A stretch of 64,000 nucleotides of DNA from a virus. Position numbers and translations under genes: made by a program. Of the stretch, positions 1 to 64,000 are shown one piece after another. The notes under the pieces are model-generated. The model worked only from the letters and a program-made list of their open reading frames with translations. It was not told the origin of the DNA and did no database searches. Location of the stretch: IMG/VR virus record IMGVR_UViG_3300045988_174992. The stretch is one strand, 5' to 3'. The number at the start of each line of letters is the position of its first letter. Position 1 is the first letter of the stretch.

Positions 1-909
1 TTAGATAATAAGTTTGTAGATAAGAATATTCCATACGTTACAATTAGTGCTGTAAATGGATATATAAGTCCTAAGTTTGACCAAGAAGCCATAGCAAAGA
101 AATGCGAAGAAAAAGGTAAAACAATAAACTGCAAATGGACTGGATTGTCATATAAAGAGATATTAGACTTATGGGAACAGAAAGCTAATGTTTCTAGAAC
201 TTATGGAAAGAAACTAGATGCTTATACTGAATGCAAGCTTGAAGGAGATGAAAACAGTATAGAAGAATTCATGCTTGATAATGATGTTGATACTGATGAA
301 AGAATGAAGGCACACATCAAGGCATTTGATCAGTTCTATGAAAGAATCATGAAGTCAGGTGATGTTGAATTTGTTGGCAGAGAAATAGAAGTTTGGAATA
401 GAATTACTATCAATGACAATGATTTCTATGTGAAAGGAAGATTGGATGCATTATTTTACAACAAACGTACTGATACTTGGATCATCATAGATTGGAAGTC
501 AAATGAATGCATATCAACCAAAAGTAACAAATGGACACCAACATTGCTTGGACCTGCTCAAACACTTCCTAATCTTGATTGGTATACTTACACTATGCAA
601 GTATTCAACTATAAAGAAGCATTGTTGCAGAATTATTTGCCTGAAGGTACAGAAGCTAGTCATGTTCAATGTATGATAGTGAATTTACCTAAAGCAGAAT
701 ATGAGAATACAGATGCAGTTCTTGGTAAGAACAAAGGAGAAATCTATAAAGCATATATGCCAGCATTCAAATATGACGAGAATTTCTTGAATAGGGTATT
801 TGAGTTTGCTTATAAGAAAGATAAGCTAGAAAGAAGCATGAGAAAGTTGAAAGAGAAAGAAGAATCGGAAACCAAAGTAGAGAAGCAAGAGGAATTTGAT
901 TTGTTTTAA
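1..909 (+). CDS. PD-(D/E)XK nuclease, RecB/Cas4-like fold (5' end outside window)
   Basis: Frame stays open from nt 1 into track ORF 145..909 (TTG start in track). GRLDALF...IIIDWKS (D...D-x-K) is followed by QVFNY (QxxxY), as in RecB-family nucleases. Confidence 0.6.
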   Translation, partial: LDNKFVDKNIPYVTISAVNGYISPKFDQEAIAKKCEEKGKTINCKWTGLSYKEILDLWEQKANVSRTYGKKLDAYTECKLEGDENSIEEFMLDNDVDTDERMKAHIKAFDQFYERIMKSGDVEFVGREIEVWNRITINDNDFYVKGRLDALFYNKRTDTWIIIDWKSNECISTKSNKWTPTLLGPAQTLPNLDWYTYTMQVFNYKEALLQNYLPEGTEASHVQCMIVNLPKAEYENTDAVLGKNKGEIYKAYMPAFKYDENFLNRVFEFAYKKDKLERSMRKLKEKEESETKVEKQEEFDLF

Positions 910-931
910 ACAATATTAATAAAATAACAAC

Positions 932-1762
932 ATGAAAGTAATTGATAGTCAAACAGCAGAGATTTTAAGTTTAGGTGAAGCAACACTTGAGGAAGGTAAG
1001 AAGATTGTAGAGATTGCAGGTAGAACTTGCTATAAATCATTGAATCTTATAACAGAAGGTAGTGCGGAAAAGTTTGTAAATAGAATGATTGAATCAGAAC
1101 ATCTGTCAACATTGGAACATTGTACTATCTATCTTAAGTTACCAAGAGAAAAGAGAGATGATGCATTGTTCTTTTCATACAACAAATATAGCGAAGTAAA
1201 TAGTGATGGCAATTATTGTTATGTTACTACCAACTATAGAGTAATTATTGAAAACGAAATGGAAGATGTACTTAAGTATCAGTGTGCTTATGAACCAATA
1301 AATCATGTCAGACGAATTACAGTACGAATGATAACCAATCGCCAGATTGCAAATGAGTTTGAACGACACCGTGTATTCAGTTTCAACCAGGAATCATCTC
1401 GTTACTGCAATTATGGTAAAGATAAGTTTGACAATGAACTTAAGTTCTTGAAACCATCATTTGGAAATTTCTTGATTTCAAATGAAATATATGATGAATG
1501 GGTAAAGCAAATGGAACGTGCTGAATACTCATACCTTAAGTTATGTAGGATGGGTTGTAATGCACAAGAAGCAGCTACAGTACTTCCAAACTCTACAGCA
1601 ACAGAGTTGGTGATGAGTGGTACAACAAAAGATTGGGAGCATTTCTTTGATCTACGTATGAAAGGTCTTACTGGTAAACCACACCCATTAGCTTATGATT
1701 TGGCAAATAAGATATATTTGTTGTTCAAAGAGCAAGGTGTCAAGATCTATCCAGAAGATTAA
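932..1762 (+). CDS. thyX: flavin-dependent thymidylate synthase
   Basis: RHRVFSFNQESSRY matches the ThyX signature RHRxxSxxxxSxR. 276 aa. Confidence 0.9.
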   Translation: MKVIDSQTAEILSLGEATLEEGKKIVEIAGRTCYKSLNLITEGSAEKFVNRMIESEHLSTLEHCTIYLKLPREKRDDALFFSYNKYSEVNSDGNYCYVTTNYRVIIENEMEDVLKYQCAYEPINHVRRITVRMITNRQIANEFERHRVFSFNQESSRYCNYGKDKFDNELKFLKPSFGNFLISNEIYDEWVKQMERAEYSYLKLCRMGCNAQEAATVLPNSTATELVMSGTTKDWEHFFDLRMKGLTGKPHPLAYDLANKIYLLFKEQGVKIYPED

Positions 1763-1777
1763 ATTTTATATAAAGAA

Positions 1778-2587
1778 ATGATAAGTTTAAAAGAATATAT
1801 AGAAAGTCATAACAACTTACACAATAAGTTGTTCTGTCAAAATAGATTGAATGAGCTAGCTACTTATTTTGGTGAATCTATAGAAGACATACCAAAAGAT
1901 ATACAAGAATCATACATTAATCATACATTTGAACTTAATTCTTATCTATATGAGACATTAAAATCTCATGATGTAGATAGTTTGATTAATCATATAGAAA
2001 AAGAATATAAAGACAATATATATGAGATTTGCCCTATAAATAGATCTAATAAACATGGATTAGTAGGTGTAAAGTTCAACAACAAACAATTATATTATGT
2101 TAATTCAAGTAAGTTCTTGGATATATGTACATTCTTCAATTATGTGAAAACTGATACATGGAATGGATATACTATTTTAGAACCTGAATATCCTGATAAA
2201 TGTAATAATGAAACAATGAAATTGTTTAAGAACAAATTCATACATGTTACTACTAAGAAAAATTATGAAAAGATAAAGGTTACTGGACTTAGAATGAGAG
2301 GTTACGATGGAAAGGATGGATACAGAAAATATAGTTCTAGAATACAATTAAAAGGAAAAGAAAGTAAAGAAAGTATATTGAAATTTGCTAGAGAGTTTAA
2401 GCAAGCAAGAAAAGAATCAGATGATGAGAATCATTTAGATTGGGAAAATACAATAGTGTTGTTAGTAGACTTGTATACTGTAAACTTTGATATCTGGAGA
2501 GATCACATGTATGATAAAGAAGATCATTGTTATTTTGTAAAGAATAACATACCTGCTAAATATATAAAGAAATTATACGAAATTTAA
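1778..2587 (+). CDS. hypothetical protein
   Basis: 269-aa ORF tightly packed in the plus-strand block. No motif recognised. Confidence 0.6.
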   Translation: MISLKEYIESHNNLHNKLFCQNRLNELATYFGESIEDIPKDIQESYINHTFELNSYLYETLKSHDVDSLINHIEKEYKDNIYEICPINRSNKHGLVGVKFNNKQLYYVNSSKFLDICTFFNYVKTDTWNGYTILEPEYPDKCNNETMKLFKNKFIHVTTKKNYEKIKVTGLRMRGYDGKDGYRKYSSRIQLKGKESKESILKFAREFKQARKESDDENHLDWENTIVLLVDLYTVNFDIWRDHMYDKEDHCYFVKNNIPAKYIKKLYEI

Positions 2588-2592
2588 AAGAA

Positions 2593-3117
2593 ATGAAAGA
2601 TAATAAAAACATTGGTCACATATTTTGTGGATATCCTGCTATAGGAAAGACAAGCATAGGAGGTAACAGTATTCAAATGGAAGATGGACGATGGGTTTCC
2701 ATAGTAGATTTGGAAACAAGCTTGATGAAAGGAAATGATGGTAGACCAACCAACTGGGTAGAAATCTATGTAAACTATGTACAAGATTTAATAATGCAAG
2801 GTATCAATGTGATGTGTAGTACTCATCGATTGGTTAGAGATGAACTAGAAAAGAGAAATCTAATTTATACAAATGTGATGCCTAATCTGAATATCAAAGA
2901 ATATTGGTTGTGTAAGTTACGTCAAAGATGGAAAGATAGTGGATTAGAGAAAGATAGTCTTGCTTATGAGAGAGCTATGGAACATTATGATAAGGATATT
3001 AAAGACTTGATGGACCATGATAGATATTGTATGATAGGTGTGGAAAGAAAATATGATTTGCAAGAAGTGCTTTGTAATTATATTAGGTACGGAAAATTAC
3101 AATGGACTTTTAATTGA
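2593..3117 (+). CDS. P-loop NTPase / kinase-like protein
   Basis: Walker A GYPAIGKTS near the N-terminus. 174 aa. Confidence 0.5.
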   Translation: MKDNKNIGHIFCGYPAIGKTSIGGNSIQMEDGRWVSIVDLETSLMKGNDGRPTNWVEIYVNYVQDLIMQGINVMCSTHRLVRDELEKRNLIYTNVMPNLNIKEYWLCKLRQRWKDSGLEKDSLAYERAMEHYDKDIKDLMDHDRYCMIGVERKYDLQEVLCNYIRYGKLQWTFN

Positions 3118-3149
3118 TTATTTTAAATAAAATAAATTGAATACTTTAA

Positions 3150-3511
3150 ATGAAGAATTTATCTAATTTCATATTAGAATCATTAAATAAAATGATTATA
3201 AGAAAATTTCAGATAAGATCATCAAGCAATTTAACATATCTTCTGTAAATGACAAAGGTTTTGTAGATGATTATGTAGAATATGTTGGAGACAATCTTAT
3301 CAGTAATGGAGAATGGCAAGATATTGATGATGATTTTGACAATTTTGTTGAAGAGATAATTAATGACATTAAGAAAGATGGAAATGATTCTGAATATGAT
3401 AAGTTCTCTGATTCCAATGACTACACATCAGAAGAATTCATAAAATCCAATAAGACTAATTTCTTGGATATATTTAGAAGCATTTATAACGGCTTTAAGA
3501 GTTTTGCATAG
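3150..3511 (+). pseudogene. frameshifted (or recoded) member of the MKxLxx[FY]-leader protein family
   Basis: ATG 3150 gives MKNLSNFILESLNK..., then TAA at 3246..3248. The -1 frame is open 3191..3511 (106 codons) with no usable start, and a terminator follows directly. Confidence 0.45.
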
Positions 3512-3515
3512 AAAA

Positions 3516-3550
3516 TTGGCTCGATCTTAAGATCGAGCCAATATTGTTTT
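3516..3550. terminator. bidirectional hairpin terminator
   Basis: Perfect palindrome TTGGCTCGATC-TTAA-GATCGAGCCAA (3516..3541) plus a T-run, between convergent genes. Confidence 0.7.
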
Positions 3551-4361
3551 AAGTAGTATAATAATTAACATTATATATACAATTATTATATGTAGATGTA
3601 ATAGTTTTATTTTTTGTGCCTGGGCCATCTATACTACAACCGTCTGGAATACTATAATTTCCGTAATTTGTTGTATATTTAAAATTAGGGGTTTCGTATC
3701 CATTCCATGTTAAACTGGTTAGTTCAAAATCAATTATAACAGAAGAATTATTGTCAATATATACTTTAATATGTGTATTTATAACATCTTGTCTTAATAA
3801 ATCATATACAGGAATTGGCATTTGGGCGTCATGGCTTTCTATCTGTCCACATACAGAAATATCATGACCATCTCCTGTTACCCAAATTCCACAATTAATA
3901 TTATAAGTACCAGTATTATCTACATAAGTATATTTATAATATGCAGGATTTAATCCTAATTTAGGATAATATGATGCTATAATTAAAGCATAGGAAATGT
4001 TACTTATTTGTGATTCATCTATTTTTTCCCAAGTATAACAAGAATCAGTATCTCCCTTTAAGTAATAATTTTCATAATTATTTCCATTTGATTCACTTGT
4101 TAAATGATGACTAATATATGAAGAATAAGGAGTAGACAATATTATACCACCAGGATCAGAAATATAAGTTGAATCTTGAATAAAGAAAGATGTCAATATT
4201 AATCCTGTTACATTTTTTGAATTTACATCTGAAACACTAATTGAATTATCAATATGTGGTGTTGTAAGAAATCTTCTAACATATATACTATTATTAGTAC
4301 CAGTATCGCTTTCATATTTCTTCATACTACCACTCTGAGTGTAGCATATTCCTGTAGCCAT
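3549..4361 (-). CDS. hypothetical protein (N/S/T/Y-rich)
   Basis: 270-aa ORF ending at the shared terminator. No motif recognised. Confidence 0.6.
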   Translation of the reverse strand: MATGICYTQSGSMKKYESDTGTNNSIYVRRFLTTPHIDNSISVSDVNSKNVTGLILTSFFIQDSTYISDPGGIILSTPYSSYISHHLTSESNGNNYENYYLKGDTDSCYTWEKIDESQISNISYALIIASYYPKLGLNPAYYKYTYVDNTGTYNINCGIWVTGDGHDISVCGQIESHDAQMPIPVYDLLRQDVINTHIKVYIDNNSSVIIDFELTSLTWNGYETPNFKYTTNYGNYSIPDGCSIDGPGTKNKTITSTYNNCIYNVNYYTT

Positions 4362-4431
4362 AAATTCTCTTTCAAATATATTTTATAGAATATAAGTGAC
4401 TAAGAGAAATTATGAATATATCAAAAACTAA

Positions 4432-4697
4432 CACCCAATACCATCTCCACTTGAGATGAATTGGTAAGTGTTAAGTTGTTCATGACTAATTCATTATTTC
4501 TTTTTTAAAGAAAGCGTCAGAGTGATATAATGAAATAGCTACAAATCAATTATCGTGTACTCTGACGCTTTTAAGTCACCACTATGATATATTTTGTAAA
4601 CATCATTAATTTCTTACTGAATATTATTAATTACATATAAATTTTTATATCTAATTATTTTACTACCAATTCATCTCAAGTGGAGATGGTATTGGTG
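4432..4697. repeat. 266-bp element bounded by 35/34-bp inverted repeats with an internal 12-bp hairpin
   Basis: 4432..4466 CACCCAATACCATCTCCACTTGAGATGAATTGGTA is the reverse complement of 4664..4697 apart from one extra C. Inner stem AAGCGTCAGAGT (4512..4523) pairs with ACTCTGACGCTT (4559..4570). Confidence 0.8.
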
Positions 4698-4788
4698 ACT
4701 TAAATTTGAAGAAACATGATGTTCATTTCTAATATCTTATATATAAAAATAAGATAATTTATAAGTAGAATTTCAAGCCTGACAGTCA

Positions 4789-5991
4789 TTATTTAATTCT
4801 ATATTTAGCACCTATGATAGCATTAGCTGCAGCAAATGAACCAGTCATCTTCATCATTCTATCTTTCCAAGTGAATACAATACCTTCTGTAGAATTCAAC
4901 TTGTTTCCAAGTTTTTGAAGTCTTAACAATTGATCCTTAAGCTTATCTTTGTCTTCTTGAGTACCTTTCTCATCAACAAGCTTCTTAGTGGCTTCTATCT
5001 CATTCTTCAAATTGATTATTGCTTTGTCTTTGACTCCATCATTAATCAAACCAGATGTAAGTTCAATTACTTTATTTGACATATCTAAGAACAGGTCATC
5101 AATTGGTTCGATAACATCTTTAACATATTTCTTATAATCTTTCTTATCTATAGAAACAATTTCATCAGCATGTTCAGGGTAGCTCTTCTTCAATATTCTT
5201 ATATTTACACTCTTATCTGAATTGAACCATCGGTTGAAGAATGCATCCTTTTCAGTCATCCATTCTGGTGCTATAATTTCAAAACGTTTCTTTTTCCAAT
5301 CTTCTATAGTAGCATCTTTTCCTAAACCTTCAGATTTGAATAAGTCAATAACTTTCTTTTTATATTCATTAGCAAACTTATTGCTGTCTTTAGTAACTTG
5401 AATAATTATATTAGGTGTAAGCTTGGCTTTGTCATCCTTTTCTATAGCCTTTTGAATAATACCAAGTCCATCTTTGGTAACACTATCCTTTTTCCATTCA
5501 TCACCTTCTTTCTTATATACCCAAATATTATGGAAGTCAACCTGATCATCATCATAATACATGATATTAGTAGTACCTGATACTATACATTCACAGTTTA
5601 CTAACAATCTTGTATTAGGATCAGGATTGAAGAATTTGCTACCAATTCTTTTGAATATCTTTTCAAGTGTATTACCAGCAGATACAAATGCTTTTTGAAC
5701 GGTTGGTTTGTCTTTCCATTTTTCAATCATATCTTGGATAGTCATACCTCCACGTTCTGAATTCAAGTCACCTTTGTTTCTTATAAAAACTACTTCATCC
5801 TGATTATTCATAGATGCTTGTATGTTAGTACCATCTAATTTCTCTGTAGCATTAGATATCTTACCTCCAAACAAATCATCTATCAAATCAAGTAAATCTT
5901 GGCAGGTGAAGTCAGTTTCATCAATTACATGCATCATGTGACCACTAGCTCCACCTTCAAAGATTTGTACATATTGAGTTAAATTAATCAT
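4789..5991 (-). CDS. nucleotidyltransferase-superfamily ligase-like protein (RNA/DNA ligase candidate) with CTS-like leader
   Basis: TEKLDGTN looks like the KxDG adenylylation motif I. C-terminal EGIVF..MKMTG looks like motifs IV/V. N-terminus is MINLTQYVQIFE|GG. Confidence 0.45.
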   Translation of the reverse strand: MINLTQYVQIFEGGASGHMMHVIDETDFTCQDLLDLIDDLFGGKISNATEKLDGTNIQASMNNQDEVVFIRNKGDLNSERGGMTIQDMIEKWKDKPTVQKAFVSAGNTLEKIFKRIGSKFFNPDPNTRLLVNCECIVSGTTNIMYYDDDQVDFHNIWVYKKEGDEWKKDSVTKDGLGIIQKAIEKDDKAKLTPNIIIQVTKDSNKFANEYKKKVIDLFKSEGLGKDATIEDWKKKRFEIIAPEWMTEKDAFFNRWFNSDKSVNIRILKKSYPEHADEIVSIDKKDYKKYVKDVIEPIDDLFLDMSNKVIELTSGLINDGVKDKAIINLKNEIEATKKLVDEKGTQEDKDKLKDQLLRLQKLGNKLNSTEGIVFTWKDRMMKMTGSFAAANAIIGAKYRIK

Positions 5992-7538
5992 TTCTTAGAT
6001 TTGTTGTGTTTTAATTTTATAGACAAACTAGCATTTAATGGATTAGGAATAGATAATCCACCAACATCAAATGTCCATTTACTTACACCAGAGCTTACAA
6101 CTTCTAGAATCATTTTATTCTTTCTGATTCCAAAGTATACTTGTTTCATATCTACTGCTTTATGAATAATTGATGAAATAACATCCTCATTTTCAGACCC
6201 GTATTCTTCATTTATTTCTTTTATGCATATAGCCCATAATGGATATATAAAGAAACCATATTTAAGCTTAGGTTGATTTTCAGTATTAATTTTATCCCAA
6301 TCATACTTATTCAATAAATGAGATGTATCATTGTATCCTATTGCTTTGTATACTTCTTCAAAAAATTCTTTTGGGTTATCACCAACTATAGAATCTAAAA
6401 TTTCATTTATTTTAGAAAAATCTACTTTTGAATGCTTTTCATTTGCAAGATTTTTAAATTTCTTAAATGCTTCATTATTAGAAAGATATTTATCTACAAC
6501 ATATTTCTGTATTAGTGAATTTTTTTGATCGAATACAGACATACTATATGAGATAGCAATATTATTGATAAACTCTATTTCTTTATAGTCATACATTGCT
6601 TTTTTCTCTTTCTTATTCATCTGATCTTTTTCTTTCTTAAGATCATCAAGTTCATTTTCAACATTCTTTTTTAAGTTTGCAACAGTTTTAAGCATCAAAT
6701 CTTTACCAGCTGGTTTACCACCACCACCAAGTTGTTTAGCAGATACTTTATAACCATTAATATAGTAATCTATCAAAGGTTCATTAGAAACTGTAGGAAA
6801 AACTACCTTACAATCATTAAACAATCTAAAGAACAGGAATGGACCTAAAATTTCACCAAAGTCCTTTTCAATACAAGCAATGTCACCATTTTCTATGGGT
6901 TCAATATATTTCTTAATACTTGATAAATCTAATTCAATTCTGCCTTCAGAAGAAGTGTTGAAGAAATCATCTACAGTTCCTTCTTTAAATGATCCTTCTC
7001 TCTTTAAACTTCCATCATTCAATATATCAATTAACTTATCACAACATTTAACTATTTCTGGATGTTTTTCTTTTAATGAAGCTAAACCTCTATTTACCGC
7101 ATCCTTTAATTGTTTTCTATTATCAAAAGTATTTGATGATTCTGTTAGAACAAGAACTTTGTCAGGAGACAAATCTTTATTATGTAAAGTTTGTTTATCT
7201 TGTGTCTTATTAGCCACATAATAAACTTCATCGTTATAAGTAATTTTATAAGATTTATAAGTACCAGATGCTCCTTTTGATCTACCTACTACTTCAGAAT
7301 CATCATCTGATATAGATACACCTCTTGTGTCTTTAAATGCATCTTTCAAAAATTCTTTATTGGCATCTTCATCTGTACCCATTTCAAAACGCCCAACCTC
7401 CATAGGATCTTTATCCGCTGTTTTAAAATCAATATTATGTGAAACACAATATTTCTTTAAAATAGCTCTAAGATACGACTTATCTTTATTCGAAGACTTT
7501 CCTTCAAATATATCTACATAGTTTTCTAATGACTGCAT
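5988..7538 (-). CDS. hypothetical 516-aa protein with CTS-like leader
   Basis: N-terminus MQSLENYVDIFE|GK. 4-nt overlap with the downstream gene. GGGGKPAGK loop. No family recognised. Confidence 0.7.
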   Translation of the reverse strand: MQSLENYVDIFEGKSSNKDKSYLRAILKKYCVSHNIDFKTADKDPMEVGRFEMGTDEDANKEFLKDAFKDTRGVSISDDDSEVVGRSKGASGTYKSYKITYNDEVYYVANKTQDKQTLHNKDLSPDKVLVLTESSNTFDNRKQLKDAVNRGLASLKEKHPEIVKCCDKLIDILNDGSLKREGSFKEGTVDDFFNTSSEGRIELDLSSIKKYIEPIENGDIACIEKDFGEILGPFLFFRLFNDCKVVFPTVSNEPLIDYYINGYKVSAKQLGGGGKPAGKDLMLKTVANLKKNVENELDDLKKEKDQMNKKEKKAMYDYKEIEFINNIAISYSMSVFDQKNSLIQKYVVDKYLSNNEAFKKFKNLANEKHSKVDFSKINEILDSIVGDNPKEFFEEVYKAIGYNDTSHLLNKYDWDKINTENQPKLKYGFFIYPLWAICIKEINEEYGSENEDVISSIIHKAVDMKQVYFGIRKNKMILEVVSSGVSKWTFDVGGLSIPNPLNASLSIKLKHNKSKK

Positions 7539-7541
7539 AAA

Positions 7542-8150
7542 TCAATCAATATCAAATAAATTATCATTTTCTACATAACTTCCAAGTGAACAAAATGCAT
7601 CTTCATTCACTTTACTAAGTTCTTCTTTAAATTCATTAAACAACTTCTGTGCACCATCAGGCATCATCTTAACAAAAGCTGCCTTATCATCATCTTTGAT
7701 AGCTTGTCTAACTTTAGTAGCTGATATACCATCTACGGCAGAACTTGTTTCATCTCTTTCAATAACAAATACTTTGAAATCATCAGGAAAGTCCTTCAAA
7801 TATTTCTTATTGCTGGCCATTGATTTATACATCTTTTCTCTATCAGTACCACAACCCCAAAGATGGGCAGAATATCCTTTTTTAGCTAATTCTTCTCCTA
7901 TCTTATCTATAGCAGCATTTTTTACCCAAATAATATCTTGATAGAAATCTTTACTTCTCAGACAAGTATCTATTTCTTTCTTTATTAAATCATCAGAAAA
8001 TGGGTGTTTAGAATCAAATTTAGTGTTATGAATAAGACATAACACTGTTGGGTACCCATTTTCTTTATATAATGCTTCAAGAATTGATTGGTGACCTAAA
8101 GTAAATGGTTGGGTACGTCCAACCATTATATTGACATCTTTCTTCTCCAT
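7542..8150 (-). CDS. nicotinamide/nicotinate mononucleotide adenylyltransferase (NadM/NadR-type cytidylyltransferase fold)
   Basis: GRTQPFTLGH resembles the GRFQPFHxGH motif. C-terminal ISATKVRQ resembles ISSTxxR. Confidence 0.7.
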   Translation of the reverse strand: MEKKDVNIMVGRTQPFTLGHQSILEALYKENGYPTVLCLIHNTKFDSKHPFSDDLIKKEIDTCLRSKDFYQDIIWVKNAAIDKIGEELAKKGYSAHLWGCGTDREKMYKSMASNKKYLKDFPDDFKVFVIERDETSSAVDGISATKVRQAIKDDDKAAFVKMMPDGAQKLFNEFKEELSKVNEDAFCSLGSYVENDNLFDID

Positions 8151-8152
8151 AA

Positions 8153-8521
8153 TTATCTGAATAATCTATGAAATTCTTGATTATTTTCAATGAAGTCAGG
8201 ATGCCACATTTCAGTACCTCTACCAGTTGCTGCAAATTGTACAAAGTCATTTTCATCCTGATCCCATGCAAGTATCTCACACCATTTAGCTTTTGGGTTG
8301 TAAGCTTTGATTGTAGCATCACAATCGGCAAGGAATTGATCTTTTGACTTTCTTGCCAAATTTGTCACCATTTCTATATAGATAGGACCAAAGCTTTCTC
8401 TCATCCACTTTCCTTCATGTCCAATAAGCTGAATTCTATCTTTGAACTTTGAAGGATCATTGTTTTTAGCCTCTTCATACCTCTTCATATTTATAAACCT
8501 CACCTTTAGCTTTAGCTTCAT
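8153..8521 (-). CDS. hypothetical protein
   Basis: 122-aa ORF. The start may be the internal MKRYEE at 8488, and a 35-codon ORF (8475..8582) could be a separate upstream mini-gene. Confidence 0.55.
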   Translation of the reverse strand: MKLKLKVRFINMKRYEEAKNNDPSKFKDRIQLIGHEGKWMRESFGPIYIEMVTNLARKSKDQFLADCDATIKAYNPKAKWCEILAWDQDENDFVQFAATGRGTEMWHPDFIENNQEFHRLFR

Positions 8522-8607
8522 CTATCATATATGATGTTATCTGTTGACAACTTTCATCAACACATTTTGTTAAGATCTTCATAACTTTATAATATTAAAT
8601 TCTTTAT

Positions 8608-9015
8608 TTAAAAATCTGGATTTGTACGTATACTGAATGATAGCGATTGAACTGGCATACTATCAGCTGGAATTCCCATGGTCTTTGCAAGTTCTTTGTT
8701 TAATTCTAGACAAGAATTCCATTGATTCTTATCTATTTCCTTTCTTCTATCAATATCCTTTTGCTTATATTCCTGACCGGTTTCATCATACATCCTGCAT
8801 AATGCATCATAGAATTTGTCAATTTCTTCTTTCTTAGAAATTTCACAACGATACATATAGTCAAAATATTTCTTATAGTTCTTCTGCCTCTTTATAGGAA
8901 ATGCCGCAGAAATAGTAAAATCAGTAAAATACTTATTGATAATCTCTCTATTCTTTGATATTTGGGCATTAGAATCAAATCCTGCTTCAGTAATATATTC
9001 AGTTAAGTTTTTCAT
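8608..9015 (-). CDS. hypothetical protein with CTS-like leader
   Basis: N-terminus MKNLTEYITE|AGF. 135 aa. Confidence 0.65.
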   Translation of the reverse strand: MKNLTEYITEAGFDSNAQISKNREIINKYFTDFTISAAFPIKRQKNYKKYFDYMYRCEISKKEEIDKFYDALCRMYDETGQEYKQKDIDRRKEIDKNQWNSCLELNKELAKTMGIPADSMPVQSLSFSIRTNPDF

Positions 9016-9058
9016 TCTTTTTTATTCAAATCGATTTAAGTAAAAATAGATTTTATGA

Positions 9059-9093
9059 GAATTGGACAACTATCAAAGATTGTTGTCCAATTC
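9059..9093 (-). terminator. hairpin (candidate terminator)
   Basis: GAATTGGACAAC (9059..9070) pairs with GTTGTCCAATTC (9082..9093). It spans the stop of 9073..9336, and the T-run is weak. Confidence 0.35.
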
Positions 9094-9336
9094 ATAGAAT
9101 GCTCGATATCCACATAACAAAAATATTCCTATATAATAGATATAGAAGAATCCAATCCAAATATCAAACAAAATCAAAAATGGTAATGATATTATCAAAA
9201 TGAATGGAAAGAATTCAATAAATATTTTTGTTGCCCATATAAACAAGAAGGTTATCCCAATTACCCATCCAAAAATATTTGATGACAACCTGTCAAATTT
9301 CTTAAGTTTGCTATTTATCAGTGATTTCCAATCCAT
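9073..9336 (-). CDS. small integral membrane protein
   Basis: 87 aa, mostly hydrophobic (2-3 predicted helices by eye). Confidence 0.55.
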   Translation of the reverse strand: MDWKSLINSKLKKFDRLSSNIFGWVIGITFLFIWATKIFIEFFPFILIISLPFLILFDIWIGFFYIYYIGIFLLCGYRAFYELDNNL

Positions 9337-9547
9337 CTTTCTTCTCTTTCTTTTTCTTTTCTCTCAATTCTAGATACTTAATTACATAAAACAACCAACT
9401 TACAACAAAGAACATAAAAATATATGCTGTATATTGTATTGGTAATATTACAGAGTAAAATAATAAAATGACAATATTGACAATCATCAAATTATACCAT
9501 TTTGTACTCCAATATGTTTTTTGGCCAAAATACTGTGAATCATCCAT
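9311..9547 (-). CDS. small integral membrane protein
   Basis: 78 aa with two hydrophobic stretches and a basic C-terminus. Confidence 0.55.
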   Translation of the reverse strand: MDDSQYFGQKTYWSTKWYNLMIVNIVILLFYSVILPIQYTAYIFMFFVVSWLFYVIKYLELREKKKKEKKDGLEITDK

Positions 9548-10007
9548 GTTTTGTCTTCAATTTATTTACTTCATTACCGTAATCAAATGCATTCAAAAGC
9601 TTATTTATAGTTAATTTCAGCTGTTCTGGTGTAGTAGTATCATCTATGGCATCTACTCCAGACCAAGCAATACTTGAATACTCTGATCTTTCATACATAC
9701 AAATACTGTTACCAATAGCTGTAGAATTAGAGAAACAGATTTCAATAGACTTACCATAGAATCGTGGACCTTTGTACAATCTTTCTACTCTATCAACGAT
9801 CATATAATTAGTAGAAACATATACTGCACCTATCATCTTCTTTGTAATGATGATCTTTCCAACAAAACGTTCAACATCATATTTTTGAATTTCAATTTCA
9901 TCTATCTGCTTCTGAATATTCTGTTGTTCATCAGCTAGCTTGTTTCTTTTTAGACGTAGATCATCTTGCTTTTTCTGCAATTCATCGAATTTTTCTTTCT
10001 CGATCAT
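9540..10007 (-). CDS. hypothetical protein (N-terminal coiled coil)
   Basis: 155-aa ORF in the minus-strand gene train. Confidence 0.6.
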   Translation of the reverse strand: MIEKEKFDELQKKQDDLRLKRNKLADEQQNIQKQIDEIEIQKYDVERFVGKIIITKKMIGAVYVSTNYMIVDRVERLYKGPRFYGKSIEICFSNSTAIGNSICMYERSEYSSIAWSGVDAIDDTTTPEQLKLTINKLLNAFDYGNEVNKLKTKHG

Positions 10008-10032
10008 TTTCTTTCCTTTATATATTTATATT

Positions 10033-10554
10033 TTAATCATGTGGTTCGTATGTATTAGTATGCTTGTAATGTTCATACTCCATACTGAACAAGTACCATC
10101 TCTTATATTTTGTCAACCAACTGATTGGGCATACTTTATGAATATCTTCATTACCAAAGAAGATACCATTTTCAGCACAATAGTATTCACGTTTCTTACC
10201 TGTTCTAGGATCAACCAATACAATGAACTTCTCACCAGTATTTTCATCTACATAATACTTTTCTACTTCATCTTCATTTGTGTATACTAGAACTTTCTCA
10301 TAATATTCTGTATCATATAGAACGAATGCAGCTAATCTTGGCAATGTTTCTTTCTTTGTCTTAGCATAACCAAGCTCATGAAAACTTACCATTGTTGCAG
10401 TATTTCCATGTTCCTTAGTCTTAGCTTCTTCAAAAGCTTCAACATCTTCTTGAGTCATCATAGATTCTGTCTCATAGATGGCTGTATACTCAAGATAAGG
10501 AATTGTTGATGTAGCAGATATGTCTACACGATAGTTTACTAAATACTTTCTCAT
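10033..10554 (-). CDS. hypothetical protein (LV[NS]Y[KR]V N-terminal family)
   Basis: Begins MRKYLVNYRV, like 20251.., 20518.. and 23981... First gene after promoter 10583..10614. Confidence 0.6.
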   Translation of the reverse strand: MRKYLVNYRVDISATSTIPYLEYTAIYETESMMTQEDVEAFEEAKTKEHGNTATMVSFHELGYAKTKKETLPRLAAFVLYDTEYYEKVLVYTNEDEVEKYYVDENTGEKFIVLVDPRTGKKREYYCAENGIFFGNEDIHKVCPISWLTKYKRWYLFSMEYEHYKHTNTYEPHD

Positions 10555-10582
10555 TTTAATTATATTTTAATTATTAACAATT

Positions 10583-10614
10583 ATAATATAGAACTTTTTA
10601 AGTAAATTTCAAAA
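10583..10614 (-). promoter_or_regulatory. phage promoter, TTTGAAAT / TTCTATATT class
   Basis: Reverse complement reads TTTGAAAT-N13-TTCTATATTAT. Upstream of 10033..10554, directly after a terminator. Confidence 0.6.
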
Positions 10615-10620
10615 TAATGC

Positions 10621-10649
10621 AAAAAAGGATGATCTTAAGATCATCCTTT
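10621..10649 (-). terminator. rho-independent terminator
   Basis: AAAGGATGATC-TTAA-GATCATCCTTT followed by a T6 run on the minus strand. Confidence 0.75.
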
Positions 10650-10658
10650 CTACATATT

Positions 10659-10979
10659 TTAGTTTATCATCTTCGAAATTCTGTCATAATAAACATTTGA
10701 CATGATTTTACAAAATGTACCTTGGTCAATAACAAACTTATCAACAACATGTCCTCCATTAGAAATTGTCACTTTAATATTCAATGAGTTAGGTGAATTC
10801 CATCCCACATTCATCGGTCTCATATTGGTGTAAGCAACTATTTTATTTCCAGGAAACATTTTATGATCTACCATGAACTGGGTAATATGGCTCTTTTCAC
10901 CAATATAGCATTCAAATGAAAATCCATATTCATTCTTCCAGTTTACTTTTCTATTTATATATCTCATAGTCTTATCCAA
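10659..10979 (-). CDS. hypothetical protein
   Basis: 106-aa ORF followed by a terminator. Confidence 0.6.
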   Translation of the reverse strand: MDKTMRYINRKVNWKNEYGFSFECYIGEKSHITQFMVDHKMFPGNKIVAYTNMRPMNVGWNSPNSLNIKVTISNGGHVVDKFVIDQGTFCKIMSNVYYDRISKMIN

Positions 10980-10990
10980 TATTGAGTTAT

Positions 10991-11749
10991 TTATTTGAAG
11001 TTCTTATACTTGTCAATGTACTCCTGTGGAGAAAGAATATTGGTATCATCAGGAACATCAGTTACCTTAGCTTCTGCAATCTCATCAATCTTGCTTGTTC
11101 TTTCCATAACAGTCATCTCATTAGTATAGTCGCCCATCAAATCACTCAAGTCAATATCAAACTTAACAGCCTTAGAACATGAATTAGCAATATAAGTTGA
11201 AATCAATGTAAGTACCTCTGCTCGTTTCATCTCAATCTTGTTGCTAAGCTTAGCCATTGTTGCATTGACACTCATCACTTGATTCCTCAAATTATCCAAT
11301 GATTTCTGAGATGCAGCAATTGACTTATCAAGCTGTTCTACCTGCATTACCATCTGGCCACCAATATTAGGATCCGAATCAGGATTTTCCTTCATCTTCA
11401 AGATGGATGATACAATATTATGCTTCGCATTTTGCAACTTAGTGATATTGCTGTTGATATTTGATTCAGTATTTGTGAGATTTACAATTACTTTCTTTAC
11501 TTCATCAACCTTAGCGGCTTTATAATCATCCAATGCATCAAGCATTTCTTGCTGGATATCTTCCGGTGTTCGCAACTTACGATTCAAATCATCCATATAA
11601 TGTGAGAACTTCTTCTGAAGAGTACATGCTAGCTTCTCACCAGAACTCTTCTTGTAATTAGCTTTCTTTCGTCCACTAAGATAGCATACTACCAAGAAAG
11701 TTACAACTACGATTACAATACCTAAAATTACATTTGTTACCATTTCCAT
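10991..11749 (-). CDS. membrane-anchored coiled-coil protein
   Basis: N-terminal hydrophobic helix (VILGIVIVVVTFLVVCYL), then long heptad-like segments. Confidence 0.6.
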   Translation of the reverse strand: MEMVTNVILGIVIVVVTFLVVCYLSGRKKANYKKSSGEKLACTLQKKFSHYMDDLNRKLRTPEDIQQEMLDALDDYKAAKVDEVKKVIVNLTNTESNINSNITKLQNAKHNIVSSILKMKENPDSDPNIGGQMVMQVEQLDKSIAASQKSLDNLRNQVMSVNATMAKLSNKIEMKRAEVLTLISTYIANSCSKAVKFDIDLSDLMGDYTNEMTVMERTSKIDEIAEAKVTDVPDDTNILSPQEYIDKYKNFK

Positions 11750-11751
11750 TT

Positions 11752-12060
11752 TTATTTACTTAATTTTCTAATTAATTTATTAATATCTGATTGCAAATCT
11801 TCTTCTGCATATTTATTCAATTCATTCTGCTTATTTCTGTTTCTTCTTTCATTCTCATTGTAATATTGATTAAACTTACTATAAGAAATGAATGGGGCAC
11901 AATAGAAGTTTTCAGTTATTGAATTTCCTGTTATATCTTCATAATTATATCTGTTTTCTGACTTGAATACCCATCTGAATGCATTTACAATAAAATAGAA
12001 TACTACGCAGATATTTGTACATCTATAGAATGCCCACCAGAATCTTTCTGTTTCACACAT
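11752..12060 (-). CDS. hypothetical protein
   Basis: 102-aa ORF. It overlaps 12003..12263 by 58 nt, so one of the two boundaries is uncertain. Confidence 0.45.
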   Translation of the reverse strand: MCETERFWWAFYRCTNICVVFYFIVNAFRWVFKSENRYNYEDITGNSITENFYCAPFISYSKFNQYYNENERRNRNKQNELNKYAEEDLQSDINKLIRKLSK

Positions 12061-12263
12061 CTTTCTAGACTAGGTATATTGCTATGACAGATAATAGTTG
12101 TGAAGAAAATTACTGTTGTAATAGCAACAACTGTATAGATAACTAAAAATGATATGTCACATACCACCAAATTATATTTTGCATCTTTCTTTGGAAGATA
12201 CATGCATCCAAAAATTCCAAGCAAATTTGCTCTAATCCATTGTAATAATTTATTATTCATCAT
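12003..12263 (-). CDS. small membrane protein
   Basis: 86 aa with hydrophobic segments. Overlaps the downstream ORF. Confidence 0.45.
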   Translation of the reverse strand: MMNNKLLQWIRANLLGIFGCMYLPKKDAKYNLVVCDISFLVIYTVVAITTVIFFTTIICHSNIPSLERCVKQKDSGGHSIDVQISA

Positions 12264-12272
12264 ATTTTTAAC

Positions 12273-12560
12273 TTATTTCTGTATAGACAACTGAGTATAC
12301 AAATCACCAATAAATGAATCAAGATTCCATCTTCCTGTAGTAGTACCGTGAAAACGATATCTTGTACCACATTTAGGACATTCATTTACCATCATCAATC
12401 CAAGATCTCCACTATCACACCAACCAATTACATGATTAGTATCTTGTGTATTGCATTCTGGACATCTGAAATCTTTTACATAAGGATCTGTTGATTCTCT
12501 TTTCAGTTTCAACAACTTATCCCATCTAGAACCTAATAGTTCTTTCCAAGTCTTTTCCAT
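12273..12560 (-). CDS. zinc-ribbon protein
   Basis: CPECN...CPKCG (two CxxC pairs). 95 aa. Confidence 0.6.
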   Translation of the reverse strand: MEKTWKELLGSRWDKLLKLKRESTDPYVKDFRCPECNTQDTNHVIGWCDSGDLGLMMVNECPKCGTRYRFHGTTTGRWNLDSFIGDLYTQLSIQK

Positions 12561-12607
12561 TTATTTCTTAATTGATGTTACAATGTTGTTAATTTTTATA
12601 CATAATA

Positions 12608-12636
12608 AATATAGAATACATATCAGGAATTTCAAA
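12608..12636 (-). promoter_or_regulatory. phage promoter, TTTGAAAT / TTCTATATT class
   Basis: Reverse complement reads TTTGAAAT-N12-TTCTATATT. Upstream of 12273..12560. Confidence 0.55.
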
Positions 12637-12640
12637 TAGA

Positions 12641-12877
12641 ATGAATCAAAATTATAAAAAAATACAAGGGCTACCTCTTTCAGCATTACAACCTATGATA
12701 TTAGGAAAGAATGTTGAAATGGTAGCCACATGTTATCTATTTCCAGATTTTCATGTTGTTGGAATAGTATATAAAATTGAACAACCATCAAATACTTGTA
12801 TCATATATGTAAAAGAAAAGAACAGAATAGTAAAAGTTGATGGTGGAATGAATGGTTTGTCATTTATTTACCAATAA
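12641..12877 (+). CDS. possible lone plus-strand small ORF
   Basis: 78-aa ORF filling a 307-bp gap that has no minus-strand ORF. No recognisable promoter or motif. Confidence 0.3.
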   Translation: MNQNYKKIQGLPLSALQPMILGKNVEMVATCYLFPDFHVVGIVYKIEQPSNTCIIYVKEKNRIVKVDGGMNGLSFIYQ

Positions 12878-13440
12878 CCACTATTCAATGTTCCATTCTT
12901 TCTTGCTTCTTTTACTTGTGCTTCTCTTATCTTTATATCTAATATAAGTTTACCTAATGGTTTCAAGAATGGCTTAATAGTTTTTTGTACTGGATATTCT
13001 TTATTTTCTTTATTACAATGGCTAACCCATTGATTTTCTACATAAGAATCATATAATGCATCTTCTTCTGGCTTCTTCAATTCTCCTGTTATGCTATTTA
13101 CATTATTCATCATTGAAAGAATACCTTCCCAATAGCAAACATCAAATGCTTCTTCATCATATTTTGGTGCTATAAAATCAATATGAAGAGAAATATATCT
13201 GAATAAAGTAATTTCTATATATGGATCTTCTTCATATTCAAGCATCCCATATTTGCTTTTCCAACCTAATCCAACCCCATATATTTCTAATATATTCATT
13301 GGATCTACACCATGATACTTTCTCTTCAAAAATCTAAATTTCATCTTTGGTTTCATGAAGTACCTTCTTCCATACTTCTCCCATATTTCTAATGGATTTT
13401 CCCAATCGATTTTAAATAAATTATAAAACTTCCAATACAT
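12868..13440 (-). CDS. hypothetical protein
   Basis: 190-aa ORF in the gene train. Confidence 0.6.
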   Translation of the reverse strand: MYWKFYNLFKIDWENPLEIWEKYGRRYFMKPKMKFRFLKRKYHGVDPMNILEIYGVGLGWKSKYGMLEYEEDPYIEITLFRYISLHIDFIAPKYDEEAFDVCYWEGILSMMNNVNSITGELKKPEEDALYDSYVENQWVSHCNKENKEYPVQKTIKPFLKPLGKLILDIKIREAQVKEARKNGTLNSGYW

Positions 13441-13457
13441 TATTTTATATGAATTAT

Positions 13458-14711
13458 TTAGTTACTGCCATTCATCATATTCATGATGATTTCTTTCTTT
13501 TTTGGAGTCATATTTTCTAATATCTTATCAGTTGCATCTTTCAAAGTCATCTTTACTGTTGATAGAGAAACACCTTCATTTTCCGCTAATTCTGATACTG
13601 ACATGCTGTAAGGCATGCCAACACCATATCGTTTCTTCATCATTCTCTTTGCAGTAGGTGACAATGGTTCTAACAATTCATCTATAGCATTCCTCAAGCT
13701 AGATATACGTTCTTCTTCATCTAACTTATTGTCTTCAATGATGAATTCATCATTAGCCATCTTGCTTATATCATTATCATGATAGCAATCATCTGTATAA
13801 GGATTGATTCCATCTAATCTTATTATATCAGCTAATTTTGTTCCTTTACCAGCATTAGGTACTCTTACAACTTGACCTTGTCTTGATATATCTACTAATA
13901 TGCTTGCACGAATCCATTGAAATGCAACAGAAGCAAATACTGCAGTCTTTACATTCTTATCAACCCAAGCATAGAATTCTGATGTATTGTTGAATCCATC
14001 GACAGGTAATTTGCTCAATGTTTCATCAAGAAGCTTATCATAAGTAAATCCTTCTTTTATTATGCTCTTAGCTTTTTCATAGCATATAGGACTATCCTCA
14101 TCACATTCTAGCTTTATCTTTTGCTTGATAGAATTTCTCAGATTTGCTTTAGATGTATCAAATCTGTCGAATGCCGCTATCAATCCTTCATTACCAGATT
14201 GAATCAAATCATCAAATGGCATACCAAGATTCTGATAACGTTTAGCACAGTTTACAACTAATTTAAGATTGTTCTTTAAGAATATATCTCTATTTTCATC
14301 ACAGAATACTAAATCATCACATTCATTTTGTGGATGCTCTATATATTGCTTCTTTACTTCATTGAAGTATCTGTCTATATTGTTGTCAAAAGTCTTATCA
14401 GTATACTGCTTTACTAAACTTGCTCTTGCTTTTTTCTTAGCGGCAAGATATAATGTAGTTGCATCTGTTCTAGAAATAAATGGAGCTACTCTCATAGCTT
14501 CATCTATATAAGTACAAATGATATCCTTTTCATGACAATCCCTTATAGATCTTATTTCATCCTTCATTAACTGAATCCAATCTGCGAGGAAATTATCTTC
14601 TTCTATACCTAACCAAGGGCCAAATACAGGATATTTCTTTTTCAATGCTTTTACAAAGTCAACAATACGCTTTGTATTTGTTTTATTTATAGTTACTTTA
14701 ATACGTGGCAC
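13458..14711 (-). CDS. sigma-70-family RNA polymerase sigma factor (phage-encoded)
   Basis: Region 2: [49 protein letters not shown] is region 2.3/2.4-like. C-terminal HTH: [27 protein letters not shown] start. Confidence 0.8.
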
Positions 14712-14802
14712 TTTTTACTTTTTACATGTATTTTCAATACAATTAAAATAGTAAAAATACCACGTATTATTCAAACATACAAATGTTAAATATTATTAAA
14801 AT

Positions 14803-15387
14803 TTAAGATAGAGCCTTTTTAATCTCATCTAGCTTTTCTTTATGTTCTTTTATTTCTTCTACAGTTGCCAATCTGATAGTAGTATGAAGCAATTTGTTAT
14901 TTTCTTGGACATGAAATTCTTCAGTATCATGATCTTTAACTAATGGAATAAATCCAACTCCTGCATCTATACCACCAGCTAAGATTTGACAACCACGATG
15001 CCAACTTTTATCAATATTGATACCAAACTTTGGAATCTTATCATTCCAAGAAAATCCAGTAACTTCAAACCCTTTATAATATCCAATACTTACAGGGGCA
15101 TTAGCACTTATCTTAAATTCTTTCGTCTTAGTATCATATTCCATATTAGGTGAAACAGCAACCATATCACCTTTCTTGATACCTAAACTAGTAATATACT
15201 TGTCTTCAAATTCTTTTTCAACAAACTTTCTAAGATTGTTTGCCCAATATACTGCTTTGTTGAATGCATAATAAGTATCAGCATCATCTACCAATCTTTC
15301 TGTACCATCTATATCGTTAATTGCAAATCTGTCTTCCTCTATAGTGACATTACATCTCTTGGAAACTTTTACTTTCTTGAACTCCAT
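14803..15387 (-). CDS. hypothetical protein
   Basis: 194-aa ORF in the gene train. Confidence 0.6.
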   Translation of the reverse strand: MEFKKVKVSKRCNVTIEEDRFAINDIDGTERLVDDADTYYAFNKAVYWANNLRKFVEKEFEDKYITSLGIKKGDMVAVSPNMEYDTKTKEFKISANAPVSIGYYKGFEVTGFSWNDKIPKFGINIDKSWHRGCQILAGGIDAGVGFIPLVKDHDTEEFHVQENNKLLHTTIRLATVEEIKEHKEKLDEIKKALS

Positions 15388-15393
15388 AGCATC

Positions 15394-15732
15394 TTACTTA
15401 ACTGTAATAGCAATATGATAATTGCCATTCTTTATTGTAGTGGAAAACATATAAGCGTATTTTACTGGTTTATTGAGAATATGAATAGGAATCTTCTTCA
15501 ATTCAGTATCAGAAATAATACCTCCTACATACTTTACTTCTACAATAGGTTCATCATACAACTCTTTAGCATTATATATCTGAACAGTACCTACACTATG
15601 GCATTTTCCATTCTGTTCTAACTCTTGAATATCATTCAACATTGACTGCAATGATGTACCAGAATCAAAATCTATAGAATAAAGGGCAACCATGGTCTCT
15701 TCATCTAATTGCTGAAAATTTAAGCTAATCAT
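15394..15732 (-). CDS. hypothetical protein
   Basis: 112-aa ORF in the gene train. Confidence 0.6.
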   Translation of the reverse strand: MISLNFQQLDEETMVALYSIDFDSGTSLQSMLNDIQELEQNGKCHSVGTVQIYNAKELYDEPIVEVKYVGGIISDTELKKIPIHILNKPVKYAYMFSTTIKNGNYHIAITVK

Positions 15733-15738
15733 AATAAT

Positions 15739-15972
15739 TTACAATCTAGAACCATAAACAAAACCTACTACTCTCATCTTATCACCAAACTTATCTTTAA
15801 TTGATACATTTGAATAACCTTTCTCTTCAACATCATCAACAATGACAACTTGATTTTGCGATACTCCAGTCATATCACAAACATATTCATTGACTTCATC
15901 AAGTGAATCAAAATTTATTGTTTGTCTAGTTGAATCAACATAAAGTGTATATGAATTAAATTTACTCTTCAT
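15739..15972 (-). CDS. hypothetical protein
   Basis: 77-aa ORF in the gene train. Confidence 0.55.
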   Translation of the reverse strand: MKSKFNSYTLYVDSTRQTINFDSLDEVNEYVCDMTGVSQNQVVIVDDVEEKGYSNVSIKDKFGDKMRVVGFVYGSRL

Positions 15973-16549
15973 TTCTCAATTTTGTTAGAATTTTTTCTAA
16001 TGTATATAAATCTGAATTTTCAATATTAACAGTAAATAAAGTATCTGTATTCAACATCAAACTCAATTCAGCAATATCTTTCTTCAGTTGCTTTTCTTTT
16101 CTGACTTTCTCTTTATATTCATCAAGAGCTTTAACAATACGCTTGTAATACTCGTCATTACTTTCATACTTCTTTTTAATGATATTTACATTAACATCAT
16201 AAGAAGTATTGCAGTTATATGCTTTGTATTCGTGTTCATCAAACTTTACTTCTGCATCTGAACCATACTTTTCTATTGCTTCATCTATAATAGATTTCAA
16301 ATCACCTAAAGTAGTATGCCCAAACGTAGAATCTGATGTTTTGAATCTCTCATCTGGAGTTCCAAATACTTCACCTTTACAATTTCTATCGTCACAATCC
16401 CAAGAATATTCATCTTTTTCTCTTGAATACTCTATCATTGGTACATTTACTGGCCAATATCCTCTATCTGGAACAACAAACCCTGGATATTCTCGTACAA
16501 TATCCTTTACAAGATCATCCAGGGTTTTTGCATTCATTTCTTTTTCCAT
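15962..16549 (-). CDS. hypothetical protein
   Basis: 195-aa ORF in the gene train. Confidence 0.6.
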   Translation of the reverse strand: MEKEMNAKTLDDLVKDIVREYPGFVVPDRGYWPVNVPMIEYSREKDEYSWDCDDRNCKGEVFGTPDERFKTSDSTFGHTTLGDLKSIIDEAIEKYGSDAEVKFDEHEYKAYNCNTSYDVNVNIIKKKYESNDEYYKRIVKALDEYKEKVRKEKQLKKDIAELSLMLNTDTLFTVNIENSDLYTLEKILTKLRNEE

Positions 16550-16561
16550 GAATATTTTATA

Positions 16562-16948
16562 TTAAAGAGTTTCTACAGGATCAGAAGTATTGAATGTGAA
16601 ATTGTCGCTAATAAACTGACTATAATCAGACTTATTGATTTTGTAATACTGTGGTGTTGTAGTATGTACATAATACTCATCATCTTTATCAGTTGGCTGA
16701 ATACCAATTACATAGTCATTCTTTACTACCAAGCCACTAACAAATGTATAGAACTCTGAACTAGAAAGACACTTCTTAAGGTATTCATAATCATTTTTAT
16801 TGATTTTGTAATACTGAGATGTTACTGTATGTACATAAAACTCATCCTTATCAAATGTGTTAGGCTGAATTCCTACAATATTTGAAAACTTAATAATCAA
16901 ACCATTTGAAAGTACTGCAAACTGTGAATTACTTGACTGTGTCATCAT
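16562..16948 (-). CDS. hypothetical protein with internally duplicated ~50-aa module
   Basis: Two copies of ..G[LI][IV]...[IV]IG[IV]QP....DE[FY]YVHT.T.QYYKINK.DY... A single-copy paralog lies at 21965..22180. Confidence 0.65.
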   Translation of the reverse strand: MMTQSSNSQFAVLSNGLIIKFSNIVGIQPNTFDKDEFYVHTVTSQYYKINKNDYEYLKKCLSSSEFYTFVSGLVVKNDYVIGIQPTDKDDEYYVHTTTPQYYKINKSDYSQFISDNFTFNTSDPVETL

Positions 16949-16993
16949 ATTATTTATAATTTAATTTTATATTTGTATTTATATTTTAATTTT

Positions 16994-17383
16994 TTAATCA
17001 AACAAACTTACTAGATAATCTTCAAGTTCACCATCGATATCTAAGCGACCACCTTGCCATGCTTTATCAACATCCATGCTGAACCATCCACCATCTACTG
17101 TTCTAGCAAACCAGATTAGATTCTTATCATAATCTTTGATATCACAAGCAATGATATAATCAGTTGTCTTATTCCAAATCCAATCATAAGCTTTAGATTC
17201 ACGTTCAAAAGCCTTCTTAACTTTATCAGGTGCATCATCATATACCATTACTTGCTTTACTGTTGCTTGATACATTCTGTTATATGAAATCTTACCATCA
17301 TCAAAGAACATGCAAGTCTGATTTACCTTTGGAATAGGCTTTTCATCAAATTTCATCTGCTTGCTATTAATTGTCTTACCCAT
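16994..17383 (-). CDS. hypothetical protein
   Basis: 129-aa ORF in the gene train. Confidence 0.6.
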   Translation of the reverse strand: MGKTINSKQMKFDEKPIPKVNQTCMFFDDGKISYNRMYQATVKQVMVYDDAPDKVKKAFERESKAYDWIWNKTTDYIIACDIKDYDKNLIWFARTVDGGWFSMDVDKAWQGGRLDIDGELEDYLVSLFD

Positions 17384-17402
17384 ATCTTATAATCATTTTA
17401 AA

Positions 17403-17756
17403 TTAATATACTTCTTCACAATCCAAATCTTCAAGATATGCATTATCTGTATCATAGTTGAAGAACTCATTTACACCGTCATCGTAAACATCAATGATAC
17501 GTTCTACATCATCAAAGTCAAATATAGGAGTACCTTCAACACCAAAGATTGATACTTCTTTGTTACCAAGAATCTTATATTCACCATTCTCATCTTTCTT
17601 TGAAAATGCAAGATTAATAGTAAGAGTATCATCATCCATAGTGAAAACAGTTGAAGTATCATCAAACTTGCAATTGAAAAGATAAGTATCTCCATTCAAA
17701 AGATTTACAACTGCTTTATCGAAAGAAATTTTATTTGTATTCATAATCATAATCAT
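17403..17756 (-). CDS. acidic promoter-proximal protein (paralog of 22220..22576)
   Basis: Starts ATGATTATGATTATG, is very D/E-rich, and is the first gene after promoter 17775..17803. Confidence 0.6.
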   Translation of the reverse strand: MIMIMNTNKISFDKAVVNLLNGDTYLFNCKFDDTSTVFTMDDDTLTINLAFSKKDENGEYKILGNKEVSIFGVEGTPIFDFDDVERIIDVYDDGVNEFFNYDTDNAYLEDLDCEEVY

Positions 17757-17774
17757 TAATGTTTTAACAATTAT

Positions 17775-17803
17775 AATATAGAAATTACAAATAAAATTTC
17801 AAA
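17775..17803 (-). promoter_or_regulatory. phage promoter, TTTGAAAT / TTCTATATT class
   Basis: Reverse complement reads TTTGAAAT-N12-TTCTATATTAT. Confidence 0.6.
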
Positions 17804-17812
17804 CTTTTTATA

Positions 17813-18799
17813 CTATTTATTTCGTCTCCAATGGCAATCTTTCAGATAGTCAAAACATGACTGACCACCATCGTCTTTATCTTTATTGTATTCTGCTAAT
17901 GTATCTACAATCTTTTCAATAGACTTGTCATTTACAGTATCAGGTACTTCATATCCAAGGAGCCAATCTACTTCTTTCATGATATTGTACCATTCATCGT
18001 CTGTTTGATATATAGGAGTAACAGACTTTGTTGCTGTATATGGAAACTTGTCAAAACAAGCATAAACAAGACCTACCATCAACTTTGCAACATCAAGCTC
18101 CTTGTCTGTCAAAACGTTAAATACTGGACTAAAAGACATTCTATATACAAACTTGCTTGCAAGTTTCATGTATGTTTTAGTTCTGTTATCTGCCTTCTTC
18201 TTCTGAGAATGTTCAATCTCATCCTTCAATCCATCAATATACTTGTCAATAGAATATTCAGACATCATGAATGTATAGTAGTCCTTTGAAATCTTTGGCA
18301 TCTTAGGTCCACAAACCTTAATCTTAAGCTTATCAAGCAAATCCATATTGCTATCCATATCTTCAAAGTAATACTGGATAGGACAATACTTTCTTCCACC
18401 GACCTTGATTACATTATTGAAGAATCTTGGCTTTGGAATCAAGTCATACATCATATTAGGATCTGATGTATCATTCACAATATACTTACATCCATTCTTC
18501 TTCAATGAATAGATAATAGTAATATGATATTCTCTTGCAATCTTTGCAGCACACTCCCAGAAATAATGTACAGGGTTGAAGTAACTATCTTCATTAATAG
18601 GCTTGCAAATAAGACATCTTACTTTACTGATATCTGAATATTTATCATCTAACCATTCGTTCAACATCTTGTTTGTATGCTTTTCAGCTAATACATTCAT
18701 GCTATCCATGTACTCACCACAAGTTCCATGTTCCATATCTTTGTAGATGAAGATATCAATATCAAACACACTCGCACACTTTCTAAGTTCTTCAGTCAT
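17813..18799 (-). CDS. hypothetical protein
   Basis: 328-aa ORF. No motif recognised. Confidence 0.65.
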   Translation of the reverse strand: MTEELRKCASVFDIDIFIYKDMEHGTCGEYMDSMNVLAEKHTNKMLNEWLDDKYSDISKVRCLICKPINEDSYFNPVHYFWECAAKIAREYHITIIYSLKKNGCKYIVNDTSDPNMMYDLIPKPRFFNNVIKVGGRKYCPIQYYFEDMDSNMDLLDKLKIKVCGPKMPKISKDYYTFMMSEYSIDKYIDGLKDEIEHSQKKKADNRTKTYMKLASKFVYRMSFSPVFNVLTDKELDVAKLMVGLVYACFDKFPYTATKSVTPIYQTDDEWYNIMKEVDWLLGYEVPDTVNDKSIEKIVDTLAEYNKDKDDGGQSCFDYLKDCHWRRNK

Positions 18800-18832
18800 A
18801 ATCTATCTATATTAATATTATTTTAATTCTGT

Positions 18833-19738
18833 TTACAAGTAAGAAGGTGACCAATTACATACATAATTAACCAAAGCCATGATATTTGAATATCCTACTT
18901 CTTCATTCTTACCATATACTTTATATACATGTTTCTTCATGATGCTTCCACATTCATTAAGTACATCCATCTTTCTCATTTCATTAGAGAAATTGACACA
19001 ATGCTCAATATATGTATCTAGATAATGCTCACGAATCTGGTCATCATTAAATCTTTCTTTTCTACCACCAGGTACCAGACAAGAAGTTGGTAAATCATTA
19101 TAGTAGAAATACTTTTTCTTATTGTTTTTACAAAGACCTATAATGAATCTGTATAATGAACGAACATACATCCTTACAGTATTAGAAGTTCCATTTGGAA
19201 ATTCATTTTTCTGTACTTCATCTTCAATATCTGATGCAAATGTGTAGTAGATAAGCTGTGCTTTCTCCCTATGCATCTTCTTCAGTTCTTCTGTATAATT
19301 CTTGATAGTCTCATTATATGAATTCAGATGATGGAAATTGTACAGAACTCTATTTGATGGATAATTGCAATTGCCAGGTGCATCAGGACCAAACTTATGA
19401 AGATAATTCTTCTGCAATGATTCATGATAAAGCTTTACCAACTGTGGTACACTAGATGGCTTAGCTATATATGTGATAGCTCTATATCGACAGACACAAG
19501 TGCAATTCAAACTCTTTGCAACTTTACAAACGGTTTCCCAGATAGCAATATCATACTTATCTTTGTCATGATTCTCATAAACATAGTCAAGAACAACAGT
19601 ACGAATCTTATTATATTCATACTTATTCTTATGAAGAATCAGTTCAGTAACACTTAAACCATCCTTCTTCAAATTCTTCTTTGACAAACCAATACAATGT
19701 TCATCACTCTTAAACTGGAAACCTTTTACTGTAATCAT
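18833..19738 (-). CDS. hypothetical protein
   Basis: 301-aa ORF. No motif recognised. Confidence 0.65.
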   Translation of the reverse strand: MITVKGFQFKSDEHCIGLSKKNLKKDGLSVTELILHKNKYEYNKIRTVVLDYVYENHDKDKYDIAIWETVCKVAKSLNCTCVCRYRAITYIAKPSSVPQLVKLYHESLQKNYLHKFGPDAPGNCNYPSNRVLYNFHHLNSYNETIKNYTEELKKMHREKAQLIYYTFASDIEDEVQKNEFPNGTSNTVRMYVRSLYRFIIGLCKNNKKKYFYYNDLPTSCLVPGGRKERFNDDQIREHYLDTYIEHCVNFSNEMRKMDVLNECGSIMKKHVYKVYGKNEEVGYSNIMALVNYVCNWSPSYL

Positions 19739-19760
19739 AATTGAAATAAAATTTTTAAAA

Positions 19761-20105
19761 TTAAATACAACCTGAAATTAAGTTTGCTTGATCTAATCTA
19801 GTCAAGAAATCAAACTTTGAATCTGGAGAACTTGAAAATGGATAAAAATCCTTCATCAATTCACATTCACCGAACTTCAATCCATTTAAGATATCAGTAT
19901 CATTTTCAATGTTGAATTCCCATCCAGACCAAACTTCTGTTTTATTTTTGCTATTGAACAATATCTTCATTGTAACAATATTATTCTCAATCTTGATAGC
20001 AATTACAGAAAAACCAAATGGCTTCATCCAAAGTGACTTATTAGGTTCCACCTTTCGGTAACCCATTGATATTAATGCCTTATTCAAATTGTTCATCATA
20101 ATCAT
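19761..20105 (-). CDS. hypothetical promoter-proximal protein
   Basis: Starts ATGATTATGATG. Follows the tandem promoters. Confidence 0.6.
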   Translation of the reverse strand: MIMMNNLNKALISMGYRKVEPNKSLWMKPFGFSVIAIKIENNIVTMKILFNSKNKTEVWSGWEFNIENDTDILNGLKFGECELMKDFYPFSSSPDSKFDFLTRLDQANLISGCI

Positions 20106-20140
20106 AATAATTTAATATTCTACATTTATTTAACATAATT

Positions 20141-20169
20141 AATATAGAAAAGTTGAATTAAAATTCAAA
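20141..20169 (-). promoter_or_regulatory. phage promoter (proximal of a tandem pair)
   Basis: Reverse complement reads TTTGAATT-N12-TTCTATATT. Confidence 0.5.
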
Positions 20170-20196
20170 CTTTTATTTCCTGTTAACTTTAGTTAA

Positions 20197-20225
20197 CATA
20201 TAGAACAATCTTCTAAAATTTCAAA
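20197..20225 (-). promoter_or_regulatory. phage promoter (distal of a tandem pair)
   Basis: Reverse complement reads TTTGAAAT-N12-TTCTATATG. Confidence 0.5.
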
Positions 20226-20250
20226 CTATAATTTCTTAATTTCAATATTT

Positions 20251-20505
20251 CTAATATGTTCCTAACTTGCAAAATGAAAGAATAGAATACTTAAGAATTG
20301 TAAAAGTAGATTCATAATCAACTCGTTCTTTTCTACAGATTCTATCAGCCCACATCATAAGTACTTTCTCATCAACAACATTTTTGAATTCAATAGGATG
20401 TTCTGCTGTACTTCTTGTATCTAATACTAAAGAATCAATGTTCTCTACTATCTTATTTGTCTGTATACACCGTTTTACAACTTTATAGCTTACTAGAAAC
20501 TTCAT
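20251..20505 (-). CDS. hypothetical protein (tandem paralog A)
   Basis: 84 aa. MKFLVSYKV...FCKLGTY aligns end to end with 20518..20772. Confidence 0.6.
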   Translation of the reverse strand: MKFLVSYKVVKRCIQTNKIVENIDSLVLDTRSTAEHPIEFKNVVDEKVLMMWADRICRKERVDYESTFTILKYSILSFCKLGTY

Positions 20506-20517
20506 GACTTATTTGTT

Positions 20518-20772
20518 TTAATATGGTCCTAACTTACAGAATGAAATAATAGAGCAATTCAATATTGTATATTCATATCCATCAATAAATCTTTCTGTAT
20601 TGCAAATTTCAAAACTCCACTTATCTAATACATTTCTGTCAACAACATTCCCATATTCAATATGATGCTTATCAGTACTATCAGTATCTAATACTAAAGC
20701 ATTGATATTTTCTACAACAATGTCATTTATGTCATTACGTTTAGTTACCTTATAGCTTACTAGAAATTCCAT
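20518..20772 (-). CDS. hypothetical protein (tandem paralog B)
   Basis: 84 aa. MEFLVSYKV...FCKLGPY. Confidence 0.6.
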   Translation of the reverse strand: MEFLVSYKVTKRNDINDIVVENINALVLDTDSTDKHHIEYGNVVDRNVLDKWSFEICNTERFIDGYEYTILNCSIISFCKLGPY

Positions 20773-20776
20773 AGTC

Positions 20777-21109
20777 TCAATCTCTTTTCTTGTAACGTTT
20801 AACTACTTTATATCTCTTACCATCTCTATATAGAAGCCAATCTCTAATATCAGAAATATCTTCAAATTCAGAAATGGTACCATATTCATCTTCAAATACA
20901 ACAGTTTGCCATTTGCGACTTAACCAACCAGATGGTACAATCTCTTCAACTTGATAATAGACTTCATCCACCCATTTGAATGTACCATCATCTTGCTTCT
21001 TTCTCTTATGTTGACTTACTTCAACAATACGATACTTCAATTCAACACCTTGATTGAGTTCACCTAATTCTTCTGTTGCATCGACATCAACAATTCTCTT
21101 CTGTTCCAT
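20777..21109 (-). CDS. hypothetical protein
   Basis: The track ORF runs to 21178, but the internal start MEQKRIV (ATG 21109) avoids a 92-nt overlap with 21087..21566. Confidence 0.55.
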   Translation of the reverse strand: MEQKRIVDVDATEELGELNQGVELKYRIVEVSQHKRKKQDDGTFKWVDEVYYQVEEIVPSGWLSRKWQTVVFEDEYGTISEFEDISDIRDWLLYRDGKRYKVVKRYKKRD

Positions 21110-21566
21110 GCTTATATAGTTTATTCCAATAGCTCTCAAGAATATCACACTGAATGTTGTGGCTGAATGTCTCATCAAAAATCAGCTTATGCTGAAAATC
21201 AATAGCGACTGCAAATGGATAATCATGAAAATACATGCTTGGCATTTCTCTATTAGGATTTGAAGAAGTCAAATCCAGAAAATCTGTTTCCATCTGTTCT
21301 GTTGACAAACTACTCTTCAATGGTACCATCTTGAATAATGTAGTATCAGAATCAACAGGAATTCCAAAAAACATAAACTTTACATTATGCCTAGAATTAG
21401 TACCAAGGTTGAAGAATGAAACACAAATTTCCCAACCTATCAAATTATCAAGCTTAGATACGTAAACTTTATGTTCGCATAACGAAGTGTTCTTGAAACC
21501 ATAATATTTCAAGCATTCTTCAATATCTTTCTTAATCTCATTTTCTACAAAAACAACATCCATCAT
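21087..21566 (-). CDS. hypothetical protein
   Basis: 159-aa ORF in the gene train. Confidence 0.6.
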   Translation of the reverse strand: MMDVVFVENEIKKDIEECLKYYGFKNTSLCEHKVYVSKLDNLIGWEICVSFFNLGTNSRHNVKFMFFGIPVDSDTTLFKMVPLKSSLSTEQMETDFLDLTSSNPNREMPSMYFHDYPFAVAIDFQHKLIFDETFSHNIQCDILESYWNKLYKHGTEENC

Positions 21567-21581
21567 AATAATTAATTTTAT

Positions 21582-21968
21582 TTATTTTCGATTCTTTGAT
21601 TTGAACAACTGAAACAACAAGTTATGAAACCAACCATATTCCCATACATTGATATTCAATTGACTTATGAAATGTAGAGCAGAATCAAAAGCAGTACATT
21701 TATTGCAGATACTTACATCATCTCTCTTAGGACAAAGATCAGTATCTCTGTTGCAGTAAACTTCTACTTCTTTCTTATCTGGATTATATATACAATGTAA
21801 GCTTACTGTATAGTAGTCGTTTCTGTTATACTTTTCTGTAAAGAAAAACTTAATATCAGCAATACAAGTACCTAAGTAGTTACATTCTATAGCATGAATG
21901 ACATCAGAATTAGAATATCCTTTATCTAGCCATTCTTTTACTTTTCTTTCAAATTCTCTTTCACTCAT
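21582..21968 (-). CDS. Cys-rich hypothetical protein
   Basis: Likely start is MSEREF (ATG 21968), preceded by AAGGAGA and forming an ATGA overlap with the upstream stop. Confidence 0.55.
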   Translation of the reverse strand: MSEREFERKVKEWLDKGYSNSDVIHAIECNYLGTCIADIKFFFTEKYNRNDYYTVSLHCIYNPDKKEVEVYCNRDTDLCPKRDDVSICNKCTAFDSALHFISQLNINVWEYGWFHNLLFQLFKSKNRK

Positions 21969-22180
21969 ACAATCTCCTTTACATCCAATCCAAATCCACA
22001 AGTAATGAGATACTTGTAATCTTCTTTAGATACTTTATAATACTGTGATGTAATAGTATGAATGAAGAACTCATTCTCATTGTCAGGGTTTGGTTGTACT
22101 CCGATAACCTTATCCATATCAACAACCAAACCAGTTGACAAAATAACATACTTCATGTTTGCTTCGTTCTGTACTTTCAT
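21965..22180 (-). CDS. hypothetical protein (single-module paralog of 16562..16948)
   Basis: STGLVVDMDKVIGVQPNPDNENEFFIHTITSQYYKVSKEDY matches the duplicated module. Confidence 0.6.
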   Translation of the reverse strand: MKVQNEANMKYVILSTGLVVDMDKVIGVQPNPDNENEFFIHTITSQYYKVSKEDYKYLITCGFGLDVKEIV

Positions 22181-22219
22181 ATTCTTTCTATATTTATAAT
22201 CTATCTTTTATAAATTAAA

Positions 22220-22576
22220 TTAATATTCCAAACAGTTAGAATTCTTCCACTTGGTAATTCCAATAGGAGCAATTCCAAAATCTTCATTCAACAAATCTTC
22301 AAGCTTCTCAAGGAGGAAGTCAATATCATCCTGAATAGTATTGCCATTCATCAAATCTTCATCATACTCAATAAGATGAACTTTATTAGATACTACCTTC
22401 AAACCAGTATCTTCATCCTTAGTAGTGGTTTCGAAAATAAGGTTAACAGTACCATCTACCTCATTCATTGAGAATACTGCTTTAGTATATTCTGTAATCT
22501 TCAACTTAATACCGTTAGAATCACCAAGAAGAAGATTTTCAAAAGCGTCATTTGTGTTGTTTGTAATCATAATCAT
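22220..22576 (-). CDS. acidic promoter-proximal protein (paralog of 17403..17756)
   Basis: Starts ATGATTATGATTAC and is D/E-rich. Confidence 0.6.
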   Translation of the reverse strand: MIMITNNTNDAFENLLLGDSNGIKLKITEYTKAVFSMNEVDGTVNLIFETTTKDEDTGLKVVSNKVHLIEYDEDLMNGNTIQDDIDFLLEKLEDLLNEDFGIAPIGITKWKNSNCLEY

Positions 22577-22628
22577 TAAAAATTAAATTGTTCTACATTC
22601 AGTTTGTCAATATTTATTTGACATACTA

Positions 22629-22657
22629 AATATAGAACAATCTTTCAGGATTTCAAA
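22629..22657 (-). promoter_or_regulatory. phage promoter, TTTGAAAT / TTCTATATT class
   Basis: Reverse complement reads TTTGAAAT-N12-TTCTATATT. Confidence 0.6.
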
Positions 22658-22671
22658 ATATATTCAAAAAT

Positions 22672-23979
22672 TTATTCAGCTGCCTTAATATTTATTCGTT
22701 CTTTTATTCTCTTCAGAATCTGAACTGTTGGTTCAATCTGCTCAATAATCTCATCCATAGGCTTGTATGCCATAGGAGACTCATCTAATGTTGACTTGTT
22801 GACAGAAGTTGAACAAACATCCTTCATTTCTTCGACAAATTCATCCATAGAAAGATTTGCCTTAGCAGCAGAACGTGACATCAATCGACCGGCACCATGA
22901 GGAGCAGTACAATTCCATTCAGCATTTCCTTTACCTACACAAATCAATACACCATCTCGCATATTGATAGGAATCACAAGTTCACGTCCATAAGCGGCAT
23001 TGACAGATCCTTTACGAATAATCATATCGTCAAAGTCAATGTAGTTATGCATTGTATTGATGACACGTGCCATAGAAGCACCTTTGACAATCTTAGTATA
23101 GATTTCTGTCATCTTATCCGAAATAAGCAAATGATTGTACTTGGCATAAGTCTGTGCAATTACCATATCAGTAAGATAGCCAATCAGATTCTTACCATTC
23201 AGATAGCCTGTTGGAACAGATGATACAAAGTCTTCCTTTGCATTCTTAATTCGCTCATTCCATTCTGACTTAGGATACATATCCTTTATCTTTTCAATAT
23301 GCTTTGCCCATTCAGAACTATCAACATGATAAGGCTTGTTTGCAACATTCATCCAGTACTTTGCTACCTTCAAACCAAAGTTGCGAGAACCACAATGTAT
23401 CATTATATATCCATTACCTTCGTCATCAGTATCATAAGACAAGAAATGATTGCCACCACCAGTAGTACCTAATGACTTCCAAAAAGTACCTTCATCCATA
23501 CCAATTCGGTTCAGCATATCGGAAATGTACTTTTCATTTACATTTACATTGTTTACAAAATTGGTTGTAGCAACAGCTCTGTCAATAGCAGTATTGCACA
23601 TCTTGTAAAACATCTTCTCATCAGCAATCTTCTTATCATAAATAGTGAATCCAGTAGGAATATCCTTCTTCCATCGATGTTCAAGCAATGCATAAGATTC
23701 CTCTGGACATGGCTTTGACATCTTGATGCAAGTTACCTGACAACCAATATCAACACCTACATGGCTTGGATTTACCATTGGATTATCCTTATCAATAGTA
23801 GAAGAGAAGCCAATTGTTATCGACTGCCCCAAGTGGATATCCGGCATTATTCGTATTTTCTGATCCTTGAATGCAGGACAGTCACAGATACTGTAAACCA
23901 TCTTCAATGCATCTTCTTCAACTGTCTTTGCAAAAATCTTGCAATCCTTATTGTACTTTCCAATTATATTGTATTCCAT
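22672..23979 (-). CDS. rtcB: RNA-splicing ligase RtcB (3'-phosphate/5'-hydroxyl RNA ligase)
   Basis: GVDIGC, GGGNHF, HCGSRNFG and APHGAGR motifs in RtcB order. 435 aa. Confidence 0.85.
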   Translation of the reverse strand: MEYNIIGKYNKDCKIFAKTVEEDALKMVYSICDCPAFKDQKIRIMPDIHLGQSITIGFSSTIDKDNPMVNPSHVGVDIGCQVTCIKMSKPCPEESYALLEHRWKKDIPTGFTIYDKKIADEKMFYKMCNTAIDRAVATTNFVNNVNVNEKYISDMLNRIGMDEGTFWKSLGTTGGGNHFLSYDTDDEGNGYIMIHCGSRNFGLKVAKYWMNVANKPYHVDSSEWAKHIEKIKDMYPKSEWNERIKNAKEDFVSSVPTGYLNGKNLIGYLTDMVIAQTYAKYNHLLISDKMTEIYTKIVKGASMARVINTMHNYIDFDDMIIRKGSVNAAYGRELVIPINMRDGVLICVGKGNAEWNCTAPHGAGRLMSRSAAKANLSMDEFVEEMKDVCSTSVNKSTLDESPMAYKPMDEIIEQIEPTVQILKRIKERINIKAAE

Positions 23980-23980
23980 G

Positions 23981-24256
23981 TTAATTCAAATCTAATTTTG
24001 TGAAACCTGTAATGACAACATGCAATTCTGCTACTTTACCTTCATTTTCTTGTCCATGTGAATAGGTTCGTTCATTCAACTTCTTGGTTTCTTCATCTTC
24101 TAATACATCTGTCCAAGTATCTAATGTATTTTCAGTAACATTACCAAACATGTTACACCACATCAGTTTTGTACCTTCATAAAAACCAGAAATTCCAAAC
24201 ATCGTGGTATAGCTAACTTTATAGTTGACTAATGCTTTTCTTCTCAATAATGACAT
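23981..24256 (-). CDS. hypothetical protein (LV[NS]Y[KR]V family)
   Basis: KALVNYKVSY near the N-terminus. 91 aa. Confidence 0.55.
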   Translation of the reverse strand: MSLLRRKALVNYKVSYTTMFGISGFYEGTKLMWCNMFGNVTENTLDTWTDVLEDEETKKLNERTYSHGQENEGKVAELHVVITGFTKLDLN

Positions 24257-24284
24257 ATCTATTTACTAATTATTAATTAATTCT

Positions 24285-24382
24285 AGGATTCACCTGCTAA
24301 GCGCCTGGATCACACAGGAAGCGGAAAAATATACTTCAGTATGTTCTATAAAAGGGACTCATTTGAGAGTCCCTGTGTGAAT
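24285..24382 (-). repeat. conserved helix-closed ~90-100-nt element, copy 1 (candidate ncRNA or miniature mobile element)
   Basis: The minus strand reads ATTCACACAGGGA...TTCCGCTTCCTGTGTGATCCAGGCGCTTAGCAGGTGAATCCT. TCACACAGG (24310..24318) pairs with CCTGTGTGA (24372..24380). Confidence 0.7.
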
Positions 24383-25180
24383 TTATTCCTCATTCAACTT
24401 GATGAATCTGATCTGGGTGAGGATAAACTTACCTTCATTTGTCTTTGCAATCTCCTTAAGCTTCTTGTCTACTTCTGGACGAGTTTCAGGAGTATTAGGA
24501 AGAGGTTCTGTCATCACCTTGATGAATTCACCTTTGCGAACTCCATCGGCTTCATCTTCTGAAACATTCTTCTTAATTACAACCAACTGAGTCTTGTCCT
24601 TTGTATCCATAACTGAAGTAAGAATCTTACCGTAAGCTGCTTCCTTGATGAGATTGTTACGGAGAATTCTGAGCTGCTGTTCTTCTGAAGAAAATGAATA
24701 CTCCTTATTGATTCTATAAAGGTTATCAACATTCTTGTGGCATGTATCTTCAAGTTCCTTAGCAAATTCCTTGTTGTTGATAATCATTGCAACAAACTCA
24801 TAGTACTTGAGAACTTTAGTACTTCTTTCATCAAGGTTGTTGATTCTTACATCACCATAAGAACTGATGTTCAAACGGAAATCCCACACCTTTTTATTGG
24901 TATCCCAATTGTATTCATAAGAAGGATAGATATCTAATTCATAGAAGCTGTTGTTATCTTCTGGTTTGAAAGTTACATGTCGATCAGTAGCAAGGTCAAC
25001 ATGGTACTCATCAATGTTGAACTTCTTCAAAATATCATTCACATCATTGATGTAGTTAGTAACAGCACTTGTATATTTCTCTGCTCCAACCTTGGTCAAT
25101 TCATTAATTTCATTCAAACGATTGTCAATTGACTCAACTGTTGTATACTTAGCTTTAACTTCTGCGTAGTTCATAATCAT
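24383..25180 (-). CDS. hypothetical protein
   Basis: 265-aa ORF, starts ATGATTATGAAC after promoter 25225..25253. Confidence 0.65.
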   Translation of the reverse strand: MIMNYAEVKAKYTTVESIDNRLNEINELTKVGAEKYTSAVTNYINDVNDILKKFNIDEYHVDLATDRHVTFKPEDNNSFYELDIYPSYEYNWDTNKKVWDFRLNISSYGDVRINNLDERSTKVLKYYEFVAMIINNKEFAKELEDTCHKNVDNLYRINKEYSFSSEEQQLRILRNNLIKEAAYGKILTSVMDTKDKTQLVVIKKNVSEDEADGVRKGEFIKVMTEPLPNTPETRPEVDKKLKEIAKTNEGKFILTQIRFIKLNEE

Positions 25181-25224
25181 TCAAATTTTAAAAATTAAAC
25201 AACTTATTTATTTATTACGCATTA

Positions 25225-25253
25225 AATATAGAACAAAACATGTTTTTTTCAAA
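25225..25253 (-). promoter_or_regulatory. phage promoter, TTTGAAAT / TTCTATATT class
   Basis: Reverse complement reads TTTGAAAA-N12-TTCTATATT. Confidence 0.55.
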
Positions 25254-25273
25254 ATATATTCAAAAAAATTTCA

Positions 25274-25310
25274 AAAAAAAAAAAAATGGAACAATCAATT
25301 GATTGTTCCA
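25274..25310 (-). terminator. rho-independent terminator
   Basis: TGGAACAATC-AATT-GATTGTTCCA followed by a T13 run on the minus strand. Confidence 0.8.
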
Positions 25311-25317
25311 CTTCTAT

Positions 25318-25899
25318 TTAGATATATTGCTTTACATTTTCTATAGATTTACTGAATGTATTCAAGAACATGTTTGCTTGACTATCTTCTGCAAAAGACA
25401 GCAATCTTGACCACCCAGTAACTTTCCTTACATCTAATTCACCATTATGAACAGCTACAGCCCAACAAGGTGTTCCGTCATCTGATGGTTCCCATCCTCT
25501 TCTGTAGATATCTCTCAATATGATAATCTTACCAAGTTCATATAAGTCATCTTTCAAAGCTGAATTGTCATCATCTTCATAAGAACGAGCTTCATAAAAT
25601 GAATCTACTGCTTCTTCCCATGATTCCGGAAAGCTTTCTATTTCATTCAATGGTGGCAATTCTTTCCAAACTTTCTTCAAAGATTCCCACAACATGGTAT
25701 CATCTTCCATATAGACGATCTTGTTGTTGTCATGAAAATCAATGTAGAATACATGGTGAGGATTAGCCAATTCAATACTTTTGAAATCTTCTCCTACAAC
25801 ACCACCACAAGCCATCAATCGATTCATGACACCTAGTGGATTTGATGGGCAACCCAACACATATATAAACTGATGATCTTTGTGTTCTTTATATTTCAT
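25318..25899 (-). CDS. hypothetical protein
   Basis: 193-aa ORF in the gene train. Confidence 0.6.
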   Translation of the reverse strand: MKYKEHKDHQFIYVLGCPSNPLGVMNRLMACGGVVGEDFKSIELANPHHVFYIDFHDNNKIVYMEDDTMLWESLKKVWKELPPLNEIESFPESWEEAVDSFYEARSYEDDDNSALKDDLYELGKIIILRDIYRRGWEPSDDGTPCWAVAVHNGELDVRKVTGWSRLLSFAEDSQANMFLNTFSKSIENVKQYI

Positions 25900-25900
25900 T

Positions 25901-26152
25901 TTACAGCTTTACAGTCATCCTATATGCTAGTCCATCTTTTCTGTTTATCAAATCTGCTGTAACTTTCTTAACTTCTGTATTGAAAGTATAATCAATAGAT
26001 TTGTCAGAATTCTTGACAAACGTATAGTCACTATCTATATTTGTCATGTCTAATGACATGTATATTGGTTTTCCTTGGTCATCAATACCAGGGAAAAAGA
26101 AGAGATGACTCTTGCCATCTCTCTTGTATAATGATACAAATCCTGGAAACAT
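25901..26152 (-). CDS. hypothetical protein
   Basis: 83-aa ORF after promoter 26204..26234. Confidence 0.55.
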   Translation of the reverse strand: MFPGFVSLYKRDGKSHLFFFPGIDDQGKPIYMSLDMTNIDSDYTFVKNSDKSIDYTFNTEVKKVTADLINRKDGLAYRMTVKL

Positions 26153-26203
26153 ATTTATATTCTTTTCAATTAAAATTAATACTTATATGATATTTACTTA
26201 TAG

Positions 26204-26234
26204 AATATAGAATATGAGTATAGATTATTTCAAA
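26204..26234 (-). promoter_or_regulatory. phage promoter, TTTGAAAT / TTCTATATT class
   Basis: Reverse complement reads TTTGAAAT-N14-TTCTATATT. Overlaps the stop of 26225..26908. Confidence 0.45.
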
Positions 26235-26908
26235 GCCTTGAGAGCTTCAACAATTTTTGCTTTATGATGCACTTTAATGCTCTTAGGTCCACCTGTAGGA
26301 ATATGCCAAGCAATCTTATCAATAACAGCATCTTTATCTGTTGCAGTTGCTATTTCATCTAACCACATCTTTACAACATCATAAGTTACACCACAATGCA
26401 AACGAAGTTCACGTTCCAAACCTGTGTGTCCATCAGCATCTTTTAGAAGTTCATCATGGGCCCAAGGTTCTTCTACTTCTGGACCACAGTCATTTGATGG
26501 TATTTGGTCTGGATCTTCCGTACTACCTCCTGGCTTAGATGGATCTGGATTTGGCTTAGATGGATCTGGATCCTTAGGTGGTTCTGGTACCTTATAGTTA
26601 GGATTTGCCTTACGATGATCTGCATCCTCTTTCTTGATAGTTTCATCATCACTATCATAATGGTACAAATATTGATCTTTTTCAGTACCTTCTGTCCAAT
26701 AATGACCTGACTTACAATTTTTGTTAGGACAATGACCAGGTTTGCAAGTACATACATGGGCAGGATTTGAACAATCACCGGCATTAATTGGTGTAGGAGT
26801 ATTTTCTACTACATCCTGAATAGTTGTATCCTGTATTGGATTTACTTCATCATTCAAAACAACTGTTGATTGCTTTGTTTCTTCTGTATTAGTTGATTTC
26901 TTTGCCAT
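26225..26908 (-). CDS. Cys/His-rich protein with Pro-rich linker
   Basis: CSNPAHVCTCKPGHCPNKNCKSGH cluster, then PKDPDPSKPNPDPSKPGG tandem peptide repeats. Confidence 0.6.
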   Translation of the reverse strand: MAKKSTNTEETKQSTVVLNDEVNPIQDTTIQDVVENTPTPINAGDCSNPAHVCTCKPGHCPNKNCKSGHYWTEGTEKDQYLYHYDSDDETIKKEDADHRKANPNYKVPEPPKDPDPSKPNPDPSKPGGSTEDPDQIPSNDCGPEVEEPWAHDELLKDADGHTGLERELRLHCGVTYDVVKMWLDEIATATDKDAVIDKIAWHIPTGGPKSIKVHHKAKIVEALKALK

Positions 26909-26965
26909 TTTTCAATTCAATTTTAATGGATTTAGTTAAAAATAAATTCAAGTACAATGAAGAAT

Positions 26966-26996
26966 ATTAAAAAGAGATGCTTGTTTTAAGCATCTC
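26966..26996 (-). terminator. rho-independent terminator
   Basis: GAGATGCTT / AAGCATCTC hairpin around the polymerase stop codon, with a T-run on the minus strand. Confidence 0.6.
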
Positions 26997-28278
26997 CAAA
27001 TAAGTCAAATTGTACTGTACCATTGCTATTCAACAATGGGAATTTCATTACTTCAAGAAATCTGTTCAATGGATCAAGAACATTCTTTTGCCATTGAACC
27101 GCTTTATCACATGGTGGTGCCCAAGATGGAAGCTCACCAGATGGATATCCAAAGTAATCTGTTTCAGCCTTCTTTGTACTTCCTAATCTTATATTGTAAT
27201 ACTTTACTTTCTGTCCTTGTACAATACGAAGATTTCTCTGATTGTTCTTCTTTGCCAAATAGTTATATCTTGCTGCACATTTTACTGATACTGGAGTCTG
27301 TTTTGCAAACATCAAATCTTCTTCATCACACAATACATATTTCTTGTAATTACCAACATTAATTGACTGTGAAATATCTTCAATAGGAGCAGCCCAGAAT
27401 TTCTTCTTCCATTTATCCAATTTACTGTTGAAATAGAGAATATATTCTTCTTTTGACATTTTACCAGTATCATAAACCAATGACCTTGTCATATCAGTAA
27501 TGATTTCCTTTGCAAGCTTAGGAGAAGTTGTCTTAATAAGTTCAATTCCAACACCAGTAATCTTTGAAGGTGTAAACCATTTGCCTTTTGAATAAGACAT
27601 GGCCTTCAAATATTTCTTTTTCTTCAATGTAATTGTTGCTTCAGAAACAGTTTCCAATTCAAACTCATGAATTGAATGACAATGACGTGGATTGTACATA
27701 TCATTCATCCATTCTGTATTCTGCTTATCAAGAAACTCCTTATTGAATTTCAATATCCATTTGATCTTGTCATCTCGTTCTGGAATACTTGCTAAAGTTT
27801 CTGGTGTCCAACATCTGAAGAAATCACCATATTGGGTATACACAGAATCTGTATCTGAGTATTCACTAATATGCTGTTGCCTAAACCAATCATGCTTTGA
27901 CTCATCAAGTTCAAATCCAAATTTTTCCCACAAATCCTTTCTTTGCCAAATATCTTCATGGAAAAACTCTTCAAGTCTATTCCACATGAATTTTGTCAAA
28001 TTTCTTGCCTCGCAGGTAATATCGGAAGCGCACCTCATGTCGTAGAAATAGAAGAATCTGTTTGCACATGCACCGTACGCCGAGTTATTTAAAAGCTTAC
28101 TGCATAATTCCAACATTGAATTCTCTTCAATAAGATGTTCCAAGTCCTCTTTATATGCTTTAAGCTCTTCCAATGAAAGTGAATATATGTCCCTTCCATC
28201 AAGCTTATCTTTCATAAATTGCTGACACTGCTCAGAGAAAACTTTTTTTTCTCCATATTTCTCTACATTATATTCCAT
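26986..28278 (-). CDS. family-B DNA polymerase, C-terminal (palm/thumb) fragment only
   Basis: KLLNNSAYGACANRFFYFYD is motif B as in T4 gp43 (KLLINSLYGA). YSDTDSVY is motif C. No Exo motifs or motif A. The ORF starts ~60 aa before motif B. Confidence 0.8.
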   Translation of the reverse strand: MEYNVEKYGEKKVFSEQCQQFMKDKLDGRDIYSLSLEELKAYKEDLEHLIEENSMLELCSKLLNNSAYGACANRFFYFYDMRCASDITCEARNLTKFMWNRLEEFFHEDIWQRKDLWEKFGFELDESKHDWFRQQHISEYSDTDSVYTQYGDFFRCWTPETLASIPERDDKIKWILKFNKEFLDKQNTEWMNDMYNPRHCHSIHEFELETVSEATITLKKKKYLKAMSYSKGKWFTPSKITGVGIELIKTTSPKLAKEIITDMTRSLVYDTGKMSKEEYILYFNSKLDKWKKKFWAAPIEDISQSINVGNYKKYVLCDEEDLMFAKQTPVSVKCAARYNYLAKKNNQRNLRIVQGQKVKYYNIRLGSTKKAETDYFGYPSGELPSWAPPCDKAVQWQKNVLDPLNRFLEVMKFPLLNSNGTVQFDLFGDA

Positions 28279-28280
28279 TA

Positions 28281-29348
28281 TTAAATTCTATTTATATATT
28301 CTTTTACTTGATTAATAGTAAAAAATTCAAGATAATTCAAATTATTTCTTTTTGCACATTCTCTTTTCTCAACATCTTTAATAGTCCATGTTGTTATAAT
28401 TTGTGGTAATTTCTTCCAATGTTTATATTTCCTTTTAAGCCTTTCTAATATTACTTGATCTTTAACTGAATTTTTATCATAGGGATTACTACCATGTGTG
28501 TAAAATCCTTGATATTCTATAAACAAATCTTTTGATGGTATGTAAAAGTCACATTTATATGGGTACCTGATCTTATCATAATATTGCCTTATTATATCAG
28601 GATATATTTCTTTCAATAAATTATAACATTCATTTTCTGATTTAGAATTTCTTTTATCCAAAGTACCATTCTTCCTCATTGTAAGATATCCCTTTTTTTG
28701 TACTTCTTTAGATATAGAACTTGCAAACTTTTTGTATTCTTCTGTTTTAGCATAATTATCTACACCATAATGTTTCAAAAAAGTTTGTTTTTTCTTTTCT
28801 GTTATCTTGTTTCTATCTTCTTTAGAAATATATGACCATCTTTCTTTTTGAATATCCGATAAATATGTTTCTCCATATTTATTTTTTATCAATTCAGGAA
28901 TTTTCTTTCTAAACTCTTTGTTACCTAATATAGAATTTGAACCATATTTCTTTTTACAAGTTTCTTTTCTCTTATCTATAAACTCTTTTACACTTAATGT
29001 AGATTTGACCCCATATTTATCTATAATGGATTGCCTCATGTTTTGCAATTTTTCTGGGTCATGTTGTTGACAATAAGATGAACAATATTTTTTCAGACCA
29101 TCTCTATTCCCATAAGACTTTATTTCATTTATGAAAGGAATTCTCTTTCCACAAAGTTTGCAAGTTAATGGTTTATCCAAACCATGCTTTATCAAATAAA
29201 ATGCCTCATATATATTATCTACATTTTCAAATCTAGTTTTAAGATATTCTATTTCTTCTGGAAGTACTTTGCCATATTTTGCTTTTCTATATAGCATGTT
29301 AGTATTCTTCCAGTATTTTGATATCAATACTTCATCTGTTACCTCCAT
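28281..29348 (-). CDS. free-standing endonuclease candidate (Vsr/DUF559-like PD-(D/E)XK C-terminal domain)
   Basis: C-terminus SKSENECYNLLKEI...YKCDFYIPSKDLFIEYQGFYTHG fits the S..E...L....DF.....L.IE..G..H pattern. N-terminal CxxC plus four KYG[VSE] repeats. Confidence 0.5.
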   Translation of the reverse strand: MEVTDEVLISKYWKNTNMLYRKAKYGKVLPEEIEYLKTRFENVDNIYEAFYLIKHGLDKPLTCKLCGKRIPFINEIKSYGNRDGLKKYCSSYCQQHDPEKLQNMRQSIIDKYGVKSTLSVKEFIDKRKETCKKKYGSNSILGNKEFRKKIPELIKNKYGETYLSDIQKERWSYISKEDRNKITEKKKQTFLKHYGVDNYAKTEEYKKFASSISKEVQKKGYLTMRKNGTLDKRNSKSENECYNLLKEIYPDIIRQYYDKIRYPYKCDFYIPSKDLFIEYQGFYTHGSNPYDKNSVKDQVILERLKRKYKHWKKLPQIITTWTIKDVEKRECAKRNNLNYLEFFTINQVKEYINRI

Positions 29349-29355
29349 ATATTAG

Positions 29356-29386
29356 AATATAGAAAATGGACACTACTTTGTTCAAA
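29356..29386 (-). promoter_or_regulatory. phage promoter embedded in a terminator hairpin
   Basis: Reverse complement reads TTTGAACA-N14-TTCTATATT. The -10 box ends 7 nt before ATG 29348. Confidence 0.45.
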
Positions 29387-29397
29387 GCAATGTCCAT
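29366..29397 (-). terminator. hairpin terminator
   Basis: ATGGACA/TGTCCAT plus CTTTG/CAAAG stems downstream of 29418..29792, followed by T-rich sequence. Confidence 0.5.
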
Positions 29398-29417
29398 TTC
29401 ATTTACAAATAAAGGAC

Positions 29418-29792
29418 TTAGATGCAGTCCTTCAAGAAGTCAAGCTCATCATCTGTCAAACCTGTTACCTTAGCATTAGGGAACAATGTGTTGTGGATCT
29501 TGACTGCAATCTTGATCTTTCGAGCTAGAACAGCCATAGACTGAGCTGTGGTATTCACCTTATTGAGAATCTTGACTGGATCAATTGCTTTCAAATTAGT
29601 AGCAACATCTGTGGTATTTGTGATACCCAAGTCAAGTGAATTCTCGAGATCATTCTGCATATTACGATAGTCCTGTACCATCTTAGCTACATCCATCTCA
29701 GACTGTGTCTGAATTGATCGTGTTGCGTTCTTTACACGAATATCCTTTACTTGCTTTGCACTTCCACCAATAATTGACTCAAAACTCTGCAT
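29418..29792 (-). CDS. hypothetical protein
   Basis: 124-aa ORF after promoter 29855..29883. Confidence 0.6.
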   Translation of the reverse strand: MQSFESIIGGSAKQVKDIRVKNATRSIQTQSEMDVAKMVQDYRNMQNDLENSLDLGITNTTDVATNLKAIDPVKILNKVNTTAQSMAVLARKIKIAVKIHNTLFPNAKVTGLTDDELDFLKDCI

Positions 29793-29854
29793 AATTCTTT
29801 CTTAATTTAAATTGTTAAAAATATTTGTTTGTTGTATATATTAAATACGTTTAT

Positions 29855-29883
29855 AATATAGAAAAGCTTCAAAAAATTTCAAA
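29855..29883 (-). promoter_or_regulatory. phage promoter, TTTGAAAT / TTCTATATT class
   Basis: Reverse complement reads TTTGAAAT-N12-TTCTATATTAT. Confidence 0.6.
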
Positions 29884-29903
29884 CTATTTATATAAAACTA
29901 TTT

Positions 29904-30293
29904 CTACAAAAGAAGCATATCAACATTATCAGAACTTGCATAGGGTATAGAATAAGAAACTTCATTCTTTGTATCTGGTTTATTTTTCTTAAGTTTCCTA
30001 GGAATAGTTGTCAATTCTTTAAGTAACTCATCTTGCTTAGTATACTTATTGTTTCTCAACTCCGTATGCATCTTTTCCAACATTTCAATCTTATACTGAA
30101 GATATTCAATATGTTTTCTTAGAATCATCTTACAAGAAAGACCAATGTCATAATCATCAGTACTGAAATTCCTAGTATCATTCAAAAAACTTCTTATTAC
30201 ATTGAGTTCTACTTTGGAATCCATCAATTTGTTGCTAATAGTATCGCCATTTGGTGATGCAATAATATCCTTAATTAATTCAATTTCTTCCAT
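29904..30293 (-). CDS. hypothetical protein
   Basis: 129-aa ORF. Confidence 0.55.
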   Translation of the reverse strand: MEEIELIKDIIASPNGDTISNKLMDSKVELNVIRSFLNDTRNFSTDDYDIGLSCKMILRKHIEYLQYKIEMLEKMHTELRNNKYTKQDELLKELTTIPRKLKKNKPDTKNEVSYSIPYASSDNVDMLLL

Positions 30294-30365
30294 ATTTATT
30301 CTTTCTGTTATTCATAATCAATTCAGCTCTAGTATATATAACATAGCCATTATCATCAATTTACA

Positions 30366-30680
30366 TCATAACAATACCTCACTTTCTTTATTTGCAAATA
30401 CATTATCTTCTTTACTCTTGCCAAGTTCATAAGGTCTCATAGATCCACAGATGAATGTCCAACCTTTCTTCAGATAAGGCTTGTCAGAAATATAAGACAA
30501 GATTCTCTCTCGTTGGCTAGGACTAGTCCATTCCTTTTCCATGTTATTGTCTGGGTTGGTACAATACATAGCCATGTCATCATCATTGAACCAATCATCT
30601 GGGTCTGGATCTGGCACGATAGCATGGTACTTGCACTTCAGACACTTCTTATCACAAAACTTCTTTTCACTCATAAGCAT
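30366..30680 (-). CDS. Cys-rich small protein
   Basis: CDKKCLKCKYH near the N-terminus. 104 aa. First gene after promoter 30702..30730. Confidence 0.55.
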   Translation of the reverse strand: MLMSEKKFCDKKCLKCKYHAIVPDPDPDDWFNDDDMAMYCTNPDNNMEKEWTSPSQRERILSYISDKPYLKKGWTFICGSMRPYELGKSKEDNVFANKESEVLL

Positions 30681-30701
30681 AATATTTATTTAACATATAA
30701 A

Positions 30702-30730
30702 AGATAGAATATTTTGTAGAAATTTCAAAC
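30702..30730 (-). promoter_or_regulatory. phage promoter, TTTGAAAT / TTCTATATT class (variant -10)
   Basis: Reverse complement reads TTTGAAAT-N12-TTCTATCTT. Confidence 0.5.
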
Positions 30731-30739
30731 AAATAATCT

Positions 30740-32070
30740 AACTTTTAGAAAATTTTTATGATATTTCTATTTTTATAAATAATTGAAATTAATTTATATA
30801 AAATACTATATTAAATTATAAGATATAAATTTATTCCTAATATATGAAACTTAAGCTAACACAACAAATTATCATAGGGCAGAAGCATAAGAATTATGCT
30901 TCACTTGATATACTGTGTTGGCTTTCTAAGAATCTTTATAACCAAGCTTTGTATCAGATAAGACAGCAATATAGTAAAGACAAGACTTATCTTGGTTATT
31001 CTAAGCTATATAGACTATTATATGATACAAAGCAACCAGATTATTTTGCTTTACCATATACTCAATGTAGCCAGCAAATACTACGTTTAGTTGATAAAAC
31101 ATATACTTCATTCTTTAAAGGAATAAAGTCAGCTAAGAATAAAGGAAAGAAAGTCAGACTTCCTAAGTATAAAGATAAAGAAAATGGAAGGTATGTATTT
31201 GTATATACCAGTCAATGTATCAAGGTAAAGGATGGCATTCTAAGACTTAAAGTGAACAAGACTGATTTCATTTACTTTAATTGTGACAAGGAAGATGTAT
31301 GCCAAGTAAGAATAGTACCTAAAGGAAATCATATAGTAGTAGAAATAATATATCAAGTAGAATATGAACTGAAGAAAGATAATGGAAATTATGCTAGCAT
31401 AGATCTTGGAATTGACAATATAGTTACTTTAGCTTCTAACTCAGCTCAATCCGTTCTTTATAATGGAAGACCATTGAAAGCAATAAATCACTTTTACAAC
31501 AAGAGAAAAGCTGAGTTGCAATCTAAGGTAAAGACTAAGTCAACTAAGAGAATAAAGCGTTTGAATGGTAAGAGAAACAGAAAGGTAAAAGACTTCATGC
31601 ATAAGCTAAGTCATGCCATAGTATGTTACATGGAATCAAACAACATAAATACATTGATTGTAGGAAAGAATGTTGGTTGGAAAGACAGTATCAAGCTAGG
31701 GCATGTTGTAAATCAAAACTTTGTTTCAATACCATACAATATGCTAATACAGATGCTAGAGTATAAGTGTAAGCTAAAAGGTATCACATTCATTGTGGTA
31801 AATGAAGCATATACTTCAAAGTGTAGTTTCATGGACAATGAAAATATTTGCAAGCACAAAGTATATGCTGGATCTAGAATAAGAAGAGGATTGTTTGTAA
31901 CAAAGAATGGACTTAGACTAAATGCAGATATAAATGGAGCTTTGAATATAATGGTACTAGGTTGTACTAAGATAAATGTAAAACGTGATGCTCTAGTAAT
32001 AGAGCCAGCGAATATGAGGTTTGTAGTGAACCCAATTAGATTGACTTTAAGTCAATAGAATGAAATTTTA
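30740..32070 (+). mobile_element. TnpB-only IS200/IS605-like element (boundaries approximate)
   Basis: tnpB sits alone between the minus-strand promoter (30702..30730) and the first fibre gene. No tnpA seen. Ends not defined. Confidence 0.35.
30844..32058 (+). CDS. tnpB: TnpB (IS200/IS605-family OrfB, RNA-guided RuvC-like nuclease)
   Basis: RuvC triad in order: ASIDLGIDN (D), VVNEAYTSKCS (E), LNADINGALNI (D). 404 aa. The TSKCSF...RRGLF subtype lacks the second CxxC pair. Confidence 0.85.
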   Translation: MKLKLTQQIIIGQKHKNYASLDILCWLSKNLYNQALYQIRQQYSKDKTYLGYSKLYRLLYDTKQPDYFALPYTQCSQQILRLVDKTYTSFFKGIKSAKNKGKKVRLPKYKDKENGRYVFVYTSQCIKVKDGILRLKVNKTDFIYFNCDKEDVCQVRIVPKGNHIVVEIIYQVEYELKKDNGNYASIDLGIDNIVTLASNSAQSVLYNGRPLKAINHFYNKRKAELQSKVKTKSTKRIKRLNGKRNRKVKDFMHKLSHAIVCYMESNNINTLIVGKNVGWKDSIKLGHVVNQNFVSIPYNMLIQMLEYKCKLKGITFIVVNEAYTSKCSFMDNENICKHKVYAGSRIRRGLFVTKNGLRLNADINGALNIMVLGCTKINVKRDALVIEPANMRFVVNPIRLTLSQ

Positions 32071-32137
32071 TTTGAAATTTATTTGTTTATGTTATTTTTA
32101 TATACATAAAATAAATAAATAAATAATAAAATACACT

Positions 32138-33229
32138 ATGACATTAACAAATTTGAATAAGCTTTTTGTTCGTGTTACAGAGGCTGGGCTTCGTGATGCA
32201 GTCATTAATAAATCTAAGGAGTCTAACAACAATAAGATTTACTTCTTAACAAAATCTCAAGAAATTGTTACTCAGGGTGTTGCTTATGGTCTTTCTACCG
32301 ATGTCCAGGCACAGATTGCTAACATCAAGTCTATCTTGAAGTCATTTGACAATAATGGTCATGGTACAGAGGATTCAGTAAAGTCTGCTATCGATGCTGT
32401 ACAGGCTGCTCTTGATGCATATAAAGCAGAAAATGATGCTAAGCGTGCTCTTCTTGTTAAGACAGTTGCTTACAATGCTGATACTAAGACTATCGACTTC
32501 ACATCAGAAAATGGTACAACAGTTCAGCATATCAATGCTAGTGATATCATTGGCAACCATGTTGTAAAGAGTTCTTCTTATGATGCATCTACTAATAAAT
32601 TGAAGCTCACATTTGGTGGTGCTAGTGAAGATGTTGATGTTGATATCGACCTTGGTCAGATGCTTGACATGAATGACGTCATCTCTGGTGATGTTGCACA
32701 CTTCACAGTTAACTATGCTGAGAAGAAACTTACTATCAAGCCAGTTACTGCAAAAGTTGCTAGTGATACAGTAGGTCTTGCTGATGCTAAGGATGTTAAG
32801 TCTTATGTTGATGCTGCTGTTAGCGGTGCACAGGATACTCTCCAGGCTGCTATCGATACTATCAATAGTAAGCTCAATATTATTCAAGGTGCAGAAAGCG
32901 TAGAGGGCTCTATCAATAAGGCATTGAAGGATGCTAAGGAATATGCAGATGGCCTTAATTCAGCTGCTAATGCTGCTATTACAAAGGAAATTTCTGATCG
33001 TCAGGCTGCTGACCAAGCATTGTATGGTGGTGTAATCCCTGCTGATGGTGCTTCTACTATCTCTGGTAATGCTACTAACATCGCTGCTTTAGTAGCTGCT
33101 CTTGAAACTGAGAAGACAAATCGTGAAGCTGCTGATAACGCTGAAAAGACTGCTCGTGAAGCTGCTATCAAGGAGATTACAGATGCATTAGCTGATCCTG
33201 CTACATTCTGGGAAGATTACACTTCTTAA
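32138..33229 (+). CDS. tail-fibre-like protein (Ala-rich, coiled-coil)
   Basis: Shares the N-terminal module (KLFVRV...KIYFLTKSQEIVTQGVAYG) with 34144.. and the LRR fibre genes. Ala/Asp-rich repeats. Confidence 0.5.
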   Translation: MTLTNLNKLFVRVTEAGLRDAVINKSKESNNNKIYFLTKSQEIVTQGVAYGLSTDVQAQIANIKSILKSFDNNGHGTEDSVKSAIDAVQAALDAYKAENDAKRALLVKTVAYNADTKTIDFTSENGTTVQHINASDIIGNHVVKSSSYDASTNKLKLTFGGASEDVDVDIDLGQMLDMNDVISGDVAHFTVNYAEKKLTIKPVTAKVASDTVGLADAKDVKSYVDAAVSGAQDTLQAAIDTINSKLNIIQGAESVEGSINKALKDAKEYADGLNSAANAAITKEISDRQAADQALYGGVIPADGASTISGNATNIAALVAALETEKTNREAADNAEKTAREAAIKEITDALADPATFWEDYTS

Positions 33230-33250
33230 TCTAAAATGATATGAATATGG

Positions 33251-33290
33251 TCAAGGTATCACAAGGATGACACCTTGATTTATTTTTAAT
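33251..33290 (+). terminator. rho-independent terminator
   Basis: TCAAGGT...ACCTTGA hairpin followed by TTTATTTTT. Confidence 0.55.
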
Positions 33291-33312
33291 CAACAAAATT
33301 GAACAACAACTA

Positions 33313-34104
33313 ATGGGAAATGTAAAGATATCTGAACTACCTTATGCATCAAAAATAGATGATGATGCATTGGTTGTTCTCGTTCAAGACCATGCTAATA
33401 AAGTTGTTACTGTTGATGAGCTTTCTCAAAAGATAAATGAGAAACAAAACCACACTATAGACCATCTATGGCATGAACTTAGACGTGCAACAGGTATGGA
33501 AACCGTAAGGGCTATATCTAATACTGTTTCTAATCATGAATATAGAATAGATGGAATAGAGAAGCTGAATGGAAAGCAAGATAGACAATTGGCAAGCTTG
33601 ACTAATGCTATGCGTGAAATCTCTGCTAGACAACATTCACATCATGATGATATCAATATATTGCAGACTGGTGTAAAAGAAAATCGTCGTTCATTAGCCT
33701 ATCTAAATTTCCGTGTGGATGGTGTTATTGATGATACTTATACGTACTTTAACAACATCAATCAAATTCAAGCTGATTTAGCAGCAGCAATTAAAAAGCA
33801 TGCAGATGACTTGTCTTATACTTATGATTATATTGAGAGAGCAGCTGAAGCTGCTAAAACATATTGCAATACTTACACTTCTACTGAAGTAGATAACAAT
33901 TGGGCATACACATATTCAGCTTATGCCTATCTTTCCACTTATGTTCATTTTAGTCCTAATGAATATTGGGGTATAATAAATGGATCTACATATAGTCTAT
34001 ATGGTACATGGGCTGATAATTATGTTCCAACCACTGAAGGATCCGATACTGGTAATGTAGGTAATAAAAATCAATGTGCTCCTGGATGTCCATGTGGACA
34101 ATAA
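33313..34104 (+). CDS. putative virion/tail-fibre-associated protein
   Basis: The N-terminus VKISELPYASKIDDDALVVLVQ is of a type common in fibre proteins. Located in the fibre array. Confidence 0.4.
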   Translation: MGNVKISELPYASKIDDDALVVLVQDHANKVVTVDELSQKINEKQNHTIDHLWHELRRATGMETVRAISNTVSNHEYRIDGIEKLNGKQDRQLASLTNAMREISARQHSHHDDINILQTGVKENRRSLAYLNFRVDGVIDDTYTYFNNINQIQADLAAAIKKHADDLSYTYDYIERAAEAAKTYCNTYTSTEVDNNWAYTYSAYAYLSTYVHFSPNEYWGIINGSTYSLYGTWADNYVPTTEGSDTGNVGNKNQCAPGCPCGQ

Positions 34105-34143
34105 AATAAAACAAATATTAAATATAACTAGTTATAAAATAAT

Positions 34144-35778
34144 ATGGCTGATTTAAAGAAAGTATTTATTTATGTAAAAGCTGATTCAACTACTATTGTC
34201 GATTCATTGAGACAGCAAGTTGTAACTAAAAGTGCAACAGACTATAATGACAGAATTTTCTTCTTAGCTGATACTGAAGAAATTGTTACTCATGGCCATG
34301 TATTTGGTGTATCTAAAGAAACAGTAGCTCACCTTGAAAATCTTGATAATGCTATTAAAAAGATTACTGGTGTTGAATTTGAAAAACTTACCGGTGCTGA
34401 AACTTTTGAAATTGTAGATGACACTGCCAAGTCAACTATTGCTAAATATGTAGCAAAGAAGATGACTACAGTTTCTGCTAAAGCAGATTCTGCAGTTACT
34501 GTTACTCCTCAAGATGTTGATGGTCACAAGAATTACGAAGTAGCTGTAATAGCTGATGAGCTTACAGTAGTTACTAAGGCTGGTAAGCTTACTTCTGGTT
34601 TGCAACTTGTTTATGCTAACAAGCAAACAACAGTAGATGGTATTGATGCTGGTCACCCAAGCATGTATCTTGCTGACAAGAATGGTACTAAGGTAGGTAC
34701 TGCTGTTGATGTTAATGATTTCATCGTTGATGGAATGATTAGTTCAGTAGAGTATGTTGCCCAAGGTGAAGATGGTCTTCCAGCTATTAAGATTACATGG
34801 AATGCTGATGGAGAGAATAAGGTAACTTATATCCCTATGGCTGATGTATTCAAGCTTGAAGAAATTCATACTGGTACTCCTACATATATCGCAGTAAAGA
34901 AGACAACTCCTACTCATGAGAATGATCCTCATCAAGGTGATGTTGATGGTGGTATGTGTTATGAAGTTAATGCTGTAGTTGATGACACTGACTTGAGAGT
35001 TGCTACTACTGTTACTCATACACCAGCAGATGAGGCTCATAACACAGAAGAAAGCTATGCTGCTTCTATTACTTCAGGTATGGGTGCTAACAACTTTGCA
35101 GATATTAGTGGTTTAGCTGATTCTGTTAAGGTAGCTGATAAGTTCAAGGCTACTGATGAGTTGATTGCTGCTGTTGCTAATCGTGCTATTGAACGCGACA
35201 AAACTTTGACTGCTGGTATCGAGCAAAAGATCCAAGCATTACGAGATTCTCTTGACCAAGAAGTTGAAAATCGTACAAATGGTGATGCTGATCTCCAGAA
35301 TAAGATTGATGAAATCAATTCTACTTCAGAAGATCTTGTTGCTCATCCAACATCTGTAGCTGCTAAGATTGCAAGTCTTCGTGATAGCCTTGTAGCAGAA
35401 CTTCATGCTCAAGATGCTGTAGAAAAACCTCTTATTACTGTAAGCCTTAAACAAGAAGCTGGTAGAATTAAGGATCTTGCAGTTACAAGTAAGACAGACA
35501 CATTGATGTCAGATGTTAAGCTTGCTGGTATCGATGGACAAGTAACTGTAGGTGCTAAGACTTATTATGTTAAGGATCTCAATGCTATTGCTGCTCATGA
35601 TCCTGCATTGGTAACAACCCAGGATGCATGGTTGTATGGTCAAGCATTGATGACTACTGTAAAGTCTGATAACAATCAGTACATCAAGGTAGAGAATAAT
35701 GCTGGTAAACTTATGATTCAATATGAACCATGGGCAGAAATTCACTCAGTAGGTGAGTTGAATGCTCTTTACAAGTAA
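34144..35778 (+). CDS. tail-fibre-like protein
   Basis: N-terminal module KKVFIYV...RIFFLADTEEIVTHGHVFG. 544 aa. Terminator follows. Confidence 0.5.
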   Translation: MADLKKVFIYVKADSTTIVDSLRQQVVTKSATDYNDRIFFLADTEEIVTHGHVFGVSKETVAHLENLDNAIKKITGVEFEKLTGAETFEIVDDTAKSTIAKYVAKKMTTVSAKADSAVTVTPQDVDGHKNYEVAVIADELTVVTKAGKLTSGLQLVYANKQTTVDGIDAGHPSMYLADKNGTKVGTAVDVNDFIVDGMISSVEYVAQGEDGLPAIKITWNADGENKVTYIPMADVFKLEEIHTGTPTYIAVKKTTPTHENDPHQGDVDGGMCYEVNAVVDDTDLRVATTVTHTPADEAHNTEESYAASITSGMGANNFADISGLADSVKVADKFKATDELIAAVANRAIERDKTLTAGIEQKIQALRDSLDQEVENRTNGDADLQNKIDEINSTSEDLVAHPTSVAAKIASLRDSLVAELHAQDAVEKPLITVSLKQEAGRIKDLAVTSKTDTLMSDVKLAGIDGQVTVGAKTYYVKDLNAIAAHDPALVTTQDAWLYGQALMTTVKSDNNQYIKVENNAGKLMIQYEPWAEIHSVGELNALYK

Positions 35779-35822
35779 TTTATATAACTTATACTTTATA
35801 ACTTAAATATTTCTAATGTATA

Positions 35823-35860
35823 AAGGACAGGACAATCAAGTTCTGTCCTTTTTATTTTTA
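35823..35860 (+). terminator. rho-independent terminator
   Basis: AAGGACAG...CTGTCCTT hairpin followed by TTTATTTTT. Confidence 0.7.
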
Positions 35861-35965
35861 TATAAATGAAAACAGTAAGACACCGACAGTAAGACTTACG
35901 GATTTTATATTTACAAATGTTAATCTGTTTGGTGTCATTTACAAATTAACATATTTTAAATTAAA

Positions 35966-36250
35966 ATGGCAAATACAACATTTCCTATTCATAAACTATT
36001 TAGAGTATATGAAACATTAGACCAGTTTGATGCAGAAGCAAATCACCCAGAAAATAAGATATGCTTCATCAAAGATAAGAGAATAATCTATGCTAATGGG
36101 GTTGAATATACCAATGAGCAGATGTATAATGATAATATAACTGATGATATCAAAGATGCTGCTAAATTCAAGACTGTTTATAATGCATTATTAGATGAAC
36201 TGAAGAACAGAAACTATATGGAGTTATCCAAAGATGGTGAAAATATTTAA
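35966..36250 (+). CDS. stand-alone fibre N-terminal adaptor module
   Basis: 94 aa. LFRVYETLDQFDAEANHPENKICFIKDKRIIYANGVEY matches the N-termini of the three LRR fibre genes but lacks an LRR part. Confidence 0.5.
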   Translation: MANTTFPIHKLFRVYETLDQFDAEANHPENKICFIKDKRIIYANGVEYTNEQMYNDNITDDIKDAAKFKTVYNALLDELKNRNYMELSKDGENI

Positions 36251-37433
36251 AAACTATGATACATTATCCCAATTCAATGATGAATCTATACACCCAGAAA
36301 ACAAGATATGTTTGATAAAAGATAAAGGTGTAATATATTCAAATGGTGTACAGTATTCACATTCTAAAATGCATATAATACAAGATATTGGAGATTCAGA
36401 TAACATAGTAGATAAGTTTAATGAATTGAGAAAAGGTTTATTAGAATCAAATCTAATGGCAGCTAGGACACCACATACTCTCATTTACTGGACAGGAGAT
36501 TCTAATACTATAGATATTAGTGGTACTACATATACAGCTGAACCAGATAAAGTAAACATAGATGGGGTAGAATACTACCAGTTAAAATTAGATAAAGATT
36601 TAAATAATAGTTTTAGTAATAATACTTTTACTAATTTAATATTTAAAGATGTTGATACAAGTAATGTTACTAATATGAATAATATGTTCGGTTATTGCAA
36701 TGCTCTTACTTCTTTGTATGTGTCTGAATTTGATACAAGTAATGTTACTAATATGGCTAATATGTTTTATTATTGCGAGGCTCTTACTTCTTTAGATGTA
36801 TCTAAATTTGATACAAGTAATGTTACTAATATGTTTAATATGTTTGGTAGATGCTGTGCTCTTACTTCTTTAGATGTATCTAAATTTGATACAAGTAAAG
36901 TTACTAATATGAGTAATATGTTCAATAATTGCAGTTCTCTTACTTCTTTGGATGTATCTAAATGGGATACAAGTAAAGTTACTGGTATGTATAGTATGTT
37001 TAATTATTGCATATCTATTACTTCTTTAGATGTATCTAAATTTGATACTAGTAAAGTTACTGATATGTCTAGTATGTTTCAACATTGCAGATTACTTACT
37101 TCTTTTGATGTGTCAAATTTTAATACAAGTAATGTTACTAATATGAATACTATGTTCTCTTCTTGCAGTGCTCTTACTTCTTTGGACGTATCTGGGTGGG
37201 ATACAAGTAATGTTATTTATATGGGTTATATGTTCAGGAATTGCTGGGCTCTTACTTCTTTGGACATATCTGGATGGGATACAAGTAATGTTACTAATAT
37301 GAATAGTATATTCTCTGGTTGCAGTTCTCTTAAAACAATAAGAATGGTAGGTTGTTCACAGACTACTATAGATAAGATAAAAGCACAACTATCTACAGAT
37401 GGTATAACTGGATGTACTATTGTAACAGAATAA
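36234..37433 (+). CDS. BspA/DUF285-type leucine-rich-repeat fibre (receptor-binding) protein, paralog 1
   Basis: About 10 repeats of F..C..LTSLDVS.FDTS.VTNM..MF. Conserved N-terminal module and a C-terminal module ending LKTIRMVGCSQTTIDKIKAQLSTDGITGCTIVTE. Confidence 0.7.
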   Translation: MVKIFKNYDTLSQFNDESIHPENKICLIKDKGVIYSNGVQYSHSKMHIIQDIGDSDNIVDKFNELRKGLLESNLMAARTPHTLIYWTGDSNTIDISGTTYTAEPDKVNIDGVEYYQLKLDKDLNNSFSNNTFTNLIFKDVDTSNVTNMNNMFGYCNALTSLYVSEFDTSNVTNMANMFYYCEALTSLDVSKFDTSNVTNMFNMFGRCCALTSLDVSKFDTSKVTNMSNMFNNCSSLTSLDVSKWDTSKVTGMYSMFNYCISITSLDVSKFDTSKVTDMSSMFQHCRLLTSFDVSNFNTSNVTNMNTMFSSCSALTSLDVSGWDTSNVIYMGYMFRNCWALTSLDISGWDTSNVTNMNSIFSGCSSLKTIRMVGCSQTTIDKIKAQLSTDGITGCTIVTE

Positions 37434-37470
37434 ATATAACAGAATAAAATTTTATATATAAAAAGAAATC

Positions 37471-38217
37471 ATGGCTAAATTATTTAGAAATTACAATACA
37501 TTGGTGGAATATGAAGCAGACACAAATAAACCTGTAAACACAGTTTGTTTCATTAAAGATGCAAAGGTCATCTATGTAGATGGCATACGATATTCATATA
37601 AGCAACTTGACTATCTACCACCTGCTATTAATGAAGCAGAAGCATTAGAATATATGGGTAAGATTATTAAGAATGCCCAGGAAGTAGGATTGATTGGTAT
37701 ACCAGTACCTAAACTAGTACCTGGTATATACTGGACAGGAGATTCTAATATTATAAGTATTAGTGGTACAGATTATACAGCTGAATCTGATAATATAACT
37801 ATAGATGGTGTAGAATACTATCAGTTAAAATTGGATAAAGATTTAGATAATGATTTTTACAACTTTAATTATAATTATTTTACTAATTTAATATTTAAAG
37901 ATGTTGATACAAGTAATGTTACTAATATGAGTAATATGTTCGAAGGTTGTTGGGATCTTACTTCTTTGGATGTTAGTAATTTTGATACAAGTAATGTTAC
38001 TGATATAGGATTTATGTTTAGTGATTGTGGTTCTCTTACTTCTTTAGATATGTCTGGATGGGATATAAGTAACGCCATCAAAATGAACAAAATGCTCACT
38101 GGTTGTAGTGCTCTTAAAACTATCAGAATGGTAGGTTGTTCACAGACTACTATAGATAAGATAAAAGCACAATTATCTACTGATGGTATAACTGGTTGCA
38201 CTATTGTAACAGAATAA
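37471..38217 (+). CDS. BspA/DUF285-type LRR fibre protein, paralog 2
   Basis: Same N- and C-terminal modules, with about 3 LRR units. Confidence 0.7.
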   Translation: MAKLFRNYNTLVEYEADTNKPVNTVCFIKDAKVIYVDGIRYSYKQLDYLPPAINEAEALEYMGKIIKNAQEVGLIGIPVPKLVPGIYWTGDSNIISISGTDYTAESDNITIDGVEYYQLKLDKDLDNDFYNFNYNYFTNLIFKDVDTSNVTNMSNMFEGCWDLTSLDVSNFDTSNVTDIGFMFSDCGSLTSLDMSGWDISNAIKMNKMLTGCSALKTIRMVGCSQTTIDKIKAQLSTDGITGCTIVTE

Positions 38218-38250
38218 ATTATAACAGAATAATTATAACAGAATAAAATC

Positions 38251-39225
38251 ATGCCGAAAATATTTAGAAACTACAATACATTATCTCAATTCAATACTGA
38301 ATCCACACATCCAGAAAACAAGATATGTTTCATTAAAGATAATGGAGTAATATATTCAAATGGTGTACAGTATTCACCTTATAAAATGGACACTATAGCT
38401 AATATAGAAGATTCAGATAACATAGTAGATAAGTTTAATGAATTGAGAAAAGGTTTATTAGAATCAAATCTAATGGAAGCTAGAACACTACATACTGTCA
38501 TATACTGGACTGGAGATTCTAATACTATAAACATTAGTGGTACTACATATACAGCTGAACTAGATAAAATAAATATAGATGGTGTAGTATACTATCAGTT
38601 AAAATTGTATAAAGATTTAGATAATAATTTTTATAAATTTAGTAATAATACTTTTGCTAATTTAATATTTAAAGATGTTGATACAAGTAAAGTAACTAAT
38701 ATGAATAATATGTTCCATTATTGCAATGCTCTTACTTCTTTGGATGTATCTAAATTTGATACTAGTAAAGTTACTAACATGTCATGGATGTTTGAATATT
38801 GCATGTCTCTTACTTCTTTAGATTTGAGTACATGGGATACTAGTAAGGTTACTAATATGAATGCTATGTTCCTTTATTGTAGTGCTCTTACTTCTTTGGA
38901 TTTGAGTGGATTTGATACTAGTAAAGTTACTGATATGAGTTTTATGTTCAGTAATTGCAGTTCTCTTACTTCTTTGGATTTGAGTGGATTTGATACTAGT
39001 AAAGTTACTGATATGAGTTTTATGTTCAGTAATTGCAGTTCTCTTACTTCTTTGGATTTGAGTGGATGGGATACAAGTAATGTTAATAATATGCGTAATA
39101 TGTTCAGTGGTTGTAGTGCTCTTAAAACAATCAGAATGGTAGGTTGTTTGCAGACTACTATAGATAAGATAAAAGCACAACTATCTAGTAATGGTATAAC
39201 TGGATGCACTATTGTAACAGAATAA
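38251..39225 (+). CDS. BspA/DUF285-type LRR fibre protein, paralog 3
   Basis: Same modules, about 6 LRR units including a perfect 78-bp tandem duplication. Confidence 0.7.
   Translation: MPKIFRNYNTLSQFNTESTHPENKICFIKDNGVIYSNGVQYSPYKMDTIANIEDSDNIVDKFNELRKGLLESNLMEARTLHTVIYWTGDSNTINISGTTYTAELDKINIDGVVYYQLKLYKDLDNNFYKFSNNTFANLIFKDVDTSKVTNMNNMFHYCNALTSLDVSKFDTSKVTNMSWMFEYCMSLTSLDLSTWDTSKVTNMNAMFLYCSALTSLDLSGFDTSKVTDMSFMFSNCSSLTSLDLSGFDTSKVTDMSFMFSNCSSLTSLDLSGWDTSNVNNMRNMFSGCSALKTIRMVGCLQTTIDKIKAQLSSNGITGCTIVTE
38887..39042 (+). repeat. perfect 2 x 78-bp tandem duplication (one LRR unit)
   Basis: 38887..38964 and 38965..39042 read identically, each encoding LTSLDLSGFDTSKVTDMSFMFSNCSS. Confidence 0.85.
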
Positions 39226-39250
39226 TAGTTTTTATTTAAATAACATAAAA

Positions 39251-39276
39251 AGAAGAGGAATCTTAAGATTCCTCTT
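39251..39276. terminator. bidirectional hairpin terminator
   Basis: GAAGAGGAATC-TTAA-GATTCCTCTTC between convergent genes. Overlaps the stop of 39263..39754. Confidence 0.65.
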
Positions 39277-39754
39277 CCAATTTCTTTTTCAATTCTTCAC
39301 ATACCTTATGGTTTTCTTCTTCCATCTTCTTGATAGTTTCTGGATTTCCATCAAATGACTCAATTGTCTTTTTCATATCCTTTTTCAAATCTTCATATAG
39401 ATCTGGATTGATCTTAGTCCAATTCTTCCTAGGATCTTTCTTTCCGGTGTATTCCCAATCATCAAGAATTGTTTGAATAATATTGATTCTACACATTTCC
39501 CATTCATATTCATTCAATTCTTCAAACAATTCATCAACTTCTGAATTCAACTTCCACAATGTATCACCTTCAGAATCTGATGGAAACACATCCTTTGGTG
39601 TACAGATGCAAATCTGGCGAATCTTATTCTTTATTCCATCAATATTTTTTGAACATTCTTCTTTTGCTCGTTCAAAATCACTATAAGAAGTATATTGACA
39701 ACCTGGTAACCAAACTTCTCCTTTATAAGCTTTAATGCAATGATCTACTGACAT
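39263..39754 (-). CDS. hypothetical protein
   Basis: 163-aa ORF with an AAGGAGA Shine-Dalgarno-like sequence 7 nt upstream of the ATG. Confidence 0.65.
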   Translation of the reverse strand: MSVDHCIKAYKGEVWLPGCQYTSYSDFERAKEECSKNIDGIKNKIRQICICTPKDVFPSDSEGDTLWKLNSEVDELFEELNEYEWEMCRINIIQTILDDWEYTGKKDPRKNWTKINPDLYEDLKKDMKKTIESFDGNPETIKKMEEENHKVCEELKKKLEEES

Positions 39755-39783
39755 GATAATTCTCCTTTTAAATTAATATATGT

Positions 39784-40326
39784 TTAGCTGAAATCCGTAT
39801 ACAATGCAAATCTCAATCCTTCTTTAGTAATGAAATCATGATACTTAGGTTCAATAGTATTGTTCATAGCATACTTCTTGAACATATTTATTTCTCGTTG
39901 ATACTCTCTAGTAAAAGGTGTACGATGTTCAGGATACTGTTCATAATACTCTTTACCAGTGAAAGCACCGCAATCATATTTCAAAACATCACCAATCTCA
40001 TCTATGAACTCATCCCATGTATATGTACTTCCATTTTCACTAACAATACATGCATTGTTAGATTCAATGAAATTCTTAATGGACTCTAATACAGGTTCAT
40101 AGTACTTTAAGTCATTGGCATCCCAATCAAATACCCAACCACCAGATCTCTTACCAAGATGGATACGGTTTTTATCAATTTCTTCTTTTACCTCAAAAAT
40201 CTCCGCTTCAATAGCATCAATATCATAAGGTGTATTATTGATGAGCTCAATAGCCTTCTCAAGATTCTTTGTTACCTTCTTCTTTACTGGAATTACTGCA
40301 TAAAAATTTGTTCCCATATTATTCAA
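39784..40326 (-). CDS. hypothetical protein
   Basis: 180-aa ORF with an IHLGKRSGGW motif of unknown function. Confidence 0.6.
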   Translation of the reverse strand: MNNMGTNFYAVIPVKKKVTKNLEKAIELINNTPYDIDAIEAEIFEVKEEIDKNRIHLGKRSGGWVFDWDANDLKYYEPVLESIKNFIESNNACIVSENGSTYTWDEFIDEIGDVLKYDCGAFTGKEYYEQYPEHRTPFTREYQREINMFKKYAMNNTIEPKYHDFITKEGLRFALYTDFS

Positions 40327-40348
40327 ATTATTAAATTAATTATCCTTC

Positions 40349-40879
40349 TTATCCTAAGTTAACTCTATTTGATGTACCAATCTTGTTTACATAGATTTCA
40401 ATGTAAGTCATTCTACGGTTAGTACCGAAATCACCACCTTCATCCATGTTGTTGATGTAGACTAATTCATCTTTCATACCATTGATAAAGAACATTTCTC
40501 TCAAGGTTGAACCAGTCATTACATTATCATCATATTCTTCTGAATCACCATCCAAAATCATATAACCATTCTTTCTTGCGATATTATCTAAGTAAGTGAA
40601 ACCTACATAGTCACCACCTTCATCACCATAATTCAATGAAATTTTCCATTCATTCAAATTAGAGTTATGCAATATTGAAATGATATCTTTGATAGTGAAA
40701 CAAGAATCATCTTCTTTAATCACAAGAACAGTGTCATAATTCTTGTGGTTTACAATCTTAACTCCAAATGAAGTATTGTATTTATCATTAACATTCTCAA
40801 TATTGCTCTTGATAATTTCAGCTTTTGTCATAACTTCTGTTCTTAATATCACCGAAGTGATGTTATTAATCATAATCAT
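40349..40879 (-). CDS. hypothetical promoter-proximal protein
   Basis: Starts ATGATTATGATTAAT after promoter 40897..40925. Confidence 0.6.
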   Translation of the reverse strand: MIMINNITSVILRTEVMTKAEIIKSNIENVNDKYNTSFGVKIVNHKNYDTVLVIKEDDSCFTIKDIISILHNSNLNEWKISLNYGDEGGDYVGFTYLDNIARKNGYMILDGDSEEYDDNVMTGSTLREMFFINGMKDELVYINNMDEGGDFGTNRRMTYIEIYVNKIGTSNRVNLG

Positions 40880-40896
40880 TTTTATTTAACGATTAT

Positions 40897-40925
40897 AATA
40901 TAGAAAAAAGCCTTAATTTTTCAAA
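40897..40925 (-). promoter_or_regulatory. phage promoter, TTTGAAAT / TTCTATATT class
   Basis: Reverse complement reads TTTGAAAA-N12-TTCTATATTAT. Overlaps the stop of 40913..41152. Confidence 0.5.
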
Positions 40926-41152
40926 TTTTTCCTAAAATTTTTCAATTTATTTTTATTGTAATACTTTAGTATCTGATAAAATGCATACAATCCACCAACA
41001 AAACATAAGAAGATTATAATAGGGATCCAAAGTGGTGCAGTTACCCACCACCAAGACCAATCAATAACATTAGTCAACTTAAGTACAAGAAATACCAAGA
41101 ACAAGACACTTGAAAAGGATAATCCACTTGTATAATTGCTATTATTTTCCAT
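40913..41152 (-). CDS. small two-helix membrane protein
   Basis: 79 aa with two hydrophobic segments and a basic tail. Confidence 0.55.
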   Translation of the reverse strand: MENNSNYTSGLSFSSVLFLVFLVLKLTNVIDWSWWWVTAPLWIPIIIFLCFVGGLYAFYQILKYYNKNKLKNFRKNLKN

Positions 41153-41181
41153 TTGATTTTATATGTTTAAATTTGTTAAAT

Positions 41182-41270
41182 ATTCACACAGGGACGTTAA
41201 AATTATCTTAACTGATAGAATATACTGAAATATGTTATTCCGCTCCCTGTGTGACCCAGGCACATTCCTA
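41182..41270 (+). repeat. conserved helix-closed element, copy 2
   Basis: ATTCACACAGGGACG...TTCCGCTCCCTGTGTGACCCAGGCAC. Orientation is opposite to copy 1 relative to the flanking minus-strand genes. Confidence 0.7.
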
Positions 41271-41280
41271 TAGTTATTTT

Positions 41281-41739
41281 TCAAAAATGCTTAGCAAGTT
41301 CTGTATTTGAAAAGAACATCATATTGACACATTTAGCCATCCATTCAACTAAACCTTCATTACATGACTCTTCAAAATACTGACCAGATTCAAGCATGAT
41401 GTGAATACACTCATGTACAAATGTTTGCTTTATCTGTTCTGGTTTCAATGGCTTACCAGATGGAGTAGTCAATGACAAGTTGATTACCTGTTCTGATAAG
41501 TTGCTGTTACCAAAGATCCAGCAAGAAGTATCGTAATCAGAATATACTTTATCATGAAAACAAACATCAATGGTTTCACCAAACAAGTTGAACTGAAAAT
41601 CTTCATACTTCTTCTGTTTCTTCATATTTCTATTTGTATTAGTATTCTTTACATTATTGTTCTTTGAAGCTCTGCAAGGTTTGTTGAATATGATTTTCTC
41701 ATCAGGATTCAACACATCTTTTGCAAACTCAGTGTCCAT
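41281..41739 (-). CDS. putative zinc metallopeptidase (HExxH)
   Basis: FVHECIHIMLESG contains HExxH. 152 aa. Confidence 0.4.
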   Translation of the reverse strand: MDTEFAKDVLNPDEKIIFNKPCRASKNNNVKNTNTNRNMKKQKKYEDFQFNLFGETIDVCFHDKVYSDYDTSCWIFGNSNLSEQVINLSLTTPSGKPLKPEQIKQTFVHECIHIMLESGQYFEESCNEGLVEWMAKCVNMMFFSNTELAKHF

Positions 41740-41788
41740 AAAATCTACTACTTTTCCATAATCATCATTATTAATTATTTACGTAATG

Positions 41789-41818
41789 AATATAGAAAAA
41801 AATGCAGGAAATTTCAAA
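41789..41818 (-). promoter_or_regulatory. phage promoter nested in a terminator
   Basis: Reverse complement reads TTTGAAAT-N13-TTCTATATT. The -35 box lies in the loop of hairpin 41802..41833. Confidence 0.55.
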
Positions 41819-41833
41819 AGAAAAATCCTGCAT
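41795..41833 (-). terminator. rho-independent terminator
   Basis: ATGCAGGA (41802..41809) pairs with TCCTGCAT (41826..41833), followed by a T7 run on the minus strand. Confidence 0.65.
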
Positions 41834-41837
41834 TTTG

Positions 41838-42674
<837 letters not shown>

Positions 42675-42708
42675 TTTCTTATTTAAATACTAAACATTAT
42701 AAATATAG

Positions 42709-43347
42709 TTATTTGTCTTTAATAAGTTCACTCTTATTGTTATCAAAAACCATATCTTTTTCTTCAATTTCCAACTTTATTTTATCATCCATATATTTTA
42801 CAATATTGCTTGATCTAGTTCTCTTGAAGATATCCCATAAGTCATATAGCAATCCATCATCTGATGTGTTTGTAACATCAAATTCTGACCAATCAACAAT
42901 GAACCTTAGATTTTCCAATGCATAATTCTTAAGATCATCTTGTTCACCTTTAAAGTTGTCATCTAATGATTTGTCAAAGCCAAATGTACAATGCAATCCA
43001 TCTTTTGCATCTTCTTTCTTTTCAAACTCAAATCTAGAATCTATAATATTATCAGCATTAGCACCAAAATATTCTTTAGCTAAATCATCATCAGATGGCA
43101 TGCTTTCAAGAAGCAAATCAGATATATATTGATTGATATCATCATCTGTATAGTCTTCTGGTACTTCTATTACAAAAATACCTTTTCGGTTTTCTGGATC
43201 TTTCACCTTCCAAATAGCTTCAAAGTCATTCAATCTGATAGTCTGATCTCTATCTTCATTTAGAGCAAAAGGAGAGTTCGTTGCCAAGCTCTCCTTCATA
43301 TATTCTACTAACTGTTTCATAGTTTTATCCAATTCTAATTTGTTCAT
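42709..43347 (-). CDS. hypothetical acidic protein
   Basis: 212-aa ORF. Confidence 0.6.
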   Translation of the reverse strand: MNKLELDKTMKQLVEYMKESLATNSPFALNEDRDQTIRLNDFEAIWKVKDPENRKGIFVIEVPEDYTDDDINQYISDLLLESMPSDDDLAKEYFGANADNIIDSRFEFEKKEDAKDGLHCTFGFDKSLDDNFKGEQDDLKNYALENLRFIVDWSEFDVTNTSDDGLLYDLWDIFKRTRSSNIVKYMDDKIKLEIEEKDMVFDNNKSELIKDK

Positions 43348-43634
43348 GATAATGGTCCTTCATGACCTTTCATTCTGCCATTTTTCTTCAAACAAGCATC
43401 AAATACTTTTGATGAACTTGCTTTTGATTTAGCAGATTCCCAATCTTCTCTATTTACAAATATAGATTCAGGATATTTCTTGTAATCTGTATACCATCTT
43501 ATATCATATTTATCTACAAGTCTCCATACATCTATCATCTCATTGAGTTCAAGAACATTTTCATTATCTGTAGGATCCATTTTTGTAGGAGCATCACATT
43601 TCTTCTCCAACAGCATACATACTAAACTTCTCAT
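43344..43634 (-). CDS. hypothetical protein
   Basis: 96-aa ORF with a 4-nt overlap with the downstream gene. Confidence 0.55.
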   Translation of the reverse strand: MRSLVCMLLEKKCDAPTKMDPTDNENVLELNEMIDVWRLVDKYDIRWYTDYKKYPESIFVNREDWESAKSKASSSKVFDACLKKNGRMKGHEGPLS

Positions 43635-44321
43635 TTATAAATCTTTATGGTTTGGATTCATTGCCTTACAGATAGCATTGATAGCAGCTTTATCATCTTC
43701 TGATAAATACTTTAAGCAATCATCATCATGTCTACCACCTTTTTCTTGCATCAAATATACTGGAATGAAATTATCTGTATCTATAATATAGAAAAATTCC
43801 ACACGACCCGTATTAGTAAATAATTCTACAAAAGTAAATGGCTTCTTTGCTTCTAAATCATTTATCTTTTCAGCTATTCTACTGAATTTATTTGATATCT
43901 TTCTCCAATTACCTTCTGATATGATAGATTGTCGTAAGAAGATTTGTCTATCTCCACTTTTATTGGATGCAACATAAACATTAGAGAAGAATTCCAAATC
44001 ATCATTTTGTATTTCAAGAGCTGTACCTCTGCTAAGATCTCTCAAAATTGCACCACCTCTCCAATTCTTAGCTAATGCTTTAAGTCTAACAATAGATTTC
44101 TTATCGACATTATAGTAGATGTTGAATTTCTTTTCTTCATCATCTGGATTTTCGTTCATCAATTCTTTATCAATATTATCTTTAAATGCCTGCAAGAACT
44201 TTTCTGCTCGAGGATCTCCAAGTTTCTTTGCTTTCTTAGCAGCATTCAAATATGTTTCACCTTTCAATTCAAAAACATATTCATCAAGTTTTTCGTTTGG
44301 ATATTCCGAAATGCTAATCAT
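43635..44321 (-). CDS. hypothetical protein (weak CTS-like leader)
   Basis: MISISEYPNEKLDEYVFE|LKG. 228 aa. Confidence 0.6.
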   Translation of the reverse strand: MISISEYPNEKLDEYVFELKGETYLNAAKKAKKLGDPRAEKFLQAFKDNIDKELMNENPDDEEKKFNIYYNVDKKSIVRLKALAKNWRGGAILRDLSRGTALEIQNDDLEFFSNVYVASNKSGDRQIFLRQSIISEGNWRKISNKFSRIAEKINDLEAKKPFTFVELFTNTGRVEFFYIIDTDNFIPVYLMQEKGGRHDDDCLKYLSEDDKAAINAICKAMNPNHKDL

Positions 44322-44622
44322 TTTTTCCTTTATTTAATGCATTTATAGTGTCTATAATTTTCTTAAGAATATAGATATTGTCATAGTTGTCTGGTAATCC
44401 TTTTGCATCATCATTCATCATATCAGTCAATGCATTGAAGTTGATTCCACTGTCATCTACCAGTTTCTTGAAACCTTCTATATCTTTCTGGTTTGGTGCT
44501 TCTTTCATGAATGCGTCTAATGAAGATAATTCTATTCCTTTAGACCAATTGTCAAATTTCCATTGAATGTTGTCACCATCCAATTCTTCTTTCATGACTA
44601 CATAGCTCTTAAGATTAATCAT
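44314..44622 (-). CDS. hypothetical protein (weak CTS-like leader)
   Basis: MINLKSYVVMKEE. 102 aa. Confidence 0.55.
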   Translation of the reverse strand: MINLKSYVVMKEELDGDNIQWKFDNWSKGIELSSLDAFMKEAPNQKDIEGFKKLVDDSGINFNALTDMMNDDAKGLPDNYDNIYILKKIIDTINALNKGKND

Positions 44623-44990
44623 CGCTTTTTACCAGTATTTTTGAACCAATCATACAACTGTTCTGCAAAGTCAACTTTTTTAAAATTGAATGCAACCTTC
44701 ATAGTATCATAACTAGAATCATGAATTTCTATATACAGATATTCTTTTCCACTTATTGTTTCTGTATGAGCATCAAATGAAATTTCTTTGCTTTGACTTG
44801 AAGTGATCCAATCTTCTTTATTAGGACCACCATCACTGTACATATTCAGATTAGATACTAATTCTGATATGGCTTTGCTTTTTGACAACTTGGATAATTC
44901 TATATACTTGTCAATGAATTGCTTGAGAGTAATCTTCATTGTATATCTTTCAATGCTACTCTCAAGCAAATATTCAGATAAACTTTTCAT
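44619..44990 (-). CDS. hypothetical protein with CTS-like leader
   Basis: MKSLSEYLLE|SSI. 123 aa. Confidence 0.65.
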   Translation of the reverse strand: MKSLSEYLLESSIERYTMKITLKQFIDKYIELSKLSKSKAISELVSNLNMYSDGGPNKEDWITSSQSKEISFDAHTETISGKEYLYIEIHDSSYDTMKVAFNFKKVDFAEQLYDWFKNTGKKR

Positions 44991-44991
44991 C

Positions 44992-45372
44992 TTACTTACA
45001 ATTCTTTATGAATTTCTTAGCAGCTGATGTCAATCCAATTTTCTCTATCTTGAATGTAAACCAATCTTTATCATCTACTTTCTTGAAGTATATGAATAAT
45101 GAAATGAAGCTACCAAAGTTGTCCTCATACTTGAATTCAAACTTTTCATTCAAATTCTTCTTAATATATTCTACCATCTGTTCAGGTTTCTTGAACTTTG
45201 GATTACCATCATTGAATTCAAAAGTATCAGATGCAATAGAGCTTACAAGATTGTCTACTGTCAACTTCTTTGAATCTTTCTTTATTAAAGCATCAAGAAA
45301 ATCTTGCATTGTTGAAATGCAAGAATATTCTTTTGCTTTAGATTCTGAAATATATTCTGTTAATGATTTCAT
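44992..45372 (-). CDS. hypothetical protein with CTS-like leader
   Basis: MKSLTEYISE|SKA. 126 aa. Confidence 0.65.
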   Translation of the reverse strand: MKSLTEYISESKAKEYSCISTMQDFLDALIKKDSKKLTVDNLVSSIASDTFEFNDGNPKFKKPEQMVEYIKKNLNEKFEFKYEDNFGSFISLFIYFKKVDDKDWFTFKIEKIGLTSAAKKFIKNCK

Positions 45373-45378
45373 AATATT

Positions 45379-46578
45379 TTACTCACGATATGCAGTATCA
45401 TTGTCATTTATACGAAATACTGATGGATCTGCATTTCTCTGATCTTCATCATTCAAACACTCTTTATAGAGAGAATACAACTCAGCAAATGCTTTATTCA
45501 ACTCTGGAGTATTCTTAATGTACTGAAGAACTTTGAAATTAGAATTAGTAACTTCTGATGGATTCTTCATACCATACTTAGCCATAATCTGCTTTGCTTT
45601 AAGCTTTTCATGACCAAACAATCCATTCATACTATAGAATACATCAAGCTGCTTTTCAGTAAATTTCTTCTCAAGCATCTTAACAATCATCTTCCAAAGC
45701 TTAGCAATATCTTGCTGGTCGAGTGAAGCATCTGCATCTTCTTTAGAGTCAACCTTATCAAAGATTCCCTTGCCTTCATCTCCACCACCAATAGGTGATT
45801 CACCGGATACTGAAGTCTGCTTTGTATTTCTACCTGTATCTTTACGTTCCTTATTCTGAACAGAAACTGGAATACGTACTAAGTGTGAAGTATTCTTGAT
45901 ATTTTCAAGGATTACAATGCGAATCAAATAGCTAGCATAACTCAAGAAAGTGAATGCCTTACGCTTCTTCATTTCATCTTTCAATTCTCCAGCCATCTCT
46001 TCTGCTTCAGCATTCTTTCCTCCACGCTTCTTAGCAGTCTCTTCAGAAGACTTACCATATTGGTTCATTGCAATTGTAAGACCTTCCATACCGAAAGCAA
46101 ACAAATCGTCAAGAGAGAAGCTAGACTTTCCATTGAATCCACGAGCAATCTTCCAAACCAATGGAGTATACTTCTTAGCTACAGCATCACGACCCTTCTT
46201 AGTCTTCAAATCAAGCAATATCTCATCTGGTGAAATCTCATTCTTGATAATTGCGTTGAATTGCTCTTCAGTCTGAAATACTGGTACTTCAAGAAGACGG
46301 TGAGCCTTAGCAAGTGTTCCAATCCACTTGTACAATTCCTGCAACTTAGGATCTTTTGGTTTACCCTTACCATAGAAATTTTGCAATGAGCCAAGCTCCT
46401 TCATATATGTAGCATTGTTTACAATCAACCAATTGATGATTTCTTTAGCCTCAACAGAAATGAACTTGTCTGCTGTAGTAAGATATGTCTTAAGCTTAGC
46501 AGATGGAATGAAATCCAAAGTATCATTCTGTACATCAAGTGACTTAGCTTCTGCAACAAATTCTGATAATTTCTTCAT
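45379..46578 (-). CDS. sigma-70-family protein with CTS-like leader
   Basis: MKKLSEFVAE|AKS. Region-2-like LVWKIARGF..DDLFAFGMEGLTIAMNQYG. SYASYLIRIVILENI..HLVRIPVSV. Region-4-like C-terminus QLDVFYSMNGLFGHEKLKAKQIMAKYGM. Confidence 0.65.
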   Translation of the reverse strand: MKKLSEFVAEAKSLDVQNDTLDFIPSAKLKTYLTTADKFISVEAKEIINWLIVNNATYMKELGSLQNFYGKGKPKDPKLQELYKWIGTLAKAHRLLEVPVFQTEEQFNAIIKNEISPDEILLDLKTKKGRDAVAKKYTPLVWKIARGFNGKSSFSLDDLFAFGMEGLTIAMNQYGKSSEETAKKRGGKNAEAEEMAGELKDEMKKRKAFTFLSYASYLIRIVILENIKNTSHLVRIPVSVQNKERKDTGRNTKQTSVSGESPIGGGDEGKGIFDKVDSKEDADASLDQQDIAKLWKMIVKMLEKKFTEKQLDVFYSMNGLFGHEKLKAKQIMAKYGMKNPSEVTNSNFKVLQYIKNTPELNKAFAELYSLYKECLNDEDQRNADPSVFRINDNDTAYRE

Positions 46579-46708
46579 ATTTTCTTGAACTTTTTAAGTT
46601 TGAATTTCTAAATTTAATTTTTGTTCTTAAAGAACTAAAAGTGATGTTATTATTTCAAACAGGTCTTGAAATATATCAAGTACATGTTCTATTTTATATA
46701 ACGAGATG

Positions 46709-46737
46709 AATATAGAACAATAGGATAAAATTTCAAA
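46709..46737 (-). promoter_or_regulatory. phage promoter, TTTGAAAT / TTCTATATT class
   Basis: Reverse complement reads TTTGAAAT-N12-TTCTATATT, about 130 nt upstream of the start of 45379..46578. Confidence 0.55.
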
Positions 46738-46805
46738 CAAAATATGAAAAATTTTATTTTTTAATTGCCTAATTCACCTATTAGATAAAAATAGAGAAAT
46801 TTATA

Positions 46806-47351
46806 ATGATTTACAAGAAATCACATGGTATAAGTTGGATATTTAAGAAAATTGGATCAAATACCCTGACTTGGAGATTAGTAATGTTAGTACAATCAAT
46901 ATACAGATACATTACTGACATGTCATACATATCTGATACTTTATACAGTAAAGAATTCCTTACAGTTCTGAAGCAGTATCTTAGAATATCTGTAAAGAAA
47001 GATTGGATTGGAAGATTGTATGGTGTAATAAACCCATATATTGATATTGATGGAAAGATTGACTTCAACAATACAATCATAGAAATTGATGGAGACAATA
47101 CAAACAGTAATGAATATGTGAAGAATTGGGTATATAGACAGTTCAATTTGATTGACAATCTGTTCAAGATAAACAAACTTTATGATTATATTAATGTCGA
47201 CATAAAGCATGTGGGACCATTGAATGCAGACAATTATCTTATTGTAATTGATATTGTGAGCAGAAAAGAAATGGCTTATGCTTTGAAACGTGTTTTGAAA
47301 CAAACTATATTATATATGATTATCGCACTAAGTGCAGTAATATTGCTATAA
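46806..47351 (+). CDS. hypothetical protein (C-terminal membrane anchor)
   Basis: 181-aa ORF ending in the hydrophobic ILYMIIALSAVILL. Start uncertain. Confidence 0.5.
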   Translation: MIYKKSHGISWIFKKIGSNTLTWRLVMLVQSIYRYITDMSYISDTLYSKEFLTVLKQYLRISVKKDWIGRLYGVINPYIDIDGKIDFNNTIIEIDGDNTNSNEYVKNWVYRQFNLIDNLFKINKLYDYINVDIKHVGPLNADNYLIVIDIVSRKEMAYALKRVLKQTILYMIIALSAVILL

Positions 47352-47374
47352 ATTTACGTAAATTAAAAACCATT

Positions 47375-47893
47375 ATGAGTAAGAGAAAGTTATCAGAAGT
47401 AGAAAAGAATCAGCAAATTTACAATGACTTTGTAAAGACACTTGAAGGTAAGACAAATGAAGAGTTGCTTGCAATGGAGCAGGATCTCATCAAGGAAATT
47501 GACAAGCATGACCGTAAGGTTGCAAAGTATGAATTTAAGGTTGCTGATAAGGAAGCATTGAAGGAAGCTGTAGAAATTTATCGTTTCTTCATCAATAAGC
47601 AGAAGCTCCAGTTCAGTTATGTTGAAGGAATGCTTCAATTGTGGGATGCATTCAATCCAGATCTTGAGACAATTCCATACCCAACACTTGATGTAATATT
47701 GATGAATCTGGGTCAGCTTCAGTTTGAAGGTCATGATGAGTGGGTAAAGATCATGAAGTTCAATGAGTTTACTAAGCCATATTCAGATGAATATACTAAG
47801 CTTAAGGCTCGTACTTACTTGCTTTCAGAGGAGCATTCAGCTCTTCAATCTAAGCTCGGACTTGATGATGCCGCTACATCTAACAACAAGTAA
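47375..47893 (+). CDS. hypothetical protein
   Basis: 172-aa ORF followed by a terminator. Confidence 0.6.
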   Translation: MSKRKLSEVEKNQQIYNDFVKTLEGKTNEELLAMEQDLIKEIDKHDRKVAKYEFKVADKEALKEAVEIYRFFINKQKLQFSYVEGMLQLWDAFNPDLETIPYPTLDVILMNLGQLQFEGHDEWVKIMKFNEFTKPYSDEYTKLKARTYLLSEEHSALQSKLGLDDAATSNNK

Positions 47894-47907
47894 GAGTTAA
47901 TTACTGA

Positions 47908-47934
47908 ATGGAGAACTTAAGTTCTCCATTTTTA
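47908..47934 (+). terminator. rho-independent terminator
   Basis: ATGGAGAAC-TTAA-GTTCTCCAT followed by TTTT. Confidence 0.75.
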
Positions 47935-47955
47935 GTTTTATAAAAATTTTAGAAA

Positions 47956-48366
47956 ATGAAAATAATAGATAATTCGCCAATATGGGAACATGAAGATTTT
48001 GTAATGAGAAATCCAATGGTTGATTGCAAAATTGACAATATAGTAATAGGATGGATGATTGTGGATAAAGATACTGATGTACCTGAATCTTTTCAAATAT
48101 CATTTACCAAAGATGAATTGACTAGGTATTATAAGATATTTGAGAATCTGGTTGGTTTCATTATAAGTAAGATAGTTGATGGGTCAGTAAGCTACATTAC
48201 ACATTATGTTGATACACACGATTTTGGAAATCTGAATTACGAGAATATAATGGATCATGTTGAATTTCTATCTAAATTGAGATTTGAAGTACATACTTGG
48301 TTTGTACATGACAATATCAATATACTTAAAAGTTTTGAAGAATTGATTAAAGAAAAAATTAAATGA
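47956..48366 (+). CDS. hypothetical protein
   Basis: 136-aa ORF. Confidence 0.6.
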   Translation: MKIIDNSPIWEHEDFVMRNPMVDCKIDNIVIGWMIVDKDTDVPESFQISFTKDELTRYYKIFENLVGFIISKIVDGSVSYITHYVDTHDFGNLNYENIMDHVEFLSKLRFEVHTWFVHDNINILKSFEELIKEKIK

Positions 48367-48515
48367 ATATGGGCAAAGCATTAGAAAGTCTTAAGAAATA
48401 TTTTGAAGAAACACCAAAAGAACAATTAGACAAGGACTTTAAAGAAATAGACAATAAATGGGGTCATATAGGACCAACAGTTGAAGAATGGTTAGAAAGC
48501 AATTTTAAAAAGTAA
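48363..48515 (+). CDS. small hypothetical protein (50 aa, not in ORF track)
   Basis: ATGA overlap with the upstream stop. MNMGKALESLKKYFEETPKEQL... Fills the gap before the helicase gene. Confidence 0.45.
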   Translation: MNMGKALESLKKYFEETPKEQLDKDFKEIDNKWGHIGPTVEEWLESNFKK

Positions 48516-48519
48516 TTTT

Positions 48520-50451
48520 ATGATACATTTTAAATATTCAAATAAAGCTAATCAATATGTTTTTTTAAAGATAGATGGTTATAACGATTTAAAAGCTATT
48601 GCAAAACTTAAAGAAAAGATAAATTTAGTAGACCCAATATGTTATTTAAAATCATATCAAGGTACTCCATATACACAAGATTTTCTTTATGAATATGTTC
48701 AAAAATCTGGACAGAAAGTTTGGTATGCAAGTATTGGATTAACCCAAACTATTTGCAATATATTAAAAGAAAATAATTATGAATATGATGGAATACAAAA
48801 AGAAAAATATTTAACTGAATTTAATTTATCTTTTGAAGAATTCAAAAAAATAGTTGACAGTTGGAATTTGAAGTATACACCAAGACCATATCAGTATGAA
48901 GGGGCATATAAAATATTGCAATGGAAGCGATCAACATCTGTATTTGCTACAAGAGCTGGTAAGACTATGCTTAGTTATATAGTTTTCAGGTATGCAAGAG
49001 AATATCTTGGTGTACGTAGAATATTAATGATTGTACCAAGTATTGACTTAGTAAAGCAAGGATATTCTGACTTCAAAGAATATGGAGATTATTTCAACAG
49101 TGAATGTCTTTGGTCTGGTGGTAAGTTGGTTGAATCATCTGACTTGACAATTACAACATTCCAAACACTTGTGAATTTCTTAAATAAGAATTCAAAACGT
49201 TACAATCCACATTTCTTTGATGGTAATGGAATAGATAGATGTGGATATGATATGGTGTTTGTTGATGAAACACATCGTGCTACAGCTAAATCTATTAAGG
49301 ATATAATAAGCCAGCCATTCATGTCAAATGTGAAGATAGCATTTGGAATGACAGGTACTTTACCAAAAGATTTCACTATAGAAAGACACTGTATCAATGC
49401 ATTGCTAGGTCCTAAGATACAAGAATTGAATCCAAAAGACTTACAAGATGGCGGCTATATTTCTGATGTTAAGATAACACAGTGCAGATTGCAATATATG
49501 AATGAATGGCAATCCATTAAAGATTGGATAAAATGCGCAGAATATTGTTTGTCAATATTTGAGGAAGTACCTAATAAGAAGAATCCAAAGAAAATGGACC
49601 ATGTACCATTGACAGATCCAAAATTCTTAATTGCTTATAAGAAAAACCTACCACAAGGTATTATTGATGCTAAATGGAAGATATATGAAGAAAAGAAGCC
49701 AGATACCAGCAAGATGTCTGATGAACAATGGCAACAATATCAAGATTTACAGTATAAGCATTTTCTTCAGATGGTAATACAGGAATCTACAAAGACTAAT
49801 GCATTACATGTTGAAATGATGACTGTGCATTTCAAAGAAAGAAGAATAGATTGGTTGATAGCAAAGCTTAAGGATTGCCCTAACAATACATTGATTCTTG
49901 CACAACATCGTGAATATATAAAATATGTTTATGAAAGAGTTAAAGAAGCATACCCAGATAGAGAAGTCCTATATGTAATAGGTGGTTCTAAAGACAGAAA
50001 TATAGTGAAAGAAGTGATGAAAACCAAAAATAATGTGATACTGATCGCAGGGTATTCCATCATGAGCACTGGTATTACACTTTCTAATCTTTGTCATGGT
50101 TTCTTATTTGAATCATTCAAATCTCAAGTAATCAATATGCAATCTATTGGTAGAGGACTTGGTTTGTCAGATATGAAAGATGCTTATGAACTATATGATG
50201 TTACAGATCAATTTGATCCTAAGATAGCATCTAATAAAATATATCTCCAGGGTTTAGCCCGTTGTAAACTTTATAAAGAACAAAAATGGTCTTATAATAT
50301 AGAAGAAATTCCTTTGGAAGATTGTGTACATATAGATCAAAGAATAGTTGACTTTGTATATAAGAAGAAACCAAAGATAGAAGAAAAGAAAAAGAAAGAA
50401 CAAAATGCCAATGGAAGCTTGGGATTTTTAGAACAAGATTTATTTAAATAA
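48520..50451 (+). CDS. superfamily-2 DNA/RNA helicase (DExH, UvsW/type-III-Res-like)
   Basis: Walker A ATRAGKTM, DExH box VFVDETH, motif III MTGT, motif VI QSIGRGLG. Confidence 0.8.
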   Translation: MIHFKYSNKANQYVFLKIDGYNDLKAIAKLKEKINLVDPICYLKSYQGTPYTQDFLYEYVQKSGQKVWYASIGLTQTICNILKENNYEYDGIQKEKYLTEFNLSFEEFKKIVDSWNLKYTPRPYQYEGAYKILQWKRSTSVFATRAGKTMLSYIVFRYAREYLGVRRILMIVPSIDLVKQGYSDFKEYGDYFNSECLWSGGKLVESSDLTITTFQTLVNFLNKNSKRYNPHFFDGNGIDRCGYDMVFVDETHRATAKSIKDIISQPFMSNVKIAFGMTGTLPKDFTIERHCINALLGPKIQELNPKDLQDGGYISDVKITQCRLQYMNEWQSIKDWIKCAEYCLSIFEEVPNKKNPKKMDHVPLTDPKFLIAYKKNLPQGIIDAKWKIYEEKKPDTSKMSDEQWQQYQDLQYKHFLQMVIQESTKTNALHVEMMTVHFKERRIDWLIAKLKDCPNNTLILAQHREYIKYVYERVKEAYPDREVLYVIGGSKDRNIVKEVMKTKNNVILIAGYSIMSTGITLSNLCHGFLFESFKSQVINMQSIGRGLGLSDMKDAYELYDVTDQFDPKIASNKIYLQGLARCKLYKEQKWSYNIEEIPLEDCVHIDQRIVDFVYKKKPKIEEKKKKEQNANGSLGFLEQDLFK

Positions 50452-50459
50452 AATACAAT

Positions 50460-50705
50460 ATGAAAAAATTAAGTGAATTGGTAAATGAAAAGCTATCTGA
50501 TATAGAAGGTAAATGGGATCCACCAGAAGGATTGTTTGCAAAGAACAATCCTAGAGAGATAGCTCAAATACTTTTAGATGCTTCAGATTCAGAAGGTCAA
50601 GCAATGAAAAGACTTGTATTCTATATGAACAGAGCAGGAGAAGATTGTCCTAATAAAACAGTTTTGAATAAAGTAAAAGATATATTGAGAAGCAATACAA
50701 AATGA
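50460..50705 (+). CDS. hypothetical protein with CTS-like leader
   Basis: MKKLSELVNE|KLS. 81 aa. Confidence 0.6.
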   Translation: MKKLSELVNEKLSDIEGKWDPPEGLFAKNNPREIAQILLDASDSEGQAMKRLVFYMNRAGEDCPNKTVLNKVKDILRSNTK

Positions 50706-50731
50706 GGAAGACTTAAGTCTTCCTCATTTTT
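50702..50731. terminator. bidirectional hairpin terminator
   Basis: ATGAGGAAGAC-TTAA-GTCTTCCTCAT followed by TTTT, between convergent genes. Confidence 0.75.
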
Positions 50732-50732
50732 A

Positions 50733-51068
50733 TTATGCATTCTTAATTTTTGTTAATTCATCATTGAGACTATTTAATATTTTCTTTTGTTGTTTTACTA
50801 ATTTAGGGAATTTAAACAACATTTTTATTGAAGGATTTTCTTGTAATTGTTTTATTTCTTTAAATACAGGCACCATATCTTTTAAATGCTTAACAATAAT
50901 TTCTTTTGCTTTATCAAGTTCATCCTGATCAAGTTTTCTATCAGCATTTTTTTCTGTACTTTTAATTATAAATTCAGCAATGCCATCAAAATCACTATTA
51001 TCATTCAAACCTTGTAATAACACTGAAAGTTCATCTTTAAAATCAGTATTTTGATTTAGTTCTTTCAT
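50733..51068 (-). CDS. hypothetical protein
   Basis: 111-aa ORF. Confidence 0.55.
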   Translation of the reverse strand: MKELNQNTDFKDELSVLLQGLNDNSDFDGIAEFIIKSTEKNADRKLDQDELDKAKEIIVKHLKDMVPVFKEIKQLQENPSIKMLFKFPKLVKQQKKILNSLNDELTKIKNA

Positions 51069-51105
51069 TTATGAATAAATTTAATGATTTCATTTTATAT
51101 ATTAT

Positions 51106-51306
51106 CTAGTTTGATTTTTGATTTTTATGACCTACATGCCACTTATTGCAATAATTACAATAATATGGTTCTAAATAATCATTCTTTTGCCTATATAAAA
51201 ATAAAATTGCATCCTCTTTAGAAGAAAAAGCAATTTTGCTATGTTTGTTCTTGTTATAATGTGATCTTTTTGTTTGAGATATTTTCTCTGGCAACTTAAG
51301 AAACAT
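51106..51306 (-). CDS. small basic zinc-binding-like protein
   Basis: YYCNYCNKWHVGH near the C-terminus. 66 aa. Confidence 0.45.
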   Translation of the reverse strand: MFLKLPEKISQTKRSHYNKNKHSKIAFSSKEDAILFLYRQKNDYLEPYYCNYCNKWHVGHKNQKSN

Positions 51307-51326
51307 TAAACATTCTATATTTGTTT

Positions 51327-51545
51327 TTAATTTAAAATTTGAGTGAGATAGTCAATTGCTTCATCTCCTTCAATATCAGTAATAGAAATATCTCCATCCA
51401 AATCCATTATTTCTTCAAGATTCATTTTAAATGACTCAACTGTTTCTGGATATCCGTCAAATGAAGAAAATGGAAGAACTTCATTTTGTTCCATGGTTTC
51501 CAACTTACTAATAGCATCACTCAATTTAAAATTCATTTTATTCAT
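51327..51545 (-). CDS. hypothetical protein (paralog of 51574..51822, without leader)
   Basis: ETVESFKMNLEEIMDLDGDISITDIEGDEAIDYL aligns with the neighbouring gene. Confidence 0.5.
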   Translation of the reverse strand: MNKMNFKLSDAISKLETMEQNEVLPFSSFDGYPETVESFKMNLEEIMDLDGDISITDIEGDEAIDYLTQILN

Positions 51546-51573
51546 AATTTTAATAATCTTTATTTTGTTTAAC

Positions 51574-51822
51574 TTATTTCATCAAATCAATAAGGTACTT
51601 CTTAGCTTCCTTATGAGTGATTTCATTAATATCAACATCACCAACAATGTCAATAACACCTCTAAGATCATTTCTGAATGTTTCTACAGTATATTCTTTC
51701 TTAGGATCTGAGTACTCATCATAAAATCCAAGCTTCTGCTTAGGATCCATACCTGCTAATCTGTTATATGCTTGAGAAAGCTTTATTGATTTTCCTTCAA
51801 GAATTTCTACTAATGTCTTCAT
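51574..51822 (-). CDS. hypothetical protein with CTS-like leader
   Basis: MKTLVEILE|GKS. 82 aa. Confidence 0.55.
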   Translation of the reverse strand: MKTLVEILEGKSIKLSQAYNRLAGMDPKQKLGFYDEYSDPKKEYTVETFRNDLRGVIDIVGDVDINEITHKEAKKYLIDLMK

Positions 51823-51856
51823 TTATGTATAAATAAAATTTAAATAAAAATAAGAT

Positions 51857-52135
51857 TTAAATAAATCTAAACAGATTATTCCAATTTACTTTTTGAAAAT
51901 TCTCAATAAAATTCTTAAATGTGACTGGAGCCATACACCATTCTTTTGCTACTTCTTCAGGAGTTGCATCTTCATGACCATTATTGACCCAATCACGAAC
52001 ATCAGTGGCAAGATCAGATAAGATAACAGCATTTTCATCTGTATGTAAATATCTTACCGTGGTGAATGCAAATCCATCTAATATTTGATAATCAATCAAT
52101 TCATTGATTACATCTAAAGTTTCTTTTACTGTCAT
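51857..52135 (-). CDS. hypothetical protein
   Basis: 92-aa ORF. Confidence 0.55.
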   Translation of the reverse strand: MTVKETLDVINELIDYQILDGFAFTTVRYLHTDENAVILSDLATDVRDWVNNGHEDATPEEVAKEWCMAPVTFKNFIENFQKVNWNNLFRFI

Positions 52136-52152
52136 AGTTAATTGAATTTAGA

Positions 52153-52545
52153 TTAGTCTTCTGGTTCATCAAGAGTATCAGTTCCAAGAATGTAATCTGT
52201 AGAACTCAGAACTAAGGCACAATACTTCATAATGTCATAGTCATGATGATTCTTATCTAATACATCTACTAACTGATTTAAGAAAACTTTCTGATTAGTG
52301 ATATATTCAAACAATGTATCTGCGATATCAAGATACTGTGGAGTGTTCTCCTCTTTGTAGCCCATGTTTACATAAGACTTATAGATCTTACAAACAATCT
52401 CATAAACTACACTCTTGAGAGCTTCATTTGTCAAGTTCTTCATGTTGTGCTCTAACTGGTTGTGTACCTGTAAGAAACGGAATGCGATAGAAGTTGGAGC
52501 ACTCAAGTTGAAATTGTTTACTGTATTTGAATTCATCATAATCAT
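52153..52545 (-). CDS. hypothetical promoter-proximal protein
   Basis: Starts ATGATTATGATG after the tandem promoters. Confidence 0.6.
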   Translation of the reverse strand: MIMMNSNTVNNFNLSAPTSIAFRFLQVHNQLEHNMKNLTNEALKSVVYEIVCKIYKSYVNMGYKEENTPQYLDIADTLFEYITNQKVFLNQLVDVLDKNHHDYDIMKYCALVLSSTDYILGTDTLDEPED

Positions 52546-52581
52546 AAAAATTAAATTGTTCTACATTATTTTAACATATCT

Positions 52582-52610
52582 AATATAGAAAAGTTGAATT
52601 AAAATTCAAA
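52582..52610 (-). promoter_or_regulatory. phage promoter (proximal of a tandem pair)
   Basis: Reverse complement reads TTTGAATT-N12-TTCTATATT. Confidence 0.5.
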
Positions 52611-52637
52611 CTTTTATTTCCTGTTAACTTTAGTTAA

Positions 52638-52666
52638 CATATAGAACAATCTTCTAAAATTTCAAA
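52638..52666 (-). promoter_or_regulatory. phage promoter (distal of a tandem pair)
   Basis: Reverse complement reads TTTGAAAT-N12-TTCTATATG. Confidence 0.5.
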
Positions 52667-53225
52667 ATATTGGCAAAAAAGTTTGGCCTAAATTGAATTT
52701 TATTGTATTAAGAAGCATTCTTGTATGTTGATATTGCTCTTCTTTAATATCAAACAATGAAATGCAATTTGACTCATCATCAAACAATTCTTGGATAGAC
52801 TTCCAGATAGCCGTTGCATGGTCAAAAGCCAAATCATCTTTCCTTAGACCTACCAATGATACCCATTGTACTGTTGATGCATCATCTTTTGCTTTTATCA
52901 AACCTTCAAAATCATCATGAACTGTATCAGCATATACAATAGAAATGCATCTTTCTCGTGGATCTCTTCCTTCTTTAGTAAGAGCACAAACTTGAAACAT
53001 ATAACTCAAGCTCAAGTTTGTCTCTTCCTTAAGTTCACGAATAGCGGCACTCATAGCAGATCTGTCTTCTGGATCTAAGAATCCACCAGGAAGAGCTAGC
53101 TTTCCTTTGAATGGTTCATTCTTACGAGTGATGAGCAACACCTTTGGATTATTTGGATCCTTTAAATTGAAAATCACGTTATCTACTGTAACTGCATAAT
53201 GTACGTATTCGTATGTATAACTCAT
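52662..53225 (-). CDS. Nudix hydrolase (ADP-ribose pyrophosphatase-like)
   Basis: Nudix box GGFLDPEDRSAMSAAIRELKEETNL. The track start at 53261 lies inside the promoter -10 box, so ATG 53225 (MSYTYEY) is preferred. Confidence 0.75.
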   Translation of the reverse strand: MSYTYEYVHYAVTVDNVIFNLKDPNNPKVLLITRKNEPFKGKLALPGGFLDPEDRSAMSAAIRELKEETNLSLSYMFQVCALTKEGRDPRERCISIVYADTVHDDFEGLIKAKDDASTVQWVSLVGLRKDDLAFDHATAIWKSIQELFDDESNCISLFDIKEEQYQHTRMLLNTIKFNLGQTFLPIF

Positions 53226-53249
53226 AATTATTATTTTTTGTTCGAATAT

Positions 53250-53278
53250 AATATAGAACAATTTTTAAAAATTTCAAA
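53250..53278 (-). promoter_or_regulatory. phage promoter, TTTGAAAT / TTCTATATT class
   Basis: Reverse complement reads TTTGAAAT-N12-TTCTATATT. Confidence 0.6.
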
Positions 53279-53305
53279 TAAATATCATTTTAGAATACAA
53301 AAAAT

Positions 53306-53403
53306 ATTCACACAGGTAGCGTAAAATTTTCTTAGGTTATAATTTATACTCCTAAACAATTTTCCGCTCCCTGTGTGACCCAGGCGCTTTACTAGTGAAT
53401 CCT
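53306..53403 (+). repeat. conserved helix-closed element, copy 3
   Basis: ATTCACACAGGTAGCG...TTCCGCTCCCTGTGTGACCCAGGCGCTTTACTAGTGAATCCT. Confidence 0.7.
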
Positions 53404-53414
53404 TCGCTTATATG

Positions 53415-53765
53415 CTATCGTATAGTCCTTTTAGTCAATCTATAAGTACCATCTTCATATTTGATTATCCTATAAAACGTCCAGTTGCTTGACTTCATCC
53501 ATCCATAAGTTGATATGTCTTTCTTTGATTCATATCCTCTCATAGGTGAATATACCCATTCTACAGGATATATTGCTAATGTATCAGCAATACATACACT
53601 ATCTATAAAATGACGATCAACTATTGTATCAAGTTCATATTGCATTGTTGTATTGTCAATTTCTTTTGGTGTACCACAAGACATGAAGAAGAATGACAAT
53701 ATAATAGCAAACATCAATATCCAAGTAATTACTGTAGCTTGCATTTGTGTGAGATTTCTTTTCAT
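53415..53765 (-). CDS. putative lipoprotein
   Basis: Signal-peptide-like N-terminus ending in the lipobox-like FFMSC|GTP. 116 aa. Confidence 0.5.
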   Translation of the reverse strand: MKRNLTQMQATVITWILMFAIILSFFFMSCGTPKEIDNTTMQYELDTIVDRHFIDSVCIADTLAIYPVEWVYSPMRGYESKKDISTYGWMKSSNWTFYRIIKYEDGTYRLTKRTIR

Positions 53766-53800
53766 CTAATTTTTAAATATATATTTGATTAATAATCATC

Positions 53801-54421
53801 ATGAGAATGTTAGGTTGTAAAGCATCAAAGATAGATGCTCATGATAAGAAGATCACCAAGAATTTGACTAATAAGATTCCTGATGAATATAGCTTTGTAA
53901 ATTATCTTAGTCCAATAACAGATCAAGGTTCAACAAACATGTGTGTCACCCATGCTCTTGCATGCTTTTTGAATTGGATTACTGATATGAAGTTGAAGAC
54001 TTCAAGGAAAGACAACAATATTGATTTGAAACAGATATATAATGCAAGATCAGATAAGGATCATGATAATGGCATGTCTATCAAAGAAGCATTGTCATTG
54101 GCAAGAACACATGGTATAAAATCAAATGTTGGAACTATAAAAATCCATGACTTTGCAATGATAGGAAGTGAACAAATCTTGAAGCAAGCAATATTATGCA
54201 ATGGTCCAGTATTGATAGCGTTACCAGTATATGACAGTTCAAGAAATGATTTTTGGAACGGAGCAGAATTAGAAGGAGGTCATTGTGTTGCTGTTGTTGG
54301 ATATGATAAGAATGGTTTTATTATAAGAAACAGCTGGGGTAGAAGTTATGGAAGAAATGGATATTGGACTTTACCTTATACTGAATTCAATAAGATAAAG
54401 GAGATTTGGACATGCATATAA
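53801..54421 (+). CDS. papain-family (C1) cysteine peptidase
   Basis: QGSTNMC (Gln six residues before the catalytic Cys, as in papain), GGHCVAVVGYD (His), IIRNSWG..GYW (Asn-Ser-Trp). Confidence 0.8.
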   Translation: MRMLGCKASKIDAHDKKITKNLTNKIPDEYSFVNYLSPITDQGSTNMCVTHALACFLNWITDMKLKTSRKDNNIDLKQIYNARSDKDHDNGMSIKEALSLARTHGIKSNVGTIKIHDFAMIGSEQILKQAILCNGPVLIALPVYDSSRNDFWNGAELEGGHCVAVVGYDKNGFIIRNSWGRSYGRNGYWTLPYTEFNKIKEIWTCI

Positions 54422-54433
54422 ATCAATGAACAA

Positions 54434-54457
54434 AAGGTCAAGCTGTTGCTTGACCTT
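54434..54457. terminator. bidirectional hairpin
   Basis: AAGGTCAAGC-TGTT-GCTTGACCTT between convergent genes. Overlaps the 3' end of 54438..55073. Confidence 0.55.
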
Positions 54458-55073
54458 CATTAGTTTTGTTAGTAGTTGTGGTTGTGTATTTTCTTTGATT
54501 TAAGCGTGCTGTCATTTCTTCAATAAACTCTCTAGAACCTTTTATTACCATCTTACCATTACCATCATCTTCTTTATCTTTTTCTTCAAATGATTTTTGG
54601 CATTCTTCTTGCATCATTCTGAATATATCTTCTAGTTTAGTAACAACATCATCAAGTTGCTTCTGTATAGATAATGTAGAATTCTGCAATGATGTAAGAG
54701 ACTGATATAATGTTGACTTTGACATGGACAACGCTATGGCCATTATAATACTGTCTTGTGCCTTCTCATTTATAGTGAGCATTTTGAGAAGTCTCCTTAT
54801 GCTTTGCATTTCTGTTTGGATTTTACAGACAATATAAGGATGTTCATCAACATACTTTGCATCAAAATAATATCCTGAAAGACGTTCTACTATGAACTGA
54901 GCTTGTGTTGCAGATTCAGATTCTACTTTCTCTAAATCTAGATCAAGCTTAGGCATTTCAAGCTCTTCTTCTGGATCATCAGTCAAAACCGGATCAGATT
55001 CATTCAACATTGTATCAATGTCATTCCATTCAGGGTTTTCTTTATCAACCTTTTTCCATCCAGTTTTACTCAT
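54438..55073 (-). CDS. hypothetical acidic/coiled-coil protein
   Basis: 211-aa ORF. Confidence 0.6.
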   Translation of the reverse strand: MSKTGWKKVDKENPEWNDIDTMLNESDPVLTDDPEEELEMPKLDLDLEKVESESATQAQFIVERLSGYYFDAKYVDEHPYIVCKIQTEMQSIRRLLKMLTINEKAQDSIIMAIALSMSKSTLYQSLTSLQNSTLSIQKQLDDVVTKLEDIFRMMQEECQKSFEEKDKEDDGNGKMVIKGSREFIEEMTARLNQRKYTTTTTNKTNEGQATA

Positions 55074-55115
55074 TCAAATTCTACATAAAATATATTTGAT
55101 TAAAAATAAATTAGA

Positions 55116-55415
55116 TCAATCATTTTTCTTAACTACCTTATAGAACTTAGAATTTTCTTTGATTCTGTATTCTCCTTTTACCTTCTTTTTCAATTCTTCT
55201 GGATCATTGAGCAAGTCAGTGCTGAATCCAAAAGTAATGATATGCAGCTTACCATCCTCAAGATAATCATATTTACCATAGATGAATACTTTGTTTCCAA
55301 CAATTGTCTTATGGAAACCTACAAGTTCACCAGGAACTACGGTATTTCCAAAATTATCTGTTACTGCACCTTTAATATTATTAAACATATCTTTAAACTG
55401 TCCCATTGTAATCAT
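55116..55415 (-). CDS. hypothetical protein
   Basis: The track start at 55445 overlaps the -10 box, so ATG 55415 (MITMGQ) or 55406 is preferred. Confidence 0.55.
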   Translation of the reverse strand: MITMGQFKDMFNNIKGAVTDNFGNTVVPGELVGFHKTIVGNKVFIYGKYDYLEDGKLHIITFGFSTDLLNDPEELKKKVKGEYRIKENSKFYKVVKKND

Positions 55416-55433
55416 TATTTTTTGTTCAGAGAT

Positions 55434-55462
55434 AAAATAGAACAATTATGATTTATTTCAAA
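55434..55462 (-). promoter_or_regulatory. phage promoter (variant -10)
   Basis: Reverse complement reads TTTGAAAT-N12-TTCTATTTT. Confidence 0.5.
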
Positions 55463-55486
55463 TTTTTATATGGGATTTTTAAAAAA

Positions 55487-57127
55487 TTATGCACTTGCAC
55501 TTCCTTGCATATCTATTATCTTTCTAGCTGTATCATTTATCATAAGATGTTGGCTTGTAGGATACTGTTGCAGTAATTCTGATACATTATCTATATAAGA
55601 ATCAAAAAGCTTGAAGTTAGTAACTGTACCTGGTATACCATTTATCATTACATCTTGCTTTTCATCTTCTACCATTTCTACATTCCATTTTGCTACTTTA
55701 TGTGCTGTCAAATTATTCAAGTCAAACTTGTAATGTGCTGGTTGCAACTTATATAGAGGGATATTTTCATTATAAGAATATTCCGAAACTCCTAATTCTA
55801 CTACATTCCTAGATTTAGACCATCTTAAATATATGAAATAATGATTGTCAGTAATATTGGCATCTTGTTTAGGTAAGTATACAGAACAATCTTCTACATT
55901 ATCTAAACTTACTTTGATTCTTCTGTTTGTCATTTTCAATCTAAGTATGATATGACCTATCTTTATGAGTTCAGAATCATAATCATACATTCCATTCAAA
56001 CCAACAATAATGCTTGTACTACCTTCTTCACCACAATATTTTCTTTGATATACTATCTTATTCTTAAGTCTGTATAGTGATGATGGATCAAACTTGTAAC
56101 ATCTGTCACTTATCAATGTTCCTCTTTGATAGATATTTGTATCTACAAAGTTTGTACCTTCTGATGTAACATACTTTCGGCAAGAATCGGATTCATATAC
56201 AGGGTACATGCCATTTCCAGAATATGTTGGAGCTTCTGTTGTTTCTTCTCCACTATCTAATCCTTCTTTATCTCCAAACAAATCTTCATACTTTGTCTTT
56301 ACTAAGCTATCTATAGTAGAATCAAAATCTCCTAAGTCAACAGAACCCTTTTCTTGATATTTTACTAATGCCAATTTGAATGTAGTATTGTTCCACATCA
56401 ATGAACCATTCTTCTCTTCGTATGCTTCATTTACCATCCACATCCTTTTCATCATTGGAATATATATCAAATCACCTTCCATTGGCTGTGCAGTAATTCC
56501 AAAAGCCGTAGCAAACATTGTCTTGCTTATCTCGGTTTCCCAATCAGTTTGCCAATCTAATCCAAAATCAGAAAATTCTGGTTTGCTGCTTGGCATCTGA
56601 CCTTCATTTACTATAAGCTTTATCTGCTTTACTGATTCTACATTCATGAGAGTATACTCTTTAAACGTGATATCTTTAGAACCAGAATCAGGCTTAAGTT
56701 TGAAGTAGTATATAGGTATACCAATCATACAAGCAACGCTATCAGATAATGATTGCTGCAAAGCTATAGCTGAAGTAAGACCAGCATAAGGATTGTATTT
56801 GTTAGATGATTCACAAGATGGTGATGAGATGCTTGAAGCAATAGAAGTAGTATAGTCTACACTTTCATCACCATCTTTTACATCATTAACAACACCATTT
56901 ACTTTAAACTTTATGTAGAAATCAGATGGACTATCAACCAGTATTTTTTCTGCATCACCATAGGAAGCAAAACATGACCAATTGATACCATCATAACTCC
57001 ACGATACCTCTAAGCATGATGTATCATATTTTACATCATCACAACCAAGTATAGATATTGATGACATATCATTAATAGCCATTGTCAACAATACCTCTTG
57101 AGCAGGCATACAACTATTGAAATCCAT
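55487..57127 (-). CDS. large hypothetical protein, probable virion/baseplate component
   Basis: 546-aa ORF directly downstream of the cell-wall hydrolase gene. Assigned from context only. Confidence 0.4.
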   Translation of the reverse strand: MDFNSCMPAQEVLLTMAINDMSSISILGCDDVKYDTSCLEVSWSYDGINWSCFASYGDAEKILVDSPSDFYIKFKVNGVVNDVKDGDESVDYTTSIASSISSPSCESSNKYNPYAGLTSAIALQQSLSDSVACMIGIPIYYFKLKPDSGSKDITFKEYTLMNVESVKQIKLIVNEGQMPSSKPEFSDFGLDWQTDWETEISKTMFATAFGITAQPMEGDLIYIPMMKRMWMVNEAYEEKNGSLMWNNTTFKLALVKYQEKGSVDLGDFDSTIDSLVKTKYEDLFGDKEGLDSGEETTEAPTYSGNGMYPVYESDSCRKYVTSEGTNFVDTNIYQRGTLISDRCYKFDPSSLYRLKNKIVYQRKYCGEEGSTSIIVGLNGMYDYDSELIKIGHIILRLKMTNRRIKVSLDNVEDCSVYLPKQDANITDNHYFIYLRWSKSRNVVELGVSEYSYNENIPLYKLQPAHYKFDLNNLTAHKVAKWNVEMVEDEKQDVMINGIPGTVTNFKLFDSYIDNVSELLQQYPTSQHLMINDTARKIIDMQGSASA

Positions 57128-57152
57128 GATATTGCATATATATAACTAAATT

Positions 57153-58646
57153 TTACGGGAGAGGTGTTTTCTTTCCTATATACCAGTTTGCTTCCCATCT
57201 ACGACGTTTCTTCAAACCTGCTAATCCTCTATGATCTGATAATGTTGACCAAGTAGACCAAATAGTTTGCATAGGTGCATGATTTGCTATCAAAGAACAT
57301 ACTTTATATCTAGATAGTGTCAGGAATCCAGGACCAAAATTGAATGTAGCACAAGTCAATGCATCTATCTGATTTTGTGCTAATTGCAAACCTCTTGAAG
57401 AAGCCCAATTTCTTACTTTAGAACTGAACTGTTGAACATGTGTAACATACAATGCTTCAAGTTCTCGTTGAGTCCATCTTGGCTTTATCTGATCCATGTA
57501 TTTTCCATTTGGATGAACTAACAAACCATAACCATAGGTTTTATGACCTTTGTCATGTCCATATCCATTCAAATCCTTAGGTGTCATTTGATATCCATAA
57601 CTATGACCAGTTTCAAAATGACATATTGCATTGAACATTTCTTGGCTTACACCAGATGCTCCAGCTGAAAGATTTCCCATTTTCATTCCTTGTGTAATTG
57701 CTGTATATCTAAATATATATAGAAGACCACATTGTCCTCCATATACCCAAGCTCTTGGTTGTCTGAAATCTGATATCCACTGTTTACCAGTATACATACA
57801 TATATGGCCAGGTCCTCCTTTAGGGTTAGCCATAACTGCTATATCACCAGGCATAGCTTCTCTCATATAAGTCTTATATGGGTTATCATACTTTATAGTC
57901 TTTATATGCCTAAATCCTACTGTTGGTAAAAACCTTACATATTCTATAGCATTTTCTGGATGACCAGCTAAAGACAATCCACCAGCTTCTATAGCTTCTC
58001 TCACATATCTAGCACATCTGTGTGTAGACTTTTCATGAGAAGCACTTACTAAATGATTGATAGATTTTCCTAAGTCCCAATTTCCAACAACACCACCAGA
58101 AAAATCCATACCAAAAGAACCTAAATCAAATGATCCAGTGAAGTGCCCAGTCTTCATCCATTCAACAATAAGGTCACCTATAGATTTATCTGGATCCACA
58201 TAATTGGTAGCTCCAACTTTATTTTCTTGGTAATTTTTCTCTTCTTCACAATAAGCTTCATTATCATATTTCAAAGACAGATTTTGGTTAGCATCAAATT
58301 CTTCTTCTAAAAGATTATGATATTCATGCCCACCTTTAATGTTTCTTTCATCATACTCTAAAAATGATTCAAGTATCTCTTTACCAAGCTGATTTCTAGC
58401 CCATGTAAGATTTTTCATCAATTCATGGGTTGCATCTTCTTCATCTGCTAATACCCATTGTGGTTCACTAACAGATGGATCTATACCATTAGGTGTGTAT
58501 GCATCTTTCTTTACTTTATCTAATTCAGCTTTATTTGACTTAGCAGTGCTATCAGAAGATTTGTTCTTATTCGTTTGTTTAAGTTTTTTACTTTCTGAAG
58601 TATCCTCTATCAAAGTCTTTAATGCATCAAGTAAACCCATAGTCAA
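57153..58646 (-). CDS. bifunctional peptidoglycan hydrolase (papain-fold NlpC/P60-CHAP-like plus GH24-like lysozyme), probably virion-associated
   Basis: HRCARYVREAIEAGG...GHICMYTG form a Cys/His pair. C-terminal part has FETGHSYGY..KTYGYGLL..ATFNFGPGF..KRRRWEANWY, lysozyme-like. Confidence 0.6.
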   Translation of the reverse strand: MTMGLLDALKTLIEDTSESKKLKQTNKNKSSDSTAKSNKAELDKVKKDAYTPNGIDPSVSEPQWVLADEEDATHELMKNLTWARNQLGKEILESFLEYDERNIKGGHEYHNLLEEEFDANQNLSLKYDNEAYCEEEKNYQENKVGATNYVDPDKSIGDLIVEWMKTGHFTGSFDLGSFGMDFSGGVVGNWDLGKSINHLVSASHEKSTHRCARYVREAIEAGGLSLAGHPENAIEYVRFLPTVGFRHIKTIKYDNPYKTYMREAMPGDIAVMANPKGGPGHICMYTGKQWISDFRQPRAWVYGGQCGLLYIFRYTAITQGMKMGNLSAGASGVSQEMFNAICHFETGHSYGYQMTPKDLNGYGHDKGHKTYGYGLLVHPNGKYMDQIKPRWTQRELEALYVTHVQQFSSKVRNWASSRGLQLAQNQIDALTCATFNFGPGFLTLSRYKVCSLIANHAPMQTIWSTWSTLSDHRGLAGLKKRRRWEANWYIGKKTPLP

Positions 58647-58649
58647 TCA

Positions 58650-59450
58650 CTAAACCATACTTTTGAATTCAAGAAGCTGTGATATTCCACTAGCTCTTTC
58701 TTTGATATCATGCAAATCTATTATATCTTCTGGATATTTGAAAAAGTCATTATATTCCAAGAATACAATTCCTATTAAATTATTGTTACAATCATAAAGT
58801 CCGGCATAAATCATATTGCTAACATTAAGTTTGTTCTTCAAATGGTCATACAATACTGGAGATCTTTGTTCTAATGTTTTCATTTCAGAACTTCTGTATA
58901 CTACAATACCATCATTATCTATAAGGTCTTCCATAACAGGAGAAAGTATTGGAAGTTGAAGATTTTTTACTTTTCCAGATATAGGTGTAACATTTCTTTG
59001 CATGTTTTCATAAGATAAATCATACCATAGGAAACTGAGGTTATTCAAATTGCTTGTACTATTATGGAATTCAATTACACCACATCTTCTAGCATGATAG
59101 AAATTCATCATTTCAAACAACATCTTTTGCATTTTAACAGATATATCCATTCTATGGTTCATACTAGCATTATGTATTTTTACAGCATTCTGATCTCTAA
59201 GATTCATAGTTTTTTCTATCAAATTGATAAGACTAGTTTGCATTTGATTGTTTGATGAAGTCAATGTACTTAACAAATCTTTATTTTGGTTAGCTAATGT
59301 AGCAGATATGTTTTCAGATAAATCTGCTATAGACTTTTCTGTTTTCTTATCAGAACGAGTTATCAAGAAATATAGCAAGCCACTTAAGACAAGTATAACT
59401 AATCCTAAACCGCCAAATTCCTCGATTATTTTAGTGAAGAATTCAAACAT
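58650..59450 (-). CDS. membrane-anchored hypothetical protein
   Basis: N-terminal hydrophobic helix GGLGLVILVLSGLLYFLI. 266 aa. Confidence 0.6.
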   Translation of the reverse strand: MFEFFTKIIEEFGGLGLVILVLSGLLYFLITRSDKKTEKSIADLSENISATLANQNKDLLSTLTSSNNQMQTSLINLIEKTMNLRDQNAVKIHNASMNHRMDISVKMQKMLFEMMNFYHARRCGVIEFHNSTSNLNNLSFLWYDLSYENMQRNVTPISGKVKNLQLPILSPVMEDLIDNDGIVVYRSSEMKTLEQRSPVLYDHLKNKLNVSNMIYAGLYDCNNNLIGIVFLEYNDFFKYPEDIIDLHDIKERASGISQLLEFKSMV

Positions 59451-59464
59451 GATATATAAATTAA

Positions 59465-59502
59465 ATGTGGAATATCTTTAATTTAATAAAAATATTCCAC
59501 AT
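59465..59502 (-). terminator. hairpin (candidate terminator)
   Basis: ATGTGGAATAT (59465..59475) pairs with ATATTCCACAT (59492..59502). Confidence 0.45.
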
Positions 59503-59520
59503 TGTAAACTTAAAGTCTTT

Positions 59521-60585
59521 TTAAGGTTTTTCTGTTTCTATCATTGGTCTTCCTGTAATAGTATCAAACCATATTTTCTTCACTTTATGATATTCATTCA
59601 ATATATTGCTTATATCAGAATACTGATTCAATAATGTTCCAACCTCTATCATTGGTCCACCTGATGGATCTATGAAAACTATCTGTCCATTATCATGTGC
59701 TACTCTTGATGCTCCATATTCTGAAACAAGATACCAAATATATCCATGATTTCTATATGTATCATTAACAGGTGTTTCTTCTAATACCATGAAATTATCA
59801 GAACAATCATGGGAATATAAATTGATAGTTATATTTTTGAATCTTACATTTTCATTTATCATATCCCATACTTGATAGAACAAAGATTCATAATCAGAAT
59901 TGTTTTCTATGGTGAAGTCAAAATTTTCTTCATCATCCAAATCATGTTCAGCAACATTGTTCAATTGGGTAATTCCATCCCTGACAATGTTTATCATTAC
60001 ACCTTGATGTGTTCTGATAAAATCAAATTCGTGTAAGAATCGTACATCAGTACAGATAGCGTATTCAAGATTTGTTCTTTGATTGATTTTCTTTTCTACA
60101 ACATTTGTAAATATTCTTTTAGAAATAGAATTCTGCAATACATAAGTTCCAACATAAACAAGAATTTCTCTTAATGACATATAGAATTTATCATTAGATT
60201 CTTGATACATACTTGTATTCACATAATAGTCTTCTGCTGTTATGATATGTTTAGGATCTGGTTTTTCTTTGGTGAACTCAAATCCTTTATTGATGCAAAT
60301 CCAAGAATTAGCTTTTGATGTATAGAAATACTCGATATTTACTTGAAACATGTTAGCACATAATTCCTTCAATTGATCAGCAAAAGCAATGCACATACAC
60401 TTATTGTACATCTTATCTGGTGGAAATGTTGCAGTTTCTTCAGGATTGAAATTTCTCTTGAAACTATCCCAAGCACTTTCTTTATCCGAAAATGAATAAT
60501 TCAAAATATGTGATAGCATTTTTGCAACTGTATCTTTTCCAGATCCGGCATATCCATTCAAACCAATATATAATACTCTTTTCAT
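59521..60585 (-). CDS. dNMP-kinase-like P-loop protein with extra C-terminal domain
   Basis: The N-terminus GLNGYAGSGKDTVAKML resembles the T4 gp1-type dNMP kinase P-loop (..SGKDT). 354 aa. Confidence 0.5.
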   Translation of the reverse strand: MKRVLYIGLNGYAGSGKDTVAKMLSHILNYSFSDKESAWDSFKRNFNPEETATFPPDKMYNKCMCIAFADQLKELCANMFQVNIEYFYTSKANSWICINKGFEFTKEKPDPKHIITAEDYYVNTSMYQESNDKFYMSLREILVYVGTYVLQNSISKRIFTNVVEKKINQRTNLEYAICTDVRFLHEFDFIRTHQGVMINIVRDGITQLNNVAEHDLDDEENFDFTIENNSDYESLFYQVWDMINENVRFKNITINLYSHDCSDNFMVLEETPVNDTYRNHGYIWYLVSEYGASRVAHDNGQIVFIDPSGGPMIEVGTLLNQYSDISNILNEYHKVKKIWFDTITGRPMIETEKP

Positions 60586-60614
60586 TCTCTATTATGTTTT
60601 TATTCTATAAGTAA

Positions 60615-60645
60615 AATATAGAAATAATGGTTAACGCATTTCATC
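60615..60645 (-). promoter_or_regulatory. possible weak promoter
   Basis: Good -10 (TTCTATATT) but a poor -35 (ATGAAAT) at N14. Confidence 0.3.
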
Positions 60646-62952
60646 TTTAGATGTTATAAATTCTTCTGTATCACAACCACTCCAAGCAAATCTAGTATAC
60701 TCTTTAGTAGATGGACTATCAAATCCAGTATTTGTCTTACCAGGAATCAGATTTACCATATTTCTTTTATATTTATCCTTTTCATTTTTATCTATAAAAT
60801 TATCATACATCAAATCTTTGGTGTCCTTTTTTTGTTCATTATCTGCATTCTTCTGTTTTTCTTTGCTTTCTTCTTGTGGTTTTGTTGCATCATTTATCTG
60901 ACCTTTAGAAGGTGTTTCCGGTGGAGTTTCCAAGTTTATGTTTGTACCAGCTTTTTGATTATCATTAAATTCTATAGTATTGTAAGGAGAACATAATGAT
61001 AAATATATTCCATTCTGACCTTTAGTATACATCTTAGATATTTCTGTAGCATCCCTTGACATGGCATGCTTTAATGATACGGATACATGTAAGTCTGTTG
61101 GGAAATCATCAAATCCCAATGGTCCACTATGTGTTATCTTTGCATTTGTCATTATCAAATTTCCAAATGTTGCAATAGGGTTTTTTGGATTACCTATAGT
61201 TACATGCCAAAGACCTACTTTAGCTCCAGTAAGCAATGAGTCAAAAGCATATAATGATGGACGACCTAATTTATTTTTTATAGAACCCATCATTGCTTGT
61301 CCAAGATTCATCTCTGCTGTCTTTTTGGCTGCCATTTGGGCCGCAGAACCAATTTTATTTACAACTTCACCCGTAGTCATATTACCAGACAAGAAATCTT
61401 TAACTGATTGCAAAGCATTATTTACCATCTTACCAGCATCTAATCCTGCACCTTTAGCTATATCAAGAAGGGCACCATTGAATTGAGTTAATGCTCCTGC
61501 CATGGTATCTGTGTTTGAACCTTCAAGGTGAAATATGTTTTTCCATAAGTCTCCACCTGCTTTAGACAATCCATCTAATACATTGTTGTATTTTTGCCAT
61601 CCTGCTTTATTAGGTTTAGCTCCCAATATTTCACTCTTTCCTCCCCAGAATGTTCCTTTTCTATATGTAACAGTCAATATATTGCCAAGTAAATCCAGAA
61701 AAGCAGATTTTGGGTTGATGTTGTCATAAGCTCTCAACTTATAAGAGAAATTCAAAGTGAATTCATGTTTGAATGTAAGCTTACCTTCATATATATGAGT
61801 ATCCCAAATAGTATCTCTTGGGGTATATACTTTGTTGTTATCATAATTTCTACCTAATGCTACATCATTATGCTGATATTCATGTGAATCAGCACCTATA
61901 CCCATGCTATTCATCAACTGTCCAAGCAAACCACCTGAATTGATACCATGAGCTGTTCCTAAATTATATCCAGGACTTAAGTTGTTAATTATCTTACCAG
62001 CTATGCCTCTACCCTCATCATCTTCTTGAGAATCCAACTGCTGTATCTTAGCATCAAGCTTTTTCCAAGAAGCTTCATATTCATAAGACATGATATCACT
62101 AAGCTTATTGTCATCAGTATCAAACCAAGTAATCATTCTACCAACATCACCAATAGTAGACATTGGGTCTTGCTTACCTTCAGCCGCGGTTGTTGCAACA
62201 GTTGATCTGAATATATTGTCTCCAACAGGAATAGCAAACTTACGTAAAGTTATCATGTGATTGTTAGAAATCTTTCCAAGATCTTTACAATACATGAAAT
62301 CTGCATACTTATATCTTGCATTACCAAGTATAGACTTTCTTACAGAACTGAGGTTAACCAACTCTCTTATAGAACAATCATCTAAGTTAGCTATTTCTTT
62401 TTTGTCATGCTTAGAAAGAAATGTACCATCCATCAAAGGTACATTTTCCATTATACCATAAACAGGTAATGCATGATAAGGGTTAAACAATGATGGTGTC
62501 AAGTCACCCCTAAAGTTATATGTCTTATACATCTTTCCATTAGTACCTTGTTTTTCACCATCATTTCCTGTTTCTATAAGCATATCAGATAAGAAACACC
62601 TGTAATTGTTCACTACTTGAAATATTTCATTATTCATGTGAGTTGGTGTCCAAATTACAGCTTGTCTATTTTCTTCTCTATTTTTGTCAGCAGGAGGTGC
62701 CAACATATTTGATTCATATTTTATTGTTGGGTGTGAAGAAAAATCTAAATCATCTATCAATGAAGAAGTGTCCCTATCTTCATTATATCTTATACCATCA
62801 GTATCATAACCTTGTCCGGATGTTGCTTTTGATATTGTGGCGTTAAATGCAGATCTTAATGAATTGTTCAATACATCCTTCAAAGAATTAGATTGTTGTG
62901 GTGTAATGAGGTGAGAACCACCTTTATTTAATGTACTTGGAAATGATAACAT
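60631..62952 (-). CDS. large hypothetical protein, probable virion structural component
   Basis: 773-aa ORF in the structural-looking block. No motif recognised. Confidence 0.45.
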   Translation of the reverse strand: MLSFPSTLNKGGSHLITPQQSNSLKDVLNNSLRSAFNATISKATSGQGYDTDGIRYNEDRDTSSLIDDLDFSSHPTIKYESNMLAPPADKNREENRQAVIWTPTHMNNEIFQVVNNYRCFLSDMLIETGNDGEKQGTNGKMYKTYNFRGDLTPSLFNPYHALPVYGIMENVPLMDGTFLSKHDKKEIANLDDCSIRELVNLSSVRKSILGNARYKYADFMYCKDLGKISNNHMITLRKFAIPVGDNIFRSTVATTAAEGKQDPMSTIGDVGRMITWFDTDDNKLSDIMSYEYEASWKKLDAKIQQLDSQEDDEGRGIAGKIINNLSPGYNLGTAHGINSGGLLGQLMNSMGIGADSHEYQHNDVALGRNYDNNKVYTPRDTIWDTHIYEGKLTFKHEFTLNFSYKLRAYDNINPKSAFLDLLGNILTVTYRKGTFWGGKSEILGAKPNKAGWQKYNNVLDGLSKAGGDLWKNIFHLEGSNTDTMAGALTQFNGALLDIAKGAGLDAGKMVNNALQSVKDFLSGNMTTGEVVNKIGSAAQMAAKKTAEMNLGQAMMGSIKNKLGRPSLYAFDSLLTGAKVGLWHVTIGNPKNPIATFGNLIMTNAKITHSGPLGFDDFPTDLHVSVSLKHAMSRDATEISKMYTKGQNGIYLSLCSPYNTIEFNDNQKAGTNINLETPPETPSKGQINDATKPQEESKEKQKNADNEQKKDTKDLMYDNFIDKNEKDKYKRNMVNLIPGKTNTGFDSPSTKEYTRFAWSGCDTEEFITSKDEMR

Positions 62953-62954
62953 AA

Positions 62955-63010
62955 ATTGTTGTTTCAGTTTTCTTAATCTTATTTAAAAATTAAGAAACTA
63001 AAACAACAAT
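62955..63010 (-). terminator. long imperfect hairpin (candidate terminator)
   Basis: ATTGTTGTTTCAGTTTTCTTAAT pairs with ATTAAGAAACTAAAACAACAAT (~22 bp, one mismatch plus one bulge). Confidence 0.45.
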
Positions 63011-63019
63011 CTGATTCAT

Positions 63020-63427
63020 TTATTTCTTTTTCTTGGTCAATCCACATTCATCTTTATCAAAAAGCAATTTTTTCAAGCTTTCTAATTGATTATAAAGATA
63101 AACATGATGTTCAGAACCAGTCATGTGACATGGCATATTGTCATAACATCTTTGCAATACTTCATATATCGGCATAACATACTTTGCTAATTGCATATTG
63201 AAATCATGATAAGTATTTCTAATAGTGCAATGTTGTGCAATATATGGTTTAGCTGCTTCTAAATGCTTAATAAGATTGAATGACCAGTTTAGCAACTTAT
63301 CATCATCAGGAAGTGGACATTCATGATATGTATAATACATCATACCAATGCATTTGTCCAATTCCTTCATCTTATCTTTCATATCTTTCATACCGATATC
63401 GACATTGTTGAAATCTGTCATTCCCAT
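63020..63427 (-). CDS. hypothetical protein
   Basis: 135-aa ORF. Confidence 0.6.
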   Translation of the reverse strand: MGMTDFNNVDIGMKDMKDKMKELDKCIGMMYYTYHECPLPDDDKLLNWSFNLIKHLEAAKPYIAQHCTIRNTYHDFNMQLAKYVMPIYEVLQRCYDNMPCHMTGSEHHVYLYNQLESLKKLLFDKDECGLTKKKK

Positions 63428-63430
63428 AAT

Positions 63431-63961
63431 TTATTTCTTATGATCTTGTGAACCAAATCCATTTTCTCCACGTTCAGAATCTTTCATCAATTCTCTATAG
63501 TCATCCTCAGAAAGTTCATCAATATTGGATACTTGCCAAATAGGAAGAATAAGCTGCTGAATAATCTTGTCACCACACCAAATCATTGGACTCTTCATAT
63601 CCTTTGTAAAAGAAATAGAAAGATGTACACATCCAACATAGTCTTCGTCAATCACCTGACTACGGACATCAAAACCTTCATTACCTTTACCAGACTTATT
63701 CAAAAATACACCAGCATAGTCATGTGGCAATACTTCATGAATACCTGAATTGATTTTAAGTTGGTCTCCAAAATCCAACCAAAGACCTACTCTGTCTTCT
63801 TTCTTATCATAAACAAGACGATGGTCACAGAAATCTTCCAACTTCTCTAATCTAGTATTATGATTGTTTCTAGTCATTACACTATCCAATGCTAAGAACA
63901 AATGTACAGTATCAAGTGTATTCTCATCTGCTCGTACAGCATCACCAATCTTCTCCATCAA
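63431..63961 (-). CDS. dut: dUTP diphosphatase (trimeric dUTPase/dCTPase family)
   Basis: VIDEDYVG (motif 3), KIIQQLILP (motif 4), RGENGFGSQ (motif 5). The frame stays open to nt 64000, so the start is ATG 63958 or lies outside the window. Confidence 0.8.
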   Translation of the reverse strand: MMEKIGDAVRADENTLDTVHLFLALDSVMTRNNHNTRLEKLEDFCDHRLVYDKKEDRVGLWLDFGDQLKINSGIHEVLPHDYAGVFLNKSGKGNEGFDVRSQVIDEDYVGCVHLSISFTKDMKSPMIWCGDKIIQQLILPIWQVSNIDELSEDDYRELMKDSERGENGFGSQDHKK

Positions 63962-64000
63962 AATACGCTTAGTTTCATTACAAAGCTCGGCAATCTCAGG

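Follow-up and report, generated by a model that had tools for sequence, protein, structure and literature searches.

A leader of about ten residues on otherwise unrelated proteins is known from phage T4, where the capsid-targeting sequence is carried by the internal proteins IPI, IPII and IPIII, together with Alt, gp67 and gp68, and is processed by gp21. Alt is a packaged enzyme. Genetic work in T4 assigned leader positions 4 and 7 to targeting and positions 8 and 10 to processing, with L/I-x-E as the cleavage motif (PMC9026906). T4 internal proteins are produced early as well as late (PMC6071114), and IPIII acts in the cytoplasm (PMC9391042).

A very similar leader is found in Sphingomonas phage PAU (JQ362498), in which at least 18 ORFs start with MK[ST][LI]..L[YF]E, for example MKTLTQLYE, and the leaders end in L-x-E before A, S, N, D or G. 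These ORFs include the annotated scaffolding protein gp152, the 'internal capsid proteins' gp142, gp154 and gp199, and about 14 others. The PAU MCP is itself processed at the N-terminus, from 585 to 520 aa as judged by N-terminal sequencing. Our literature searches did not find the leader discussed here described outside the T-even phages.

Leader-bearing proteins of a gut jumbo phage

We analysed a stretch of 64,000 nucleotides (the window) from IMG/VR record IMGVR_UViG_3300045988_174992. It derives from a human-gut metagenome and belongs to a ~277-kb jumbo phage of the T4 superfamily. Relatives of this phage are PAU, Tenacibaculum and Chryseobacterium jumbo phages and the Lak phages; its host is probably a member of the Bacteroidota. 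The same N-terminal tag of ~10 residues opens about fifteen (13-16) otherwise unrelated proteins of this phage. The features in and beside the window are given below, a slash separating each leader or leader-like start from the residue that follows it.

1778..2587, + strand: 269-aa protein beside ThyX, 9-residue leader MISLKEYIE/S; not in the initial annotation
3150..3511, + strand: MKNLSNFILE/S on a 32-codon ORF (3150-3248), which continues in another frame as a longer ORF ending at 3511; possibly a pseudogene, frameshift or assembly error
4789..5991, - strand: 400-aa putative Rnl1-like RNA ligase, 12-residue leader MINLTQYVQIFE/GGASGH
5988..7538, - strand: 516-aa protein, 12-residue leader MQSLENYVDIFE/G
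8608..9015, - strand: 135-aa protein, MKNLTEYITE/A
42709..43320, - strand: 203-aa protein, MKQLVEYMKE/S, taking as start the Met, internal to the longest ORF, that other strains use; not in the initial annotation
43344..43634, - strand: 96-aa protein, leader-like start MRSLVCMLLE/K; not in the initial annotation
43635..44321, - strand: 228-aa protein, degenerate leader-like start MISISEYPNE/K, doubtful as a leader (Pro at P3)
44314..44622, - strand: 102-aa protein, weak 12-residue leader-like start MINLKSYVVMKE/E
44619..44990, - strand: 123-aa protein, MKSLSEYLLE/S
44992..45372, - strand: 126-aa protein, MKSLTEYISE/S
45379..46578, - strand: sigma-70-family factor, 399 aa, MKKLSEFVAE/A, first gene of the leader-gene cassette
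46695..46740, - strand: promoter-like motif TTTGAAAT-N17-CTATATT-N6-G, 137 nt upstream of the sigma ATG
50460..50705, + strand: 81-aa DUF3175 protein, MKKLSELVNE/K
51574..51822, - strand: 82-aa protein, 9-residue leader MKTLVEILE/G
Just outside the window: 170-aa ORF, MKSLTNYIYE/S
Just outside the window: NDK (Pfam NDK match), MKSLTNYICE/A

The shared leader is genuine and lies well above chance. Of the 94 window genes, 9 have an L-x-[EQN]-[YFLI]-[IVL] core at residue 4, where chance would give 0.13 (binomial p 1.6e-14). When the pattern is extended to the E and a following [ASG], 19,447 residues contain 10 matches: eight at residue 4, one at the alternative start and one truly internal. P1', which directly follows the last Glu, is A, S or G in 12 of 13 leaders compared with a 16% background (p 3e-9), and 11 of the 13 combine I, V or L at P3 with Glu at P1. 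The ending [LIV]-x-E, ascribed to every leader in the initial annotation, is therefore that of most, the exceptions being MISLKEYIE (Tyr at P3) and MKQLVEYMKE (Met at P3). Leaders are 9, 10, 12 or 13 residues long, and the hydrophobic-x-E end is retained despite the indels.

Over the window leaders and 120 sigma orthologues the conserved columns are L4, [YFLI]7, [IVL]8 and E10; as a pattern of conservation only, these are the positions used for targeting and processing in T4. Position 3 is not conserved, so the earlier argument from Ser3 codons for selection at the peptide level is weak. The coordinates and N-termini given in the initial annotation were all correct on re-checking, as was its view of a shared leader rather than a paralog family, since the protein bodies fail to align (all-versus-all BLASTP, E>0.04 throughout). 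Its count of 6 identities in 10 between MKKLSEFVAE and the T4 ipII/ipIII leader MKTYQEFIAE was likewise borne out when the T4 leaders were read from NC_000866. Within the cargo bodies, 3 internal [LIV]-x-E-[ASG] sites were observed against 6.6 expected, a depletion that is not significant. As a general feature of the window, 19 of the 94 genes start with MK.

Identified proteins and their expression context

For most leader proteins, that at 44992..45372 included, no family was found in Pfam, PHROGs or NCBIfam, and a PDB sequence search with the 400-aa and 516-aa proteins gave nothing useful. The sigma factor at 45379-46578 matches PHROG 351 (E 1.5e-11), and a profile of 62 orthologues matches RpoS/SigA structures (E 1e-8), residues 135-237 corresponding to region 2.1-2.4 and residues 254-350 to region 4; NCBIfam matches are weak, and Pfam Sigma70_r2 is recorded on some orthologues. 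Of 120 homologues, with identities down to 42%, almost all keep its leader; the information content is 2.87 bits for the leader compared to 2.82 for the body, and E10 is present in 90%. In the AF2 model residues 1-10 form a low-confidence N-terminal helix (pLDDT ~47). A tblastn search with the sigma factor against GenBank phages returned no match, nor any PAU homologue.

The NDK just outside the window matches Pfam NDK over residues 19-136 (E 1.7e-17) and NDKs in the PDB (E 9e-14), and relative to solved NDKs its leader is an N-terminal extension of 10-11 residues. The putative ligase (4789-5991) has a weak Pfam RNA_ligase match that is below cutoff, PF09414 being recorded on family members, and the KxDG motif (K51-x-D53-G54) is invariant in the family. 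Its AF2 model has a pLDDT of 89 overall and below 50 for residues 1-18, the leader again being modelled as a helix of low confidence, and Foldseek placed T4 Rnl1 and archaeal RNA ligases at the top (E 2e-3, TM ~0.2). Leaderless ligase homologues start MEGGASGH, at the predicted cleavage point, while the family otherwise keeps its leader. Taken together, the NDK extension, the low-confidence AF2 leaders and the leaderless ligases indicate that the leader is modular. Five ligase homologues are nucleotidyltransferase-ligase fusions that carry a leader-like peptide internally and none at the N-terminus, an arrangement left unexplained by a targeting signal that is N-terminal only.

Gene content around the sigma gene is variable. 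The cassette downstream of it differs from strain to strain, and in some strains other ORFs take the position of 44992..45372. Strain variants of the 44619..44990 protein (MKSLYEYLLE, MKSLSEYINTLLE) all keep L4, E6, Y7 and L-x-E/S.

By k-mer enrichment, 25 upstream regions contain the heptamer CTATATT where 3.3 would be expected, and the TTTG...CTATATT motif class is common to about 25 non-structural operons. We rejected this motif as an E. coli-type -35/-10 pair for the phage sigma because TTTG-N19-TAnnTT fits what we take to be the consensus of Bacteroidota host promoters. Inspection by eye showed no late-promoter motif common to structural and leader genes, TTTG...CTATATT being the only strong motif. 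The leader genes lie outside the head module, and at least the sigma cassette is behind a host-type promoter. Window genes have no Shine-Dalgarno sequences and have A-rich upstream regions. A second recurrent start, MIM(I/M)NN, immediately follows the promoter motif and resembles an element at the nucleotide level.

Head genes, protease and the leader in other phages

Protease, MCP and sigma-leader gene occur on contigs 91-96% identical to the window, the protease on three of them. Both head genes were read from these conspecific contigs and not from the window's own. We reached the head module through an alignment of PAU-type capsid proteins. An outward walk in IMG/VR, two steps rightwards, met fibre-like proteins, RNA-repair genes and DnaK/DnaJ and no head genes, and a megablast of 20 kb against GenBank phages returned nothing. 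Exact-protein look-ups with the ORFs at the window ends (63431-63958 and 271-909) gave no match, probably owing to differing start codons. The protease (L160:8097-9674, 525 aa) scores 42.4 bits against Pfam Peptidase_S77 (cutoff 27; E 6.9e-11), with its S77 domain at residues ~1-190, and shares 44% identity with PAU gp151, the maturation protease; it is fused C-terminally to a scaffold-like domain made up of 12-residue repeats of VQKWIVEQYSPE, every one of which holds an I-V-E site (W-I-V-E). The MCP matches Pfam Gp23 (E 1.2e-31) and is 37-38% identical to that of PAU. Hence a gp21-type prohead protease, which the initial annotation had proposed to look for, is present in this lineage along with a gp23-family MCP, as are gp13/gp14-like neck proteins and a UvsW-like helicase. 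The window itself holds a papain-like peptidase (Peptidase_C1) at 53801-54421.

A wider search for the leader had also been proposed, and it occurs at gene starts of many viral contigs. Using a DNA pattern back-translated from the leader to scan IMG/VR, we found that 86 of 128 matches are gene starts. P1', which the pattern left unspecified, is A, S or G in 59 of these 86, the control counts being 6 of 26 and 1 of 16. Several of the contigs were also recovered with the PAU-type MCP alignment, and the leader is present in other phages differing in GC content. Where other contigs encode a PAU-type MCP, clustered leader genes lie immediately upstream of it. Tenacibaculum phages PTm1/pT24 and Chryseobacterium phage MA9V-1 are cultured relatives that, like PAU, carry the leader.

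Function of the leader in the light of known systems

The best supported reading of these sequences is that the leader is probably a capsid-targeting propeptide of the T4 type. In its favour are the enrichment, the cleavage-like end, the modularity, the protease, MCP and scaffold families, and the PAU leader, and all the computational checks suggested in the initial annotation gave supporting results. We infer a sequence of steps in which the short amphipathic N-terminal helix (Leu4, Tyr/Phe7, Ile/Val/Leu8) would bind the scaffolding core of the assembling prohead, and the tagged protein would thereby be enclosed within it. A gp21-family prohead protease would then cut after the hydrophobic-x-Glu of the leader, ahead of the small residue, and the mature protein would remain in the DNA-filled head and enter the next host cell with the DNA. 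An anti-defence effector function is plausible for part of the cargo only. Against a capsid role are the basis of the PAU 'internal capsid protein' annotation, which is unstated in the record and was not traced to a paper, the location of the leader genes outside the head module under the promoter class of non-structural operons, the internal leader-like peptide in the five ligase fusions, the non-significant depletion of internal sites (3 versus 6.6), and the obvious cytoplasmic role of NDK and the sigma factor during replication. The last of these touches formally on the initial annotation, which had held that leaders on cytoplasm-acting proteins would speak against packaging, and the sigma factor, NDK and RNA ligase do carry one and belong to operons with host-type promoters. 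The objection loses force, as T4 internal proteins are early and cytoplasmic and Alt is packaged.

The same cargo could instead point to an address or assembly tag for a non-capsid target, for example a cytoplasmic multi-enzyme or replication-transcription complex, or to a cytoplasmic pro-sequence timing enzyme activity (compare pro-sigma E/K), with the leader removed by another protease, which might be the papain-like peptidase encoded in the window. The sigma factor, NDK and RNA ligase among the tagged proteins, a leader gene adjoining ThyX, a sigma cassette whose promoter class is that of non-structural operons, and the leader-like peptide used as an internal linker in the nucleotidyltransferase-ligase fusions would all suit such a tag. 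We know of no non-capsid leader-tag system of this kind, however, and we regard it as unlikely: the leader end fits the specificity of S77/gp21 and not that of papain-type enzymes (hydrophobic at P2), the PAU leader is on scaffolding and annotated internal capsid proteins in the head module, and T4 internal proteins are likewise early and cytoplasmic (PMC6071114, PMC9391042). The leader could also be a true capsid signal on the small variable proteins and inherited or vestigial on the sigma factor, NDK and ligase, few or no copies of which would be packaged, these being mainly ordinary intracellular enzymes. Head copy number is limited, the cytoplasm requires enzymes in large amounts, and relatives have leaderless and fusion forms of the ligase. 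We nevertheless think this rather improbable, given that, down to 42% identity, conservation of the sigma leader matches that of the catalytic body, which argues against a vestige, and that the ligase family too retains its leader.

It is very improbable that the motif reflects a nucleotide or translation-initiation constraint in an AT-rich, Shine-Dalgarno-less (Bacteroidota-type) system, or merely a favoured N-terminal helix. The A-rich upstream regions without Shine-Dalgarno sequences, the frequency of MK starts and the resemblance of the MIM(I/M)NN start to a nucleotide-level element would agree with such a constraint, but the leader is on only ~10-15% of genes. It changes by conservative amino-acid substitutions (Y/F/L, I/V/L), and indels spare the hydrophobic-x-E end and the small residue after it. 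It persists in orthologues with 42% protein identity and is present in phages of different GC content, and the unspecified P1' is small only in the gene-start matches.

If the leader is a T4-like propeptide, the pattern M-K-x-L-x-E-[YF]-[ILV]-x-E plus a small residue would list the head-carried, injected proteins of gut jumbo phages that are abundant and uncultured, and thus provide a catalogue of first-minute takeover and counter-defence proteins. It is a real possibility, though short of probable, that a sigma-70-family factor is packaged with NDK, RNA ligase and variable small effectors by this phage and by a large clade of metagenomic jumbo phages of Bacteroidota type, whose sigma orthologues retain the leader. 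These proteins would be injected with the DNA, and the pre-made sigma would reprogram host RNA polymerase as soon as infection begins. To our knowledge no virion-delivered sigma factor has been described so far, and a packaged one would be a new route to phage seizure of transcription. The capsid-targeting mechanism would also be ancient and widespread in the T4 superfamily, and the leader would offer a ready tag to load foreign proteins into Bacteroidota phages.

Compared with the T4 capsid-targeting sequence, the gut phage has the same arrangement of a ~10-residue leader on unrelated proteins, an L/I/V-x-E end, Ala after both MKKLSEFVAE and MKTYQEFIAE, S77 protease and gp23 MCP families, and genes that are scattered among non-structural genes and strain-variable in their set, as are the T4 IP loci. 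It differs in having Leu at position 4, where T4 has Tyr/Phe, in tagging at least 13-16 proteins compared with ~6, in including the sigma factor, NDK and RNA ligase, in a protease fused to a repeat-rich scaffold-like domain, and in a host that is probably from the Bacteroidota. PAU belongs to the same clade, sharing a 773-aa protein as well as the MCP and protease at the identities given above, but its leader has 9 residues and most of its leader genes are within the head module. The phiKZ-like giants (phiKZ, 201phi2-1, SPN3US) also have many head-internal proteins, transcription machinery (the virion RNA polymerase) among them, which reach the host after a gp21-related protease has cleaved them behind a Glu. 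In contrast, their S80 protease cuts S/A-x-E, with a small P3 where the gut-phage leader is hydrophobic, their propeptides are long with no shared decapeptide, and they package a complete RNA polymerase rather than a sigma factor. The leader system thus appears T4-like in kind, and it is the cargo set, the sigma factor above all, that is the point of interest.

The leader and the genes that carry it

Every N-terminus quoted in the initial annotation, which had proposed a T4-like capsid-targeting leader on head-packaged proteins, was found where it had been placed, and further members were added, the first three below from within the window (a slash marks the predicted cleavage point after the final Glu).

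Leader-bearing genes added to the set
1778-2587, MISLKEYIE/S
42709-43320, MKQLVEYMKE/S
43344-43634, MRSLVCMLLE/K
170-aa ORF just right of the window, MKSLTNYIYE/S
Nucleoside-diphosphate kinase (NDK) just right of the window, MKSLTNYICE/A

Together with the genes already listed, they show an uninterrupted run of seven genes between 46578 and 42709, each starting with the leader in full or weakened form. A greedy longest-ORF rule called 94 genes in the window (92% coding), and the core L-x-[EQN]-[YFLI]-[IVL] stands at residue 4 in nine of them, against 0.13 expected from its frequency anywhere in proteins (binomial p 1.6e-14). When the motif is extended to include the final Glu and an A/S/G after it, the 19,447 residues contain ten matches. 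Eight are at residue 4, a ninth lies in ORF 42709-43347 at an internal Met that other strains use as start codon, and the tenth is truly internal. In 12 of 13 leaders A/S/G follows the final Glu, versus a background of 16% (p 3e-9). The protein bodies are unrelated, as had been claimed, all-versus-all BLASTP minus 14 residues giving no E below 0.04.

The earlier argument from differing Ser codons for selection on the peptide is weak because leader position 3 varies. Better evidence for such selection lies in the conservative substitutions (Y/F/L at position 7, I/V/L at position 8), in strain variants whose leader contains an insertion and still retains L-x-E/S (MKSLSEYINTLLE/SS), and in conservation among distant orthologues. 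At 3150-3511 (+) the leader stands on a 32-codon ORF that continues to 3511 in another frame, with the break within TAAATAAAATGATTATAAGAAAA; possible explanations are programmed frameshifting, decay to a pseudogene and an error in the assembly.

The leader MKKLSEFVAE opens the gene at 45379-46578 (-), which encodes a sigma-70-family protein (profile matches to RpoS/SigA structures, E 1e-8, regions 2 and 4). Orthologue searches gave 228 matches; among the 120 inspected, down to 42% identity, nearly all start M[KR]K[LIF]S[QE]..xE[AGS]K or have a 9-residue form, e.g., MKKLSQLNE/AK. An alignment of 62 sequences gave 2.87 bits per column for the leader versus 2.82 for the remainder, with E10 at 90% and L4 at 81%. 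If packaged, this would be a virion-delivered sigma factor whose tag is retained across a large metagenomic clade. A second sigma-like gene, leaderless, lies at 13458-14567.

The 400-aa leader protein at 4789-5991 has a KxDG nucleotidyltransferase motif, and its best structural matches, which are weak, are T4 Rnl1 and archaeal RNA ligases. Its AlphaFold model (pLDDT 89, pTM 0.84) falls below 50 over residues 1-18 and predicts a short helix off the fold at residues 4-11; the leader in the sigma model is likewise low-confidence and detached. Two homologues of the 400-aa protein begin MEGGASGH, exactly at the predicted cleavage point. Solved NDKs align from residue ~9-13 onto residue ~18-20 of the phage NDK, so the latter is a complete enzyme with an extension of 10-11 residues. 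The protein at 50460-50705 is a DUF3175 protein, and family searches with the remaining leader proteins gave no detectable family. Internal [LIV]-x-E-[ASG] sites in the cargo show no significant depletion. The phage also carries RNA-repair genes, namely RtcB (window 22672-23979) and, in locus L016, an RNA ligase and a HAD 'Swiss Army Knife' domain. A DnaJ homologue and a DnaK C-terminal fragment are encoded some 30 kb beyond the right end of the window (L028:19008-20892, IMGVR_UViG_3300045988_170375).

Phage lineage and head module

The window belongs to a 276,731-bp human gut metagenome contig (ENA ERZ919512 k127_125124), many samples contain nearly identical contigs, 245-295 kb long, and no close relative was found among GenBank phages. 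The helicase is UvsW-like, a neck protein of the Pfam family Phage_T4_gp13 is encoded just beyond the window edge, and 55487-57127 weakly matches a T4 neck protein. The 773-aa protein at 60631-62952 has relatives only in Tenacibaculum phages pT24/PTm1/PTm5, Sphingomonas phage PAU, Chryseobacterium and Flavobacterium jumbo phages, Lak megaphages of Prevotella and an uncultured 462-kb phage. These features place the phage within the T4 superfamily, though distantly, in a jumbo-phage group whose hosts are mostly Bacteroidota. Its family-B DNA polymerase is split over separate ORFs (window 26986-28278 and 28281-29348; L014:189-1742), and an HNH/homing-endonuclease gene directly adjoins a polymerase-domain ORF.

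The head module was recovered from IMG/VR by alignment of PAU-type capsid proteins, on contigs 3300045988_167932, _174340 and _172530, which also have the first 32 nt of the sigma-leader gene unchanged, or the neighbouring 1172-aa protein in a version 93-96% identical.

Head-module protease
L160:8097-9674 (IMGVR_UViG_3300045988_174340, same phage lineage), prohead protease (S77 domain) with repeat region

The major capsid protein (MCP) has 606 aa and belongs to the Gp23 family (Pfam E 1.2e-31). The gene immediately upstream of the MCP gene encodes a 525-aa protein with a Peptidase_S77 (T4 gp21 family) domain over its first ~190 residues (E 6.9e-11, over the curated cutoff; 44% identity to the PAU maturation protease). 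Its C-terminal region of ~330 residues contains some ten 12-residue repeats in tandem (VQKWIVEQYSPE), with I-V-E in every one, and the whole looks like a protease-scaffold fusion, with repeats as expected of a scaffold degraded at hydrophobic-x-Glu sites. In PAU, by contrast, protease and scaffold are separate genes. The gp21-type protease on which the proposed processing depends is present at the level of the phage species, the three contigs being 91-96% identical to the window in nucleotide sequence. A papain-family cysteine peptidase encoded in the window itself (53801-54421 (+), Pfam Peptidase_C1 4.7e-10) lies on the opposite strand to its neighbours, and is unlikely to be the leader peptidase instead.

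In some strains the head module is broken up by additional HNH-like genes (L160:5322-6521, 11624-12625). An IS605 OrfB/TnpB-type gene at 30844-32058 (+), at the start of the fibre cluster (Pfam OrfB_IS605 6e-25, Cas12f1-like TNB domain 4e-15), has a near-identical copy adjoining the head module in another strain (L160:299-1513), and the element is therefore mobile within the phage population.

Promoter-like elements and gene location

Leader genes are located outside the head module, and the sigma cassette, the run of leader genes from sigma to 42709, lies 137 nt downstream of a strongly conserved promoter-like motif, TTTGAAAT-N17-CTATATT-N6-G. A fuller form, TTTGAAAT-N17-(T)TCTATATT-N6-G-T-W-A-A, is found 20-140 nt upstream of about 25 non-structural operons, with CTATATT in 25 upstream regions versus 3.3 expected; the element was not found upstream of MCP, protease or fibre genes. 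The Bacteroidota promoter consensus is -33 TTTG / -7 TAnnTTTG, which we take the element to fit, and because of this fit CTATATT-class elements are probably early promoters for the host polymerase. Shine-Dalgarno sequences are absent from upstream regions in the window.

Promoter-like element, examples (all - strand)
46709-46740
53250-53281
52582-52613
40897-40928
29855-29886
25225-25256
22629-22660
20141-20172
17775-17806
12608-12639
10585-10616

First genes after the element with a second recurrent N-terminus, MIM(I/M)(N/T)N.... (all - strand)
17403-17756
19761-20105
22220-22576
24383-25180
40349-40879
52153-52545

In these genes the conservation of the ATGATTATGATTAA stretch appears to be at the nucleotide level, which would suit a 5' leader or an initiation region better than a protein signal. 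Tandem paralogous DUF285/leucine-rich-repeat fibre-like proteins (36234-37433, 37471-38217 and 38251-39225 (+), also 35966-36250) share the N-terminus M-x-K-[IL]-F-[KR]-N-Y-[DN]-T-L; their number and length differ strongly by strain, as expected for a host-range cassette.

Probable capsid targeting and comparison with PAU and T4

In the first 200 kb of PAU, MK[ST][LI]..L[YF]E opens 18 ORFs, including those of gp152 (MKTLTQLYE/A), annotated as scaffolding protein, and of gp142, gp154 and gp199, annotated as internal capsid proteins. Several leader ORFs lack a capsid-protein annotation, and gp70, which has no leader, is annotated as an internal capsid protein; it is therefore unlikely that the leader was the basis of the annotation. 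N-terminal sequencing showed that the PAU MCP (gp23 family) loses about 65 N-terminal residues (PMC5646251); the Glu site nearest to that point is L-M-E64. On other IMG/VR contigs with a PAU-type MCP (e.g., L168, L169, L172, L182), leader genes are grouped on the MCP strand, no more than 10 kb upstream of that gene, as identified with a loose regular expression that admits a few clamp-loader N-termini as false positives.

Scanning IMG/VR with the DNA pattern ATGAARNNNTTANNNGAATWYNTNNNNGAR, which leaves the residue after Glu unspecified, gave at least 120 loci, several on contigs also found among those with a PAU-type MCP. Among the 128 matches listed, 86 fall on the first ATG of an ORF 50 or more codons long, and A/S/G follows Glu in 59 of these 86 gene starts versus 6 of 26 internal and 1 of 16 short-ORF matches, the Ser count being raised by one recurrent ~190-aa family. 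This family (~185-200 aa, start MK[ST]LKEYLxESKKTYxFK) is widespread among marine-type viral contigs with a GC content of 36-38% (L042, L053, L061, L063 and others). It is homologous to PA5oct EST35_0202 (L150, PA5oct 126689-127291), a structural-module gene whose product is a virion protein by ESI-MS/MS and has a degenerate leader, MKSFRDYYDA; Atu_ph07 and Phosso proteins also match. In the literature searched, no description of the leader was found outside T-even phages.

Given the homologous machinery, the correspondence of the signals, the modularity and an annotated relative in PAU, a T4-like capsid-targeting role is the best supported reading of the leader sequences, and we consider it probable. 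A host-type promoter and a location away from the head genes would not contradict packaging, since T4 produces its internal proteins abundantly both early and late (PMC6071114), IPIII works in the cytoplasm (PMC9391042), and ipI-III and alt lie on the minus strand of the T4 genome, away from the gene 20-24 head cluster. More troubling for packaging are five nucleotidyltransferase-ligase fusions (P0262, P0269, P0270, P0277, P0282; homologues of 4789-5991), which combine a cytidylyltransferase-like domain (homologue of window 7542-8150) with the RNA-ligase-like domain. Their N-terminus is untagged, and a leader-like peptide is internal, at the junction of the two domains (…SLRDYLLE/A…YIIE/GGAGGH), where it could serve as a linker to be cleaved or be left over from gene fusion.

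In T4 (NC_000866), ipII and ipIII start MKTYQEFIAE/A, ipI MKTFKEF...ITE/A, gp24 MAKINELLRE/S and gp22 MLKEQLIAE/A, and the sigma leader MKKLSEFVAE/A does match ipIII at 6 of 10 residues, as had been noted, plus the Ala that follows. T4 leader positions 4 and 7 serve targeting and 8 and 10 processing, with gp21 cleaving after L/I-x-E (PMC9026906), and these same four positions are conserved in the gut phage. The leader system is homologous to the T4 capsid-targeting sequence and gp21, and the mechanism is therefore not new; the system stands out by how many proteins are tagged and of what kind, above all the sigma factor. Gene content downstream of sigma varies by strain, as it does in T-even internal-protein loci (PMC3012670).

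Follow-up and report, generated by a model that had tools for sequence, protein, structure and literature searches.

Phage sigma factors such as SPO1 gp28 and T4 gp55 act inside the infected cell, where they redirect the host RNA polymerase (RNAP) to middle or late genes. Proteins carried in the particle can also intervene in transcription: the T4-type head delivers Alt, which reprograms the host RNAP, and N4 and phiKZ/AR9 inject complete, host-RNAP-independent polymerases that start or bias early transcription before phage genes are expressed. That cleavage can activate sigma factors is well established from Bacillus subtilis, where the pro-sequences of pro-sigmaE and pro-sigmaK, about 20–29 residues long, associate with the membrane and are cut by SpoIIGA or SpoIVFB. 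The T4 internal proteins IPII and IPIII, as well as IPI, Alt and gp24, carry a tag of about 10 residues, the capsid-targeting sequence (CTS), that ends in [LIV]-x-Glu and is removed by the gp21 prohead protease (PMC9026906, PMC8442874, PMC5694885); its sequence is given in PMC8442874. Positions 4 and 7 of the T4 CTS matter for targeting and positions 8 and 10 for processing, and the tag suffices in T4 to package foreign proteins (PMC9026906). The group 2 jumbo phages, which are T4-like and encode no RNAP of their own, all possess sigma factors, including RpoD-like ones (PMC7824862), and the sigma factors of RNAP-less jumbo phages are described as acting on the host RNAP, with packaging unmentioned (PMC7824862, PMC13282480). 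Our literature search yielded no report of a virion-associated, packaged or injected sigma factor, in agreement with the earlier note on this DNA, whose author knew of no described case.

The window analysed here, the whole stretch of 64,000 nucleotides (64 kb) of the IMG/VR record IMGVR_UViG_3300045988_174992, comes from a human-gut jumbo phage, a distant relative of T4, which measures ~245–295 kb in IMG/VR contigs. The genome has a G+C content of 30% and the host is probably a member of the Bacteroidota; a Firmicutes host was rejected because the Shine-Dalgarno core occurs only at the background rate, at 6 of 95 genes. A TnpB element has 95% matches in 'Romboutsia' MAGs, which were rejected as host copies and regarded as mis-binned fragments of the same phage. 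A tblastn comparison of the sigma factor described below (sigma1) with 50,697 deposited phage records gave no match at 1e-5, and relaxing the threshold to E=5 added only noise; the exact protein is indexed in 196 blocks of a public assembly collection, and the phages that encode it are widespread. The literature contained no virion proteome that we could find for this clade or its nearest cultured relatives.

The sigma1 gene (45379..46578) encodes a protein of 399 amino acids that starts at an ATG with MKKLSEFVAE. The earlier note, which assigned this ORF to the sigma-70 family, gave no strand; the gene lies on the minus strand. The assignment itself is borne out by the family profile, by PHROG 351 and by Foldseek, and the sequence strings on which it was based are present, DDLFAFGMEGLTIAMNQYG at residues 157–175 and SYASYLIRIVILENI..HLVRIPVSV at residues 213–240. 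As a single sequence, sigma1 falls under the cutoff of Pfam Sigma70_r2 (E=0.022, 15 versus 24 bits, residues 135–176) and matches PHROG 351, 'RNA polymerase sigma factor', at 1.5e-11. Sigma70_r2 is matched by 14 of 29 members of the sigma1 family, the best at 2e-6, and the family profile searched against PDB retrieves RpoS, SigA and FliA chains with E-values down to 2e-7. Every one of the listed top 50 Foldseek matches of the AlphaFold2 model is a sigma chain or an RNAP complex that contains sigma, with E-values from 3e-6. Profile and structural model thus agree on RpoS, SigA and RpoD, and sigma1 is a real, divergent sigma-70-family protein.

The sigma2 domain (regions 2.1–2.4) is present according to the family profile, in two parts: regions 2.1–2.2 (residues 135–181; 46036..46176, minus strand), the part covered by Sigma70_r2, align with RpoS residues 94–139, and regions 2.3–2.4 (residues 209–242, FTFLSYASYLIRIVILENIKNTSHLVRIPVS; 45853..45954, minus) with RpoS 143–176 and with SigA. 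The two parts are separated by a charged insertion of ~27 residues (179–207) that is modelled with low pLDDT. Upstream lies a conserved helical N-terminal domain (residues 13–130; 46189..46542, minus; pLDDT 83–90), seen in the 29-member alignment, that is restricted to the long forms of the family and missing in the short forms of ~210–250 residues. This domain of ~120 amino acids and the insertion that splits region 2 distinguish sigma1 from the group 2 and classic phage sigma factors. Toward the C-terminus, the HMM, the model and Foldseek suggest the end of a region 3.2-like disordered linker and a region-4-like helical domain (residues ~290–382; 45433..45711, minus): the AlphaFold2 model has a disordered linker at 252–284 followed by helices at 282–382, and in the third HMM segment profile positions 258–343 align with RpoS 224–304, a match that is weak by itself. 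No Pfam region 4 family was matched in sigma1. The Foldseek alignments with SigA span ~400 columns with low TM-scores (0.2–0.3), because the domains are freely placed in the model. A second sigma-70-family gene (13458..14711, minus, 417 amino acids; Sigma70_r2 3.5e-7, weak region 4, PHROG 351 2e-25) has its region 2 likewise split by an insertion and, as the earlier note had stated, lacks the leader, its N-terminus scoring −12.5.

The leader of sigma1, MKKLSEFVAE, occupies codons 1–10 (46549..46578, minus), with cleavage predicted after Glu10 and before Ala11, which would give a mature N-terminal peptide AKSLDVQNDTLDFIPSAK. A position-specific scoring matrix (PSSM) was built from the N-termini of the sigma1 family only, and assigns this leader 24.3 bits. 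Among the 95 gene N-termini of the window, six reach at least 12 bits, those of sigma1 and of five unrelated proteins, and the next best scores −1.2; none of the 434 internal Met positions in the window attains 6 bits, which marks the leader as a discrete signal well outside chance. In the 29-member alignment, whose homologues are 42–88% identical, Glu10 is at least 90% conserved, and by inspection the leader ends in [ILVF]-x-E in all 29. Among the best 150 listed representatives, 111 of which have E<1e-30, the leader is carried by nearly all homologues of the long form, and the short forms, which consist of the sigma core only, mostly lack it. Conservation of the leader reaches well past that of the remaining protein, and the leader with its [ILVF]-x-Glu end is retained even in remotely similar sigma homologues. 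In the AlphaFold2 model, the leader is a helix (residues 2–11) detached from the sigma fold, with a pLDDT of about 40. The tag pattern comprises hydrophobic residues at positions 4, 7 and 8, Glu at position 9 or 10, and then Ala or Ser. Past the leader, the tagged proteins have no mutual similarity; the codons of their leaders vary synonymously, and the DNA upstream of their genes is not alike. Paralogy was rejected as the origin of the common N-terminus, since the tagged proteins are unalike beyond residue 12. The leader acts at the protein level and is modular, being placed ahead of ordinary DUF3175 and nucleoside diphosphate kinase (NDK) domains.

The leader is thus not particular to sigma1: neighbouring genes of the cluster, immediately downstream, also carry it, as do others elsewhere. 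Six nucleotides downstream of sigma1 is the gene for a 126-aa orphan (44992..45372, minus; MKSLTEYISE, 12.3 bits), which matches no Pfam or PHROG family and, past the leader, is unlike the other leader proteins; a 123-aa orphan (44619..44990, minus; MKSLSEYLLE, 12.6 bits) is present or absent among strains with identical sigma1. Further genes of the cluster (42709..44321, minus) have weaker leader-like starts, MISISEYPNE in a 228-aa protein and MKQLVEYMKE in a 203-aa protein read from an internal start at 43320, and are marginal members because their PSSM scores are under the threshold. Elsewhere in the window, the tag precedes the domain of an 81-aa DUF3175 protein (50460..50705, plus; MKKLSELVNE, 22.1 bits), in which the Pfam match (6.8e-7) begins at residue 23, and opens a 135-aa orphan (8608..9015, minus; MKNLTEYITE, 17.3 bits), and a leader-like start is seen in an 82-aa orphan (51574..51822, minus; MKTLVEILEG, 12.5 bits). 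Leader carriers in related loci include NDK and a DUF285 protein, and weaker versions occur on an RNA-ligase-like protein and a 516-aa protein. The tagged NDK, RNA-ligase-like and 516-aa proteins are enzymes expected in the cytoplasm, an observation that speaks against packaging. Tagged small orphans directly follow the sigma gene also in phages whose sigma is only 45–48% identical, and the gene content of the cluster differs between strains with identical sigma1. In this behaviour the sigma1 locus appears, by analogy, to resemble the T4 internal-protein loci, where a tag is likewise common to otherwise unrelated proteins, some of them in a strain-variable cluster. Two tagged genes also lie in a structural-looking string of genes on one strand, after the gp13 neck gene and a gene for a 1161-aa protein. 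Whereas the T4 internal proteins are very basic, the tagged proteins in their mature form are only mildly so (pI 6.7–8.9), and the candidate cargo, again unlike the T4 case, includes enzymes (NDK) and a 46-kDa sigma factor, for which we found no similar report. In other related clades, a set of 80 head-module loci contains few tagged genes (3 of 1511 ORFs), so a CTS-type role is not generalisable from those relatives.

The relationship of the leader to the T4 CTS was examined with the same matrix. Over 256 T4 ORFs, IPIII and IPII (MKTYQEFIAE) rank first and second with 13.3 bits each, in line with the earlier note's description of MKKLSEFVAE as a leader of the T4 targeting type, and gp24, which has a propeptide of 10–20 residues, is the best match in the T4 100–150 kb segment. 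The start of T4 gp61.1 is also CTS-like by PSSM, and we know of no report of gp61.1 as a head protein; the motif alone is therefore no proof of packaging. Aligned at the cleavage point, the T4 tag (MKTYQEFIAE|A) and that of sigma1 (MKKLSEFVAE|A) correspond, and the positions conserved in the sigma1 family (4, 7, 8 and 10) are those reported to matter in T4. Judged by sequence, the leader appears to be a modular tag of the T4 CTS type, with a pattern equivalent to that of the T4 CTS.

The head genes that would go with such a tag were found on contigs UViG_3300045988_171958 and _172530 of the same phage, which carry sigma1 at 98% and 96% identity. These contigs were reached via a relative, L076, that shares 20 genes with the window; an alignment-based IMG/VR scan did not return the clade directly. 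On _171958, a 525-aa protein matches Pfam Peptidase_S77 (5.8e-11, 42.7 bits versus a cutoff of 27) and, by phmmer, T4 gp21 (9.4e-9). As in T4, the gene for this gp21-type prohead protease (L152:8331-9908) adjoins that for a gp23-type capsid protein (L152:9995-11815; Pfam Gp23, 2e-30), which it directly precedes, both outside the 64-kb window; on _172530, upstream of the MCP gene, lies one whose 525-aa product shares this N-terminal sequence. Cleavage-type motifs similar to the end of the leader are found at the N-termini of both products: the protease starts with MAKKCLVYE-TLG, mirroring MNEPQLLIE-TWG of T4 gp21, and the N-terminal region of the capsid protein has conserved ITE-5, LTE-18 and HA[MI][FH]E-42. 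The same genome thus encodes a gp21-type protease and a gp23-type capsid protein. Within the window, a T4 gp14-like neck protein (55487..57127, minus; Pfam T4_neck-protein 1.6e-4, PHROG 679 'head closure Hc2' 2.5e-14) is one of several markers of T4-type morphogenesis, and a gp13 homologue lies just outside. Past the neck-gene end, searches of IMG/VR, PHROG and phmmer for head genes yielded, apart from two additional tagged genes and an RNA ligase, only uncharacterised large proteins, and the last complete gene of the window has no exact protein match on record. The abundant MCP cluster P0314 was rejected as the source of the head module, as it belongs to a different clade. In contrast to T4, the structural genes are so distant that only profiles find them, and the scaffold is putatively fused to the protease.

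The promoter class TTTGAAAT-N12-14-TTCTATATT is real: the window has 9 exact copies versus 0.01 expected, 17 copies at no more than one mismatch, all on the minus strand and with none in shuffles, and 21 minus-strand and 2 plus-strand copies at no more than two mismatches versus 1.2 expected. The count of about 19 given previously was a fair one. The class precedes many small early-looking genes and also sigma1 and its tagged neighbours, and one exact copy, TTTGAAAT-N12-TTCTATATT (46709..46737, minus), lies ~130 nt upstream of the sigma1 start codon. The T4-type late promoter TATAAATA is not enriched in the window (20 copies versus 15 expected). The class can be read as TTGAAA-N16-18-TATATT, with a spacing TTTG-N19-21-TA that equals that of Bacteroidota primary-sigma promoters; the host RNAP may therefore read the phage promoters unaided, and an injected sigma factor would not be required for early transcription.

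On the basis of these data we tentatively favour, at close to an even chance, the explanation that the leader loads sigma1 into the head and that sigma1, injected with the DNA, redirects the host RNAP to phage promoters. Late in infection, the tag would dock sigma1 onto the prohead core, which would be built by the gp21-type protease with its C-terminal part presumably serving as scaffold; the protease would then cut after the [ILV]-x-Glu motif, and the mature sigma factor, starting at Ala11, would stay in the head and be ejected with the DNA. In the new cell, it would bind the host core RNAP and direct it to phage promoters, the candidate targets being the TTTGAAAT-N12-14-TTCTATATT class, one copy of which would also drive the sigma1 gene. 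The wider proposal, that a T4-related gut jumbo phage packages its own sigma factor through a T4-type leader and injects it with the genome, capturing the host core RNAP for phage promoters from the first moment, and that the same leader defines a set of injected cargo in the clade, is advanced with somewhat greater reserve. Injection of a phage-encoded sigma factor along with the DNA is, from the sequence evidence, a strong prediction and not a demonstrated fact, and the interpretation put forward in the earlier note is partly supported; packaging, cleavage, ejection and promoter specificity of sigma1 are all steps that we infer.

A real, if less probable, alternative is that sigma1 is a conventional intracellular phage sigma factor, made early from a host-recognised promoter and redirecting the host RNAP to middle or late genes. 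The tag would then have some other role, for example in binding a partner that the tagged proteins have in common, in timed turnover or in forming a cytoplasmic complex, and its resemblance to the T4 CTS would not mean that it directs encapsidation. Sigma1 lies behind a promoter class found mostly ahead of small genes of early appearance, as would suit an ordinary sigma factor of the early or middle phase, and the host-type promoter geometry (judged against the Bacteroidota consensus), the tag on NDK and the DUF285 protein, and the reviews cited above, in which jumbo-phage sigma factors act on the host RNAP, all point the same way. Like sigma1, the group 2 sigma factors, SPO1 gp28 and T4 gp55 are phage proteins of the sigma-70 family expected to redirect the host core RNAP; they differ in that no capsid-targeting leader has been reported for any of them and in being described as synthesised once the cell is infected. 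A conventional role leaves unexplained why the tag picks IPII and IPIII out of the T4 proteome, and why it always ends in a gp21-type [ILV]-x-E motif in a genome that has a gp21-type protease. Furthermore, since the CTS is sufficient in T4 for the packaging of foreign proteins (PMC9026906), any tagged protein available while heads are being assembled should be taken up into them. The tag could instead be a pro-sequence, with sigma1 cut outside the capsid, either by the prohead protease before assembly or by another phage protease such as the papain-like C1 peptidase (53801..54421), and the tagged proteins jointly turned on or off at a fixed time. The conserved [ILV]-x-E-[AS] end of the tag and the conservation of the Peptidase_C1 gene in all related loci examined are compatible with this idea, as is the likeness to pro-sigmaE and pro-sigmaK, sigma factors made with an N-terminal extension that a dedicated protease removes, as is predicted for sigma1. 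The tag, at 10 residues, has no similarity to known pro-sigma sequences, however, no SpoIIGA or SpoIVFB homologue was seen among the annotated genes, and a stretch of ten residues, modelled with low confidence as a detached helix, would probably not be enough by itself to block sigma function. In B. subtilis the pro-sigma extension is not common to unrelated proteins; the presence of the same tag here on unrelated orphans and enzymes suggests sorting rather than control of activity, and we consider a pro-sequence unlikely.

Two further explanations bear on whether sigma1 is an initiation factor at all and whether its N-terminus has a function of its own. Sigma1 might be a sigma-like decoy or inhibitor of the host core RNAP or of a host regulator, injected or not. 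Residues for promoter melting and −10 recognition are only partly kept: by eye, and in E. coli sigma70 numbering, Y430 is retained and W433, W434, Q437 and T440 are replaced by Y, L, I and L. The region 4.2 recognition helix is also divergent, and the single sequence is under Pfam thresholds. Phage sigma factors are, however, typically as divergent as sigma1, the architecture of sigma2 domain, linker and putative sigma4 domain is conserved across hundreds of homologues, and an information-rich, phage-specific promoter class needs a reader, all of which makes a decoy distinctly improbable. The common N-terminus could, finally, be a by-product of an AT-rich codon bias, of the tuning of translation starts in a host without Shine-Dalgarno usage, or of a recent event in which gene 5' ends were duplicated. 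The low G+C content would be in keeping with such an origin, and with the Shine-Dalgarno core only at background, start-proximal sequence may matter for translation. Against it stand the bimodal distribution of scores and the lack of the motif at internal Met positions, the synonymous codon differences within the tag next to unconserved upstream DNA, the persistence of the tag at remote sigma similarity, and the recognition by the same PSSM of IPII and IPIII in a coliphage of 35% G+C. We regard an N-terminus without function as very unlikely.

If a packaged and injected sigma factor is the correct explanation, the phage would control transcription specificity before expressing any gene of its own, and would do so through a small specificity subunit that needs the host core enzyme, not through a whole polymerase. 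In strategy this would be akin to the virion RNAPs of N4 and phiKZ/AR9, and it would constitute a third way beside the injection of whole polymerases (N4, phiKZ) and that of RNAP-modifying enzymes (T4 Alt). It would also bear on phage infection of Bacteroidota, whose promoters and primary sigma factor are unusual. Whatever sigma1 does, conservation of the T4 CTS motif together with the gp21-type protease may span a very deep split of the T4 superfamily, and the N-terminal pattern M-K-x-[LF]-x-x-[FYI]-[IVL]-x-E-[AS] may provide a simple rule by which the injected cargo of uncultured gut jumbo phages could be predicted from sequence.

The open reading frame at 45379-46578 on the minus strand (sigma1) encodes a 399-aa protein that has an ATG start and begins MKKLSEFVAE, and every sequence string that the earlier note had quoted from it was found. 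That note had assigned the protein to the sigma-70 family, a placement that we regard as almost certain on the basis of profile and structure comparisons. As a single sequence, sigma1 stays under the cutoff for Pfam Sigma70_r2 (E=0.022) and matches PHROG 351, 'RNA polymerase sigma factor', at 1.5e-11. A metagenome protein collection contains 228 homologues; a family profile made from an alignment of 29 sigma1 homologues, 14 of which match Sigma70_r2 on their own sequence, retrieved RpoS, SigA, RpoD and FliA chains from the PDB with E-values down to 2e-7. In the profile alignment, residues 135-181 correspond to regions 2.1-2.2, residues 209-242 (FTFLSYASYLIRIVILENIKNTSHLVRIPVS) to regions 2.3-2.4, against sequences of the FSTYATWWIRQ..TIRLPIH type, and a third, weaker segment to region 3.2-4. 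The AlphaFold2 model (mean pLDDT 70) consists of a detached N-terminal helix (residues 2-11, pLDDT about 40), a helical N-domain modelled with confidence (20-130), a sigma2 domain interrupted by a charged, low-confidence insertion (179-207), a disordered linker (252-284) and a C-terminal helical domain. The best 50 Foldseek matches listed for this model in the PDB are all sigma chains or sigma-containing RNA polymerase complexes (E from 3e-6), with TM-scores that are low because the domains are freely placed. We consider the sigma identity established and a role as an initiation factor likely. In a by-eye alignment, in E. coli sigma70 numbering, some -10 recognition residues are changed (W434 to L, Q437 to I, T440 to L), so the promoter specificity of sigma1 should differ from that of primary sigmas.

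Several neighbours of sigma1 have the same type of start. A scoring matrix (PSSM) of 11 columns, derived from the N-termini of 212 long sigma-family members only, was applied to every gene start in the window and gave a bimodal distribution. The high group comprises sigma1 (24.3 bits), an 81-aa DUF3175 protein (50460-50705, plus strand, 22.1 bits) and, all on the minus strand, orphans of 135 aa (8608-9015, 17.3 bits), 123 aa (44619-44990, 12.6 bits), 82 aa (51574-51822, 12.5 bits) and 126 aa (44992-45372, 12.3 bits); the seventh-ranked start reaches only -1.2 bits, and none of 434 internal methionine positions in window proteins scores at least 6 bits. The second sigma gene (13458-14711, minus strand), which is nearer the consensus (Sigma70_r2, 3.5e-7) and has the split region 2 architecture in common with sigma1, does not carry the tag by this scoring, as the earlier note had said. 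Past the tag, the tagged proteins show no similarity to one another; the tag codons vary synonymously between genes, and the DNA upstream is unrelated. Searches of Pfam and PHROGs assigned none of the five other tagged window proteins to a family except the DUF3175 protein, in which the tag precedes the domain. Homologues of sigma1 (29 aligned, 42-88% identical) have MKKLSQxVxEAK-like starts, with Glu10 at least 90% conserved and, by inspection, an [ILVF]-x-Glu end in all 29. Searched with a profile, 1.84 billion representative proteins yielded 1324 sigma relatives at E<=0.001 (111 at <1e-30). Of the 150 best relatives listed, almost every long form (350-490 aa, in two length classes) carries the tag, as M-[KR]-x-[FLI]-[ST]-x-[IFL]-[ILV]-x-E or ..I-L-E-[SAG], also in cases of a diverged N-domain next to it; in the short forms (~210-250 aa), which consist of the sigma core alone, it is mostly missing, and two have it directly before the core. 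Conservation of the leader reaches far past that of the remainder of sigma1, and we have very little doubt that the leader is a shared functional tag.

The likeness of this leader to the T4 capsid-targeting sequence (CTS), MKTYQEFIAE (PMC8442874), which the earlier note had proposed, holds up statistically. Run on T4 (150 kb, 256 ORFs), the sigma-family PSSM placed IPIII and IPII at the top, tied at 13.3 bits (both MKTYQEFIAEA..), followed by gp61.1 (MKTFKEFIKED.., 11.9 bits) and the 197-aa ORF e.6 (MNTLKKIVEFI.., 2.7 bits). IPI, with its longer propeptide, came fifth in the first 100 kb (-0.1 bits), and gp24, whose propeptide is short at 10-20 residues (PMC5694885), was best in the 100-150 kb segment (MAKINELLRES, 0.7 bits). 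In the T4 CTS, residues 4 and 7 are important to targeting, and residues 8 and 10 to processing by gp21 (PMC9026906); the same four positions are the conserved ones of the sigma1-family leader.

The window DNA is that of a phage with 30% G+C and encodes a T4-type neck protein, RtcB (22672-23979), a 430-aa piece of a family B DNA polymerase (DNA_pol_B), a TnpB element, a UvsW-like helicase and a lysozyme-domain protein. The sequence also occurs on a human-gut metagenome contig (ENA ERZ919512 k127_125124, 276,731 bp), with sister contigs of 282-297 kb in ENA and 195-294 kb in IMG/VR; the phage is common, since an index of the assembly collection lists the exact sigma1 protein in 196 blocks. Shine-Dalgarno cores precede 6 of 95 window genes, which is the background rate (4.7%) and fits a Bacteroidota-like host. 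Contigs with a 95%-identical TnpB in two 'uncultured Romboutsia' MAGs are mis-binned phage fragments, not host copies. The TnpB/IS605 OrfB gene (30844-32058, plus strand) lies beside DNA polymerase genes, within flanks (28691-33283) that show rearrangement or inversion when compared with related contigs; Chryseobacterium phage MA9V-2 also has a TnpB gene, with a piece of DNA polymerase gene on either side. The 64-kb window yielded no tRNA genes; an RNA-ligase-like gene (4789-5991) occurs besides RtcB, with more RNA-ligase genes in related loci (L013:15304-16299; L043:6542-7309), and together these point to investment in tRNA repair. A run of genes at 35966-39225 (plus strand) has the common N-terminus M[AVP]K[IL]F[KR]NY[ND]TL.., counterparts in related loci with DUF285/leucine-rich-repeat (BspA-like) bodies, and a number and length that vary strongly among strains with identical sigma1; they resemble receptor-binding or fibre proteins that can be exchanged on a shared anchor.

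As in T4, a dNMP kinase gene adjoins structural-looking genes in the window. A gp14-like neck protein is encoded there as well, and a homologue of gp13 just beyond the window. By neck protein, the closest cultured relatives are Bacteroidota jumbo phages at 23-28% identity (Chryseobacterium phages MA9V-1 and MA9V-2; Tenacibaculum phages pT24, PTm1 and PTm5), plus Sphingomonas phage PAU, and MA9V-2 has local gene order in common with this phage. The head module was reached through the annotated capsid protein of MA9V-2 and its homologues, whose alignment was used to scan IMG/VR; this gave a 43.6-kb relative contig with 20 genes in common with the window (37-79% identity). The sigma homologue P0013 is 70% identical to sigma1. 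With the capsid protein of the relative contig as query, contigs UViG_3300045988_171958 and _172530 were retrieved, which carry sigma1 at 98% and 96% identity, respectively, and neck-region genes 93% identical to the window's contig. On _171958, a 525-aa protein (L152:8331-9908) matches Pfam Peptidase_S77, the T4 gp21 family (5.8e-11, 42.7 bits; cutoff 27), and T4 gp21 by phmmer (9.4e-9), and its gene is directly upstream of that for a 606-aa Gp23-family capsid protein (2e-30); on _172530, a 525-aa protein with identical N-terminal sequence is encoded upstream of the capsid gene. The protease starts MAKKCLVYE-TLG, mirroring the MNEPQLLIE-TWG start of T4 gp21; the capsid protein has conserved ITE-5, LTE-18 and HA[MI][FH]E-42-A, and LLILE or FIIE motifs open the proteases of other related clades. 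From these motifs, a gp21-type enzyme with an [LIV]-x-Glu preference is a reasonable expectation for this phage. The ~300-aa part that follows the N-terminal S77 domain has weak, sub-threshold matches to unrelated families, and we take it to be a fused scaffold; the protease measures 640-815 aa in related clades and 1207 aa in MA9V-2. A 206-aa papain-like cysteine protease (Peptidase_C1; 53801-54421, plus strand) is kept in all related loci and adjoins a NUDIX hydrolase gene (52662-53261), whose counterparts in related loci match Pfam NUDIX. Such a protease is not usual in T4-like phages; it might offer another means of processing the tagged proteins.

The distinctive repeated promoter motif of the earlier note, TTTGAAAT-N12-14-TTCTATATT, is real: 9 copies are exact, and 17 have at most one mismatch, all 17 of them on the minus strand, against none in shuffles. 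It has the extended form TTCTATATT-N5-(C)GT and can be read as TTGAAA-N16-18-TATATT. Its TTTG-N19-21-TA spacing is presumably that of the Bacteroidota -33/-7 promoter type, and therefore the host holoenzyme may suffice for these promoters, a point against delivery of sigma1 in the virion. A second recurrent N-terminus, MIM(I/M)xN..., occurs on small minus-strand genes (17403-17756, 19761-20105, 22220-22576, 24383-25180, 40349-40879 and 52153-52545; starts MIMIMNTNK, MIMMNNLNK, MIMITNNTN, MIMNYAEVK, MIMINNITS and MIMMNSNTV). Some lie just ~20-50 nt downstream of promoter copies, an arrangement suggestive of very short 5' leaders and, perhaps, of a start-region function that these genes have in common. 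Two near-identical minus-strand segments, 20141-20225 and 52582-52666, each contain a tandem promoter pair, TTTGAATTTTAATTCAACTTTTCTATATT and TTTGAAATTTTAGAAGATTGTTCTATATG, with a conserved TGTAGAACAATTTAATTTTT immediately before the ATG of the nearby MIM genes and a 33-bp stretch 100% identical between the segments and to related contigs.

Downstream of sigma1, at spacings of 0-6 nt, come the tagged 126-aa and 123-aa genes, and after these weaker-tagged ones. In phages with a sigma of just 45-48% identity, the sigma gene again has tagged small genes (MKCLNRYIKEAL, MKNLNLYIKEAL, MKSLLQYILEEY) immediately behind it. Among strains with identical sigma1, the cluster contains 126/123/102/229, 106/102/229 or 126/102 aa products, a behaviour like that of T4 internal-protein loci, whose content varies between strains (PMC9026906). 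Two further tagged genes lie past the window's right end on the same strand, after the gp13 neck gene and a 1161-aa protein. We put the chances at close to even that the tag, as an equivalent of the T4 CTS, brings about encapsidation. The main alternative, to which we assign an appreciable minority share of probability, is that sigma1 is an ordinary intracellular early or middle sigma factor and the tag has another role. Against virion delivery, some tagged proteins are not obvious head cargo: a nucleoside diphosphate kinase, the product of one of those two genes past the window (L013:14000-14440 on UViG_3300045988_170375; leader MKSLTNYICEAM, NDK domain from residue 19, preceded by the other tagged gene, of 170 aa), a DUF285 protein of another phage and, with weaker tags, an RNA-ligase-like and a 516-aa protein. 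The mature tagged proteins are only mildly basic (pI 6.7-8.9 vs a window median of 5.8), and the tag is rare in head-module loci of other related clades (3 of 1511 ORFs). T4 gene 61.1 (L045:18966-19130, minus strand) also encodes a CTS-like start (MKTFKEFIKEDMV, near IPII/IPIII in score) on a 54-aa product that, to our knowledge, is not among the reported T4 head proteins. Finally, sigma1 itself sits behind the abundant promoter class, with an exact copy ~130 nt upstream, and is therefore within the regulon it is proposed to switch on; this arrangement speaks against delivery in the virion, and it fits an ordinary early gene or, alternatively, a feed-forward loop.

The transcription effectors known to be injected are T4 Alt and complete polymerases of the N4, phiKZ and AR9 types. 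A full-text literature search turned up no description of a virion-borne sigma factor, nor of a sigma factor carrying a fused capsid-targeting sequence. According to reviews, the RNA polymerase-less T4-like ('group 2') jumbo phages have sigma factor genes, some for RpoD-like proteins, and the products are presumed to act on host RNA polymerase (PMC7824862, PMC13282480). That an injected sigma1 would be the reader of the abundant promoter class on arrival we think rather unlikely. Sigma1 would bring together features of two kinds already known, those of phage sigma factors and those of T4-type CTS cargo, and its packaging is a clear and testable prediction.

Follow-up and report, generated by a model that had tools for sequence, protein, structure and literature searches.

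The window, the whole 64,000-nucleotide stretch of viral DNA analyzed here (IMG/VR record IMGVR_UViG_3300045988_174992), encodes a T4-type neck protein, a family B DNA polymerase, a lysozyme, a sigma-70 region 2 protein, RtcB, and TnpB, and the nearest cultured relatives of its neck protein are jumbo phages of Bacteroidota hosts (PAU, Tenacibaculum PTm1 and pT24, and Chryseobacterium phages). To our knowledge, almost no regulatory elements have been described in uncultured gut jumbo phages. At 53306 to 53403, on the minus strand, lies the third copy of a conserved element of about 100 bases. A search with an nhmmer profile built from relatives found exactly three copies in the window, at 24287 to 24382 on the plus strand and at 41270 to 41182 and 53401 to 53306 on the minus strand (E values from 7e-21 to 2e-24); copy 3 is placed by this hit (E = 2.7e-24) and by family alignments. 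The sequence-only reading had proposed a conserved element here with two further copies, which the search bears out, and 9-mers of the box described below occur nowhere in the whole window outside these three copies.

The genes flanking all three copies lie on the minus strand, so the transcribed strand of copy 3 is the minus strand. Copy 3 shares the orientation of copy 2, and copy 1 runs the opposite way, so the plus-strand orientation first assigned to copy 3 has to be reversed. On the minus strand, from 53403 to 53306, copy 3 consists of a leader, a box, and a palindrome. What had been labeled a 3' tail (on the plus strand, CCAGGCGCTTTACTAGTGAATCCT up to 53403) is the 5' leader of the transcribed strand. 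This variable leader, AGGATTCACTAGTA, spans 53390 to 53403, and its module opens with AGGATTCAC in the gene-sense direction; it is indeed shared with copy 1, as had been claimed, but not exactly, with 16 of 20 positions identical. The GC-rich box that follows (AAGCGCCTGGGTCACACAGGGAGCGGAA, 28 nt, 53362 to 53389, minus strand) is recognized both as a block of invariant alignment columns and as an RNAalifold hairpin, and its 3' half doubles as the 5' arm of the closing helix.

The palindrome is imperfect, 69 nt long (53309 to 53377), and closed by two arms of 13 nt each; on the plus strand, CACACAGGTAGCG at 53309 to 53321 pairs with CGCTCCCTGTGTG at 53365 to 53377. The helix comprises 8 bp and, beyond a single 1x1 mismatch, another 4 bp (AGCG/CGCT), in agreement with the earlier description of a helix extended across a 2-nt internal loop. 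The interior is an AT-rich inner hairpin with a conserved apex, AGTATA. On the minus strand, the inner hairpin is followed by the 3' arm CGCTACCTGTGTGAAT, an A, TTTTTT, and a promoter-like site. The resulting UUUUUU run (AAAAAA on the plus strand, 53299 to 53304) lies 3 nt past the last paired base of the helix, the A at 53308. The minus strand of copy 3 folds at -34.2 kcal/mol (z = -4.3), a value equaled by none of 200 shuffles, and the plus strand folds at -31.6 kcal/mol (z = -6.0). A simple terminator scan made no call on copy 3 because the loop is larger than the limit of the scan.

The promoter-like site, TTGAAA-16-TATATT of the sigma-70/Bacteroidota type (53250 to 53277, minus strand), begins 22 nt beyond the U-run, also fits TTTG-N19-TAnnTT, and stands 25 nt 5' of the ATG of a Nudix gene (53225 to 52662, minus strand), which this predicted promoter would drive. 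It is a member of a repeat, TTTGAAAT-N12-TTCTATAT, with 24 matches in the window versus 5.9 expected, which we take to fit the Bacteroidota TTTG-N19-TAnnTT pattern. On the other side of copy 3, 11 nt before it, is the TAG stop codon (53415 to 53417, minus strand) of an upstream 116-amino-acid ORF (53415 to 53765). Both boundaries given by the sequence-only reading, a stop codon and a promoter, were thus located, and a hairpin with a U-run directly 5' of a promoter fits a terminator-promoter cassette.

The other two copies differ in setting. Copy 2 (41182 to 41270, minus strand) begins 10 nt past the stop codon of the ORF at 41281 to 41739, has only a weak T-run behind it, and is followed by the next ORF start about 29 nt on. 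Copy 1 (24285 to 24382, plus strand) is antisense to its flanking minus-strand genes. All three copies do sit beside a minus-strand stop codon, as had been noted, but not with the same end: the leader/box side faces the stop in copies 2 and 3, and the helix side abuts it (24383 to 24385) in copy 1. Copy 1 also contains a canonical terminator on the gene-sense minus strand, GGGACTC-TCAAAT-GAGTCCC followed by TTTTAT (24348 to 24373), which is retained in orthologues. This separate gene-sense hairpin with its UUUUAU suggests that termination is selected at such sites.

Distribution and position at gene ends

Copy 3 is a member of a dispersed family of palindromic repeats that lie at the 3' ends of roughly a dozen genes unrelated to one another. 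The family is clade specific: apart from one unrelated gut contig, here called L091, it is confined to a single clade of human-gut jumbo phages of 167 to 294 kb, in which each genome has about 11 fixed sites at gene 3' ends. An exact-word scan of IMG/VR with the box returned 36 loci, all on 8 contigs of 167 to 294 kb from one metagenome, and a looser word returned 50 loci confined to the same 8 contigs. A metagenome scan gave 65 loci, including human-gut-labeled contigs and a 294,491-bp contig with 11 matches. The fetched loci (1.18 Mb) hold 151 nonoverlapping copies; an earlier pass over 1.06 Mb had yielded 137 copies, 99 of them distinct. The sequence-only reading had made much depend on conservation outside this genome, and about 150 copies are present in relatives, on the 8 IMG/VR contigs, human-gut metagenome contigs, and the one unrelated contig.

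An exact-match search for a 21-nt core among 185,579 bacterial and archaeal species genomes found only two MAGs labeled Romboutsia, the contigs of which have the same phage flanks and are therefore mis-binned phage DNA. Because the core is otherwise absent from host genomes, it is not part of any host CRISPR array or host repeat, and identification as a host CRISPR repeat or host REP was rejected. Neither the copy 3 region nor the element matched GenBank phages. Across the whole window, no Rfam covariance model reached its gathering score, and on the element itself the only matches were to generic miRNA-type hairpins, with E > 0.01. Among the identities considered and dropped were tRNA and tmRNA (none found by ARAGORN); twister, hammerhead, pistol, hatchet, riboswitches, and Y RNA (no Rfam hit); and a small ORF within the element, for which a start codon in register is missing from most variants.

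Every copy lies downstream of a gene 3' end. When grouped by their flanks, the copies fall into about 11 site types, 9 sense to the upstream gene and 2 antisense to it (the copy 1 site and one other). The upstream genes at the nine sense site types belong to nine unrelated families, so the element was not carried along by paralogous genes. Most sense copies begin 0 to 12 nt past the stop codon. A gene of its own for the element was likewise rejected, given this spacing and the lack of a consistent -35/-10 or -33/-7 promoter upstream.

Of 37 distinct arm-plus-tail combinations, 27 carry a T-run of four or more residues no farther than 10 nt past the helix, compared with 5.9% of random positions, and in several copies GUGUGAC passes into UUUUU with no gap. 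Three site types have an intact helix and no U-run, namely, the copy 2 sites, the copy 1 sites, and the sites followed by "element B." A further site type, located between two convergent genes, has a broken 3' arm (CCCTGACACA) followed by a bidirectional terminator of the ordinary kind. By inspection, a promoter is present in the element tail at about 5 of the 11 site types, where it starts 22 to 32 nt past the helix; the promoter adjacency first reported for copy 3 holds there but is not a feature of the family. At two site types the next ORF lies 25 to 32 nt past the helix with no intervening promoter, and its expression would need read-through. One antisense site has a perfect TATAAT just 5' of the element and a T-run behind it. 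With roughly a dozen transcription units in each genome ending at a copy, the element offers a handle for operon mapping in these phages.

Family anatomy and sequence constraint

The 28-nt box is near-invariant across the family alignment. Only a handful of decayed boxes were seen, though the profile could detect such copies through the remainder of the element. The length from arm to arm (start of CACACAGG to end of CCTGTGTG) is also fixed: of 69 distinct copies, 67 measure 69 nt and two measure 68 nt. Within these limits the interiors are interchangeable. In one type, to which copy 3 belongs, the interior folds as one long hairpin, and its variants differ from each other in clearly compensatory ways (for example, AAAATGGTCGAGA/TCTCGACCATTTT in L036). 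The second type contains a GAATATGC-TTCA-GTATATTC hairpin and forms a three-way junction. The family as a whole conserves the apex AGTATA. The leader comes in two allele classes, ..TCCAGG.. and ..CCCTGT.., each of which can form a small 5' hairpin, the former by pairing with CCTGGG of the box and the latter by pairing with an upstream ACAGGG.

The sole consensus structure returned by RNAalifold is a small hairpin in the box, GC.CCUG[GGUCACA]CAGG..GC, in which a C-to-U variant yields a G.U pair in 4 sequences. This hairpin overlaps the 5' arm of the closing helix and is incompatible with it. The closing helix itself shows no significant covariation; 89% of it is paired, but shuffled controls do equally well, and just one pair has changed on both sides. 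Covariation proof fails here because variation is insufficient. At variable helix positions, there are 10 cells with G.U pairs versus 2 in-register cells with A.C mismatches. The arms form up to 18 bp of perfect pairing in L006, and terminal inverted repeats measure 13 to 18 bp across copies. The helix that the sequence-only reading took as the defining feature is present, but it lacks covariation support, is broken at one site type, and is less constrained than the box, which that reading did not single out. The common strand is more stable than its complement in 79 of 99 distinct copies, by a mean of 3.7 kcal/mol; this bias is also present at antisense sites and so is largely inherited from shared sequence, not independent per site.

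Within site types, identity is 0.92 to 0.97 in the box and 0.89 to 0.99 in the 3' arm versus 0.77 to 0.93 in 180 nt of coding flank, and the element center, at 0.77 to 0.90, is at flank level or below. That the box surpasses neighboring genes in conservation and recurs on an unrelated contig suggests one of two things, a specific binding partner for the box or passage of the element from phage to phage.

Exchange between copies and between phages

Leader alleles and center variants are reassorted among orthologous sites of different genomes, which indicates exchange of sequence between copies. At the copy 3 site in L004 and L012, the downstream promoter is swapped for a paralogue of the window promoter near 40.9 kb, and at one site a 480-bp ORF indel abuts the element. 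Within the clade, more than 1300 comparisons of orthologous flanks revealed no empty site; the element is therefore not moving there at present, and recent transposition was rejected. A 148-kb relative with an 80%-identical RtcB retains the gene order (193 amino acids, 263 amino acids, small ORF, RtcB) and has just 17 nt at the position of copy 1, with the box absent throughout. The element is thus not ancestral. As this sole empty site comes from a distant relative with different neighboring sequence, no target-site duplication is definable.

L091 is a 14.8-kb gut contig whose DNA-level match to the clade consists only of a stretch of BspA-type repeats (70 to 84% identical to 37.0 to 38.8 kb of the window) and three copies of the element, 80 to 86% identical over 65 to 85 nt; at the protein level it shares short tblastx stretches of 24 to 56% identity. 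Two direct copies bracket an HNH homing-endonuclease gene (NUMOD4 plus HNH_3), and the third lies about 100 nt downstream of a gene for a large serine recombinase. In the L091 copies the leader, box, and apex are conserved and the 3' arm is not. No homologue of the L091 HNH or serine recombinase gene, and no transposase, was found near any clade copy or in the window, and an association with homing endonucleases or recombinases, seen only in L091, was rejected for the clade. The sharing with this unrelated contig indicates that the element crossed between phages at some point; it is now fixed and constrained in this clade.

Several kinds of mobile or invertible DNA were considered and set aside. 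A MITE with a cognate transposase lacks a candidate, because the only transposase-like gene of the window is TnpB (30844 to 32058), with unrelated flanks; a link of the element to this TnpB or to its guide RNA was rejected on the same lack of flank similarity. No RAYT (Y1 transposase) was found among the window ORFs scanned (47 of at least 120 amino acids, plus others). An integron attC site, which needs R''/R' core sites (RYYYAAC ... GTTRRRY) in order as well as an integron integrase, was dismissed, with GTTAAGC in some leaders only and on the wrong side and with no integrase found. As to an inverton, a hand count of the copy 3 center against its L013 orthologue gave 36 of 53 matches forward and 34 of 53 reversed, an uninformative comparison because the center is itself palindromic, and an inverton was left without rationale.

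Candidate functions and related repeats

We put at roughly even chances a model, built from these sequence features, in which the element is a terminator or transcript-end hairpin cassette with the box as its predicted recognition site. The minus-strand RNA would be cotranscribed with the upstream gene and form two hairpins, a small 5' one and a long one that is closed by CACACAGGGAGCG/CGCUACCUGUGUG and has the U-run behind it. The long hairpin and U-run would serve as a factor-independent terminator, as 3'-end protection, or as both, closing the upstream transcription unit; at copy 3, the promoter 22 nt on may then restart transcription for the Nudix gene. The box, just before and overlapping the 5' arm, probably binds a putative trans-acting factor, which might modulate termination, processing, or stability, and copies would exchange sequence with each other by recombination. 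In favor of this model are the gene-end location of every copy, the U-run enrichment, the layout of copy 3, the terminator inside copy 1, the G.U excess and the folding bias toward the common strand, the constraint on box, 3' arm, and length, the sequence exchange, and the precedent of PeSLs (described below). Several observations count against the terminator reading: the closing helix lacks covariation support, three site types have no U-run, another has a broken 3' arm, the simple scan made no call, the U-run of copy 3 stands 3 nt off the stem, and antisense copies occur at two site types.

Neither an invariant 28-nt box nor a fixed length of 69 nt is required of a plain terminator, and the terminator reading leaves both unaccounted for. 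It is conceivable, if doubtful, that the box and fixed-length hairpin constitute an undescribed, horizontally transferred cis-acting RNA (or DNA) module that is read by a dedicated trans-acting factor and was gained independently by unrelated gut Bacteroidota phages for its advantage. Such a module might, for instance, switch antitermination or processing at a time set by the phage, or it might be a decoy that engages a host defense or RNA-binding protein.

The evidence for spread can also be read at the DNA level only, and we regard this as possible but on the improbable side. The element would be a selfish or linker repeat, either a MITE/REPIN-like palindrome or a PeSL-like recombination linker, that spread horizontally, is kept uniform by gene conversion, and has no RNA function of its own; the box would be a possible DNA site for a recombinase, transposase, or regulator, comparable to mycobacteriophage stoperators. 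The three copies on the otherwise unrelated L091 argue for this view, as do their placement around an HNH gene and beside a large serine recombinase gene, the conserved gene order without copy 1 or a box in the 148-kb relative, the near-perfect 69-bp palindrome with terminal inverted repeats of 13 to 18 bp, the reassortment of modules, and the 480-bp indel abutting one site. Against it stand the zero empty sites in more than 1300 comparisons, the lack of a definable target-site duplication, and the lack of a transposase, recombinase, or HNH gene near clade copies or in the window. The orientation bias, U-run enrichment, and G.U pattern, moreover, point to selection at the RNA level, and conservation above that of coding flanks argues for function over mere recency. 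A regulated attenuator is unlikely. Here, a phage protein would stabilize the small box hairpin, in a RAT-type or lambda N/boxB manner, so that no terminator forms and read-through into the next genes is timed. The hairpin in question is the only consensus structure, with its G.U variant in 4 sequences, and excludes the closing helix; an invariant box would require a partner that recognizes its sequence, and at two site types an ORF follows 25 to 32 nt past the helix with no promoter between. However, the small hairpin has 6 bp only, far weaker than the closing helix of 12 to 13 bp; its open loop is a toehold for the 3' arm; about half of the copies pair CCUGG of the box with CCAGG of the leader, leaving the helix free; antisense copies exist; and no candidate RNA-binding antiterminator was found in the window. 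A trp-like, translation-coupled scheme of 1:2/3:4 pairings (leader, CCUGG, CAGGG, 3' arm) was rejected because its antiterminator pairing is far weaker than the terminator, and it is retained only within the attenuator model.

Two further explanations concern the RNA itself. Cleavage of a hairpin of about 30 bp as a double-strand RNA processing site, which would set the half-life of the upstream message by analogy with T7 RNase III sites and lambda sib, seems quite improbable. The T7 R sites are RNase III sites between genes, and copies of the element are similarly intergenic. Copy 3 and other copies with a single long hairpin form a nearly continuous helix of about 30 bp, and a hairpin that works either way round accommodates the antisense copies; yet about half of the copies are three-way junctions with only a 12-bp closing helix, and such processing leaves the single-stranded invariant part of the box and the U-run enrichment unexplained. 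We consider it very improbable that the element is an independently expressed small RNA made from many loci per genome, for instance as a decoy against host defense or a mimic of CRISPR repeats. High copy number, the invariant box, and the TATAAT and T-run around one antisense copy agree with this idea, and sharing between unrelated phages fits a transferable accessory function. It is opposed by the lack of a consistent upstream promoter, the start of most copies 0 to 12 nt past a stop codon, the lack of an Rfam match, and the absence of the 21-nt core from host genomes (185,579 species, exact match, bar the phage contigs in two MAGs).

The transcript-end cassette reading has counterparts among known repeats and regulatory sites. 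PeSLs (promoter-early stem-loops) are composite terminator/promoter repeats of T4-like phages that also act as recombination points (Comeau, Arbiol, and Krisch; PMC4122927; PMC2839356). Like PeSLs, the element is a conserved intergenic repeat in a large T4-related myovirus with many copies per genome. At copy 3, a terminator-like stem-loop is followed directly by a sigma-70-type promoter; there are signs of sequence exchange between copies; and the L091 gene between two direct copies matches the PeSL mini-circle picture. In contrast to the short, simple stem-loops of PeSLs (A3-4G3-loop-C3T3-4), however, the element combines a fixed 69-nt palindrome with a 28-nt box and a leader, has a promoter at only some sites, and occupies sites that are fixed in the clade and not clustered at indels, with one adjacent indel seen.

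REP/BIME/REPIN and Neisseria Correia elements are known to influence termination, RNA stability, and processing by RNase III. The element resembles them in its size of about 100 nt, in terminal inverted repeats that give a long hairpin, in its location after genes and inside transcription units, and in its mosaic, modular variants. Unlike them, it resides in a lytic-type jumbo phage and not in a bacterial chromosome, has a one-sided invariant box outside the palindrome, and shows no RAYT or other transposase and no TA duplication, with its core absent from the bacterial genomes searched. The element belongs to neither the PeSL nor the REP/REPIN-Correia family; a PeSL-like layout combined with a REP/MITE-like form and origin is probable.

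As in an intrinsic terminator, a GC-containing stem stands at a gene end, co-oriented with the upstream gene, and at many sites a U-run follows. The element departs from that class in the great length and AT-rich interior of its hairpin, in the sites that have no U-run, in the extreme sequence identity from copy to copy, and in its extra conserved 5' box. RAT/terminator pairs (BglG/SacY/LicT) and lambda nut boxB are likewise small conserved hairpins that overlap or adjoin a terminator, where a protein partner would decide read-through. They differ in that there is no sequence similarity and no cognate protein was found, in that RAT and boxB sit in leaders whereas the element sits at gene ends, and in that the alternative hairpin of the element is much weaker than the terminator. 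The stoperators of cluster A mycobacteriophages (L5 and Bxb1) are many asymmetric conserved sites in short intergenic gaps, with an orientation bias, and are thought to act on elongating polymerase. The element is also present in many copies, conserved and asymmetric, intergenic, and orientation-biased, but stoperators belong to temperate phages and are repressor sites of 13 bp that lack a hairpin, while the box of the element is embedded in a palindrome. Should it prove to be no more than a set of terminators homogenized by recombination, the element would provide a useful annotation and no surprise. A specific binding partner for the box, or movement of the element from phage to phage, would lengthen the short list of phage-borne dispersed repeats (PeSLs and stoperators) and bear on modular exchange in large phage genomes.

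A second repeat beside the gene-end element

A second repeat, which we call element B, lies directly 3' of the gene-end element in six of the fetched DNA loci (L006, L016, L018, L020, L024, and L035) and 5' of it in four others (L009, L027, L032, and L034). Its 39-nt unit, TAACTTTAGTTCTTGAACAGAACTGAAAGAGATGTTCAT, is represented in locus L029 at ~1925-2005, where two tandem units directly follow GTGTGAA and are flanked on either side by TA. The point at which these units are inserted is unoccupied both in the window, which lacks element B altogether, and in L001. L029 and these two sequences differ here by genuine presence versus absence.

Protein-coding genes of the window and of L091

The window encodes an RtcB ligase (22672-23979), a Nudix hydrolase (52662-53225) that weakly matches a decapping-enzyme-like family, and a further ORF matching the RNA_ligase family, which together make up an RNA repair/turnover gene set. 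Two of the three genes adjoin copies of the gene-end element, an adjacency that may be coincidental. A TnpB gene carrying OrfB_IS605 and Cas12f1-like TNB domains lies within the phage on the plus strand (30844-32058), opposite to most of its neighbors; its flanks bear no relation to the gene-end element. Three adjoining ORFs with leucine-rich repeats of the DUF285/BspA type (36234-39225) contain a 78-nt periodic repeat, and a similar repeat is present in L091, a gut contig that is not related to the main clade of element-bearing phages. In L091, an HNH homing-endonuclease gene (808-1422) has one direct copy of the gene-end element on each side, and a third copy lies ~100 nt downstream of a large serine recombinase gene (6119-7678).

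Promoter-like and inverted repeats of the window

The promoter-like repeat TTTGAAAT-N12-TTCTATAT(TAT) is strongly conserved and is found 5' of ORFs on the minus strand at no fewer than ~16 sites in the window (e.g., 10586-10613, 20198-20225, 22630-22657, 52639-52666, and 53251-53278), with 24 matches found versus 5.9 expected. Reading this repeat as coding sequence gives ORFs false N-terminal extensions such as MFYIIFEQKII. Two tandem promoter-like repeats are contained in a 112-nt duplication (repeat family D11; 20118-20229 and 52559-52670, 96% identity). Elsewhere, a perfect 32-bp inverted repeat (4435-4466 and 4664-4695) flanks a 197-bp segment that itself contains an 11-bp stem, AGCGTCAGAGT/ACTCTGACGCT. 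The region has the appearance of an invertible DNA segment or of a large cruciform, and is intergenic, lying between two minus-strand ORFs (3549-4361 and 4789-5991).

Phage contigs in bacterial genome assemblies

Loci L042-L055 derive from CALFLM01 and CALESE01, two GTDB species-representative MAGs labeled "uncultured Romboutsia sp." Because numerous contigs in both belong to the element-bearing jumbo phage, these MAGs were probably contaminated through binning.
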